A DNA stretch of 64,000 nucleotides from Monocercomonoides exilis PA203 (lineage: Eukaryota > Protista > Preaxostyla), in contig LSRY02000031.1 in the NCBI GenBank assembly GCA_001643675.2, positions 186,001 to 250,000 of the forward strand, in the 5' to 3' direction. The position numbers and the translations under genes are program-made. The notes beneath the pieces were generated by a model. That model worked only from the letters and a program-made list of their open reading frames with translations, did no database searches and was not told where the DNA came from. Positions 1 through 64,000 of this stretch are shown one piece after another. Numbering within the stretch: the stretch's first letter is position 1; each line of letters starts with the position of its first letter.

Positions 1-2300
1 TGATGAATTCAAACTGAGCTTAAAAGATCGTAATGTGGTTTGATATTCTTTCTGATTAACTTTTTATCAACTGTTCAAACATATTTAAATATTTCTTTTT
101 CAAGTGCACAGCATGTAAAAGCATGTGAAACCTTTGCAAATAGAGAAAGGGCATATCATCACTTTGGAGAAGCTGCAATCAACTCCAAAAAGGCAATGTT
201 TGCCACTACGATCTCAACATAATGTTTGATTTTTTTGTTCAAATCTATCACTTCATAGATAATAAACATCCAACAAATAAGGATTTAACCCTTAGCAAAA
301 TTGCATTTGAAGTGGTAAATAATAATTTGTTTATTGGATTTTCTCCTGTTTTTCTCAGCTCATCAGATAAAAAAATGTCCCATCGTTTGTATTAGTGCCC
401 AAATTCAACATTTGATTCAATATGTGGAATTACAGGAAGAAGAGACTCCTCATCAATCAAATTTCACAAATGCAAGTTGCTTAAGCAGAACTCAATTCAG
501 AGATTTTTCCTTAGAACAAAAATTGGCATGGATAATAAAAGCTTTTCAGTTAATACACACAACAACCAAGTTTGCAACACAAGTTTTAAATTAATGGACA
601 CATTCATTTTATTGGTTGGTATTTGTGACATATCTTTACCTTAAATCTTCCTGCAGTTTCCTGAACGATTTCATAACTTCTTTAATAAAAGAGTCTCGGT
701 TTCATCCTCATTCAAAGAGAGAAGACATATTCCCCTATTAAACTGAAAAATCTATTTCAAAAATCATTCTTCAAACAAATGATTCTAAGGTAACTAATTT
801 ATTAACAAAAATAAGAAATAAACCAATTGCAATAATGATGGACAGCGAAAAAATTGGAAACAAAAATTACACAGTTGTTGGAGTTGTGCCATTATCTTTT
901 AATTCTGTTCCTTTGTTCTTCAATTTGTTTGAAGGCTGCTCAACTGAAAAAGATTACTTCGAACTTGGTCAGACTTTGTTGATTGAGTTTGGAAAAATTG
1001 GTTCAATTATCTGATGTTTTTGTTTTGATGGATTGAAATTGCAGGTTCAAGCACTCACATAATTGTGCCCATCTTTAAACCAGTTACCAATGAAACATGC
1101 TGACAGTCTGTCATTGTTTAATCCTATTTTCGTTCCTTGCTTGAATCATCTGGTGAATTTGATCGTCAGTCATGCGTTTCAAGATTATAAATTCTTGAAC
1201 AATGTGAGAGAAATGCTCGTAAATTTCAACACCGCATGGTATTTAATAGTCAATCGAAAAATATTGGTTCGGAAATGTCCGACTTTTATCCGAGCAAGGT
1301 GGTTGTGTTTATTTCAAATATGCAATTACATAAGGACAAACATTCAAAGCGTTCTTTTGAGCAAGTTGCTGAATGAAGGAAATATTAAAGCTGCTGGAAT
1401 AACAGAGTTTTTGCTATTTCTGATTAACTATATGCATCTCCAATTCGAAAAAGACTGCACAAAGCTATCTTTTGTATTTCCTATTTTATTGAATGCAATG
1501 AGCTTATTCTTCTATTATTCAACATTGAATATTTTTCAACAGAAAGATTGGCACAATGCAATAACAAACATTATCATTCTGCTTTTCAACTGCACATTTT
1601 CTGGAGAAAGAGGCAGTTTTTTTGCCTTTGTTTATTCCCTTTTCCAAATTTGAGTGGGAAAATATCGAAAAGGTTTGTTCACAAATTGCGAAATAATATT
1701 TTCTGAAATTTCGAAGCACCAAAGCATAATAAAGGAAAATTTATCGAATATTCCATCTTCATCAAATATGATTGAATCATTGGTCAAATCATTTCCATCT
1801 TCAAGTTATTCTCAGCCAACTTCCTCGTCATCAACGATCCCATTTCAATTATCTTCAACTCAAAAACATTCTTCTTCTTCTCTATTATCCTCTCACATTC
1901 AACAACAAATGTCTCCACTGCTCATTTCTTGTTCAACTTATATTTTATCAAATTCAATTCCGTCTATATCTTCATCTTCACAGCCTAACTCAACTGCTCC
2001 AAATTTAACTCATTTTGACATTCTTCATGTCAAAGCAGCAATGGAAAGATTTCAGAATCGATTAAGTTTACGCCCACAACAATTGTATTCTTCATCAACA
2101 TTGATTTGCCCAAGCAAAACCGACTTTTCAAAAATAGGAAATTGCTCAGAAATAATGAAATTTGTTTGTGAAATTATTGATCATATTGAAAAAACCGAAA
2201 AAGAAATTGCAAAAGAAGATGAAAGCGAAAGTGATGGATATTATGAAGATTTGGAATATAATATGGAAGAATAAGAATTCGAAAGTGTCGAATATTTTTC
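1..2300 (+). pseudogene. hAT-superfamily transposase, 5' part (decayed; stops and frameshifts); interrupted at 2300 by a Merlin-type element
   Basis: Across frames: BED-like KCTAC...HH (~100-165), first catalytic Asp context IAIMMDS (~825-846), second Asp CFDG (~1020-1032), hAT CxxH motif VPCLNHLVNLIV (~1132-1167), and CPTFIRARW resembling the hAT (P)TRW motif (~1276-1302). ORFs 334..594, 1063..1653 and 1654..2274 are pieces of it. Confidence 0.75.
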
Positions 2301-2471
2301 GGCATAAGTGTAAAAAAACGCCTGCTTCAGTTTTATGATTTTCTTAATTTCAACAAAATTATCATAAATAACATTAAAAAACAACACTTTTGGGTGGAGC
2401 AGTTTTATGATATTTCAACATAAATTTCATCCAAAAATTTTTTGTGATCAATCCCTTAATTAAAAATTTTC
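2301..2471 (+). repeat. Left TIR of outer Merlin-type element
   Basis: Reverse complement of 11879-12049; contains the subterminal motif CAGTTTTATGAT twice (~2328, ~2400). Confidence 0.95.
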
Positions 2472-3033
2472 TTGTTCATTTTCTGTTTTTAGTGCGAAAG
2501 CGGAAGAATCTCAGCTTGATTGTTGCAGCCAATAATGCATTTTTTGCGATGTCATAAATGAAGTTAGAATTTGCACTAATTTTATTTCTTTAAATCTGTT
2601 ATTCAATAAAAATTTCGCTATCACTTATTAATCAATAACAATTCATAATATTTAATTGAAAGAAGTTTCTCTCAATGAAAGCCAATGTCACAGAAGATCT
2701 GATGATTATGAAATACTCATATTTCCAATTTTATTAGAGAAATCAGTTATTTATGTATTATTTATTTTTTCAAATTGAAATGCTTTCCATTTGAAATGAA
2801 GGCTATCATTATTGTTTTTTTATTGATTTTGCTAAATAAGACATAATTGTTAGATAACGATTATTATTCATTTTGTTTTTGTCAAATTGTCTCAAATAAT
2901 AAAAATTGTGAATGAAAATACAAAAAATGTGCAGTATTCACGTGATTTATTTTTTGAGGGCTCGTTTCATCAAAATGAAAAGAACGAAAAACTTCAAAAT
3001 GAATAAATGCCGACGGAAGATGTTTATTAATTG

Positions 3034-4200
3034 TTAAAGAAGCTGCTCGTAATAAACTTGAAATGCGGTAACAATCTCGATGTGTTCCCAATTCCACAAC
3101 ATATCAAATTTGATGGTTAAGAAGCCAAATATTGAATCGGATCCATAAAAGTTTTCGCTTCTATTTTCATTAATCTCCAATAATTTCTGAATAATGCATG
3201 AACTTATAGAATATGAAGATGAAGTGGAAGAAGAGGAAGAAAAAGAAGAAGAAACAGAAGGAGAAGGAGAAGAAGAAGAAAAGGAAGAGGAAAAAGAAGA
3301 AGGAGCAATTGGAACAGCAGAAGAGGAAGAATAAAAGATGGAAGACGTGTTAACTTCTGTTTTTTCAGAGAGCTGTGATTGAGCTGAGAGATTTGCATTG
3401 GCAAGAATTGATTCAAAAGACAAGGAAGTTTGCGTGGGCGCTGCTTTGACAGGAAAAACAGGACGAGAAGAAGGAAGCTTTGAAAAGGGAATGGAAGCAT
3501 TTTGAACTGAAGAAGAAGAAGATGATGATGATGATAGCGATATTGTTGTTGAAGGACACATCAAAGAACCCATGAAGCGCGAGAAAAATGCCTGACACGG
3601 TGAATGCACAGGTGTTGCAGTTGAAGAAACATCAATTGGCTTCCCAGTCGATTCTGCAAGCGCTTCAGAGCATTCAAGTGTCTGCATTTGGTTCTGTTTC
3701 CTTTGCCTCACATCTTCATCCTCCTCCACACCTTCTTCCTTCTTCTTCTTCTTCTTCTTCTTCTTCTTCTTCTTCTTCTTCTTCTTCTTCTTCTTCCTAT
3801 TATTCTTCCTATTATTCTTTTTCTTCTCTTTCTCTTTCTCCTTCTCCTTCTCCTTCTCCTTCTCCTTCTCCTTCTCCCCATCACCTGCCTTTTGAGACGC
3901 CGATGATTGCCTCATCACCTCCTGCGCATGTTGTATCATCAGCATCGCCTGGTTTGTCTGATTGACAGCTGTTTTGAATGTGAATAGAACAACCACAAAA
4001 ACACGGGCAAGAACAAGAGCAATGTGGAGAACAACAAAAATGGAGGTGGAAGATCTGAAGGGGTTGTTGTGTGTTTGGTGGTGGGTGGATGAAAGGAGAG
4101 AAGAATTCACAATGGAAAAAGAAGAGCAAGAGGAGGAGGAAGAAGAAGGAGGAGGAGGAGGATTAAATTGTAGTTGTCTCGACAGATGAACTTTTAACAA
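3034..4200 (-). CDS. Low-complexity Ser/Lys/Glu-rich ORF, probable captured host-gene fragment inside the outer element
   Basis: 388-aa ORF with poly-S, (EK)n and poly-K tracts like host genes elsewhere in the window; no recognisable domain; upstream ORFs 4194..4409 and 4422..4790 may be decayed continuation. Confidence 0.4.
   Translation of the reverse strand: MLKVHLSRQLQFNPPPPPSSSSSSCSSFSIVNSSLLSSTHHQTHNNPFRSSTSIFVVLHIALVLARVFVVVLFTFKTAVNQTNQAMLMIQHAQEVMRQSSASQKAGDGEKEKEKEKEKEKEKEKEKKKNNRKNNRKKKKKKKKKKKKKKKKKKKEEGVEEDEDVRQRKQNQMQTLECSEALAESTGKPIDVSSTATPVHSPCQAFFSRFMGSLMCPSTTISLSSSSSSSSSVQNASIPFSKLPSSRPVFPVKAAPTQTSLSFESILANANLSAQSQLSEKTEVNTSSIFYSSSSAVPIAPSSFSSSFSSSSPSPSVSSSFSSSSSTSSSYSISSCIIQKLLEINENRSENFYGSDSIFGFLTIKFDMLWNWEHIEIVTAFQVYYEQLL
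3731..3878. repeat. (TTC)n and (TTCTCC)n microsatellite tract
   Basis: Directly visible tandem triplet/hexamer repeats encoding poly-K and (EK)n on the minus strand. Confidence 0.9.
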
Positions 4201-4891
4201 AGAAAAAGTTTTTTGTTGAACAACATGTTTATTTTGAACCCAATTGTTCTCGGGTTTAATCCTGTGCTTTTTTTCATTTGAAAAAGCTCATCTGTTTTTT
4301 TCGCTGTTTCTTTTTTCTTTGTTATTTCTCTCAAAGCACTTTTTTTCTTCTTCACATTCATAAATCTTGTAAATAAGATACGCAGTTTCAACAATTTGTA
4401 TCTCTTCATCTGGTAAAAGTTTCAATCGAGTTCTGTGCAGGGATCGAAATGGACGCCTTTTTGCTCCAATGCATAGGTCGAGATGGATGGTGGATGAAGA
4501 GTGTCAAATACATCAAGCTCGATGTGTATGGTTGACATCTTTAAAGAAGAAGATAATGAATGAAGAAGATTTGTGGTGGGAGGACGATATTGAAGATAAG
4601 AAATGGGAAAAGAAAATTTTGTTTGTTGAATAAAAGCCAGATATTGCGATAGGCTGAGTGTGGAGATTAGAGGAAAGCTGATCAATTGGAAAGAAGCGAA
4701 CGAATAATTAGATTTTATATGAGGTGAAAAAGCATATTGATGGCAAAAAAATGCGTTGATTTGTTGCTTCGCTTTGATGATGAAAACCATGCAATGAGGA
4801 GCGAGAAAAGAACAGGAAATAGTTGTGGAGAATTGAAAAAAAATGATTCAGCAAATGAATTTAAATAATGTATATTGCATGTAGATACTTT

Positions 4892-5780
4892 TTATAAATT
4901 TGATACACTGCATACAGTGATTTCCGTGACAGCTTTTCTAAAGGGAATTATTTGTGTCTGAACAAATGTTGAACCAATAAGTGTGAGGAAGGCATCTTGG
5001 AGAAGGGAAATGAAGCCAGTGAGGGCATACTCGACGGCTGCACACGGAATTTGTTGAGGTCTGCCACAGACATCAACATCACTTCCACCATTTGAGACTA
5101 TTTTGTTCTGGGCGATGAGGGGGAGCCAGCCATTGAAAGTTTCATTGTCTGCTTGTCCATTATTCCACAATCTTTGTGTTGGAGTTGTTGATCCACACTG
5201 ATTGAATGGTGATTGGGTGTTACTGCTTCCATTGAAGAACACATCATTCCCTCTGCCATTTGTTGCGGAATTACCATCGAAGAAGCAGAATGTGATGAAT
5301 TTCATACTATTCATCCAGGAATAAGTTCCATCAAAGAATATTCCTGTTCCACCGTAAGTGGAAGAAGAAGTTAATTTGTGATTATCAAATTGACACTCAT
5401 TATTTGAAAACTGACTTGGTTTATTAATTGGTGGATTTGCAAATGTTAATGATCCCGCAGCATCACCACCAGAATTAGCAATGCACTTGCATTTGGTGAG
5501 CAGGAATAAGAGCATTTTCTGGCATATCATACACATGAAAATACCAACCAGTTCCATAAATGCCCTTAATATTACAACCTCCCACTCTATTATCTGAGAA
5601 TGAATAAACAGAAGATGATTGTCGACCATCAATGCAAATTGCACCTCCATGCAACGCCGAACAACCTGTTGAATTTGATTTTGATTTATTCTCATTTTGT
5701 TAACTGCAACAGCATAAAGCTCAACCTGCAGCATCATAATAACAATAATAAAATTTTTGAATTATTTTCTTTGAATATGT
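4892..5780 (-). pseudogene. Fragment of GGA-repeat beta-helix (Pmp-like) surface protein gene; cargo of outer element
   Basis: Motifs SGGDAAG, YGGTGIF, FCFFDGNSATNGRGNDVFF and VSNGGSDVDVCG...PC shared with the 7262..8548 family member; frameshift near the 5' end (GGAICI in another frame); hydrophobic N-terminal stretch; truncated at 3' end. Confidence 0.7.
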
Positions 5781-6510
5781 TTTTCAAATCTATTTTATTA
5801 TTGGTTTCTTTTTTTTCCCCATAATTAAATTTCTTCATAATCATTTGAAAAGATAACAATCAAAGCTTTTTTGCAGGTTGTTTTCGGAACAACATTTTAA
5901 TGTTTGTATTAATTTTTCGTTAATTAATTTTTCAAAGCTAAATTGAGACTCTCAGCTTGTTCAACGTTCCTTATTGTTAGTGACTTTATCTCTTCAAAAA
6001 TACCATTTGAACAATCTGAAAAAGCATCAAAAAACATATCGTTTATAACAATCTAACTTATGAGCATCGTTAGTATTCATAGAATCAATTTATTCACACG
6101 AAGGTTGAATTTCCATTAAACGATGCTTTATCTTAAAAAACATTGACTGATAAAAATAAGAAAGAATATTCAAGGTTAAGACTTTTTATTGCTTCGTTCA
6201 ATACTCGCGTTAATTGTTCACTATGATGCACTGTGTTACTCTTTCATAGAAAAATTTCATTTCTTCGAAATCCCAATTGCACTTGTAAAGGTTATTTCTT
6301 CTCGCATGCAATACTCTTTTGCAATGGAAACCCGAAAATAATCAAATACAAGAAAAATGACTAAAACACTCGAGTGGAAAATTCTTATCTCATGTTAAAT
6401 GCGAACAAATGATATTACTTTCAAAAGTCATCTACTCAATATTCATTATTAAAATCATAATATATGAAACTGCATGTGCAACTTTTTCTTTTCATTCATT
6501 AATTAATATT

Positions 6511-6754
6511 TCAATTATCCAAAGTTGATTTTCTGAAAAATTCAAAATTTGTCAGATCATTCAGATTCATTTCGAAATAATTGATCAGAAAACTACAAAA
6601 AACGTGACATGATGAAAGTGTAATAGGTTTGTCTTTTAATCCAATGCTCTTTGATTTAATATGGCTTCGCAGAATTTTTTTCATTTTAGTCGATAAAACT
6701 TTTTTCTTTTCTTTCAAGTATCTTTTTTTCGCCTGAAAATCTTTTATTTCACAA
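6511..6754 (-). CDS. Displaced C-terminal segment of the Merlin transposase (in frame with 9163..11066 once the inner element is removed)
   Basis: Excising 6763-9162 plus one TSD gives ATG GAA GCT GAT CGA TTT TGT GAA ATA AAA GAT TTT CAG GCG AAA AAA AGA TAC TTG AAA..., reading MEADRFCEIKDFQAKKRYLKEKKKVLSTK and running into ORF 6511..6717. Confidence 0.88.
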
Positions 6755-6762
6755 AATCGATC

Positions 6763-9162
6763 GGCATAGGTCTAAATTGTACCAGTAGAGAATTTGACGT
6801 TTTTATACAAAATTTCACTGTATTATAAATCAACGTAATTAATTTACTCTATTGTATCGAAAAATTTTAAGAAATATTGCAATGAAAAACAAAAATTAAA
6901 AATGTTGATCGGTCCCATAAAAATATTTATTATATTTTCATTTTAACTTTTTGGAGTGTTATGGAGAGATTTCGTTGTTATTGACAAATTAAATCCTTAT
7001 ATAAAAATTATTTCTTGCGTAACTTAAATTAATTTATGTTGACATATGTTATATTTTTCATTATCAAATTTTGTTGGAAATATGATTCTTGCTCGATAAT
7101 ATTGAATTTTTGTCTTAAGCAAAACATCCAATGAATTGAGTTCTTTATTTTATCGTGAGTGGAATGGATCAAAAACGACTGATACATCATCTTCTACAAC
7201 TGATGGAGTTTCCAGTGGAGGGGTAATTAATAAGCATAATCTAGCATAGGGAACACTTTGAGTGAAATTTTGTTTATTGAACAATTGCAATGCATATGCT
7301 TATGGCGGAGGCATTATGTGTCGTTCGATCTATTCAATTATTATTGAGAACAATTCATTCAATTCTTGTTCTGCTCAAAAGTATTATGGAGGAGGAATGT
7401 ATGCTGAATCAATTTCGTCATGTTCCAGGATCAGTGGTTGCGAATTCCAGAATTGTGAAGCAAACGACTGGGGAGGGGGGCTTTATTTTCAAAGTTTCAA
7501 CGCTTTGGGGACTGAATGCTTTGAAACAGAAAGTGGGAAAGGAGAGAGTGCTTATGTGTTTGAGTGCTCATTCACTTCGTGTGCGCTCACAGCTTCATAT
7601 GGTGGGGGGATTGGCTGTCAAAATGTTCCAACTGCATTTAATATGCGGAGTGTCCAATTTATTTCGTGTTCTGCAGCATTATATGGCGGAGGATTGTATT
7701 TTTATCCATATCAATCAACACCTCCAAGCAACAACCTTTATTGCTATTTCTTCTTCTTCCACGATTGCAGTTGCACAACCACTTCCACTCCATATGGCCA
7801 CGATGTTTGCTTTCAAGACTATTATAATATTTTTAAAGAATCGAATAACCCGTTTTATGAATCATACACAACGAATACAAATGAGAAGAGAATTTGTTAT
7901 GCATTTTCGCAATCGACCAGTTATGTGTATCAACATACAGAAAAAAAGGAATGGTTGAAGGAAGGGATGAAGGATCGGTATGTTGGGGTGGGTGGAAGTG
8001 ACTCGAGCAATTTGTGTGGGATGAGTGAGGCATCGCCGTGCAAGACTGTGGGGCATGCGGTGGGGTCGAGCATGGGGCAGCTGAGCTCGACAATCACAGT
8101 GCTTGGTGGGAGACATGTGAGTGAAGGGGCAACGATCAGTGTTGGGGAAAAAAAGATTTCAGTTGAAGGGAAAGGGAAGGCAGTGAGTGTGATTGGGACG
8201 AATTCTCTTTTTTCGCCTGCAACTACTCTGTTAAGCATATATTCTGGCCAACTGGAGATGGGGCATGTGCAGATCGATCAAATAACAACAAGAGATTCTT
8301 TACCGAATGTGTTTGTGGTATTTGATGGGAGCGGGACTCTTTCACTGGAGGATGTTTTGATCTTGTCAAGTGTTTATGGAGGGAGAAAAATCTCGTCATC
8401 TGTGTTTGAAGCGGCTCTGAAGCAGCTGACTATGATTGATGTGGAGATAGAAAATATGAAAATATCCAAAGCTTTTTTTCTGAGCCATCATCAGCAGGAT
8501 CAACATCTGGAGAGAGTATGTTTGCGAATGGAATCATTAAAAATGTAAATCAGACAATAGAAGGAGATGGAGTGGTGATGGCAAAGAGTGTGAAAAGAGG
8601 AGAGGCATTTGTGGTGCGAAACACAACGATTGAGGAATGTGAGTGTGTGAATGGAAATAGAAGGGGGATCAAGGTTGAGTTTGCAACAGATTCAAGCAAA
8701 TTTTGCACTGGAACATACACATCGCAAGATGGAGTTCAATGAGGGTTTGAGGATAAATTTTTCTCAAATAAAATGGAAATGCTATTCAAATTATTTTTAT
8801 AAAGAATGTTTTTTTTCAATGCATTCTTTTCAAAATGTCCAGAATGTTTATATTTAAAAAAAGAAAACAAAACATAAACTTATCCATTCTTTTTGATTAG
8901 TAGTCATGTTAAAAAAATAAAGCAAGGCTTAGACAAAAGCTAACATTCAAAATATTGCTCTTATACGTCAAAAAACAAAAAAAAACAAAAAATTAAAAAT
9001 ATTTTTATGGGGCCGATCAACATTTTTAATTTTTGTTTTTCATTGCAATATTTCTTAAATTTTTTCGATACAATAGAGTAAATTAATTACGTTGATTTAT
9101 AATACAGTGAAATTTTGTATAAAAACGTCAAATTCGCTACTGGTACAATTTAGACCTATGCC
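6763..9162. mobile_element. Non-autonomous Pack-type (Merlin-like) element, 2400 bp, carrying a beta-helix surface-protein gene fragment
   Basis: TIRs 6763-6928 and 8997-9162 (166 bp, ~3 mismatches, begin GGCATAGGTC); perfect 8-bp TSD AATCGATC at 6755-6762 and 9163-9170; no transposase inside. Confidence 0.93.
7262..8742 (+). pseudogene. GGA-repeat parallel beta-helix (Pmp-like), Cys-rich surface protein fragment; cargo of inner element
   Basis: Repeated FxxCxAxxxGG(G/A)(I/L/M) motifs, YGHDVCF, and RYVGVGGSDSSNLCGMSEASPCKTV; in-frame stops upstream (~7230-7250), frameshift at ~8480 into ORF 8518..8742, truncated at both ends. Confidence 0.78.
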
Positions 9163-11066
9163 AATCGATCAGCTTCCATGCGAAGAACTTTAATACATGG
9201 AAAATCTGTTTGCTTTATGAATCGTCCACTTTTCGATCTGAGCCTTGATACTGCTTTTCTTTTTAAATTCTTGCTACTGCTTGGGATGATAGTTTCTGAA
9301 TCAGAAATTATTTTCGAGAACTTCTTTCTTGAATATAAGTTTGTTGTTCCACAAGTTTTTTCATCTTCATCATCCCTCTCCTCCTTCTCCATCTCCTTCT
9401 CTTCCTTCTCCATCTCCTTCTCTTCCTTCTCCATCTCCTTCTCTTCCTTCTCCATCTCCTTCTCTTCCTTCTCCATCTCCTTCTCTTCCTTCTCCATCTC
9501 CTTCTCTTCCTTCTCCATCTCCTTCTCTTCCTTCTCCATCTCCTTCTCTTCCTTCTCCATCTCCTTCTCTTCCTTCTCCATCTCCTTCTCTTCCTTCTCC
9601 ATCTCCTTCTCTTCCTTCTCCATCTCCTTCTCTTCCTTCTCCATCTCCTTCTCTTCCTTCTCCATCTCCTTCTCTTCCTTCTCCATCTCCTTCTCTTCCT
9701 TCTCCATCTCCTTCTCTTCCTTCTCCATCTCCTTCTCTTCCTTCTCCATCTCCTTCTCTTCCTTCTCCATCTCCTTCTCTTCCTTCTCCATCTCCTGCTC
9801 CTTTTGCTTATTTTCTTTTTTTCTTTCCTCTTTTTCAAACGTTTTATTTTCCTTTCTTTTCGTTATCTCAACTGTTTTTGTTTCGTTTTCTATTTTTGCT
9901 GGATCATCTTCACTGTCAAATTCATCAATCATTCTGATTTTTCTGTTTTCGCGTGCTCTTTCTTTTTTCAGTTTTGATGATTCTTTTCTGTTCCGAATAA
10001 AATTATCTAAATCTTCTTCATGAAAAAGTTCAATAACGTTTTCTGTTTCTTTTTCATTTTTTTTCATCATATATATTGATTGCTGTAATATTTTTTCTTT
10101 CTCAATCACACTTCTTATTTCCATTTCACATGATTCATATGTCAACAAATATGAATTCAATTCATTTCTATTGATTAAGCACATATCACAAATTAACTTT
10201 GCAATTGATTTTTTTGTGTTAAACCTATATTGAAATTCCAGTGCATATTCCTTTGTCTGTTCAAGCACTCTACCACGCTTTCTCATGTGGCATTTAATAT
10301 GAGACCACATACACTCGATGGTTTGAGTGTGAACATTTTTATCTTCAGGTTTAACAAAATTTAATGAATGATTCACACAATCGTGTTTGTATCCTGCAAT
10401 TTTTATACCTTGATAAGAAGACCACATATCAGAGTAGACTATTGCGCTTTTATCAATATTCTTTTCTATGAAATACATGAGTGTTTCCTCAGTTCTGTTG
10501 GCAACAAATTCGACTTTGAAGTGCTGAGGTGCTCCTTCCATCTTTCTTTCACACACACCCCACAGCCACTGTTGATCCTGAATTCTTCCTACTCCATTTT
10601 TTCTTTTGTGCACAAGTGTCTCGTCGATTTCTACGATTCGATTTTTTCCAATTTTTTCAAAGCATTCCATCTCAATGAAACCGCAAATTCTTCTAATTTT
10701 TTGATTGAATTTTAAAACTGTTTTATTAGAAAGATTTGTTTCATGTGTCACTTCGCTAATTGAATGCTTAGACCAGAAATGAAATAGCAGGCAAATGAAT
10801 TGAAATGGTGAAAATCTGAACTCTGAAAAGATAGTGAAATGATTCCAGTTGAGTTTTTTTCCGCATTTTGAACATTTGTAATAAAATTCATCCCGTTTTC
10901 CACCATCAACAAAATGCATTTGGCTTCGACAGCAATGACAATTGGAGTATTTTTTGATGAAATTGAAACTGTTCAATATCTTTATTGCAAAATCGCTGTT
11001 CCCATTTGACCGTTGAATAAATTCACATAAAGAAATTGTTTCGAAAATGTTCTTATAATCCTCCAT
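9156..11066 (-). CDS. Merlin/IS1595-family (ISXO2-like) DDE transposase, C-terminally truncated by the inner insertion
   Basis: N-terminal Zn ribbon (CHCC...YKCSKCGKK), HTH-like segment, catalytic motifs [15 protein letters not shown] and NHS..FV....[14 protein letters not shown]; the last codons and stop come from the inner TIR. Confidence 0.92.
9376..9796. repeat. Near-perfect 21-bp tandem minisatellite (~20 copies) encoding EMEKEEK heptads in the transposase
   Basis: Unit CTCCATCTCCTTCTCTTCCTT repeated without visible variation except at the ends. Confidence 0.97.
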
Positions 11067-11878
11067 CCTTTGGAACTTTAAAAGTGATTAGATCTTTGTT
11101 TTGAAAACGTTTATTTTGAATGATTGATCGATAACTTTATTAAAAAACTCGATAACATGCACATATGCATTCGATCAAAATTCAATGTTTCAAAATGAAT
11201 TGATTTGATTGTTCAACATTCTAAATAAATATAAGTGAAATTTTTGTATAAGAACATTTATAATTTTCTAAACAAAATTGAACATATTTTTATGAATTGT
11301 TTTCAAGGAAACTGAAAAGAGATAATCGACAATTTAAAAACTAAAGATTGAATCATATTTCTCGAAATATTCAAATGTGGTTATTCGTTTTTTGATATGT
11401 TTTATTTCAAACGAAAGAAATTGAAATGTTCAAAACTTTGTGCATATAAAGTTTTCCTTGCACAGAGAATGCTAATAGAAAAATCAACATATTCAAATTG
11501 ATTACTGTCAAACTTTGAAACATTCAAAAGCATGTTTTTTTCACAATAAAAACAATCTCGTATGTTTTATCGTGTCAAGAGTGGAATTCTCAAGTTCGAA
11601 TAAAATATTAATCAAATATCTAAATTCAACAATGATAAGACCTGTAGCTCTTGTTCATTTGAAATAAACAAATTTGTACTAAAATCTATCAAAGATTTGT
11701 TTTTGCAGTTAGAAAGAATATGAAGAATTTTATGACTATTCATGAAAAAGTCGAAATAAAAGTCAAATATTCTTCAGAACAATTATCTTAGAAGAGTTTT
11801 CATTCAGTTGAGCTGTATTACATAAAGATTGATTTTCAATTATTGCAACAAAACATTTCAAGTGAAAAAGATGATTAT

Positions 11879-12049
11879 GAAAATTTTTAATTAAGGGATT
11901 GATCACAAAAAATTTTTTGATGAAATTTATGTTGAAATATCATAAAACTGCTCCACCCAAAAGTGTTGTTTTTTAATGTTATTTATGATAATTTTGTTGA
12001 AATTAAGAAAATCATAAAACTGAAGCAGGCGTTTTTTTACACTTATGCC
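11879..12049 (-). repeat. Right TIR of outer Merlin-type element
   Basis: Ends ...TTTTTTTACACTTATGCC, followed by TSD TATTTTTC. Confidence 0.95.
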
Positions 12050-12057
12050 TATTTTTC

Positions 12058-12709
12058 TTCAAATGATAAAGATTATTTTGTAAACAATTAAGAATCATTT
12101 TCAGATAAAGATAACGTCTCAACATACCGCACTAGAAATACTGCAGGAGCGAAAGATGAAAAAAAACTTGCTGGAAACAAAGAAGAAAATGATGAAGAAA
12201 AGGAAATCTGTAATGAAGATAAAATGATAAGACGAGAGCGTAAAAGATCATTTGCAAATGAAGATGATATTCTCTGCTTTGGAAACTTTTCGTCAAGGAA
12301 AAGAATATTGCTATGTGATTCAAAAAATAAAAATGAAGCATTGGAGCAAATTCATTAAGCCATTTTTGATGATTGGTATCCTCGACTAATTGTTGCCTTC
12401 AACGAAGCAACAAATATCATTTTGCAAGGAATGGATGATATTCTTATTTCAGGATGCAAAGCACTTTTTCGAAGAAGTTTGCTTGTTCAGGATGATTCTG
12501 TTATTGAGGACGATCCATATGTCTAATACGAAGAACTGGCTCTGAAAGGTAATGTGGAAACTGTTTATTCTAATTTTGCCTTCCATTTAATTGCTTCCAC
12601 ATGCAGTGAAGCCTTTTGCGAACGCATGTTTTCTAAGGCAAGAAGGATTGTTGGAGATTGAAGACATTCTCTTTCATTGATTTCTTTGAACACACTTATG
12701 CGTTTGTGA
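12058..12709 (+). pseudogene. hAT transposase, 3' part including C-terminal dimerisation domain
   Basis: HLIASTCSEAFCERMFSKARRIVGD*RHSLSLISLNTLMRL at ~12583-12709 matches the hAT C-terminal S..CER.FS signature (catalytic Glu); continues the frame interrupted at 2300. Confidence 0.8.
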
Positions 12710-13062
12710 TTGTTTGTTTTTTGTGATGCGATGTTTCGTTTGAAAAGGTTTGATAGTTTTCCATCTCACGTAATCAATTTTTGTTCTTTTAGTCAACAAA
12801 ACCACCGCGAATAAGCATTCTGTTCAATATAATACATATTTTCCAACATTTTATTTTGAAAACTTTGTGAAAAAAATAATCATTGTGTGATGTTGGACTT
12901 TGAATACAAAACATATTATTCAACTTTTCATATTTGGAAGAAAATAAATATTGAAATCAAAGTTAAAATTACAAAATAAAATTGCTAAAATTTAAATATT
13001 CGAAAGAAATTTTGAAAATAAACACAAAATTATAAAATTGATATACAAAGTCCAGAAATTTT

Positions 13063-13137
13063 TAAGGCGAAGAAAGAGAAGGAAGCAAAAGTGAAGGCGC
13101 AGAAAGAAAAGGAAGCAAAAGTGAAGGTGCAGAAAGA
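13063..13137. repeat. 30-bp tandem repeat, ~2.5 copies
   Basis: AAGGCGCAGAAAGAAAAGGAAGCAAAAGTG-like unit repeated. Confidence 0.75.
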
Positions 13138-15108
13138 TGAATGTATTTTTTTATTGGAATGAAGTTTTGTATATAACATACAATGATGACAGAAATATCA
13201 AGAACTGAAGCAAAGAACAGTAAAATTCATATTGTTTGAATTAGAAAGAAATAATATTAATTTTTTTGTTTTTCAATTATTTAATGGAGAATTCAGAATT
13301 AAATGAATTCAGAAATATTATAACCACTTTCAATTGAAGAAAACCAAAGTTTCATATTTTATAACAGTTGAATTATAAAAAGAAAGTTGTCAAAGAAGTG
13401 ATACATTTTGTTTAATTGTTTTATTGAATTATTTTTCGATATGAAAAGTTATAACTGCAAGTTTCACATTTCTTCCTTTAATATTTATTCAGTTGTGTTT
13501 CTTTCAAAATGTTAAATCTTATTTCGCAAAGATCATTTCTTTTTTCTTTATCTTTTTAAAAATAAACTTGTTCATCAGTTCTTTGTTCAAAGATTTATTA
13601 GAAAAAAAGTTGAAAAGCTTTCACAAACTCACATTTGAATCTATCTTTTTAAAACAAGATTGAAATTTATTTGTTCGCTTGAAAAAATATTTGATATGGA
13701 AATGAAATGTTTGTTTGTAAACAAAACAAGTTTAATAATCAAAATGAAAATAGCGGAAACAAGATCTTAACTTTCAACGATGTGAAAACAGCTATTAATT
13801 TCTTGTCTTGATGAAACGATCATAAAAAAAATATGGAATGAATTTCGTTCAGCTAATTCAATTAAAGTGAATAGAAAGGAAATAACCTGTTAATGTCTTC
13901 ATGTCAGAAGAGCTTCAGATTAAATAATTTGTTTTTTTAGAAATAAGTTTAAAAAAAACATGAACTTTCCACAACGAATTATTATTCTATGAAAATCATT
14001 CAATACAATTGCTGTCTTTGATTGATTTAAAAACATTCAAACAATAATGAGTCAAAATACTGATAACATAAACAAATCCTATGAAAATTGAAAAACTATC
14101 ATCCAGAGAATTTCACAAGTTGTGGAAGAGAAATTTTAAATAAATGACAAGGATGTGGCAGATGAAAAACAAATATCGCACTCTATATGGACATACTCGT
14201 TTTTATTCATCAAAGTATTCATCAATAAAAATATACAACTTCAAATATTTTATTATGGAAAATTCAGACAAATTCAATGGTTTCAACATGGATTAGTGTG
14301 GAATATTTTTTTATTCATAAATATTTGATCAAAAAATATATATCATTAAAGTATGAAAATCAAATAATTATAATTTCAAAAGAAAAACAATTCAACAGAT
14401 TTAATAAAAATTAATATTTCTTTTTTGTGAAAAACTGTGGGACGAAACTGACTGACGTGGATACGAAATGTTCATGTGACGCAAAGGTTTAAACAAAAAA
14501 TGTTCAGTGTTTCATTTCAGATTGTTTTCAATCAAAACATTATATATTTTTCATTTTTTTTTCCTCCTTTTTCGAAATAAAGCAGTCATGAAACTTTTAA
14601 AGCTATATGACAATTCAGATTTTCGTTTCGCTCAACTGTGCAAACGCAGTGAAGGAATATTGACTTGGATTTTTCAGTATTGTAATAAATTTTTTTTGAA
14701 ATATCTCATTTATTTTCGTTCCAAACAGGATTTTTTATTTAATAAAAATATGAAGAGATATATCCATTTGGCAAATTTGCACATATTAGCTGTGAAAAGT
14801 CTTTGAAATTCACACAACCTTTGTAAAAAATCGTTACACAACAATTGTCAGATAAAAGTCTTTGCTTTATTGAAGAAAAAGAATTATCTTTGAAAGCGCA
14901 CAAATTACAGGCAGCTGTCCAACGATGATATCAAAACTACTAATTCCAAAACAAATAATGTTTGTTATTTACACAATAAAATATTAATCGATTTAAGGAC
15001 TTGAAGCATTAGAAATTGCACTGAAAAATGAGCTTTGAGCGCAATCTATTGATCATTTCTCATAATAAAAATATGGAGCAATGTTTTAAAGTGTCCATTT
15101 TCCATATA

Positions 15109-15542
15109 TAGTCTAAATCGGATATAATCACATCCGGTTTTGCACAACTTTTTGTGATCACATCCGATTGTGATAATATACGATGCCGCTTAACACAGAA
15201 AAAATGAAAATTAATTAATTTTTTAATTAATTTTTGTGTCAAATTTTTTAATTTTTGAAAATTCTTCATTAAAACGCATTTTTCAACAGAAAAAACACTA
15301 ATTTGGATTAAATTATATTATTTAGACTTCTTTAAATATAATTTTGAAAAATCAAAAATTTCAATTTTTGATCAAAAAATCGATTAATCATTGAAAAAAT
15401 CACCCATAATAATAAAAATGTGATTATATATTTTAAGCCCTGTGATTATATGCGATTGAAAATGAATGAAAAAATAGGCTAAAAATGTCGGTGCATCGAA
15501 AAATGAAACAATAAACGATGTCGGTTATATTCGATGTGACTA
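15109..15542. mobile_element. Decayed MITE-like element, possibly Tc1/mariner-pogo type (TA flanks)
   Basis: Left TA|TAGTCTAAATCGGATATAATCACATCC versus reverse complement of right end TA|TAGTCACATCGAATATAACCGACATCG; imperfect TIR, AT-rich non-coding interior. Confidence 0.5.
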
Positions 15543-17435
15543 TATCTGTTTTTGACTGGAATGAAAATTACAGTTTTATCAGATAAAGCATTCATCATCC
15601 ACATATCATTTTTTCCCTTCAATAAAAGAACAACATTCTTCCCACTCAACTAATTCAAATGAGTGGCACTTGGAGCAGCTGTGATTTAAACTGGAAGCAT
15701 GATCAAAACTGAAAGTAAAAATTGAATTTAAAGATGGAGCTCAAAAATGATTTTCCTCATTCAGAATCATTTCTTCAATACTAAACATTCACCAACTCTG
15801 AAAGCAGATGAATTCTGCGAATGAACAAAAATTAATGCAATACTTTTGATGTGAATATTTTGATGCGCCCTGAAACAATTGACAGTCAGAAGTTCATATA
15901 CAAAAGTGAAGGGGCAGTCGAAAAAGAAAACACATCATTAATCATATTTCAAATGAATCAACCTCTAACTCCTCTTTTTGAATCGTCAAAAAATCTTCTA
16001 TTTGTATTTAAAATTTTTTTGTTCTATTTTGAAGACATGAAAAACATATGACTTATTTTTCACTCACTGTTTTCAATTAATGCGAGATGACGAAAAAAAA
16101 TGAATTTTCGACGTTTAAGCTTTCATGAAATAAAAAAAATTATCGAATGATAATTCACCATTCGTTGATAATTACATCATTGAGAAAATCAAATACTTTT
16201 TGCAAACAAACAATTAAATCTTCAAATCCTTTTTTTCCATTACAGAAAACACTTTCCTTTTCAACTTTTTTCGTTTTATTTCTTCTTCTTCCATTTCGTC
16301 TTTGTTCGCTTCATTCTTCTTCTTCTCCTCCTGTTCCTTTTATTCCTCTTCTTCCATTTCATCATCATCAGTCTTTTTTTCCAATTTTCATGAAACATTC
16401 AAAAAAGACTCAAGCTTCCATTTATTATTCCGTTATTCAGCGTTGGTCTCTGAATCTCCTTCAATACAGCATCTATCGTTTTTCCTTTCAATAATTCTTC
16501 AACAAAAACAGCTCTATTCCCTGCTGCACTTACTAAGGCATTTATGCATTCATTTCCAATTTCTTCGTGATTTTTTCTCGATGCTCAAATAGTACTCACA
16601 ATGTTGTTAATAAGTACTATCAATTCTTGATTTCAAAATTCGCATGTGTTGAGAAGAGTGTGAAAAAACTGAAACATTTCATCAAAAAAAACTTTTTTTG
16701 TTTTCTTTCATTTTCCTCTTCTTCTTTCTCCCTCTTTTAATCCACAGAATTTGCCAGCTCTTTCAATTCTCTTGTTGCTTCTCTTCCGGAATGCAGCTCG
16801 TCCACAATATCATCTTCCACACTTTTATCTTTGATTTATCTGCTGATCAAAAACTCCAAAACCGACGGTTATGCGAGACGAGTGAAATTTCAATGCCTTA
16901 TATGATATTTGATGAGTTCTTGGAGTTCACTCATATACAGTTCTTTTGGTCCTTTTTAATAAAAAATCAAAAAAAATCAAAAAAATCAAAAAAAAAAAAT
17001 AGAAATGCTCACACATTAATTTCACAGATACAACTGAAAGCTAATAAACCTCTTCCACTTCTTTCTGAATTTTTTCTTTTTCCTCCTTGTTCAATGCACA
17101 TTTCAGATGACAAGTTACTATAAATGAAATCAACTCATTTGATATAAGACATTCATTCAGAATCAGCCTCCACTCACATTCATCAATAACAAACTTTTCG
17201 TTCTTTTCTTCGTATTTTTTTCTTTTTCCTCAATCATCTTTTTAAATCTTCTGCACAACACAGAACTTAAAAAGCTTTAACTCCATGAATCCAAAAGAAC
17301 TATGAAGTGTTAAATACACTTCAACAAGAGCAAAGTTATTCAAAAATCAATTTTTTTTCTTCAATCATTTTGTTCGAATTGTTGAATAGGCCCAGATAAA
17401 ACTGAAAAAATATTATCTTTGTTCATCTCATACAT

Positions 17436-17707
17436 ATGGGGGAAAATATGAGACTTCAAGCTTTTTCAAAGAAAAATAATGCACTTTTTATTGACTTTTA
17501 GTGAATAAAAAATTTGAAATAAATGTGTGTATTTTTTGAAATTCATGTGAGGTCACAAAACATTTTGTTATCACATCAATGATGTTTGTATGCAGTAATG
17601 AAAATCAAATTAATTTTGAAATCTGAGAAAGCGATATAAAGTTATGAGCGAAACAATTTTTTCTTGCTTTGTGCATAAAAAGCTTGTAAGTCAGTATTTT
17701 CCCCCAT
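17436..17707. mobile_element. ~270-bp MITE-like dispersed repeat with short TIRs (ATGGGGGAAAATA...)
   Basis: CATATGGGGGAAAATATGAGACTTCAAGCTTTTT ... AAAAAGCTTGTAAGTCAGTATTTTCCCCCATATG; homologous to repeats at 45114-45805. Confidence 0.75.
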
Positions 17708-18173
17708 ATGTTCATTCGTTATTAAATTTTCTATTTCTGCTCTTTCTCATTGCAGCCTTTTTATTTAAAAAACATTTCTTCAAATACAAACGATATGATT
17801 AAAATTCAAATTCAAATGTGTTTGCAATCCTTTGAATTTTTCAAGTCGCAATCTTTGCCTGAGTTTCGAAAAATTACAATACTCCAATAACGTCACATTT
17901 TGTCATTCATATTGAAATAGCTTTGTTGCTGATGGAAGAAATATTCGAGCAACAAAAACCCAAATTATTTGTGAAAATATCATTGTCCATTCACTCTTTT
18001 GAGGATGTGTAATCTTTAAACGCATTTCAAAGCAAAATCAAGTTTCATTTTATATATGAATTCATAAGAGGATTTTGTGATCAACTGATAAACTTTGTGA
18101 ACCAAGAAAAAACAAACATAAACTCTGTTATTAATTTTCAATAAATCACTTTGAAAAAATAAGTCCTATCACG

Positions 18174-18187
18174 CACATATACATACA

Positions 18188-18236
<49 letters not shown>
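18174..18236. repeat. (CA)n microsatellite
   Basis: Directly visible run of AC dinucleotides. Confidence 0.95.
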
Positions 18237-18237
<1 letters not shown>

Positions 18238-18769
18238 AAAAAACCCACTGACGTGAACTTAATTCACTGACGGACGTGACAACAAAACTTACCACACGTC
18301 GCTCAAGTTAATTTGCAACGAAATTTCCTTCAACCATTTGGGACAGCAGACTCATATGGAAAGTGCCCAGTGTGAAGGGATTGGAAAGGGAATTGGAAAT
18401 GATATTTTCTGACGAAAAACAGGATGTTTTTCAATGATGAGGGCAAATTAAAAGAATATCGGAACTTTCAAATTGAGATTATTTTTGTTTCTATTGATAA
18501 CTTTCGTGTTAATAAGGTGTTGAAATATTGAAAAAGTTGTCGGAAATTGTTTCAAAAAATGAAAAATCAATAGATATTCATTCGAACTGATCAAATGAAG
18601 ATTTTTGTTTATTCATCAGAATTATTTGAAGCATCCTCTCTGTCATCAATGCTTTTTGAATCTTCTTCATTTTCAGCATCATAAAAATTATGCAGAATGT
18701 GTTCAGCATAAGGAATATCTTCATTTTTTAGAAAGAACAATTTCTTCATCCACAATAATAAGTTTTTCT

Positions 18770-19694
18770 TCAGGAATATAATGTATCATTTTTTTGAAAA
18801 ATATCAACAAAACATGGTATAAGATTCCTTTTAACATGCCACATGGATAAGCAATCAGCAATGAATATTTTTTCAAACTCAGTGTTTTGGAAAAAAAACC
18901 CTCTTAAACAACTCCACAACCCTGCAACGGTATTGGAACATGCACCTGTTTCTGGATCTTTGAAGTTCCTTTTATGACAGACTGAAATAGGTTCACAGCC
19001 AATATCTTTCAGACAATTGTAGCTTTTCCATTCATCACTAATTATTGTTGTGACTGTTAATTTCCTTTCTTTAATAATAGGGATCAATGTTTCTTTTTTC
19101 CTGTCTGGCATGATGATGACAAAATTTGTTCCAACTCCTCCTCCTTCCTTCCTTTCAACTTCTCCGAAAATCCACAGCAAATCCTTCTTTCTTCCTCTTC
19201 CATATTTCCTTCTCCTCCAAACAGCCTCATCAATTTTGACGCATTTTCCTGGTCCTCCTAATTTCTGCATCGTTTCGTTCCAAATTTGTGTACACACAAC
19301 TCTTTCACAGCTTGTTCAATAACCAACAGTTGGTTATGAAACACCCGTCATAAAATGAATTTGTTTCAATCCAATTCCAATCAAACAGTACAATTGAATC
19401 TGCATTATAATATTTATCGGAAGTTTCATTTTTGTAAATACGGAATTTTTAAATATTGAGGATTTTTTTCGGCAAGTTTGACACCAAAGATACTTGCATC
19501 CTTCTGTTTCCTCCCTGATTCTCCTTTTGCTTTTGCTTATAGTGCAATTATTATCAGCGAACTATTAATAACGTTGGAAAACCCAATTCCACGTTTCTTC
19601 TTTTTCAAAGGAAAATCGGATTCAATCGAAATACTGTTTGACTATTTTTTTCCTCTTCAGATCTTGCCATAAATCTCTTTTGATCATAAACCAT
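18770..19694 (-). pseudogene. Second, divergent Merlin/IS1595-type transposase (decayed)
   Basis: GGPGKCVKIDEAVWRRRKYGRGR, WIFGEVER, DRKKETLIPII, IISDEWKSY, VCHKRNFKDPETGACSNTVAGLWS (catalytic E replaced by A); upstream YLWCQTCRKK Zn-ribbon half separated by stops; 5' limit approximate. Confidence 0.85.
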
Positions 19695-21410
19695 AGATTA
19701 TGATTTGAATGACTTTTCCATATTTTTTTAAACTTCTGAAAAAAGACTTTCCGATAACTGAAAATTTGCATATGGGTAATTATTTGGAAATCATATATTT
19801 TTATTTATAATTTTCGGTTAAAAAATTTCACTTGAATCTTAATAAATGAACACAAAAAAAGTGAAATGGTGTGTTTAAGTTATCTTCATCTTTATTTCAA
19901 CAAAAACATTTGCTTTTGAAACAGTTGTGATTGTTTTTGCATTTGAATTCAAAATCTCTTCCCAATTACAAACAATCTTTGAATTATCAACACACAGAAA
20001 AAAGTTATGATTTCAAAAACAATCACCCATATTGTTACAATATATAACATAAATGACTTTCACTATTTTTTTGTACAAAATTGAGAGTTCCGATATGCTT
20101 TCATTTAGCAGTGATGATGGAGGAATTGAGCTGAGTACATGAATTTCACATTTTTCAGAAGAGTTAGAAATCGCTGCATTTGATAAAGAAACAACTGATG
20201 TGAAGGATGATTGGGGAATCAGATGATGAAACACTTGAAAAAGGAAGAAATAATGAAATTGAATTGAAGAAAACAGATACCAACTGAATAAAAAACAGAA
20301 AATTGCATAAAAAAATGCTTTGAAGGTTTGTTGATTTTTTTTTTTTTTTGGAGTGATTTTTTTTTAAAGAATGATGAAAGAGCGAAGGATTTGATGGATT
20401 TGAAAAAGAAAAGTGGGGAAGAAAAATACGGACAGATGATATTCAATACATTTTGAAGATGCATAGAATCAGGCTTTGGTGAGGAATCATTTTTGAGGAA
20501 AGACAATTTTTGAGACGTAACAGGAAAATGAAATTATTTAAAGATGGACGAAAATTTTATGAGAGTGAACACGGCGTATGAGGATAATGGAGAATAAATG
20601 TTGTATTTGGAGGGTACGCTGCAGGAAGAACATTAGAAAAATAGAAGAAATAAAGAAAGTCTAATTTTTCTGAGCTTATCTTTAGTTAATTGGAACATTT
20701 ATCCAAATTTTTATCTACCAATCATCTCATTCAATTCATTTGTTGTCATTTTCTTCATCTCACTCTTCCTCTTCTCTTTCCTCTTGCGAAGGCTGTGCAA
20801 GAAAAACAATGATTTGATAGGAACAAAGGAATACAGACATGGTGCATTAAGGAATATCTGTGTAATTGATTGAATGGAATATAAAAGAATTATGAAAATG
20901 CCAGTGAAAAGAAGAACAATGGTGAAATGGTGAATTTTTGCAAACTCAAATGCTTCAAACACTACACATATCTTTTTAAATCATTGAGAATTGATTGAGA
21001 AGATATTCAAAAAGAATTCAAAAAAGAAATAAATAAAGAATGGTGGAAAAGTTGCTTTCACATCTTTTTGTATTTCATTGCCATCCTTCATTTAACGGTT
21101 CTCATATCATAATAAATTCCTAATAAAGTTCCATATGAATTAAAGAAAAAAAATTGCCTTTCTAACGAATTATTTTGAAATAAATTCTCGAAAATTTTAT
21201 TCATGATTGACTTTTCTGTCATTCTTTTGTAAAAGTTTTGAAAATTTCTACTCTTGAATAGAAATAATTATGAAAATTTTATTGTGGAATGTTTATCATA
21301 AAATTTTAACAAATTTTCCGTATCATTTTTATTTCAAGATTAAAATCGAGAAATCATTAAAAGTGCAATGAACATCGACAAAAATTAAGGGAATCAATAT
21401 TAATTTAATA

Positions 21411-23567
21411 ATGGGCGTTAAGTTATCTAATATGGTAACATATATTTTTAGTTTTCAGATGAAAGCAGAGCAAAATTTTTCAGAATCGAACGTATTAAAT
21501 CTGTGCATATCTTGCAAACTTCGAGACGATACTATTTTTAACATGCAAAAAACATTTTCATTGCTGGCGCAAAATGATCAAAATCAGATAATAAGAGAAG
21601 TGGATTCCATAAAAAATGATTTAAGAAGGGGAATTGTCACCGAAAAGTTATTGTTGGATTTTAACCACTTTATTGAATTTGCAAGCAACAAAATTTCAAA
21701 TACTCAAGATTGTTCCAAAATGAATTACTATTTGGCTCAATTGAAAGTGATCGCAAATGATATTACAAAAATCAAAATGATTAATGAATACCCAGAAGAC
21801 ATCATAAAATTGCAAAGGCTTTCCTTGGAATGCAAAAGACCCTCTTCAACGTCAGATAGAGAAAGCAAAATTGAGGCAAGTGAACCCTTATATATTACAT
21901 CAGATGAATATGTCCCTTGTGTTGATACTATCCATAAGGACAAAGAATGCTTTATAGGACTCAACGATTCACTTTTGCCATTGAAAAAATTTTTGCAAAA
22001 ACTACTCAACAGAAATATTGAATGCTTGGGAGCAGAAAAAAGCTTGAAAAATGCTTATGAAAAACAATTAAGAGATAAATCCGAACAGAAATATGATTAT
22101 CCTTATGAAGCATATGAATTTGAAAAAAGAAAGGACTATCACAATATCATTCCAGAATGGAAAATAAAAGAGTTGTTTGTTCCATTTGTTCGCTTCCATG
22201 CTATTTATGAAAATACAAAACTGAGGAAAAATTACGAAGCGCTGGAAAGGAGATATCAGCCTGTTATTGATCAATCCATGAATTTAGCAGGATCAATTTC
22301 ACTTTTAAACGGAGCGATGGAAAGTTATGGATGTGACTGCGGAAAGGAGAGCGGAATGTGCATTGTCTATTTTGAAAAGGAATCGAATAAAGTGAAAATA
22401 GAAAGTGTCAGGAGCGGTGAATTGCGAAGGTTCAATGACTTTGTGAATTCGGAAGAATTTGGAAAATTTTCGACAATTAAGAAGATGGAATCTTTGTGTG
22501 AACGCCTCAGAAGTGCTGAAAGTGACATGAAATCTTGTGTTTCTTTAAAGAGCAAAGAAGAGTTTTTCCTGATGACAGGCAGAGCTAATGTCATTTTGGA
22601 AGCATTTGAAAGATGCTTTCAAGATAATTCTTTGGAGGAGCTAACTGCAATGAGCCAGCTGCGAAAATTCCTGAACAAATGCGCGCTTGAATACAAATTC
22701 AAGTTTGCATCAGAGACAGAACCAATTCTTGGTGTGAACATTAGTCGATGCAAACTAATTGTTGACGGACCATCACGCAAAATGTTTTTCGTTGAAAAAG
22801 AATTTGTTCCCATTTACATGCGATCCATCAAAGACCATATTTATATCAAAGCTCAAAATCTTGCAGGAAAATGCAACATTGAAGATTTTTCAGAAAAAGA
22901 TCTCGAAGAAATGAAAAGAAAATTGAGTGAAGAATCCAAAGAAACAATTATAAAAAATCTTCAGAATGATCAAAAAAAATTGAATGCGGATGCTGGAAAA
23001 ATGGAAACAAAAGCAAAAGAATACTTCAAGAAATCAACCTTAAGCAGAATTGATCTTATAGGTTCCGTGTTAAAGTTCGGCTTTTTGTGTGTGGAATGGG
23101 GAATTGACAAAATGAACGAATTAATTTCTATGATTCCCCAAAGTGTGCAAAGTTATTTATGGAATGTTCTTGGATTGTCAACAGACAAAAAGGAAGTTGG
23201 TACAAGCAAAGAAGTTATTTCTCAATCTGATGCAAATCAAATTAAAAGAAAGTTCCCAGAGTTGAATTTGTCGCCACGACACATTGAAGAATTCACAAAA
23301 GGATGCATGTGCATGATTGACGCAAATGAAATGCGTAAAAAATGCGATAGCATAGAGAACGAAGTTGAGTTCTGGAAACAGGTTTCATCAGGTGAGTTTG
23401 AATTTTTGAATCTGCTGAAGCTAAAAGCGATGTTAATTCGCTCCAACTATACAGAAACAGAGTGTGTTGGATTATTGATAGACGAGGTTGAAAAGGTGAA
23501 AGCCGAGGGTGTATATAGAGCTAAGGGAAGAGATTTTAATGAATATTTTGTGAGAGTTGTGAATTAA
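21411..23567 (+). CDS. Hypothetical 718-aa protein, Lys/Glu-rich and probably helical, apparently intronless
   Basis: Long uninterrupted ORF in very AT-rich DNA with ordinary amino-acid complexity; the true start may be the ATG at 21459; no family recognised. Confidence 0.8.
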   Translation: MGVKLSNMVTYIFSFQMKAEQNFSESNVLNLCISCKLRDDTIFNMQKTFSLLAQNDQNQIIREVDSIKNDLRRGIVTEKLLLDFNHFIEFASNKISNTQDCSKMNYYLAQLKVIANDITKIKMINEYPEDIIKLQRLSLECKRPSSTSDRESKIEASEPLYITSDEYVPCVDTIHKDKECFIGLNDSLLPLKKFLQKLLNRNIECLGAEKSLKNAYEKQLRDKSEQKYDYPYEAYEFEKRKDYHNIIPEWKIKELFVPFVRFHAIYENTKLRKNYEALERRYQPVIDQSMNLAGSISLLNGAMESYGCDCGKESGMCIVYFEKESNKVKIESVRSGELRRFNDFVNSEEFGKFSTIKKMESLCERLRSAESDMKSCVSLKSKEEFFLMTGRANVILEAFERCFQDNSLEELTAMSQLRKFLNKCALEYKFKFASETEPILGVNISRCKLIVDGPSRKMFFVEKEFVPIYMRSIKDHIYIKAQNLAGKCNIEDFSEKDLEEMKRKLSEESKETIIKNLQNDQKKLNADAGKMETKAKEYFKKSTLSRIDLIGSVLKFGFLCVEWGIDKMNELISMIPQSVQSYLWNVLGLSTDKKEVGTSKEVISQSDANQIKRKFPELNLSPRHIEEFTKGCMCMIDANEMRKKCDSIENEVEFWKQVSSGEFEFLNLLKLKAMLIRSNYTETECVGLLIDEVEKVKAEGVYRAKGRDFNEYFVRVVN

Positions 23568-23994
23568 ACAGAATAAGTTCATTCGAGATTTCTTTTCTAA
23601 AAGGGAAATAATTGTTAATACCATTTAAATGGATTTCTTATTTTGTTTGAATATATTCATGATTTCCCAAATGACTTTTTTTTGTTTATTCTTTTGAAAA
23701 ATTATTGGATTTAACTTTTTTTTTTTTTTTTTTGCTTTTGAATTTATTGTGTATCTTCACATCAGATTTGTTGAGGATGAAATTCTTCAATTTGAATCAA
23801 CTCATTTTTTTCTTTTAAAGTTGCGGTCTTGAAAATAATGTTTGTGAATCAGAATTTTTTTTTAATCTATCAAAAATGAAAGAATGAGGAAACAATTCGA
23901 AAGAAGTCAAAAATGAAGATTTCAGTGTTGATAAAAATCAACTTGAAACATTTAAAAAGAATCTAATGATTTTGGAAAATGTTAAGGGGTAAAA

Positions 23995-26900
23995 ATGAAA
24001 AAGAAACTTCTAATTCAAACTCAAAAAAGAGCATTGAATTGGATTAGAAGTGTTTGCTCTGTATACTTTGATTTGGACGTAGGGCAATCGATTGGATGGA
24101 CCTTTGGAAAGCGTCTTTCGAAGCGGGAGGCACAACAAATGTGTGATGTGTTTTTCTGAGAAATTTTCGATTTTAATTGTTAATTGACGTTTGAAATATA
24201 TCGCCGTAACATCTGTTTAAAAGATCTTCACTTGCAGTTCCAGAATCTTCGTGTGTGTGCTTGAGGGATCACATTATTCATTTCACGGTTGAATCGACTG
24301 CAGTTTTTGAAGATGGGCCACAGAATGTCACTCTGTACTGTACTTCTTTATTTCGTCAAGAACCAGATGAGATGAATAGGCGTGGTTTTTACCAAGCAGC
24401 TCTGGTGTTTATTTCTCATCTTCCTTTATTTGATTTAATGGAAGAAATGGCTCGGATTTCGGGTCCAATATTTCACAACATGCGTAAACCAATAGGGGAA
24501 CTTTTATTTGATGAAATTTGCATGTGGCCATTTCCGTGCGCTGGAAAGTCAATTTCTGTTGAGCTTCTTGGAATAAATTTGTACAGTTGTATTCCTATGA
24601 GAGCACCTTTATTTCCTGTATCTTTTTCAGAATTTTATCATCCAATGGGCAAACTAGAATCTGGGGAGAAGGACCAGGAAATTGGGAAAATATCAAAAAA
24701 AGCAACTCAATCTTTGGAATGTTCATCGAACATGAATTCACAATTAATATCAATGACACCAACAAAAAGAAGAAATGGCATGACAACTTCATCAAATTCT
24801 GTTTCTTTGACTCATCGGCCAGCAAGCACTGAGATGAAGTGCGAATGCATTTCTGCTTATTTGCCTCGATGCAACTCAAAATGTGACTTTCTCTGTGAAA
24901 CTGAAAAGGCAAAATTGACTTCCGTTCAGTTGGACAAAGAACACAACAACACGCAACAGGAACAGGATTCATCGCCTATGGTTTCATGTGACAGTCAAAA
25001 CGCCGTTCAAATAAAGACAGATAACCACATTGAAAGTCAGAAAGAAATGAACGAATTGCCTTGTGCATCTAATGACAGTGATTCTCCTCCGCTCACAGAT
25101 GAGCCATCGCCTCTTCCTCTGTTTTCTGTTCTCCGGCGGGACTTTGACAGCTCCATCAGCTTGTCTTTTCTGCACCCGTCGTTTGCCGATCTGCTGTGTT
25201 CTGTCTCGCTTCCGCTGCGCAAACCAGCCGATGTGTCGCAGTCAACAACAATCACCCCGCTCAACTCGCTCTCTTCCCTCGTGCCATTTCTGACTTCGCT
25301 GCGGTTCTTGTGGCAGCTGGCAGTGACTGGGCAGCCACTCGGCGTGTGTTCTTCGTCGCCGCTGCTGTCTGCCAGAGCAGTCGTTGCAATGGTCACACTC
25401 ATTGCGCCTGTGCATTATGCATTGCCATGGGCGATGTATTACTCGGTGGATCTGCTGAATGGGAGAGAGGAGGAGGAAGAGGAAGAAGAGGAGGAAGAAG
25501 AAGAAGAAGATGATGATGATGATGATGATGAACAAGACAAAGGAAAAGAAGGAGAAGAAACCAACATGAATGAAACAGATGATATCAACTTGTCAATTTC
25601 AGATACAAATTCCTCTTTGAACAATAGCACGGAATTCAATAAATCTCAAAGCCATTCAAAAGCCAAGAAATTAGCCAAGCACAAATCGCTAGCTGAGCAG
25701 AGAGACAGAAAAGAAGTGAAATATCCAAATTTGTTTGGCTTTACTTCGCCTCTCATTCTGCAAATGATACAAAACTACAACAAAACTGTTGCAGACAGCA
25801 AACAAATAGCACAAAATGTTTCTTCTTCTTCTTCTTCACCAGCATTGTCGATTTCTTCAAGTCCTTCTCTTTCATCGTTGTCTTCTTCTCTGTCTTCTCT
25901 GTCTTCTTCCTCCTCCTCCTCAACTACTACTGCTACTTCTTCTTCTTCTTCTTCAGCCTCCACATATTCTTCTTCAAATTCTTCTTCTTCCTCTTCTTCC
26001 TCCTCTTCCTCTTCTTCTCCTCTCCTTCATCCGTATCTTCCTTCCTCCTCCCTCTCTTCACAAAACGAGAAATATTCCTTTCTTTTTGTGGGCAATTGGC
26101 AGCGTCTGCCAACAAACATCGAATACAAACAGACAAACACCCCTCCCTTTCTCCAGATGATTCAACCTCATCCTTCCTCTTCTTCTTTGTCTTCTTCTTT
26201 ATCTTCTGTTTCCTCTTATTCTTCCTCTTCATTGTGTTCATCATCATCATCGTTATCTTCTTCTTCTTCTTCTTCTTCAACATCTCCTTTACCTCCTCCT
26301 TATTCATCATCTTCTTCCTCCACATTCTCTCCTTCTAAACTTTCTCTTCCTTCTTCTTCCTCCTCCTCCTCTTCCTCCTCTTCCTCCTCCTCTTCTTCTT
26401 CTTCTTCTTTCAATTCTGATCCCTTTTCCTCTTCTTCTGCCATTTTCTCTCCAACTCTTCTTCCTTCTTCTCCAACACACACACAAAACACTCCAATTTG
26501 GGTGGCAGACGAAGAAGATGAAGGAGCATTAAGAGGAGGAGAAAGAGAAGAAAGAGGAGAAAGAGGAGAAAGAGAAGGAGGAGGAAGAAGAGAAGAAGGA
26601 GAAAGAGAAAGAGAAATACCTAATTCTTCTTCCATTCTTTCTTATTCTCAGTCCATTTCCTCTTCTTTTTCTTCTTCTTTTTCTCCTTCTCTTCGACGTT
26701 TTTCGAATGAATCGAATTTTTCTTCTGCTTCTTTTTCGCGGAGGAGCCATTCAGAAGCAGAAGTTGTGTTAATTTCAGGCCAAATGGATGATTCTCTATC
26801 GAATGGGATGTTTTTAGAGGGAAAGGGAAATGAAGAAGGAGAAAAAGAAGAGAAAGAAGAAGGAGAAGGAGAAGAGAAAGGAGGAAAGGAGGAAAACAAT

Positions 26901-29900
26901 GAAGGTTTGAAGAATTATGAGGAAGAGAAAGAAATTGAGGAGAAGAAGAAAGAAGAGGAAGAATATGAAGAAATAAAAGCAAAAGGAAAATGTGATGCTG
27001 AAGAAGGAAAAGAAGATTGCTTGTGGAATGAAAACACAAAATTTTCAAATCGAACAGAAAACAAAGAAAATAAAGAGACAAACAATAAACTTCTAATAAA
27101 TTCGGATGAAGAAGTTGAATCATCTTCACAAACACTCAAAACTTCATTAAACTCTTCTTTCTCATCTGATCTTTCTATCTATGAGACAGCTATGATCAGC
27201 AACAAACAGCAAAGTTTTTCTCCTTCTTCTTCTCCTTCCAAAACATCCAATATTCTTCTTCCAACTTCATCTTCTCCAAAATATTTCCCTTCTTCTCCTG
27301 AAAAGATGCTTCCATTTGCTTCAACTGACAACAATTCTTTGAATTTGCCAACTTATTCTTCATTTGCCTCTGAAAATTCACCTTCTCATTCTTCTTCTTT
27401 ATCTTCTTCTTCCTCTTCCTCTTCCTCTTCTCTTTATTCTAAACAACCTATCAAACCATCATCTTCTGCTTCTTCGTTGAATTCTTTGCTTTCTTATCTT
27501 CCTTCTTTTCCTTCTTCTTGTTCTTCTTCTTCCTCTTCCTCTTCCTCTTCTTCCAATTATCTTCCAATCAAACAAAACATAACATCTTCTCCTTCTTCTC
27601 AAAAGCAGATGAAATCTCATCTTTTATCACCTTCTCTTTCTCCTTCAATTTCTTCTTCTTCTTCTTCTTCTTCTTCTTCTTCTTCAGTTCAATCAACACA
27701 TCACAGAATAATCTCTTCTTCTTCCCCTTCCTCTTCTCCTTCTTCCTCCAAATTGTTTTCTTTCCCTTCTTTGTCATCTTTCACTTCTTCCTCCTCTTCC
27801 TCTTCTCCTGCTCCGTCTTTTTCAATTCCTTTTTCATCTTCTTCATTTTCTTCCTCTTCTTCTTCCTCTTCCTCTCCTTTTCTTCCTCCTCCTCCTCTTC
27901 ATCTTCTCCTCGAAGCAACTCCATCCAACCTCATCCACACATTCCCTGCTTCTTTGTTTTCTTCTTGTTTGTCTTCTTCCTCTTTCTCTTCTTCTTCTTC
28001 TTCCATTTCTTCTTCCTCTTCCTCCTCTTCTTCTTCTTCTCTTCTCAAATCTCATCAAAATCTTGTTCCTTCTTCTTCTTTGTTGGCTTCTCATATCCAC
28101 AAAGATTGCATCGACTTAATGAAAACACCTTCATTCAAGAAAATGTCAGCAATCAGTCCCAGTTCAACTTCCGTTTCTTCTTCTGTTCCACATTCTCCTT
28201 CTTTCTCTTTCTCTTCTTCTTCTTCCTCATCCTCTTCTTCCTCATTGCCTTCTTCCTCCTTATCCTCCTCCTCCTCTTCTCTTTCCTCTTCCTCTTCCTC
28301 TTCCTCCCTCTCTTTCTCCTCCACCCTCACCAAAGACCAGCTCCGCTCTCAGCATCTCTCTCTCCATCGCCCAGGGATGCCCTGGAAACAGGGAATTGTG
28401 TCACACATCCGCCCTCTCCTTTCGGAAGACAAGGTTTTGACACGCAAATGCACTGAGCTGATCAGAAGATCGCTCAAACAGACTGCTGCTTATCAGAAGG
28501 AATGGAACTGTGGCAGTTGGAGTGTGCTGGTGAATAAGATGATGACTCATTCACACAAAGAGAAGGAGGAGAAGAACGGGAAATGCAAGGGGGATAAAAT
28601 TGATGGGAAGGAAGAAGAAGGCAATGGTGGTGCGTTTTCTGCTCAAACAAGTCCAAAATTAATGAATGAATTGAATTCAAAGCAGAATGGCGAGATGAAT
28701 GGTGGAATGTCATCTATTGATAATAAGAATAAACATGGGACAAATGATAATAATAATAATAATAATGTTATGAAAGCAAAAGTGAATACAGAGAAAGAAG
28801 AAGCAGAAGAAGAAGATGACGATGATGATGAGCAAGAAGAACAAGAGAAAGAAGAAGAAGACAATAATTACGCGGCCATCACCCCCAAATCCCCACCATC
28901 TGACTCATCCACTCTCTTTGACATCCTCAAGACAATCACCCACAACGAAGAAGAGCCTTCCTTCTCTTCTGATTGCTTGCTTCTTTCAGCTGATCAGCTG
29001 ACTGAAGCTCCTCTTATCACAGTGGGCGATGTGTGTGATGTGATCAGAGACGCTTTTTCGAAGCTCACAGCTGATTTCCTCGCTCCGCTGATGTTTTTCA
29101 TCCATCGCAATAGACAGAAGCTGTTGGAGCAGACGCTGAAGAGAGAAGAAGAGTGGAAGAGGAACGAAGAGAGAGAAAACGAGAGGCAGATGAGAAAGAT
29201 GACGAGGAAGAGGGAGAAGGAAATTAAGCAGAGAATGAGGGAGAGCAAGATTGCTCGCAGAAAACAGAGAAAAATGAGTGAAGAAGCACAAAATGACAGA
29301 AACTTGTCTATTTCCAAGCAAAACAACAAACCAGATGGATTGCTGACACTTCAGCAGCCAATCAAAATATCCTCCTCTTTCTCTTCTCTCATTCGCTCTA
29401 ATTCTTATCTGAGCTCCTGCAGTTGCTCTCAGCTTCCAGAAAATTCAATTTCTGATTCAAATAAAACTGAAACAAAAGCAGCAAAAGCGATAAAAGAAAC
29501 AAATTCAATGAAAATGACACAAAATTTGAGAGATGAAAGAAATTCTGTTTCTTCACAGAAGAACACACTTTCTGATTCGACTGCTGAGAAAAAGGAAGAA
29601 TTTACTGCTCCGACAAAGAAAATGAGGTTTCCGTTTTTCAGAATGAGACGATTGTCAAAACTGAATAAGGAAAAAGTTGAGAAGAAAAATGAAGAAAACG
29701 AGAAAAAGGAGAAAAAAGAGAAAATTGAAAGAATTGAAAGAAATGACAGCGATGTGTCTGCGTCTGAAAATGATGTTTATTCTTCTTCTTTCACTTCGTC
29801 TTTCTCTTCTGATTCTGATTCTTCATTGTCATCATTTTCGAGCGTATCATCATCATCCTCTTATTCCTCCTCTTCTTCTTCTTTATCCTCCTCCTCATCT

Positions 29901-30926
29901 TCTTCTTCTTCCACTTCCACTTTATTCTTCTCCAAAAATCCCTTTGCTCCTCCCTCTCCTCGCCCTCCTTTTTCCACTGCTTCTTTCCTTTCTTTTGTGC
30001 GCGAACAAGAAAGTCGCATTAATTTCCCTTGCAAATCAGCAGATGACCTTGTCAAATTGTATTCAGAATTTTTATCTTCTCCTTTGGGAGTGTTTTTTGT
30101 GAACACGCAAATTGCGATGGGCGAGGCGGAGGTAGCTATTCATGCACAACAATATCAGCAGCGCTGGCTGAAGAGTTTGAAGGAGCACAGGAGAAGGAGG
30201 AAGGAGAAGAGAGAGAGAAGAGAGAAGAGAAGAGAAGAGAAGATGGAAAGAGAAAGAGAGGAGAAAGAAGAGGGTGGAAAGAAGAATGATTATGAATATG
30301 TGAATAAAAAAGATGTATTTGAAGAAATGAAAGGAAAGCAGACAGCACCCAAACAGAAGAAAATAGAAGTGGCTGTGATGGACATTTATCTCTCTCTGCG
30401 CAACTTGATTTCACAAACACAGCAATTGATAACAATTGAAGAAGAAAACAGCAAAAGAAAGGAAGAGAACGAGGAGAAGAAGATGAAAAAGAAGAAAAAG
30501 AAGACAATAAAGAAGAATCAATCCAGCGATTCCTCATCTCCTCACTTACTCCCTCACACTTCCTCTGATCCATCTTCAGAATGGATTCCATTAAAAACAG
30601 AAAATCCGAACTTGCAGCCACTTCTTCGGCCAGGCAGCTTCCACCCTTCTTCTCCTTTTTTGCCGTCGGCTGTTCCTCTTTCTGTGCTTCCCAGCGTAAT
30701 TTCAGCAGACTCTCCTGTTTCTCTTTCACCTGAATTCTTTTCAACCGCGTCGCTGTATTTAACCTCGTGTGAAGGGAATGTCAAAACACTCAAAGAGAAA
30801 AGAAGGTTTTACGTGGAGTGCATTGAGGAGGTTGTGAAGGAGCTGCCTGAAGATATGCAGCTGGCGGTAGCAAAGGAGATAGAAAGGCTGAAAGAAGAAG
30901 GGAGAGAAAAGGGGAAAGGAGATTGA
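23995..30926 (+). CDS. DENND6: DENND6/FAM116-like DENN-domain Rab GEF with very large Ser/Glu low-complexity insertions (exon 23995-24140, intron 24141-24223, exon 24224-30926)
   Basis: WIRSVCSVYFDLDVGQ, LAVPESSCVCLRD, LFRQEPDEMNRRGFYQAALVFISHLP, LWQLAVTGQPL and IRDAFSKLTADFLAPL match DENND6 uDENN/cDENN/dDENN signatures recalled from memory. Confidence 0.8.
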
Positions 30927-31580
30927 AAGTTAAATGGAGATAATGTGAAAAAAGTTTGATTTTGAATTACATATATTTATAAAGTAATATCAATCACCTT
31001 TAACATTGTTGGTTCGTTGATCTTTTGAAAGGAATGTGAATATAAACATTGTGTAATCGCTGTGAATAATAAACAAATTTTTATATTTCTGTTTAGTAAC
31101 TCCATTTGTAATTATGTATTTTTATAGAAATGTTTTTTCTTTTAATTTGGTCATGATATTTTCTTTTGCTATTTATTGAAGTTTTATGTTTATAACCTGA
31201 GAATGCTTTTTTATCACTCTGAAAAAATGTGACATTAATTTCTCTTTATCCAAGCTTTTTCATGGGAGTTAATAGTTTTATGATTAATTTTTTGTTCCTT
31301 TGTTTAATTCTTTTGAAGGATTCTTTAATCATTTTTATTTATAAGTTGCAAGTCATCAATACTCTCATCTTTGCAACTGAGTTCAACAATTCACAAAAGA
31401 AAATAAAAAAATAAAATAAAACAGAAAATTATCGAAAAAAAGAATTGTTTGATTTTTTTTTCCTTTTTCTTCTTTTTTCTTTGCTTCATGTTTTGTTTTC
31501 TCTTGCCATTGCAAAGAAATAAAAACTGAGCAAAAATAAAAATTGAATGTTAACAAACAAAAATGGTGAAAGTGAAGTGT

Positions 31581-33304
31581 TTACAATGAATTGTGTATTT
31601 CTTGGAGAGCTTTTTCGTAGGGAGGGTGGATTGGCGGTGCAACAGGAGCAAGAAGTTTGTAGCATTCCTTTAAGAGATATATTATAAGAGTTAAGCAAAT
31701 ACATCAAAATTGTGGAGAATTTAAAAAAATGAGGAAAAGCAAGGAAAAAAGGATAATTAAAAGAGACAAAAGCGAATGTTATTTGATGAAAATATGGGTT
31801 TTAAATTAAGCAATGTTTGATATCATCCCACATAAGCAAGTCCAAAAAGTTAAAAGCAAAGCCCCAAAAAGCCACACCAAATCCAATGGGTATGTTTGGT
31901 CGCTGTCAAATCCAGACAAGTCTCCACACGACACAAAAGGCACAAGCATCGAAGGAGAAGGTGGATGCCAAATTGGATAAGGAGCTTTCTCTTCTTTTGC
32001 TTCATCGCTTTTAGAGTGCTCATCTTTTCCTGATTCTTCCTGCTTCTTTTGTTTGTCTTTCCCTTCTTCTTCTGCTGCTGCTTCTTTGAGGTCTTTTGAA
32101 TCTGTCTTTCCATCTTTCATTTCGGTTGAGTCAGAAGGAGAAGATGAAGAAGATGGTGTTGCAGATGATGATGATGATGATCGCACATCTTTAATTAAGC
32201 TTCTTTTGTCAGCTGAGGGAGTGAATGGTTCGAGTAGTGGATGTGAATAACTTTCTGGTTGGCGGAATCCTCGGCACACAACAAAGGATTCTGTGTTAAT
32301 TGCATCATTGAACAATAAAAATAATGAAGTTAAAAATTTTTCGAACAAGTTGTGTTTTCCACAAGAAAAAATTCATAATTGAGATTTAAATCATTAAAAA
32401 TAAAAAAAGGAGTAATGCTCATACCAATACTGGAATTTCTTGATGATTGTGGTTTTGCAACAACAACATCACAAAAATAAACTCGAAGTTGGGTGTACAT
32501 AAATGCTACATCTTTTCCTCGAAATATTTTTGCAACAAATTTACCCCCTGGCCTTAACAGTTTTGTAGTTACAGTTAAAGCCTGAATTTTTTATTTCAAT
32601 TTTTGAAATAATAAAAAATATTGAAATTAATGATATCTTTCAAAAAATAAGAAACATGCATACAGCAAGGATCAGTTGTCCTTGAAGATATTCATCCATA
32701 TCGTGAAGTCCAGTTACTTTATTACGAAATTAATGAAAAAAGCACAATTAATTGATTCGAAAAAGAAGCGAAATTTTCTGAAACCATCTGGCGCCCCATC
32801 TGACAACACAATATCAATGGGTTTTCCTTCACATGCGTCTATAATCTATTTTTAAAAAAAAAATTAAAAATTCTGATTTTTCGATTTATAATTTTCAAAG
32901 CAAACTTCTTGAATTTTTTGAGGACTTGTAATATCACCTTTAAGGATAGTTACACCTGGGATTGGCAGCATCTCATTTAGATCTATTGCAACGATATGAG
33001 CTTCTGGCACACTGGAAGAAATCATTCCCAATTTTTATAATAAAAAATTTCAAACTCTTTCAGTTTTTGAGAGCAAACTTGGCTCCAACTTCCTGGAGCC
33101 GCACAAAGATCAACTACGTTCTTAACTCCATCGAATATATTAAATTGATGATCAATTTGAAGAAGTTTAAATGCGGATCTTATTTGTAAATAAAATTCAT
33201 ATTGAAAAAGTTCGAGAACTCATATAAACGTACCTGGCCCTGTAGCCTTCTTCTTTTGCTTTTCGATAAAACACATCACGCTTATCCTTAGATGCCCTCC
33301 CCAT
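31581..33304 (-). CDS. TRM7: tRNA (cytidine32/guanosine34-2'-O)-methyltransferase TRM7/FTSJ1, multi-exon
   Basis: [98 protein letters not shown], and last exon [15 protein letters not shown]; GT-AG introns. Confidence 0.95.
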
Positions 33305-33491
33305 CTAAATAAAAAGAAAATACAGAATATTGATCAACCCATCTCAAATTAAAAGTTTTATCAATCAAAAAAATCTCAAGTTTTTCATAAATAAGTTGTG
33401 GATAATATATATATTGCAATTTTTTCTTTTTTTGGCATATTCGTTTTTGTCGTATAATTTTGACTTTAAAGTCTTCGTTTATTTATTATTG
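33305..33491. promoter_or_regulatory. Probable bidirectional promoter between divergent TRM7 and RPS20
   Basis: Only 187 bp separate the two head-to-head ATGs (33304 minus, 33492 plus). Confidence 0.6.
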
Positions 33492-34027
33492 ATGGAAACG
33501 AAACCAACAAAAAGCATTGGTAAAGTTGAACGTAAGACTGCACAGTCTGTAAATAAAATTCGTGTTACCCTAACGGGACGCAATCACAAGCACCTTGAAA
33601 AAGGTATTTTAAAAAAACTAATATTTTGTTCTTTGTTGATGTTTAAAAAATTTTAGTTGCTTCTGATTTATTGGAGCGCGCTAAAATCAATCCTTCAAAG
33701 CCAAAAGTCAAAGGTCCAGTAAGAATGCCAACAAAGGTCCTTCGCATCACCACAAGAAAGACTCCATGCGGAGAAGGCATGATAGCTTCTTTAAAATAAT
33801 TTTTTGTTATTAATCGTTGGACGCCTATATTCTTAATCATATTTTTTTTATAAATAGGTTCAAAAACTTGGGATCGTTTTGAAATGAGGATTCACAAGCG
33901 CGTTATCGAATTATACACGAATGTTGATACCGTGAAACAAATTATCAATGTTAATATCGAGCCGGGTGTTGACGTTGATGTGGCTTTAATTAAATTTCAA
34001 CCAAAAACGCAATTAAAGAAAGAATAA
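33492..34027 (+). CDS. RPS20: 40S ribosomal protein S20 (uS10); exons 33492-33603, 33657-33776, 33858-34027
   Basis: [66 protein letters not shown]. Confidence 0.97.
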
Positions 34028-34408
34028 TTGCATTTTGGATGATCTTAATTTTCATGTTATATCTTTTCAATTCATGTTTCAACACCCTTGCTTGTCAAAC
34101 GTGTTTCTCAGCATTCAATAATTGAATCTGAGTAATTGAACCGTTTGGGGAAAAAAAATAAAATTGCTTTTAAAGAGAACGATTTTTTGTAAAGACTTTT
34201 TCACTTTTAACTGTCGATTGTCATTTGACAATGATTAACAATTATGAAAGTCCTTTAATTTTTTTATGATGAAACATTCTAATTTTCTTATTTTCAAGGA
34301 AATTTGACTTGAAACACTTTTTTTCACAATAATCTATCCCAAAAAAATATTTTTGAAATAGTAATAATTGTAATTGAGCGCTTTCTCTTGCTTTTTAGAC
34401 ATTCTCCA

Positions 34409-36475
34409 AATGCCCCCGCGGAGAAAATTTATTAGAGGGAATAAGTATAATCTTAATTTTTTTTATGTTCACATTTTCACTGCTATTTCGAAATTTTGTG
34501 ATTCTTTTAGAGATAAAGATTTTTTGATTCTAACGGATGAAGCATGTTCTGTAAAACTGTTTTCTATTTCAAACACTCGTCAAGAGCATGATGTCAATTT
34601 GACCATTGAACTTTTTACCGGTTTGCTTCTCTCCATCCTTTTTTAATGTTATTCTTTCAGAAATTGAGGCTCATCCGAGGAAAGAGATACAATGCATTGA
34701 TTATTCTCCAATCACTCACATACTAGCGTTTGCAAGGATTAAAAGCGAAAAATTATATTTATTCTTGGAGAAATCGACAAAACCTTTTTCTGTTCTTCAC
34801 TTTAAGCAGCATATTTTGTTTTTTGCAATGAATGCAGAGCTCCTGATTGTTATTACACCGCCAGCTCTTCATGTCTACTTATTGGCAAATCTTCAATTGC
34901 TTCATACAACGCTTTTACCTTTTCAATCAATTGAGAATGATCTTAATCTTTATCAGTTTAACCCACAATCGAATCGCCTTGTCGTTCCGCTGAATCATAC
35001 TCAAAATTCATACGCTATTATAGATATACCAAAGATGATGAATTTTGGCAGCAATTTTTCAATGGATGCACGCTTTCCTTTTGGACTTCCTTCTCTGGTT
35101 TCTCATCTCGATTGTTCTCCATTATCAATCTCCGTGACAACTTTTGTGAATAAGCTTCCTTTTATTCTGATAGCCCTATCACCAATGGGGACAAATCTGT
35201 GCGCAGTAGATGAAGAAGGAATTAATTCTTCGTTTTTCAATCTTGATTCGGTTGTGGACTGCAAAGAAAACAAGATAAGTTCAGAAGAATTAGCCAAATG
35301 CATGGATTATTTAGCCCCTCCGGATTCAAATGCTTTGCCAAAGCAAGATCTTTATCCCCTGTTCAACAGACATTTATCTCTCGGAAGCATCCGAGGCCCC
35401 GCTCCTCCTTCTTGCTCTTCGCCTTCTTCAGAGTTCTCTTTGTCTCGTCCAACATCCTCTGCCCGGTCTTTTTCATTCAGCCACAGCCCCCAAAAATTCG
35501 ATCCTTCCAGTCAATTTTCTGCCTATCAGCCGCTGAACTTGTCTGCTGCTTCCAACCTCCCCCAGTTCTCTTCGCCTTTGTCTCCTGCTGAGCCTCGCTC
35601 GCCTCCCTCCGAATCTGCCTACACTTCATTCGCAGCTGCATCGGCTGTATTTTTTTCTGATAAAGCTGCTTCTACATTTCAACCATTGTCTTCTTCACCT
35701 TCATCATCTGCTTCTTCTTCCTCCTCTTCATCTTTTTCTTTTTCTTCTTCACCTTCGCCATCTGCTTCTTTTGTATTGTCCGAAGCACCTCAAATAGCTT
35801 CTTCCTCAACAACTCCATCTTCATCATTGCCCAGCCCCACAAGTCATCCATCTCCTTTCAAAAAGCTTGCATCTCACTGGACGTATCCTCTTCCTCCTTC
35901 TTTTAATCTGTCTCAGCTGCCAGCCATTCCACTGCATTCCACACCTCATTGCGCATCCATCTCACACACCATCATGAAAGTGATCAAAAAACGGACAAGA
36001 ACATTTCTTTCTATTCTTCTTTCAGCAAACAATGAGTATCACATTGGTGTCACACAAGATACACTTCACATCAGACAGTTTGTCCCTCAAGTTCACCAAA
36101 AGGGCAAAGTTGGTGAAAAAGAGAAAGACGTCTCAAAGGCAGTTGATATTGTCAGTGATGATGTTAAAGGAGGAGAAGGAGATGGAATCATTGCAAGTAA
36201 TGCCACTTACTCGAAGTATCCAATATCTCTGAAGCAATCTCTTACTCCGCCAGCCTCGTTGTTCATCATGTCTGATGAGCAAACTCTTTTGGTGTGACTT
36301 TTTTCTCTTTTTTTTTCAACATTTATTTTCCTTTCTAATAATTCGTATGTGTATTTGTGTCTTCATTCAGATTCTCGATGGAGATTATGTGCTGCATGTG
36401 TTGGACTTGCAATCAAAGAGTTTTCAGAATTCTATGCAATTACCTCACACTTCAGTCGATGGTAAAGTTGGTTAA
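34409..36475 (+). CDS. Divergent ATG18/WIPI (PROPPIN)-like beta-propeller protein, multi-exon, with Ser/Pro insertion
   Basis: LHFKQHILFFAMNAELLIVITPPALHVYLLANLQLLHT resembles the PROPPIN 'F...IL.V.MN..RLVV.L...IYIYD...M.LLHTI' blade; IALSPMGTNLCAVDEEG resembles 'LAFSPDGTLLATASEKG'; TLHI resembles 'TVHIF'. Exon boundaries approximate. Confidence 0.55.
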
Positions 36476-39400
36476 ATGAAAAATAGAAATTTCATTTCTA
36501 ATTTTTGTTATTTCAAAAAAGTTCATTTTTTAATCTTTTTTCGTTAAATATTCATTTTGTTTTGTGAGAAAAAAAAACTAACCTTCCTTGAAAGAAATCA
36601 AACCTCTTGTTATTTCCCTGATTCGTTGAAATGAAAAATTGCATGAAATTCCTTTAAATAGTTTTTCAAAAATTGGTGTTCACTTTCCTTATTTCTCAAA
36701 ATGTCATTTTCACACCTGAGTCAAAATATGCTGCTGCTGCTGCTGCAAGTACGAATGCACAACCTTCAAGTCTCGACTGCTTTCGTAAGAGCGAACGCAT
36801 TCTTGATTGTTGGCTTTGGCCTTCCCAACTCTGAATTTGCTTATATTAAATAAGTAAATATGATAATTGCTTAAAGTTCAGAAATCGAAATTCTCGCTTC
36901 AAAATTTTCAAAAACATAAAACATCCGATTGCATATAAATACTTAATAATAGATCCAAATTCTAACTGCTGAACGTTGAACATAAAACAAAAATTGATTC
37001 TCTGATAAAACTTGAAGAAGATAAACTTGAAGATGAATTCCTTTCCACAATAAATCAATTTAAAAAAATTCTCCATTATTAAATTGCAAAAATGGCCATT
37101 TTGGAAATAACAAAATTGCTAATCCTGAAAAACGTCGATTCAAACTATGTCATATACACTTTCAACTGCAACGATCATAAAAAACATCAGAAAAATATTT
37201 TCTTTCCAAGATCTTCAAAACAATGCCAAAAGCTACATGAATAAAGCATAATCATTTGTAAAAGGCGAAAAACGATTCAAATTTTCCAAAATCAGTTATT
37301 ATAAAACGAATATCTGCGACTATCCTCCAACAAAACATTCAAAAAGAATGAAATTTTACACATCGCTATGAAAATGAATTCCTCAGATGACTTGGCTGTT
37401 CATTTCTTGCTTCATCGTGCTGTCTGATAAGTTCCATTGCATTCGCACATTGAAAATCCACTGCTGATACAAATGAATAAGCAGAAAAAGAAAAAGGAAG
37501 ACTTTCATTTGATGTGCTTTTGTGAGTGTTCTGAAAAAAAGGAGATTTCTTTAGAAATGTTGTAGGCCTTTGAAGAATTTTTTTCTGTTCATCTTCATGT
37601 CCTTGAAGTTGTTAATCTTCTTCTTAAATGTTGCGACTCTCTTTTATTTATTGTGTACAATTCTCATTCATGCATCATTTCTGGAATAAAAAAACTTGAT
37701 CAAATAATCGGAAGGCTTTTGGCTCTTCCTTCTTCAAATATCTCAACAAATTGATAGGCCTCTTTCAGCTATTCGCATTCCGAATATGACAAAGATTGTC
37801 TCTTAACGTGCTTGCGGGAATGTTTGTTCAAATTCCGGATTCTTCGAATATTTGAGATCAGATGATCTTCGATGCTTCTCTCCTTGTTCCTTTCATTCTT
37901 GCTTCTTTTTCATCTCTGGACTTGTTCGTTATACGCAAATTGGATACATTGATTCAACTATTCTTCCTGGTCTAAAAATTCTACTGTTACTTCAAATTAT
38001 TGTGTCAAACGATAGTTCATAATGTAATTTGTAAGTCTTGAGTATGTTCTCATCCCGTCTCAATCCATCTTTTGATGCTAACTTTTCAACTCAATGATTT
38101 GATCTTAAAAGAATAATTTATATATTATTTGTAACCATAACACAATTTTTTTCAAATATTCTCAGATTGGAAAAGTATTTTCAAAAAAACATTTTAAAAA
38201 ACTCAAAAACGTATAATACAAATTGAGGCGACTATTTTCTGGACTTGTATATCTTGTTTATCATTTGGAATAATGATTTTTAATGAAGAATAAAATACAC
38301 AGAATTGAAAAAATGAAAAATAAAAACATTTGAATCTTTATCACTTTCGATATGAATGATAAAAAATCACATGATCGATATTCTTAAAAATCTGTCAAAT
38401 TAATTTTTTTTTCTCACATTTGCATTCTTTTTTTAAAATTCTCCAAATAAAATTCAATCTGGCAAAACTCCACCAAAAATTACTCAACATCGAAAATTCA
38501 ATCATCTGTAAATTTTTCCTAGTATTTTCCAAAATTCAAATATATGTGACTTGTATTTCTTTCAGTCAATTACTTTAAAATAATGCCAATTTCACTCGAA
38601 AAATTACTTTTTTGAAGTTTTTGCAGAATATAATTGTATGCAATTGATTTAATAAAAGAAATTTGAATAATTATAAAACTTTTCATATGTGCTCAAGAGG
38701 TGATAAGTTATTTTTGCAATATAAAAAAAAAGAAAGAATCGTTCTTAATTTTGTTTCACGCACAAAAAGACAACATTAATCTATCCTTTTCTCACAAAAT
38801 GTTTCAAAGAACGTAAGTTAAATATGAAACTGATTAAAGTAAACATTTTGAATTTTCTTAATGAAAAATGGATCAATGGATATAAGTGTTAATCATCGAA
38901 AACAGTAACTTAATATAAAAGAAAAACATACTCAATAAATAAACATTTGGGTGAAAATTTTTGAAAAATCACCACTGATCAAAAAGCCAATCCATAATAA
39001 TTTTGTTTTTGTTACCATTTCCAACTTCCACAAGTCAAATACATTAATTCGAGATGAATATAAGTGCAAGAATACATTTAACACCTAATATCCAATATCT
39101 TGATATTTCCAGTTTTAATTACATTCATTGATCAAATTAATTTTACGTTTATTCAATTATCGCTTTTCCAAATAAAAAGAATCTTTTTATTTTCAAACTT
39201 TCGCTTGAATGTAAGTGGATTAATGGTTTTATCGAACAAAATAAATAAAGTTTAGAATTGTTTACTTAATATTTTACGTTTTTGGTATTTTCACTTTTTT
39301 TGAAGCTTTTATATTTTTAGCAATTGAATAGTCTTCACTGCCATTTAGGCTTTTCACAGATATATCAACTTTATTGAAGGATTCTTGAATTTCCTTAGAA

Positions 39401-39509
39401 ATTATGTTTGATTTTTTTAAACCGAATTTATTTCTTATCATCAAAGTTGGTTTTAATTCAATCAATAGAGGGAAATGAATGATTTTCATAATAAGGAGCT
39501 TAAGGATAC

Positions 39510-40600
39510 AGCAGAAAACTAATCCTTTTCATTCTGCGAATGGACTGACAACACAGCGCAACAAGGAGGAGCCCTTCATATTCATGACAATGAAAATGCT
39601 ATTTTTCCTGTTGAGAATTGTTCTTTCACAAGACTCGAGGCTCACTTGACGAAAGGGGGAGTGATTTAAATTTTTAAGATCGAAGAATGCGTTGAACAAC
39701 ATACTGCATTTGTTCAATGCTCAGCGCTAACAACCTCTACACATGGAGGTGGAGGAATAATGTTCGATTATGTTAAAACTCAACCATTTGTTGACGATTG
39801 TTCATTTAATAATTGTTCTTCAGCTGATGATGGAGGAGCTATATATTCTTATCAAACAAAAACAGAAAAACAGAAAGTGTGCGTTGTGAATTCCTTTTAT
39901 GATAACTGTCGATGCAATTCTTCAACAAATGGTGCCGGAGGTGCAATTATTCATTGGACCCCTTCAAATAAAGTCATTGTTTCAAATTGTCTGTTTTGCA
40001 ACAGATATTCTATGTGTGGTGGACGTGTCGTTTCACGGAATGTTAATGCTTATGACAAAGAAATTTAGCTGTATTACTGATTTTTTTAACAATAATATGT
40101 ACATGAGAGGAAGACATGATATTTATATTCATGATACAAAGGAAAATAACATTGCCTGGTTGAAAAACAACAATAATCAAACATCAAACAGAGTGAACGC
40201 GATGCAAAACCAAATTACTGATAAAAGCAAATGACTTCAAAATGAAAGCGAATGGGTTTGGTTTATCTTCTCTGCTGAAACAGAAAATAATTTCAAAAGA
40301 ATATATACAAGAAAAATGAATGAGAGCTATCTTTGCAGCACCATAAGCTATTGCCTCACTCAACAGATTCCGGATGTTGAAAAAGATATAAAAATACCAT
40401 TTGGAAGAATTGCAAAAATAAAAATAATAATAAACGTTATTTGTGGATCAAATGCATTCGTGACAAATGTCAAAGTTATTTCAGCTTTTCAACTGAAATA
40501 GAATTGGAAACAAATAATTTGTCTATTTTCGTGATTTCGAAGGATGCTTTTCCTGAAATCAAACTTTCTAAAAGAACTAATTCAAAGCATTTGAATTTTC
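39510..40600 (+). pseudogene. Decayed GGA-repeat beta-helix surface-protein gene
   Basis: QGGALHI, HGGGG, CSFNNCSSADDGGAIY, NGAGGAII, GRHDIYI and YLCSTISYCL motifs, broken by stops and frameshifts. Confidence 0.7.
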
Positions 40601-40929
40601 TAGGTTTAAGGCTAGAGTTAACGAGTTATAGAAAAATATCTGTTAACCAATAGAACATATCAACAAAAACTCACGCTCCACATGAATATCAATTACCATC
40701 GATCTGATTGCGTTATTAATTGAAGGTTATTTATTAAAAAACGTCAACTGAGCTAAGGTCATCTCTCCTATTTCGTTGCATTCACTTTTTTGACAAATTG
40801 AAGTTTTATTTTGACATTTTGAATCTGCTCTTTATGGGATTGAAAGAGCAATTACAAATCTGCAAGATGCCAATGAGAAAAGAAAGATACATACAAAAGT
40901 GCATAAGAACTAGAAAAAAGTCGACGACG

Positions 40930-43560
40930 ATTGAGCAATAATTCTATGCATGGCCATCGTCTTCAGAGCTCACACAGCTGTGCACACTGTAAGCTCCACA
41001 ACCACCGCGATGAGATGCCCGGCCAGCTGGAACAGAACCCCGCACTTCCCCTCAAAGCCAAACGTGATGTTGTGCTCCCGACAGTTCGAAAAGAACTGCC
41101 AGTGCGGCACACGCGACAGCTCCGGCTGGTAGAACGGCTGCACGATCACAAAGCTGCGTGTCGCTGTTGGAGAGAGACAGGCACATGCCTGTGCAGAGAC
41201 ACCTGCTGAGCCAGACACCGGCTGAGTAGACTTTCTCTGCACGCCTGCCACCTGGTGTTGTGAGTCCGATCTGTGTGCGCCGCTCAAAGAGGTCAGAGGC
41301 TGAGCAGAGGCAGAATGCGCAGAGTCAGACGATGCAGCGCGCACATCCAAAGCGTAAATGCAGGCGCGGCACGGAATGAGGTTATTTTTAGATGCTATAT
41401 CCATGCCTGAACGCAGGAGATTCGACATTCACAGAAACACCTACCATGCTGCCAGCGGACATACAGAAAGATCCACAGAACACATCTGCAGCGACTCCCA
41501 CTTTTACACAAACACACAGTGCGAAACATAAAATCCTCCAATCTTCACTTTCCCAAGGCGCACATGCCCGATTGCATACGCAACATCCCGCTGAGATATA
41601 GAATTCACACTTTCCTAAGGCACAACAGCCCCAATCACAACAAACTCGTTTATCGTCTTCTCCACACTTTCTGTGCTGAAATTGGATAAAGCTTCATAAG
41701 ACTCCAAGCATCCATTTCCACTCTCTTCTCTTCTCATCCTCTTCCATCTCTCCATCTTTCCAATAGCCCATCTTCTCTGTCTCCATTCACTTTCCTTTCT
41801 CTCTTTTTTAACATCCACACCTCTGCATATTCCTCAAGAACATCTCATCCTCGTAAATCATCGCCCACTGCACTCCCTCGCTCTTCTTCTGCACTGCGCG
41901 CTTTTTTTACAGACACACGAATACGAAATCCTCAAACTCCTGCTCTGCAATATCATCCCCAACTCACAAGTGATGCACCAGTCTAGATATGTTGAGATCT
42001 TGTCTCTATATATCCCACGGATGTTCGGCAGTGTACACTTCGGTGAATGATGCAGCCCCTTCTTCATTAGCGTTAGCAGCAGCTTCATCAGAACAATAAA
42101 TCGAAGCGTGAACTGTGTCGGAAGTACATGTGCGCATCAATTGTTCCATTGTCATCGACCTCTGAGACAAAGGCGCTACACATGCCCCAGACAACCCTGT
42201 CCTGACTTCCCTGTACTAGCCAAAGTCACTTTTTACGAACTGTTATTCCAGCGCCTTCAAGTGCCCAATTTACAGCCACATCGTTTCTTTTGATGTCGCC
42301 TTCATATCCTTCTGCTCCTGCCTCTTTTGCACAAGTATCATCCGCTGCTTATCAATCACCTCCTTGAACATCGCCTTCTGCATGCTCATAGTCCGATCCT
42401 GCCCTTTCATCATCACTGTCTACATCTTCATTTCCTTCTCCATCTTGTTCATTTTCTCCTGCACTGTTGCATCCACTCCTCTTCCGCTTCCTCCACCACC
42501 TCAGCCATCAGTATTTTTTATTCCGCTGTATTCTTCTTCCAAATACTCACACTGCTCCCCACTTTCATAACAACCACCTTCCCTTTCGGGTGCAGCTCAT
42601 GCATCACAGCGCCGCCATTTTTGATGATCTCTGTTAACTTCTCCTGGCACTTCTCACACAACCCAGAAGGCAGAATTTACGAAGTCAAAGATGGAACTAT
42701 CCCACGGCACACATAAACCAATAAAGAAGGTGTGACAAGAACAACCACCCACAAGCCAGTTAGCTTTTGCATCCACATTAACCGCTCCTTCTTGCTAAGA
42801 GCAGCTTTTCATCTCCTTCTCAATCCTTTCATCAATCAGCTTCTTCTCCTTTATCTCCACCAGCTGCTCCTTCGCCTCCTTTTCTTCTGCGTTGCGCTTC
42901 TCGCTCAGTTCCAGAATATTCATTCAATAAGTCTGGATGATCTTTTCCTTCTCCTGCAACTGCACTGCCATCTCACGCATTCGTTTCGACTCCTTCTCTT
43001 ACCTTTCTACTTCTCCCTCACCTGCTCCTTTTCATTTTCCCACTTCTTCCTCTTTTATTTCTTCCAGCACCACCAGCACAATTGCTATCAGTGATAGAAC
43101 CGCATCGACCATCCTCCATCCTTTATCCTTAGCCCTACCACCTCTTGTTCCTTTTGTGCAATTTCCCAGACTTAGCTCACACCTGCGCTACAAGCGACGG
43201 AAGTGGCGCCACTAGCGGAACTGAGTGCATCACCGAAAGCACCACATCGTAGGCACACACAACACCCCCAAACAGCACCGCCTGCCGCGCCACAACATAT
43301 CCCCGAAGCGTCTGCAACGCCAGCAGCAGCGGCAGCAGCAGCGACATGTGCTGCGCATACACCCCAGCCGCCTCAGATACGACAATCCGCAGTCTCATCT
43401 CGATTTCATCATTCGCTGCTTCCTGCGTGTTTCACTCTGCCACAACTGATACATCCGAAGGATTATTCACAGGCGCGTTGAATTATGAAAGCGATAACTT
43501 CTTATCCACTTCCGTATTCTTCCGTTCGCTTCTAGCTTCCGGAATGACGAATCAGAAAAG
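40930..43560 (-). other. GC-richer decayed coding island (no intact ORF), includes a remnant similar to the telobox-Myb exon
   Basis: Abrupt rise in GC/CpG relative to the flanks; many short ORFs; 41845-41876 matches ~61975-62006 at 26/32 nt (GVQWAMIYED vs GMQWAMIVKD). Confidence 0.45.
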
Positions 43561-45113
43561 AATGTGGAATGTGTTTATGATATGAAAAAAGTGGGAATAA
43601 AGCAAGCGGCCAACGTTCTAATGAATAAAGATAGGAAGAAAATTAATTCAAAGTTCATTTACTTTATCTTTTTTAAAATGACTTCAAAGATAAAGAAAGC
43701 ACGGCTTGTCAATCATAAATAGTTCTTGTATTTTCATTCATTTGCATGGATCTTCACTAATATTTTGTCTGAAAAGAAATTAAATTCTTTTTCAAATTCT
43801 GACAGCTCGCTTTTGATTTCATAAAACGTGAAATACTCGAAAAATTGAAAGATAATTTATTTCAAAATCTTCAGATTTAAAGTTAAAATAAAACCTATTC
43901 ATTTTAATATCAGACATGCATTATAAAGTCTTGTTAATTTTCAAATAAAAGATAAGCTGAACTCATGTTACTGAAAAAGTTACAAAAAAAAATACATGTT
44001 AAACTCATTGCAGTTTTATTTCTTCAAATCACACAAATAAACATCAATTATTGAAATATATAGATGATGTCAATAATAAAAATTGTTTTAAGAAAAATGT
44101 CAAACGCTTATGTTTGAAAAAAATGAGTGAATAAATTCAAAGAGAAATAATTACGGTTAATGAAATTTTTCTTTGATTTTTTGTGGGATTGATCAGGCTA
44201 AAAAAAAGTGATTTTTCAAAAATTTTCACCCATTTATCAACGTTATGCATTTTCTTTGAAATATGGTGGATTCTTTCAGAAATCATATTTTTTCATTCAA
44301 AAATTTCTATTCAAGAATTCACTTTGAACAAAAATTCATGATCACTAAAGAGTAAAAAGGTTCAATAAAGACATTTCAGTATTTATTTCGGCTGATTCAC
44401 TTAATCATAAAATAGTTGCGATTAATTGAGCATTTAAACTCAAAAGCTCTTTTCAATGACAAGCAAATTTTGAAAAACCTGGAACCCGAAAAAAGTTTTG
44501 ATTGCAAAAATAATCACGCATATTTTTTTGGATTCCACTTGAATAGAAATTTTGAATTTTTGAAACCTATTTTTCAATGTTGAATTAAACTTTTTCGATT
44601 TTGTTTTAAACTTTCTCTATTTCGAATAAAAATTTTTCGATGTTGAATTCATTTTGGTGTGTAATTCAAAATTATAATGATTTCAATTCAAATTTGTGGA
44701 AAATGATAAGAAAAATGAAATTCGAATTCTCACCACTTAATTCTTGTCAGAATATTTTGTTTGTCAATAAATGGGTGATTGTTTTCGAAATGCGATTATT
44801 GGTGCAAATAATTTAAGTTAGAATATGGATTTTCATGATTTGAATAGAACACTATAAAGTTAAACATTGTTCAGTTTCATATTTGCTTTTTTTCAAATTG
44901 AACTTTCGATCTTGAAAATACTCTGGTTTATTTATCACATGAAAAAAAAATTTCACCAATAAAATGAAAAACCTTTTATAAAACGAAACCCAAAAAAAAT
45001 GTGATAAATTAATAAAAAACTACCAAAACCAAATTTATTCATCTTAATAAAAAATTAACAAAAATGATATTTTCACCAAATAAACAATTTGAATTTCTTT
45101 ATAAATCGACAAA

Positions 45114-45805
45114 ATGGGTGAAAATACGGACTTACAAGCTTTTTTTGCACAAAGCACGAGAAAATTGCTTCACTCATAACTTTATTTCACTTTCTCAGAT
45201 TTTGAAATATATTTGATTTTCATATCCGTAAACAGGCATTGTTGAAATCAAAACATAAAGTTATTAACAATTAACGAATGTCTTAAAATGGACCCATTCA
45301 TATTGTGTTTTTTACACTCAAAAAGTCAATGAAATGTGCATCATTTATCAATAAAAATGCCAGAAGTGAAATATCAAGCCCAAATATCAATTCATTTTTT
45401 ATAAAAGTTTTTGAATAAATTCTTTCTATAAAATAATGCTTTCCTTGTAATACAAATTTGGGAAACTTATTTTTTTTTGAACCTCTATTTGATATTCAGC
45501 TCAAAATGAAACTTCAACAAAATTATTCAAAATAAGGTTCAATATTTCAGTTCAGGTATCATCATTGAAAAATAATAAACTTTTCATTAACTTTTTTTTT
45601 GTCAAAAAACACAATAAAAAATGGATTCATTTTTTGAAATTCGTGAAATGGCACAATATTTGATATTTTGATTTCAACCATTCCTGCATACGGAAATGAA
45701 AATCAAATTTATTTTGAGATCTTGGAAAGCGAATCAAAGTTATGAGTGAAACAATGATTCAATGCCTTGTGCAAAAAAAGCTTGAAAGTCAATATTTTCC
45801 CCCAT
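45114..45805. mobile_element. Foldback arrangement of two ~270-bp repeat units of the 17436-17707 family (or one MITE with long TIRs)
   Basis: ATGGGTGAAAATACGGACTTACAAGCTTTTTTTGCACAAAGCA... at 45114 is inverted relative to ...TGCCTTGTGCAAAAAAAGCTTGAAAGTCAATATTTTCCCCCAT ending at 45805; inverted similarity extends at least 150 bp. Confidence 0.75.
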
Positions 45806-46232
45806 TAAAAAAAGGTTTAAAATGATTTGTATTAAATCAATAGTTTTTACCAATTGTTTTCATCAAAAACGTTCTTTGAAAATTACGTTTCATAATTTTT
45901 TGTATTTCTCTTTTGAAAGAAAAAATTATCACAACTTTGAAATAACAAAGGTTAATAATTTTTTGAAAAAAGTAACTTTTTTTTACTTTTAAAATGAATC
46001 AGAAAACACACAGATTAAGTGTTAAAAAGAATTTGAAACAATTAAAAACGAGTTTTTCAGTCGTATTTTAAAATAAAGTGTTTCATTTTTATTTTTTCAC
46101 CATGTATAAAATATATTTAAACTTATTGAATAAAAAAAACATCAATTATTAATTCATGTCAGATCATTTATCCCTTGAAAAATGCAGGAACTTTAATTAT
46201 CACTGTTATCTTTGTAATTGCGTTAATTTGGA

Positions 46233-48431
46233 ATGAACACTAATATTCTTACTCACTCCCTTCCTTCTATTCAATGGCCGCAATTATGGACTCGCTTCCG
46301 AGCAATTAGACACGTTTCAAGACTTTTTTCAAATTTTCATTGTCTTGGATGGAGAAAGCCTATTGGAAACGGAAAATTTGGAGAATATCAATGGATTAAT
46401 TATCAAGAATTTATGCGACTTATTTTACTGTTTTCATCAGGATTGATATCAAGTGGAATAGTTAAAGTGTGAATGTTTTTATGTGCTTGCTGTTATTGAA
46501 GGATAACATTCAATTTTTACGAAGGGTGATTATGTGGGAATTATGTCTTCCAATCGTCCGGAATGGATAAGTTTGAAATAAACGTTTTTGAGAAGTTTCT
46601 GTTAATTTTTATTTCTTTTTAAAGTTTGTGATTTAGCTTGTAGCTCAAAAGGATTCATTTCAGTTCCAATTCCAGATTCATTTAGTGTGCTTTACATTAT
46701 TTATTCATAACGTTGATATAAAAAAAATTATTCAAAGGTTCTGAAAATGCGGAATCTGTAATTGAAAGAGTTCAACTATCGGTGTTAATAATATCTCCAC
46801 GTCATGTCAATTTGGTATATCAATTATCTATTTCATTTTGTTGCATAAAAATTTCTATCTAGGCAATGAGAATGCTGGAAGCCTTTGATTTTTTGAAACT
46901 AGTTATCATTCTTCCAAGTGATCATCTTTCAAAAGAAGAAATTCAACAATATCCGCAATTCATTCCTTCAGACCCCGAAGGAAGCAGCGCCCTTCCATTT
47001 TTCGCTTTTTCTTCTTCAGACATGGGCGTTCCCAGCGAGTCAGAAGCGCATTCATCAACTGCTCCGCACACACCAAACACACCAGGCACGCCAAATAGAC
47101 AAAGCTGTCTTCAAACATCTTTCTCTTCGAGCGAACTTCCTCAGAAAGCAAATCGAATAAGCTCCTTCCACTCGGTCGTTGCAAGCGGCTGGCGGAATTT
47201 CCAGTTTTTGTTCAAAAAGACACACCCAGAATTGACAGGCTATGGGGATGAGAAGGTGTTGGAGTGGATGGATATGCTACCAGACGAAGAAGTCTGTGAA
47301 ATGCTGATTAAACCACACGAAATAGAGTCAGTTGTATTCACCTCGTCTTTCATTGCATCTTCATCCTCTTCTTCTCTCTCGTCAGCGCTGCCTTCACTTC
47401 AGTCTTCTATTCATTCTGATTCAGAACAAACATTACAAGACAGCTCTTCTTCTGTTTCATCATCATCAGCTTCTTCCTCATCAACATCTAATCCATCATC
47501 CTCACCTTCCTCATCTCCTTCCTCTCATTCCCCCATCCACACAATCTCCGGTGAAGGCAGACTCAAAGGCGTCCAACTCAGCTTCTCTTCAATGCTCTTC
47601 TCTTCCTCTTCTCTTATGCAGCGTGCCTCTCTCCAGCTCTCCCCTCAGCCAATCAGACAAGACGTCTCTATCAGCTATCTCCCTCTCTCCCACATCTACC
47701 CCCGCACTTTCGACATCGCTGTCCTTTTGCTCGGGGCGGCTGTCGGATTTTCCTCTCCTTCTGTTCCTGCACCGGCAACTTTGCCGGCAACTTCAACAGG
47801 ACAAATACAAGCTGTGAGTTCCACACTTCCTAATTCGGCATCCTCTCCGGACTTATCGCCGAATGCTGGCAGCTTATTTAGGCGCGGTAGAACACCCAAC
47901 ATGCCATCGACTATCTTTTCGCAGGCCAAAATGTGGGGAGAGAGCTCTGCGTTGGCAGTTTCGCCTGTTCTGTCACCTTCTCCTTCTCCTTCGCCTTCTC
48001 CTGCCTCAACACCTCATCTGACAGATTCTCCTTCATCATCATCATCATCATCTTCTTCTTCTACTCCAACCTCTTCTTCTTCATCTTTGCACAATCAACA
48101 ACAGAACAATAAGAATAATCCAACACATCCAAACCCTTCCTCTTCCTCTTCTTCTTCATCCACTTCATCTTCTCGTCTTCTCTCTGATCTCCAAAAACTC
48201 CACCCAACGTTCTTTCCTGTTGTTCCTGTTGTGCTTGTTAGATTGTTTGCAGCTGTTATGAACAAAGTATGGGAAATACATGGAAGATAAAATAAATCTT
48301 TTGTTATTGTCTGTTAGAAATTTGAAATTGAATGCATATTTTTATTTGTTTTTATTATGGAATCATATCAAAATTCAATCTATTTTGCATTTTTTAAACT
48401 CTTCTTTTAAATTTAATTATTCTTCTATTCT

Positions 48432-48462
<31 letters not shown>

Positions 48463-48497
48463 CTCTTTCTCTTTCTCTCTTTCTCTCTTTCTCTCTT

Positions 48498-48528
<31 letters not shown>

Positions 48529-49490
48529 CTCTTTCTCTCTCTTTCTCTCTCTCGCTCAGATCAACCACAGCTCCTTCCTTCCTCGTTGGAGCTTCCTCTT
48601 CTTCTACACACTTTGCAACAAAGCCAAATTTCAGTCTTTTTCTTCTGCTTCCTTTTTGAGAAGACATTTTAGACAGACAGAAGAAGCAGAACGAGACGAA
48701 GAAGGAGGATGGGCAGGGGTGGTGTATAAGCAGAATATTACGAGGAATATTATGGAGAAGGAGGAGAAGGAAGAGAAGGAAGAAAGAGAAGAGAAGGAGA
48801 AGGAAGAAGAAGAAGAAGAAGAAGAAGAGGGATATGAAGAGGAAGAAAGAAGTAAAATAGAGAAAATGAAAGATAGTTTAACCAAACAAGATTGCAATTC
48901 ATCATCATCATCTTCCTCTTCCTCTTCTTCTTCTTCTTCATCCTCTCCTTCTCTTCCCTCCCACTCATTCCTCTTCCCTCTCCTCTCCCGCACGCTCAAA
49001 GACTTCTCCTTCCCAAAGCTCCTTCGCTCTCTTTTTCTTCCTCCCTCCTCTTTTTCTGTCTATTCTTCTTTCTCTTCTTCTCTCCGCTCTCTTTTTGGCG
49101 GCTCAATCAGACTCATCACAACTGGCACGGCTCCTGTCCCTTTGAGAATAGCTCAGTTCTTCTCTGTCTGCTTAGACTGCCCACTGGTTGAAGGTTTGTA
49201 TTTGGATATTATTATTATTATTATTATGTTATTATCATTCATATTTTATATTTGTTTTCTTCTTCTTCTCTTTCTTTCTTTATCTTTCTTCTCTTTCTTA
49301 TTTTCTCTCTTCTCTATTTATTTATTTATTTATCTATTTATCAACCACAGGATATGGTCTGACAGAGACAGGAGGGTGTGTCCTGGCTCGTCTGGAGGAA
49401 GATCTCAATTATGAGACAGTTGGCATCCCTCTTCCTGGTGTACAGGTAAAGTTGGGTGTGTTTATGCATTTATTTATATTTTTTGATTTT

Positions 49491-49521
<31 letters not shown>

Positions 49522-51276
49522 ATAAAAGAAAGACGATATTATTTGATATTTGTTATTTTTTCTTTTTTCTTTCTTTGCAAACACATATGCAAATATTACT
49601 GTTACTTTACACAACTATTTATTGATTATCACAAAATAACATTTTATTTATTTATTTATTTATTCATCCATCGTCATCATCTTCCTCTTCCTCTTCCTCT
49701 TCCTCTTCCTCTTCCTCTTCCTCTTCCTCACAATCAACAGAAGCCATCCCTCATTTCGGCTACGACCCCCTCATCACCCCCAGCGGCAAAATTCTCCGCG
49801 GAGAAATTCTTGTTAAATCACCTGGCAATTTCAGTGGTTATTTCAATGAGAAAGAGAAAGAGAAAGAGAAAGAGAATGAGTCAAATTCTTCTTCTTCTTC
49901 AATGCAGACAGAAGATGGGTGGGTGAGGACAGGAGACATTGGAGAGCTGACAGGCCGAAGAAGCATCAGAATCATTGACAGAATCAAAAACGTGTTCAAA
50001 ATGAGTGAAGGGAGCGTGATGAGTGCAGAAGAGATTGAGATGTTGTTTGCTGATATGCCCATTGTGCATCAGATTATGGTGTGTTATTGTGGTTTTTCAT
50101 TCATTCTTTTTTTTTTTTTTTTTTTGCTTTAATTTTTTTTTCTTTTTCTTTTCTTTTTTTTTGTTTTTGTTTTTATTTTGAGGTGGATGGAGAAGAAGAA
50201 GAAGAAAAAGAGAAAAAATAAGATTTGATTTAATTTAATTAGAGATTGAGAAGATGAAAGAGAGAATGAATGAATGAATGAATGAATGAATGAATTATTT
50301 ATATTAAAATGCGAATGAAAACAAATAATTAATATAATTATGATTTCCTAATAATCATTAATCCAACATGTTAATTATCTTTCATTTTCTTCCTCTCTCT
50401 TTATAATTATAATTATAATTATTATTATTATTATTATTATTATTAACATCATCCATTTTCTTCTTCTTCTTCTTCTTCTTCTTCTTCTCTCTCTTTCTCT
50501 CTCTCCATCAGGTGCACTATCATCATCCCTCAGCCTCAGTCATTGCTGTTGTGGTGCCTCGTTTCCCTGAGCTGACAGCACTCGTTTTGGAAGAGGCAGA
50601 AAGAATGAAGCAGAAAGAAGAGGAGGAAGAGAAAAGAAGAGAAGAGAGAGAGAAGAGGAGGAAGGAGAAGGAAGAGAAGGAGAAAGAAGAAAAAGAAAAA
50701 GAAAAAGAGGAGAAAGAGAAAGAGAAAGAGAAAGAGAAGGAAGAAAAGGAAGAGAAAGAAAAGGAAGAGAAAGAAGATAAAAATGAAGAATTGAAAGAAG
50801 ATAACACAGAAAAAGAGGAAAAAGAAGAAAATAAAGAAAAGAAGGAAGAAGTTAGCAAAGGATCACAAGAAAACACCAAACAATTCCAAAAAGAAGAAGA
50901 AGGAGAAGAAGAATCCAAAATCCGAAGAAGAAGATCAACCAAAGAGAAAAAACCCCTCTCCGCCCCACCGCCCCACCCCGCCACCCAAAAGATTTCTTCT
51001 CGTCTTCTTTCCATTGCTTACAACCCTCGTGCCCTCTGCCAGTCTTCCATCGTCAGAGCCATCGTCATTCGCTCATTCATCGCCCATGCTCGTGCCAGAG
51101 GCAAGCCACAGAGCTGGGTGCCAAACTTGGTTATTCTCACTACAGAAGAGTTTTCGGTGCTGAATGGACAGATGTCGCATTCGCTCAAACTGCAAAGAGA
51201 AGCTATTAGAAAAGCACATTGGGATGAAATTAGGGAGATACTAAAGCTGGAAAGGTCAAGAGATAAAGTTGATTGA
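46233..51276 (+). CDS. Long-chain fatty acyl-CoA synthetase (ACSL/FAA type, ANL superfamily), multi-exon, with low-complexity insertions
   Basis: CLGWRK...GEYQWINY, GDYVGIMSSNRPEW, SYLPLSHIYPR, DLQKLHPTFFPVVP, FGGSIRLITTGTAP, EGYGLTETGG, TVGIPLPGVQVKL, RGEILVK, DGWVRTGDIG, IIDRIKNVFK and NGQMSHSLKLQR; start codon uncertain. Confidence 0.9.
48430..48552. repeat. Intronic (TCTA)n / (TC,TTTC)n microsatellite
   Basis: Directly visible pyrimidine-rich tandem repeats just upstream of an AG acceptor. Confidence 0.85.
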
Positions 51277-51358
51277 TTGTTATTCTAAATTGGGAATTTG
51301 ATATGGGTTTGATCAGATAGAAAATTACTGTTCTTGTTCTTTGTGAACGAGAGGAGTA

Positions 51359-54300
51359 ATGACTTCACACATATTTAAAAGTACTATTCAAAATGATAAA
51401 GATTTTATTGTTCTTACAGAATTTAATGAACAAGAAGGAGTTTGATTATTTTTTACATTTCAATTATAACATAATTTTTCTGTTTAATATTGAAATTACA
51501 CAGCCAATTCCTCTCTTTGTTTATCCAAAAAAGATAACTCTTCCTAAGTTTAAAATACATTCATTTGCTATAAGAATCATGACTGTTGAAACCGATTACA
51601 AAGCCCGAAACGTTCCTGATCATCTTCCTCATGAAACGTCCACAATGCTTATTGATGAGTCAGAAGACATCTATTCAATTGTATGTTTTATTTGATTTAT
51701 ATAGCAATTATTATTCACACTGTTTGTATATTTAAAGGTTTATCATTTTACTCTTTCCGATGTATTTGCCCGAGGTTACGTCAGACCACTTGCACTCAGT
51801 TATTGTGCATCGTCAAAAACAAAGATAATGTCTATTTATGAAGAAGTCAGACAAGAGTTCCAGATGGTTTTAACAATATTTTTCAATTCTTTTCTTATAA
51901 CAATTGTTTTGAATCAAATTTTTAAACTTTGATTTGAAATATTACAGATTGTCAGACACCTCCAAACTGAGAATTGGCGCCTTTTCCGCCACGACTTGTT
52001 GACGCGGATTCGCAACATCCGATGGACGTACGATTGTCTTGCTCAGAGGCTTTCACCTCTGTTTGCAGCAGGTCCATTGAGAGAATGGAACGAGACAGAA
52101 AAACAGCGCCGAACATATCGCCTTGCGAAGGTCCGCAGCAAAATCACGATTGACGACTTGTACAACGATGAAGAAGAGAACCAAGGAGAAGATAGCAACG
52201 CAGACGCTGAGAAAGGGGAGCATTCGAGCTCAACATTGCAGGTGTTTGAGGAAAGAGGATGGGTTGGGTCGTCTGACTTGGAAGGGATGGGCATATGGGA
52301 AGTGCTGAATGAGCTGAGTGACTTTGACCAGAGGCTGCGGGGCCTGTTCTATCGAAGGAGGAGAGAACTGATGGAGAGGGGGATACAAACAAAAGAGAAT
52401 GAAGGGAGTGTCGAGGAAGTGATTGGGGATGTGAATGAGTTGTTGGTTGATTGGAAAGAGAGAGGAGAAAGAGAAGGGAGAGGAGAAAGAGGAAGAGGAA
52501 GAGAAGGAAAAGAATCATTGTTGAAGGAGAATTGGCTGGATGAAGAGATTTTGCGCAGTTTTGATCTAATTCAAAGGAGAAAAGAACTGAAAGAACAGAA
52601 AGAAGGCAAAAACACAATAAAAATAAAGTCAAACAATAATAACAATAACAAAACAGTTGAAGAAACACAGAAAAGCAGCATTTCAAATGAAGATGATCCA
52701 TTTCTGTCAAATCTCTTCCCTTTTTCAGTGATTGAGTCAACTTTTTGGAAGGCTCCTACAAATTCGTCAAACACATCTTCATTTTGTGAGAAAGATGATG
52801 TTGATGTGCTGATGTTTTTGTATGCTGATCTTGTTTTGTCTTCACATTTGCAGTCAAAAACGGGAAGAGAGAAAGAGAAAGAGAAAGAGAAAGAGAAAGA
52901 GAATGAAGAAGAAAAAGAAAAGGAAACAGAAGTTATGAAACAACAAAGCAACAATATTGATTCGAATTATCTAATATCATCATCATCATCATCAGCTTCT
53001 TCTTCTTCCTCTTTTTCTTCTTCCTTTCGTGTCAGCTTATCTCGTTTGTGTGTTCTTCTTCTTCCTTTTGCTTCTTCTCCTTCTCTTCTTCTTCCGCCTT
53101 CGATCTACAAAAACATCCAACTCGACAAAAGACGAAGAAACATCGATGAAATATGCACTTACCCTCCTCCTGATGCTTTTGGTACTTCTTCTTCTTCTTC
53201 TTCTTCTTCCGCCACCTCCTCTTCCTCTTCTGTTGATCGTTTTGCCTTTCTTTCTCTTCTTTCTCCTTTCAATCGACTTGTTTCTCTCCAACAACATTTC
53301 AACAGACCTCTTTCGTTGCACATGTTGGATATGATATCATCTCTTGAATTGCCTGGACTGAATAACAAATACATGGGAGAAGAGGAAGAGGAAGAGGAAG
53401 AGGAAGAAGAGGAAGAAGAAGAAAGAGAAAGAGAAAGAGAAGAAGAAAGAGAAAGAGAAAGAGAAGAAGAAAGAGAAAGAGAAGAAGAAGAGAAAGAAGA
53501 TGAAAGTGATGATGAATTAATAAATCATTCAGATGAGCAACTGAATGATAATAAAACAAATGATAAGCCACAAAATATGAATAAATCTAATTCTTCGATT
53601 TCTTTCACTTCTGAAAAAGAAAAGGAGAAAGAAGAAGAAGAAGAAGAAGAAACAGAAAAGGATAATTTCTCAAGAAAACCAACAAATTCACCAAATTCCA
53701 ATCAATTTGAACTCACACCATATCGTCCTCTTCCACACACACAACAAAACATCCAACCAAAAACACACAAAATTCTCAACCAGAAAAGAGGTGTATATGG
53801 AAATGGGGTGTTTTCTATGGGAAATCTTCATATTTTCTCGTTTTTCACGCCATTTCCATACACAACAAGGAGATTTGCATCTGTTTGGAAGGAGGTTGAA
53901 GGAGAGAAAAACGAAATGTGTTCAGAATTTGTTCAAAAAATGAAGTTGGATGAAGAAAAAAATGTGTTTTTGGATGGTTCGTTGAAAGGGATAAAAAGAG
54001 AATTTGGAATGAAAGAGAAAGAGAGAGAGAAAGAGGAGGAGAAAGAGAAAGAGAAAGAAGAGAAAGAAGAGAAAGAGAAAGAGAAAGAGGAGGAGAAGGA
54101 GAAAGAGAAGGAGAAAGAAGAGAAAGAAGAAAAAAATGAATGTTTGATGAAGAATTCATATGAGTTGAATGGAAATGGAAATGGAAATGAAAACGGAAAG
54201 AAGAAAAAGAAGAAAAAGAAAAAGAAGAAGCGATTGAAAGAAGAGTTAGATTTAGACAGAACAAACGAAATAACATCAACAAATCCTTTTTCATTGTCAA

Positions 54301-57300
54301 ATTCTTCTTCTTCTTCTTCCTCCTCCTCTCCCTTTTCTTCTCTTTCTTCTTCTTCTTCTTCGTCCACTTCCTCTTCTTCTTCTTCCTCATCTTCTTCTTC
54401 TCCATTAACATCATCATTTCCCATTCAACCATCCACTTTTGAGAGAAATTCTCCTTCTCCGCCTGTTTTGAGAGGGAAACAGAAACATCCAAATGAAATC
54501 ATTCCATTCACTTCACATTCTGTCCTATTGAAAAATGAAGCAGAAAAAATAAATAATTTAATTTCATCATCATCATCATCATCTTCTTCTTCAAATTCTT
54601 CCTCTTCTTCATCTCTTCCTCAGATTCAATTCACAAATCTATCACCACATTCACCACAACACACACAACATTCACCACATTCATCACCTTCATCACCTTC
54701 TTCACCTTCTCCTCCTCCTCCACAAATAATATCTTCATTTTCTTCTTCTTCTTCTTCTTCCTCTTCCTCTCCTTCTCCATTATCTTCTTCTTCTTCTTCT
54801 TCCACTCCTCCTTCCTCTTCTTCTCCTCTTGCTCCTGTTCCTCCTCCTCCTTGTTTATCTCACCATTTCACTCTTCAGACCTCCTCCAATCAAGAATTCA
54901 CTTTCAAAACAGACAAAATTAATAATATTTCAAATATTCCAAATATTTCTGATGTTTTTGGTGTTTCCAATGAAAAAACGCTTATTTCTTCTCAAAATGA
55001 ACTTCTTTGTTCTTTTCCTCTTCCCTTTCAGCCTCTTCTTCAGCAGCAAATCAATCACAGATCGAATATTCTGAGTGAATGCTACAAGAAGGATAATGTT
55101 AATAGCATTTATGATGACAGAAGAAGAAGAAATGAAAGAAGAAGAAGAAGAGGAAAAGAAAATGGATTGAACAAAAATAGGAAAATGGAGAATTTTGAGA
55201 TTTCTTCGAATTTTGGAGATGAAAAAGAGATTTCTAAAGAGAATAAAAATAATAATACTCAATCACCTTCATCTTCCTCTTCTTCTTCACTCACTTTTTC
55301 CTCCTCTTCTTCTCTTCTTAATTCTTCCAAATCACATTTCTTCTCCTTCAAACCACTCAAAACATCACCTTCAATCACTAAACATATTCTCTTTCCAACA
55401 AATTCCAAAGGAAACTTCCATTCTTCATTCAACAAACACAAAAATTACAATATTTCTTCTCCTCTTTCATCATCATCATCATCTTCCTCTTCTATTTCAC
55501 CCCACCCACAGTTTTCTTCTCTTTTGACTTCTTATTTTTCTGCTCTTCCTTTCTTCTCTTCTGATTTCAATCAACCTTTCTCTCAAACACAATCACATCT
55601 TTCTCTTCCTTCCAATCAATTTAACCAAAAAATGGCATTTCAAAAGAGTTCTATTGGATATTCAAATGAAATAAATTCTTCTTCTTCTTCTTCTTCTGTT
55701 TATCCATTTTTTATGCTTTCTCCAAACAATTTGAATGTCTTCTGCAACAAAAAGAATTCAAAAATTTCAAGTTTCCAATCGAAAGAAGACGAAGAACTGA
55801 AAATATTCGAAATAAACACACAAACTCAATCACAAACATCACAATTTCCTTCTTCTTTTTCTCCTTCTTCTTTTTCACTATCATCATCTTCTTCCTCTCC
55901 TCATATCCAACCATTCACTTCTGATATTCTTTCTCAATCTTTCCCTTCTCCTCCCCCCTCTCAACAATCTTCTCATTCATTTCATTCAAATACCTCTTTC
56001 ACCCAGTTTTGCCTTCCTTTCTCCCCTTTCTTCGGCTTTTCCCTTCCTTTCACATTTCCTCGCTCTCTTTCTTCTTCTTCTCTTCGTCTTCTTGTTTTGT
56101 CTTCTGCTTTGTTGCATGCTTCTTCTTTTCTCTCTCATCTTTCTTCTCCTTCCTCTCTTTTTTCCAATGTTCCCTTTCCAACTTTCAAAAGAAGGAAAAC
56201 AATGCTCATTTCAAAGCAGAACAGACACTCTATGCTTTGTTTGCCTCCTCTTTCTCCTTCTCTTGCAACTTCATCATCATCATCATGTTTTTCTTCTTCT
56301 TCTGTTAGTATTTTATCATCTAATAACAATTCAAATACTCGAAATTCTGAAAGTGTCGGCTTGAAATTAGGAGAAGAAACTTCATCTTCAATTTCATTTT
56401 CTTCTCAGTCAAACAATAATATTTCTCAATCTATTGAAAATTCCTCAAAGAATAACAATAATATCAATAACAATAACAACTTAATTTCAGAAGAAGAAGA
56501 AAAAGAATCAGAAGAAGGGGAAGAAGAAGAAGAAGAAGAAGCATTATCTTCAGATGTCTTTGCCAACAGATCGTCTTCTGTTGGCTCTTTTGTGACTGTT
56601 CTCAGAAACATCACAACTTCTTCTTTTTCTCCTCAAAATAACAAAAAGAGGAAGAACAATGATGATGATGATGATAATGCTGATACTTCTGATTATCCTA
56701 ATTCACTTTATGTTTCGTCAAAAGACGATAAAACTGGATCAGAAATAACACAAAATGGAGGAAATCAAACGAATTCATCATCTTCAACAGAGAAAGAAAA
56801 AGATTCAAAAAATAAACCATCACCAACATTGTCTCCATCCACTTTCCTTCTCAAAGGCCCCATTTTAACCAGCCATCAATTGCTGGCAAGTGTTCCTCAT
56901 CCAACGTTGCCTTCGGCTGCTCCGCTGGATTCTTCATTGATCTTGACAAATGCCATCAATTCTGTTTCAAATGAGACTAAAAAAAGTGAAAGAGAAAATG
57001 TGTTTAACACACAAATTGAGAGTGGGAAAGAAGAAAATGAAGGCAAAGAGAAAGATAACACAGGAAATGTAAGCAAAGAAACAGAACAAACTGAAAACGG
57101 AGGAGCAGCCAGCGATGAATTCGAAGAAGTGTTTGTGGAGAACGAGTCAGAAGTGCTGAGTGCAGAGGAGCTTGTGACGAACGCCATTGGAGATGCAGTG
57201 GAAGATGCGATTAATTCGTCTCTGGTGATCAGAAGAGAGACAGACATGACAACATCTTCACAGTCTTTCTCTCTCATGCACATCGCAGACATGTTAGAGC

Positions 57301-60300
57301 CTCCACAGATCATTCCATCGGAAGCTGTTTTGTCAGAGGAATGCAACGAAGGAGAAGGAAATGACTCTTTCTTCATGAACAACACAATTAACTCATTCAA
57401 TTCAGCCTCAAAGGACACAGCCATGTTGAATTATCAGCATCCAAACGATTCTTCAATGAGCAACACTTTGCCTTCCACAGGAAGAATGCGCTCGCAATCA
57501 CAAGTGTTTTCCAAGCGCCCTTCAGTCGATTCATTCCAAACAGATGCTGACAGCTCTTTTCGCTCTTTCAACACATTCTCCTCTCCCCTTTGCCTTCCCA
57601 CAGAGCACAAACTGTTTCCTATTCAGTCTTTCTCCTCGTTTGTGTATCAGTCTTTGCTTCACAGCTCAATCAAACAGCATGTGAATGACAATCCAACAGC
57701 CCCTCCTTATTTCTCTGATTGCGAAGATACAAACATTTCATTCACCAAAGCAGAAGTTGATTGCTTGAAAGACACGAGAATAAGAAAGCTGATGAACAGA
57801 ATCAATGGAGATGAGAATGCAGAGAAAGAAGCTATTTCTTTGAGACGCAGAACAAATGAAACAAAACAAAAAGAAGACAATAACAACAAAATTTCATTGA
57901 ATGTTCCAATTTCACGCCTTCTTCCTCCTCTTCAGCCTTCTCTTGTTCCTTTCCCTTCTCAGCCCTCTCTTTCAGTCACACCTTTCCTTCGCGACTTTCT
58001 TGTTGGTGTTGAGCTCTCCTTCTATCAACATCGCGTCCATCCAATTTCTTCTCTTCTTTCCTCTTCCTTTTCATCTTCCTCATTCCACAGCTCAAACCCC
58101 ACACAAAACACCTCTTTCTCTCCTGCTCTTCTTTATCTCTTCTTCAAACGCTATCCGCTCATGAAGATAGCTGCTGTCTCTCTTCTTTGTGGTATCCCTG
58201 TGATTGTCTACGCCTCAGAAGAGATGAAAGAGGAGGTGATTGCAATCATCGGTTGCCTTTCTCTGTTTGTAGCCACACCGTCTGTAATGAATGTGCTCAA
58301 ACCAGATTTTGGAAGATTATCAAAATCATCAAAGAAATCTAAATCTTCTTCTTCTTCATCATCTTTTCCTGTCTTTTCTTCTCCTTCCATTCAGCTCTGG
58401 CGCACAACAATGCTTTCTCCCTGTGATTTGGCTGGGATTTCATTGTGTGGGCTATCAAAGATATACTTCAACAGCACCAATAACATCAACAATAACAATA
58501 ATCCATTTTCTAATGATTGGAGCAACTTTGCAATGGAATACAATGCAAAAGCCAACCAAACCAGGAGAAGAGCGAGTGAAACAGTCAAACCCACTCCCTT
58601 CACCCCTCCTGCCCGCAAAACAACCATCCGCGACAACTCAATCAGAAGTGCCTGTTTTTGGGACTTTGATGCGATGAAGATGAGGGCGACGTCGTTCACA
58701 CTGGGGAGAATCACAAAGCAGATGTTCCGCCCGCTCCTCTTCGACTGGGCAGACCGCGACTTGAATGTGGAGGCGAAGGATTTGGAAGGAGATCCCTTGT
58801 TCTTTGAGTACACAACGCATCCAATCACAAAATACCTTCCGCTTCTTTTAAGTCCCCACTTACACACAAACAGCCAAAATGTGGAGCGTTCTTTTGCTTC
58901 TGCTGGATCAGCATTCAATCTCTGCTCTCCTCAAACATCATTCGTCTCAGCCACTTTGCCTGCTCGTTCGGGGCAGATGAAGCAGACACCCGATGGCTCC
59001 TATGTTAATTCAATGCAATCTACCAATCTTTCTTCTTCTTCTACTACTTCTTCTATTGCCACAAATAGTCCTCTTTCTATTCCTCCCTTCCTCTCCTTCA
59101 TCAACTCGCTCCCTCTCCGTCTCAGTGCCATCTACTTCCTCCAGCAGATTCTTGTTTCTCTGAGACAGTTTGCCTCAAATGCATTTCTCTTCTTCGTCGG
59201 CCAGCGTCTTTTCACTTTCTCCTCGCCTCGCAGCATCCTCCCTGCCATCAACACGAAGATGTTTATGTCTCAGCAGCTGAATGAAGAGCGCGAAAACACA
59301 GAAAACGAAAAATCCCACGCCAAAATGATCAGAACAGAACATATTTCGAGATGCTATTCGACTGACAGATTGGACGAAGATGTTAATTTTGGAAGAACAA
59401 ACAGCATTTCAAAGCAAAGCTCAAACACAACCAAAGACAAAAAATTCGATCATAGTTCTGCCTCTCCTCCTCCTCAGCAATATACTTCTCTTTCTCCATT
59501 GCTTCAGCATACAAGTGCGTTCAATGAAGAAAACAGTTCTTCTTCTTCTTCCACTTCTTCTTCACAGCAATACACTTCCATTCAAAAGCATTCTTCTGTC
59601 TGTCCTCTGCCTCCTGTTCCCTATCTCGGCGAATCAACCCTTTCTGACACAGATTCTGCTGCTAATCCATTGGATCATTCAAATACAAGCAATAATAACA
59701 ATAACAATAACAATAACAATAGCACAAAAATGAATACTGGAAATAACTCAAATGGAGTAACTCGTTCTAAGTCTCCATCACTGGCTTCTTCATCTCCGAC
59801 AATACAGTTTGTATCTTCTGCCTCGTCTTTGCTTCTTCCTTCTCTTTCTTCTCCTTCTCCTTCATCAACAACAACATCATCATTATCATCTTCCTCTTCC
59901 ACTTCTTTTCTCACACACAAAAAAGTACCCTTCCGTCTGCCACATCGAAGTGTCACCCGAACAGAATCAGCAGCTGACCTCCAAATGCTTCAGGAAACAA
60001 CACTCTCTTCTCTGTTGCAGAGCAGAAACGAAGGGCATTCACAAAACTCTTCTTCATTGTCGCCTTCAGGTGGAGAGAAGAAAGGCAAAGCAAGCCATTT
60101 TACACTTCTGCAGCAAAGAATTGATGCTGCTGTGAACAACGATATTGTGGATGAATCAATGGTATTTGTTTATTTAATTGATTATTTAATTATTGTTCTC
60201 TTTCTCTTTCTCTTTCTTTTTTTTGACATTAAAAATGATTATTTTATATCTTATACCTTTTCCATTAAACATTTCTCTTTCATTTTCTTCTTTTTCAATT

Positions 60301-60773
60301 CTTATTGATTCATCGATTTATTCCAAAATTGTCCCAGACAAACATTGTCCAATTCATCGGAGCAGAATACAAAGACATCAGAAGCAGCGATTTATCCTCA
60401 CTTGTTCTACCTGCCTGGCATGACACATCAACAACTGCTGCTTCATCTTCGAAGGATTCTTCTTCTTCTTCTTCCTCTTCTTCTTCTCTATCTTCCTCTC
60501 CTTCTTCTTCATCTTTCATAAAGCCAGCCACAAATTCCTATGAATTTTCGAATTCACTTGAGCTTGCAGCCACTCGTGTGTCTAAGGACTTTCTGCAAGA
60601 CCAAATGTTCCTCAGACACAAACTGCTGGAGTCAATGAACATCAGCAACACAGACGCTGCTATTGTGATGGTATGGCATATTCTATTTATTTATCTATTA
60701 TTAAAGTTTTTATTTCTTATTATCTATTCTTTCTTTTAAAAAAATCATTTTTGAATCAATCTGCATTTGCGCT

Positions 60774-60817
<44 letters not shown>

Positions 60818-60961
60818 GATACTTTGTTTTATTAGCATTTTTCTCATCTGATGATGCAGCAAACACAAGCAAGTGGAACTGTCCCTTCATTCGTTTCCAT
60901 TCCCCTTCTCCAAAAGAAGACAATCAGAGTGTACAAATACGAAGATGCAGCTGGCAGATAG
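51359..60961 (+). CDS. SMCR8: SMCR8-like (folliculin/SMCR8 longin-DENN family) giant protein, multi-exon with one ~8.2-kb exon
   Basis: Spliced N-terminus DFIVLTEFNEQEG-PIPLFVYP, IRIMTVE, VYHFTLSDVFARGYVRPLALSY...KIM and HLQTENWRLFRHDL match SMCR8 uDENN signatures recalled from memory; SLLCGIPVIV resembles the cDENN motif; last exon ends EDAAGR* at 60961. Confidence 0.75.
60776..60815. repeat. Intronic poly(A) run (~40 nt)
   Basis: Directly visible, within the predicted last SMCR8 intron. Confidence 0.9.
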
Positions 60962-61721
60962 ACAGAAAAGAGAATAATCTTTTTCGTACATGTTAGTTTT
61001 CAATTTTGCTTGTTAATTATAGTTTGTTTTCTGAATTAACACACTATTTATTATTTAATGATTCAGTTTGAAGAAAAAGAAAACTAATTAAAAATGACAT
61101 ATTCCATTTGGAATAGCACGTTTTCATTCTCTAAGTTAACTTTCTATGTACTGAGTATCTTAATAACTTACAAAGGAGTGTAATTTATTTCATGTTTATG
61201 AATTTTTTATTTCTGTTTTTATCCTCCAATAATTTTTACTATTCGTTTTTATTTCGTTTCACGAAGTATTAAATCCACAAAAAATAACAGTTTTCTCAAC
61301 ATTTCAAATTGTTTTCAAGTTGAAAAAAAAATAAATCAATAAAAAACCAATTTGAATTCAGATAAAAAATGAAAAATGAAAATAAAAGAAAAGAAAAATT
61401 ATCGATTCACATGCTCCTCTTTCCCAACAAATATCCTTTTAATTTGTTCTCACCCACAAAAATTAAAATCCTCAATTCTTCTTCCTTCTCTCTAGCTCTA
61501 CTCAATCCGCTTTATAAGTCGTTTTCAAAAAAACAACCTAAACGCGGTTAACGTCAAAATGATAGAGAAATAGTTAAACTGATATCTTTTAACTTCTAAA
61601 AGAAAACATATTCTGCGTTGAATCAATTGTTACAGCAGAAACATTTCGAAATCATAATTTCACTAAAGCTCTGAAAAAATAAAAAGTGATACACATTTAA
61701 GCAAATGAAAATCTTTGTTCA

Positions 61722-63165
61722 CTAGATTATTCTTTTTCGTTTGCATTTTTTCACTTCCTTTACTTTCTCCTCATCCTCCTCTTCTTTCTCCACCTTTCCC
61801 CTCTTCTCGTCTTCCTTTTCCGCCTTTTCCACTTTCTCCACCATCTCCACCTTCTCCACCTCCTCCATCTTCTCTTCTTTCTCTTTCAAAATCTCCTTTT
61901 CAATGTCTTGCCTCTTAACCAAGATTCGATATCTATCCTTCAGCTGCATTGGTGTCCTGTGCCATTCGAATTCTTCATCCTTCACAATCATCGCCCATTG
62001 CATTCCATGCCTTTCTACACCCTTTCTCAGCGCTTTATCTTCGGCTTCTGTCCAAAACTTGTGAGAAATTGGAAAAAAAAAAATAAGAAAAAATGTTTAT
62101 GAAATAGCAGGATTAAATTTATGATTAGATTTCATTAATCAAAAATATGAGAAAAAGATTAATGCAAACCACTCTTTTCTTCTTTTGTTCATTTTTTCTT
62201 TTTATTTCATTTGGATCTTCGATCGTTTTCACCTTTTTGTTTCTTTCAGTTACAGTTTGACTTCTTCCTTGTCGTTCAGATAATTTTGCATCATTATTCG
62301 CTTCAAACGCTGATTCTTCCTTCATCATTTCTTTTCTACTTCTTTTGCATGGCACTTCCTCAATCATTTCTATTTCTTTATCATCATGATTACAGGTCCC
62401 ATATTTCTCAGCTTTTTCCTCACTTTTTCTCTTCAAACGCCTCAATGCCTTCGAAGGCAAAGTCTTCGTACAATGAAATTCATTTGGATGGCATGCATTA
62501 ATTCTCAATTCTCCAGATGAAAATTGTTTACTCTCAATTTTGCGTTGAGTCAAGTCAATCCTATTGGCATTATTTGTATTTTGAAATTCTAATTCCTTGT
62601 TATCCATTTGAATAGTGCGCTTAAGTTGTGCAAGACTTTCTTCAATCTTTTGTATTTTGTGTTTCTTCTTTTTAACTTTTATTCTTGAAATTTGTTTAAT
62701 GCCTTCGCTCATAAAGTTAAATTCTTGTAATTTATGTAGCATATCCAATAAAATACTCACATGCTCGACAAACGATTGAGAACAGTCATGTGCAAGAATT
62801 TCATCAAAAAAACAACATAATTTAATCTCCATCCCTTCACTGAGAGGAAAAAGCATTTCTTTCAGTTCCTCATCTTCTAATATTCTTTCATTTGTTCCAA
62901 AGATAAACTTTGCAAATTCTTTTTTTAACGTTTCCTTTTCAACAATGTCATTCATTTTATTTCTTTCTGTTCTAATCCACAATTTTAAAAGCTGAGATTG
63001 TGCTCCTAAAGACCTCATAAGAAAAATCCATGGCCACTGTGTTATAGATTCTATCTGATTTTCATTCGAACTTAATTCCCAATGCTGATTGTTCAAAAAA
63101 TCATCTTCATTTTCCATCTCCTGTGTGATTGATCGTGTAATTCTTTTTGACTTTACACCTATCAT
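61722..63165 (-). CDS. Single Myb/SANT telobox-like protein (TRF-like); exons 63165-62170 and 62057-61722
   Basis: Splicing gives KKKRV-FWTEAEDKALRKGVERHGMQWAMIVKDEEFEWHRTPMQLKDRYRIL, a telobox-type Myb (RT..LKD(K/R)(W/Y)R) near the C-terminus; GT-AG intron 62058-62169; further upstream exons possible. Confidence 0.78.
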
Positions 63166-64000
63166 TTCCCCGATATATTCTTCTGAAATTTCTGATTGTT
63201 ATTTATTGAATGACACTTATATATGATTTTTATTACCAAAATAATGAAGTTCACAATTCTTTTTATAGGATTTGATCACAATGTTCGACATGATGTGTTG
63301 AATATGAACTAAATCATATAATTTTTTGATATGTTGCTGAGATATAATAAAGGCATTTCAAAAAGACAATTATTTCATTTTTTTTCGACTGTCCGCAAAA
63401 GAAATATTTTATCCCAAACAAACATTGTAATTAAAACTACTGTTTAATCCAATTCAGAAATATTTCACCCCACTTTTCAATTGCAACATTTCACACCAGA
63501 AAAAACATTAGCTTTGCTAATAAGCTTGCAAATTCTTATTGATTTAACTTTCAGTTCTTTCTGCGAATAATTAAGAGGGAGGAGAATATTTTCTGATTTT
63601 TCAAATTTCTATATTATTTTCTAATTAAAATTTCTCTTTTAATAGAATATTGTTTTTGCAATGAAATAATATTCACAAATTATTCGATGGCTCAAATTTT
63701 ATTATGTGCTTTTTAACATTAAAAAGCAAACATTTTTTTTCTTTTAAAAAAACAGAAAAAAACTTTTAAAAAAATGATAAAAATAATTAACTTAAAAAAA
63801 CCACAAAGATTTCAAAATTTAAAGCCTTAAATAACTGAAATATCAGATCTAAGAACATCAAGCCAACTGATTCTCAATTAAAAATTTCATTTATAATAAT
63901 TTTTATTCTTATGCATAATAAGATTTTGCCGATTGCAATGAAATTTGAATATATTGATGTAAAGGATATATGCTGAAGAATCCGTCAGAACCAAATTCAT

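Follow-up and report, generated by a model that had tools for sequence, protein, structure and literature searches.

Inherited fragments of giant host genes in nested Merlin transposons of Monocercomonoides exilis and their probable overwriting by gene conversion

Background

Whether Merlin transposons take up host genes, and what becomes of the genes they carry, is the question raised by a 64,000-nucleotide stretch of Monocercomonoides exilis PA203 contig LSRY02000031.1 (positions 186,001 to 250,000; hereafter the window), in which one element lies inside another. The initial annotation proposed that Merlin-family elements may capture, duplicate and shuffle fragments of a beta-helix surface-protein family. 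According to the Merlin account of Lopes et al. 2021 (PMC8101967), Monocercomonoides holds more than 100 Merlin copies in at least 7 families. These share with the present elements the DDE_Tnp_IS1595 domain, the DDE motif, 8-bp target site duplications (TSDs) and the organism itself, but their terminal inverted repeats (TIRs) are given as 23–29 bp (extendable), compared with 180–370 bp here. Cargo, non-autonomous copies and captured genes are not mentioned in the Merlin section of that paper or under the terms searched in it, and the present elements differ from its description in having cargo as a fixed part.

Structure of the nested elements

The outer element (2301–12049 of the window) is of Merlin type and bears a transposase. 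The inner element (6763–9162), a 2.4-kb Merlin of another family without a transposase, interrupts the outer transposase gene in its 3′ tail. As first described, both are TIR-bounded and flanked by exact 8-mers (Table 1). The outer TIRs are 97% complementary over 182 nt, with the terminus GGCATAAGT; the inner pair match at 95–96% over ~182 nt, with the terminus GGCATAGGT. Short-read contigs, 2016 data included, matched the unique stretch of the inner element with 0 differences, and contained the empty-site joint.

Table 1 Features of the two nested elements (positions in the window)
Feature	Position	Strand	Description
Left TSD, outer element	2293-2300		exact 8-mer TATTTTTC
Left TIR, outer element	2301-2482	+	182 bp
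Cargo A: low-complexity ORF, 388 aa	3034-4200	-	host-derived by sequence match
Spacer	4200-4891		common to outer-family copies (84-98%) and more distant loci (70%)
Cargo B: GG-repeat giant-gene fragment	4892-5737	-	match to second host family
Replacement tract within cargo B	5200-5400	-	43 mismatches/200 bp against C38 copy
Outer transposase ORF, severed 3′ tail	6511-6762	-	separated by inner insertion
Left TSD, inner element	6755-6762		exact 8-mer AATCGATC
Left TIR, inner element	6763-6944	+	~182 nt
Cargo C: internal, 5′-truncated host-gene piece	about 7150-8720	+	open frame 7262-8548, frameshift after
Tract within cargo C	7400-8000	+	87-96% identical to host gene C41:721k (3121-aa frame)
Right TIR, inner element	8981-9162	-	~182 nt
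Merlin/IS1595 transposase	9156-11066	-	PF12762 match; DDE residues
Right TSD, inner element	9163-9170		exact 8-mer AATCGATC
Right TIR, outer element	11868-12049	-	182 nt
Right TSD, outer element	12050-12057		exact 8-mer TATTTTTC

The ORF read from 11066 to 9156 on the minus strand matched PF12762 (DDE_Tnp_IS1595) above the Pfam cut-off (E 3e-17). Its catalytic triad is intact at D148, D213 and E251, which we take to be the three conserved Merlin/IS1595 blocks. Cys pairs are present at the N-terminus and an E/K-rich repeat lies near 9370–9800. The ORF now has 636 aa and terminates inside the inner TIR; without the inner insertion it would have 715 aa. Together with the GG at the start of both pairs of TIRs and the 8-bp TSDs, the transposase bears out the proposed Merlin identity, and the inner family is tied to Merlin by decayed Merlin transposases enclosed by inner-type TIR pairs on contigs C21 and C69. 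The elements are not Pack-MULEs in the strict sense, the transposase being IS1595-type rather than Mutator-type and the TSD 8 bp rather than 9–11 bp. A by-eye reading of the target ORF as hAT-like was not confirmed by Pfam.

Copies across the genome

Exact termini were sought genome-wide, giving 57 inner and 54 outer matches against 0 and 2 for reversed control patterns. These counts exceed chance, and both TIR families are multi-copy, so they are not confined to the window. Perfect 8-bp TSDs, within the 8–9 bp of Merlin, flank 16 of the 21 inner copies and, with those of the window and C38 counted, 11 of the 13 outer-type ones; the TSDs differ from copy to copy, showing that the cargo travelled with the element, as in Pack-TIRs. 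The outer copy on C38 is full-length (7372 bp), 96% identical, and has its own TSD and a clean empty site. Copies 99.5–99.9% identical in sequence sit at different loci, which suggests recent movement.

Duplication of host gene fragments, as originally proposed, was thus borne out by copies at dozens of loci. The proposal that elements grab new fragments repeatedly was not: within each TIR family the cargo is a single inherited one whose boundaries do not vary. The same beta-helix piece lies in every one of the 21 complete inner copies fetched, which are collinear end to end and have the same cargo boundaries, a length of ~2.4 kb and 65–77% identity; the cargo was therefore probably inherited from a few old captures. 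Independent captures are too few to support an enrichment for beta-helix genes, and other cargo lies in two outer-type copies. A 7.8-kb inner-type element has the same host breakpoint, a decayed transposase and ~5 kb of extra sequence resembling giant genes. Neither TIR family was represented by a cargo-free version among the copies examined.

Nearly all deletion derivatives examined have lost the transposase and retained the cargo. Such retention is not predicted by passive carriage, though these derivatives descend from few founders.

Host origin of the cargo

Host gene families were found for cargo A, B and C when parental loci were sought, so that host fragments lie between the TIRs as in Pack-TIRs. 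There was no one unambiguous parental copy; cargo windows match different paralogues. The low-complexity ORF seen earlier in the outer element proved to be host-derived: the N-terminal part of cargo A, which has one hydrophobic helix, is 85% identical to host locus C13:1186721, a 2171-aa open frame, while a 50%-cluster library contained no match to its first 112 aa. Cargo B matches, at up to 76% aa identity, a second host family that has GG-repeat motifs and open frames of close to 3000 aa, with 1161 candidates. By these matches the outer element carries pieces of two unrelated host genes. Cargo A was also considered as a possible C-terminal end of the cargo B gene, but this was rejected because the parent on C13 is a frame of its own, lying 12 kb upstream from the closest member of the cargo B family.

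The inner fragment, first placed at 7262–8742, is present with a refined extent (Table 1). On sequence comparison, cargo C corresponds to part of the N-terminal portion of giant host genes that resemble receptor kinases; this kinase link rests on two host genes, on C12 (2755 aa) and C53 (2556 aa), where a PF07714 kinase domain lies downstream of the cargo C region in the same strand and frame. An AF2 model of cargo C (residues 1–235 mostly at pLDDT >70) is predicted to be a right-handed parallel beta-helix. The fold was resolved by VIA-align (Z ~13, rmsd ~3 to tailspikes and lyases), Foldseek with the model gave no match at E 0.001, and Atlas neighbours were Chlam_PMP/Beta_helix. Pfam found no domain over the cargo sequences of both elements and the host piece. 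The annotation of both fragments as beta-helix genes therefore holds for the fold of the inner cargo, whereas cargo B belongs by sequence to the GG-repeat giant-gene family.

Mosaic tracts in the cargo

Five sister pairs of elements differed by 1–3% in their flanks and by 11–22% in their cargo (Fisher p 1e-10 to 1e-46). The cargo differences were clustered in tracts (0 of 2000 shuffles as clustered), and between sisters with flanks 97–98% alike, 31–59% of the cargo was replaced by tracts resembling host-like paralogues. Outside the cargo B tract, the window and C38 copies are 98% identical; window cargo C is closer to a host gene (84% identity) than to its best sibling element (73%). Tracts are tens to hundreds of bases long and ~25–30% diverged, can be common to sister copies by descent, and are confined to sequence with many paralogues, being essentially absent from the transposase and flanks. 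Per site, tract replacement was at least 12–36 times point substitution.

Trees of neighbouring cargo segments disagree (first versus third: 0 splits shared, 8 of 9 supported splits in conflict). A single element clade of cargos was rejected with p-AU 1.8e-44, a value that is only descriptive because mosaic sequences violate tree models. Left-flank and right-flank trees of the elements also conflict, which suggests that elements exchange sequence with each other too. Host paralogues are likewise mosaic, and host proteins are as patchy as the cargo. The host side of the analysis comprised two loci as DNA and, in the tree, proteins of which some may lie in unsampled elements or palindromes. The shuffling proposed at the outset is thus real as patchy exchange with paralogues, but transposons need not drive it because the same exchange makes host genes mosaic.

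Decay of the cargo

The cargo reads as mostly broken, truncated and stop-bearing: 1–9 stops interrupt its frame in each of 20 of the 21 inner copies, some of them common to five copies that went on moving. An intact functional passenger gene, as in bacterial tIS elements, was accordingly not found. A recoded stop codon was rejected as an explanation, as all three stop types are present at scattered sites; stops were counted as X in sequence computations. Overall cargo dN/dS was 0.34, which was not taken as purifying selection on the cargo, the signal lying mainly within imported tracts (pS ~0.5, pN/pS 0.44). Weak selection may act on the cargo outside tracts, since pN/pS there was 0.63, where neutrality would give 0.93 (p 0.076).

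Discussion

These Merlin elements probably hold inherited, passive and mostly broken cargo that is caught in family-wide gene conversion. Both move as whole units, TIR to TIR, making 8-bp TSDs, and the inner inserted into the outer transposase tail. An ancient ancestor of each family that bore a transposase would have acquired part of a giant host gene, probably via gap repair or template switching, and the outer family would additionally have acquired part of a second gene. Internal deletions have then, in outline, given 2.4–3.9-kb copies with the transposase gone and the cargo retained, presumably mobilised in trans. Ectopic gene conversion is the likely mechanism of the observed overwriting in tracts, because the cargo is homologous to >1000 segment-exchanging host paralogues; the non-homologous flanks appear to change through point mutation only. 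On this view the cargo would ride along passively, in most cases broken, and would owe its protein-like pattern of substitutions to import from its donors.

One alternative, though an unlikely one, is a two-way conversion network in which Merlin elements, as mobile silent cassettes, bring receptor ectodomain segments to new loci, pass them on to expressed genes for receptor kinases and offer homology for rearrangement; if true, transposons help diversify the largest gene family of M. exilis. It is improbable that the elements are mobile silent cassettes donating segments to expressed receptor genes, with cargo kept for that role, like the pseudogene archives of mosaic VSG genes. Cargo does persist in two TIR families and most derivatives, exchange is fast and extends between elements, and background pN/pS is somewhat below neutral; but ~50 elements stand against >1000 host paralogues and are therefore a small share of the possible donors, stop codons common to several copies persist, and two outer-type copies hold other cargo.

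Rather improbable, too, is that tracts are a by-product of transposition, in which breaks at or inside elements are mended by template switching to host paralogues and conversion is faster in the cargo than in ordinary paralogues. Patchiness is equal in host proteins, and tracts keep to many-paralogue sequence, against which stand the high conversion-to-mutation ratio (12–36) and the publication of gap repair and template switching as Pack-TIR routes (PMC8277862). Pack-MULE-like behaviour, in which empty elements would each time capture another paralogue independently, is very improbable: cargos do not form one clade and different families carry different genes, but the 21 collinear copies, the sub-cargo replacement between 98%-identical sisters and the lack of a cargo-free version among the copies seen largely refute it within a family, while founding events still fit capture. 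Assembly or polishing artefacts in this repeated family are scarcely credible, for despite an ONT assembly with ten Pilon rounds (PMC8767320) and no single read contig across the whole nested region among the short-read contigs, 2016 and 2022 read contigs match 6936–7553 almost exactly and branch at the onset of the host-shared tract, sisters share tracts through descent, and ~25–30% divergence is probably too great for routine mis-mapping.

Like Pack-MULEs and animal Pack-TIRs (PMC5861414; Tan et al. 2021, PMC8277862), the elements carrying this inherited cargo are TIR elements with host gene fragments, cargo combined from more than one gene, spread to many copies through transposition and inherited old duplications. 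They differ in superfamily and in having cargo in transposase-bearing copies too; Pack cargo is usually low-copy, whereas the present cargo belongs to the host's largest gene family and undergoes rewriting tract by tract, and 'gene conversion' is absent from the text of Tan et al. (PMC8277862). Bacterial IS1595 tIS such as tISCpe8 and MTnSag1 (PMC5704250) have the same transposase family and passenger DNA between IRs beside the transposase, but their passengers are whole functional genes, e.g. for resistance, and not truncated, mostly broken eukaryotic pieces. A search joining 'Pack-TIR' and 'Merlin' found nothing, and no description of Merlin gene cargo was found in the literature searched, in agreement with the initial annotation; neither fixed host-gene cargo nor tract overwriting was found described for Merlin elements.

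Segmental gene conversion occurs in surface-antigen families, e.g. in trypanosome VSG mosaics. The present system resembles these in patchwork exchange among many paralogues and pseudogenes, and differs in that some participating copies lie in mobile elements. The giant receptor-like gene class overlaps the 35% of the genome that is unclassified repeat (PMC8767320), and no account of this family as a mosaic was found in the literature.

Conclusions

These elements extend gene capture to the Merlin superfamily, echoing the passenger-carrying bacterial IS1595 elements. They also give a warning: where transposon cargo shows a dN/dS below 1, the signal may have come in with donor sequence and is not necessarily a sign of function. 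Each element is a built-in experiment in which unique flanks date the split of copies and the cargo preserves the traces of exchange with the host gene family, and therefore allows a direct estimate of the exchange rate in the giant receptor-like family.

The two nested elements

The genome searched comprised 82.3 Mb in 101 contigs, with the window on contig C27. The initial annotation had described two nested, TIR-bounded elements with 8-bp TSDs, and this was borne out. All three catalytic residues (D148, D213 and E251) are present in the outer transposase, whose frame extends to 715 aa once the inner insertion is removed. The insertion point lies in the transposase tail, beyond an E/K-rich repeat, and the catalytic core is unaffected.

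Positions and principal characteristics of the nested elements, their transposase and their cargos in the window
Feature	Position	Strand	TIRs	TSD	Match
Outer element	2301-12049		182 bp, 97%	TATTTTTC	
Inner element	6763-9162		~182 bp	AATCGATC	
Transposase ORF	11066->9156	-			DDE_Tnp_IS1595, E 3e-17
Cargo A (outer; low-complexity ORF)	3034-4200				one close host match, contig C13, 85%, in a 2171-aa frame
Cargo B (outer; GG-repeat giant-gene fragment)	4892-5737				second host family, frames near 3000 aa, 1161 candidates
Cargo C (inner; beta-helix piece)	about 7150-8720				host open frames of 2000-4500 aa, 1875 candidates

The host site of the outer element (window 1654-2300 and 12058-12700) is a decayed reading frame with an end resembling a hAT C-terminal motif, a hAT identity unconfirmed by Pfam. 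Elsewhere in the window are another, distant Merlin transposase relic at 18770-19490 on the minus strand (PF12762, E 1.5e-11); a possible MITE at 45113-45806, formed by two 147-bp inverted repeats separated by about 700 bp and related to a third arm at 17559-17707; and two giant low-complexity ORFs of 2223 and 2770 aa (24255-30926 and 51996-60308), which gave no match to Pfam or to the cargos.

Copies across the genome

The elements move as units with fixed cargo boundaries, the inner having entered the outer, and derivatives have lost the transposase. Genome-wide, 54 outer and 57 inner termini were counted, compared with 2 and 0 for the reversed patterns. An outer copy on contig C38 (7372 bp, 96% identity over the full length) has a TSD of its own and a single AATCGATC at the position of the window's inner insertion, an empty site; the outer transposase is found at 95-98% identity in three further loci. 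The empty-site joint is present in read contigs, and the unique part of the inner element shows 0 differences from read contigs of 2016 and 2022 data, none of which spans the element; in both cases the reads may come from the source sample.

Complete inner-family copies number 21, are 2.3-2.45 kb long and are collinear from end to end at 65-77% identity; perfect 8-bp TSDs, different between copies, flank 16 of them. The transposase is absent from outer-type copies of 2.5-3.9 kb, three of which keep cargos A and B and six more a piece of the cargo B family. Two outer-type copies (C21 and C5) hold other low-complexity sequence as cargo. A 7.8-kb inner-type element on C21, with a perfect TSD and a decayed Merlin transposase at its end, shares its starting host breakpoint with the 2.4-kb family and contains about 5 kb of extra giant-gene-like sequence; the 2.4-kb family probably arose by deletion from an element of this kind.

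The TSDs of two near-identical inner-family copies in opposite orientation (L061, C9:702423-709270) are swapped, which marks an inversion of the intervening 2.2 kb. In place of a direct TSD, three copies (L074, C20:278131-280528; L020/L021; L025/L026, C91) have inverted flanks, a pattern that homogenisation between the ends would leave if it extended beyond the TIR. Derivatives L010-L015 (C46, C69, C8) have TIRs lengthened to ~370 bp, and concerted evolution of their two ends is suggested because these are 96-97% identical, compared with 85-90% between copies. The outer terminus occurs ten times on one strand at C47:1081050-1097265, with a period of ~1800 bp, in a tandem array containing one Merlin end. 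The apparent right end of an outer-family copy at C63:206786-246743 lies 40 kb from the left, reflecting either nested insertions or a mis-paired end.

Origin of the cargos

The cargo homologues are MONOS_ proteins of Monocercomonoides exilis. Cargo C is predicted to form a right-handed beta-helix, its Atlas neighbours belonging to Chlam_PMP/Beta_helix clusters, and it lacks the host frame's first 180 codons or more. A PF07714 kinase domain ends the cargo C frame in two host genes, in agreement with the statement that tyrosine-kinase genes are among the largest M. exilis families, overlapping the 35% unclassified repeat (PMC8767320). Because cargo A matches the C13 frame while cargo B belongs to another host family, the cargo of the outer element is chimeric.

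The first 79 residues of the protein P0119, named 'putative Atg16', match the cargo of element C8a without a difference, and the protein is probably a gene model fused over an insertion, or else a genuine chimera. Locus L084 (C42:178800-186300) is a near-perfect 7.5-kb palindrome (98%) of truncated beta-helix genes, in which neither inner- nor outer-type termini were found; many similar inverted pairs lie on C42, C25 and C80.

Patchwork replacement of the cargo

Tract-wise replacement is confined to sequence with many paralogues. In five sister pairs the flanks differ at 15-26 of ~774 sites, whereas the cargos differ at 158-318 of ~1450 (Fisher p 1e-10 to 1e-46), and the cargo differences are clustered (0/2000 shuffles). 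Under a two-state model, replaced tracts of 25-670 nt make up 31-59% of the cargo. The ratio of tract coverage to flank divergence is 12-36, a lower bound because tracts from near-identical donors cannot be seen. Comparison of the outer element with its C38 copy gives 98% identity except in one 200-bp cargo B tract and over a short part of the low-complexity ORF.

In a DNA-level comparison with two host loci, the window's cargo C matched a C41 host gene at 84%, with one stretch at 87-96%, compared with 73% for the best sibling element. The best MONOS proteins differ between 40-residue windows of various cargos, at up to 90-100%, and trees from adjacent cargo segments disagree. A single clade of all element cargos was rejected (p-AU 1.8e-44), a value qualified by mosaics, which break tree models, and by reference proteins, some of which may derive from unsampled elements. 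Left- and right-flank trees conflict for some copies, indicating that elements recombine among themselves. Patchiness is equally marked in host proteins, pointing to a process that runs through the whole family.

Coding signal of the cargo

Across 18 distinct copies, dN/dS was 0.34 in the cargo frame and ~0.9 in shifted frames. Stops fall within the cargo frame in 20/21 copies, and five that have one stop in common kept transposing. As pN/pS is lower inside tracts (0.44) than outside (0.63; neutral expectation 0.93, p 0.076) and stops are widespread, the coding signal is mostly imported, although weak selection on the cargo may also act. One RNA run, poor in M. exilis and with contigs that cannot prove absence, gave 0 contigs over the element-specific cargo start (6972-7305).

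Discussion

That the system is real is well supported. The elements agree with Merlin in every feature tested; Merlin was previously reported in M. exilis, with no mention of cargo (PMC8101967). Pack-TIRs work in the same way, although a single parent gene is absent here, and the elements do not belong to the Pack-MULEs. The layout resembles that of IS1595 tIS with passengers (PMC5704250), but the intact passenger of a tIS is lacking. A literature search that covered few subscription papers turned up neither Merlin elements that capture genes nor Pack cargo converted by its host family.

The observations are probably best read as mobile Merlin elements with inherited passive cargo, rewritten by ectopic gene conversion. 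By analogy with PMC8277862, host genes may have been captured through gap repair or template switching; copies lacking a transposase would be mobilised in trans, the tracts would arise by conversion, and the cargo would be a passenger. It is unlikely that the elements instead act as a donor archive, and marginally less likely still that transposition-linked repair is the main source of tracts. Repeated capture, or an artefact, has little to recommend it. The elements are Pack-type transposons in a superfamily for which the search gave no earlier example, and they preserve an unusually clear record of probable gene conversion by the largest of the host gene families.
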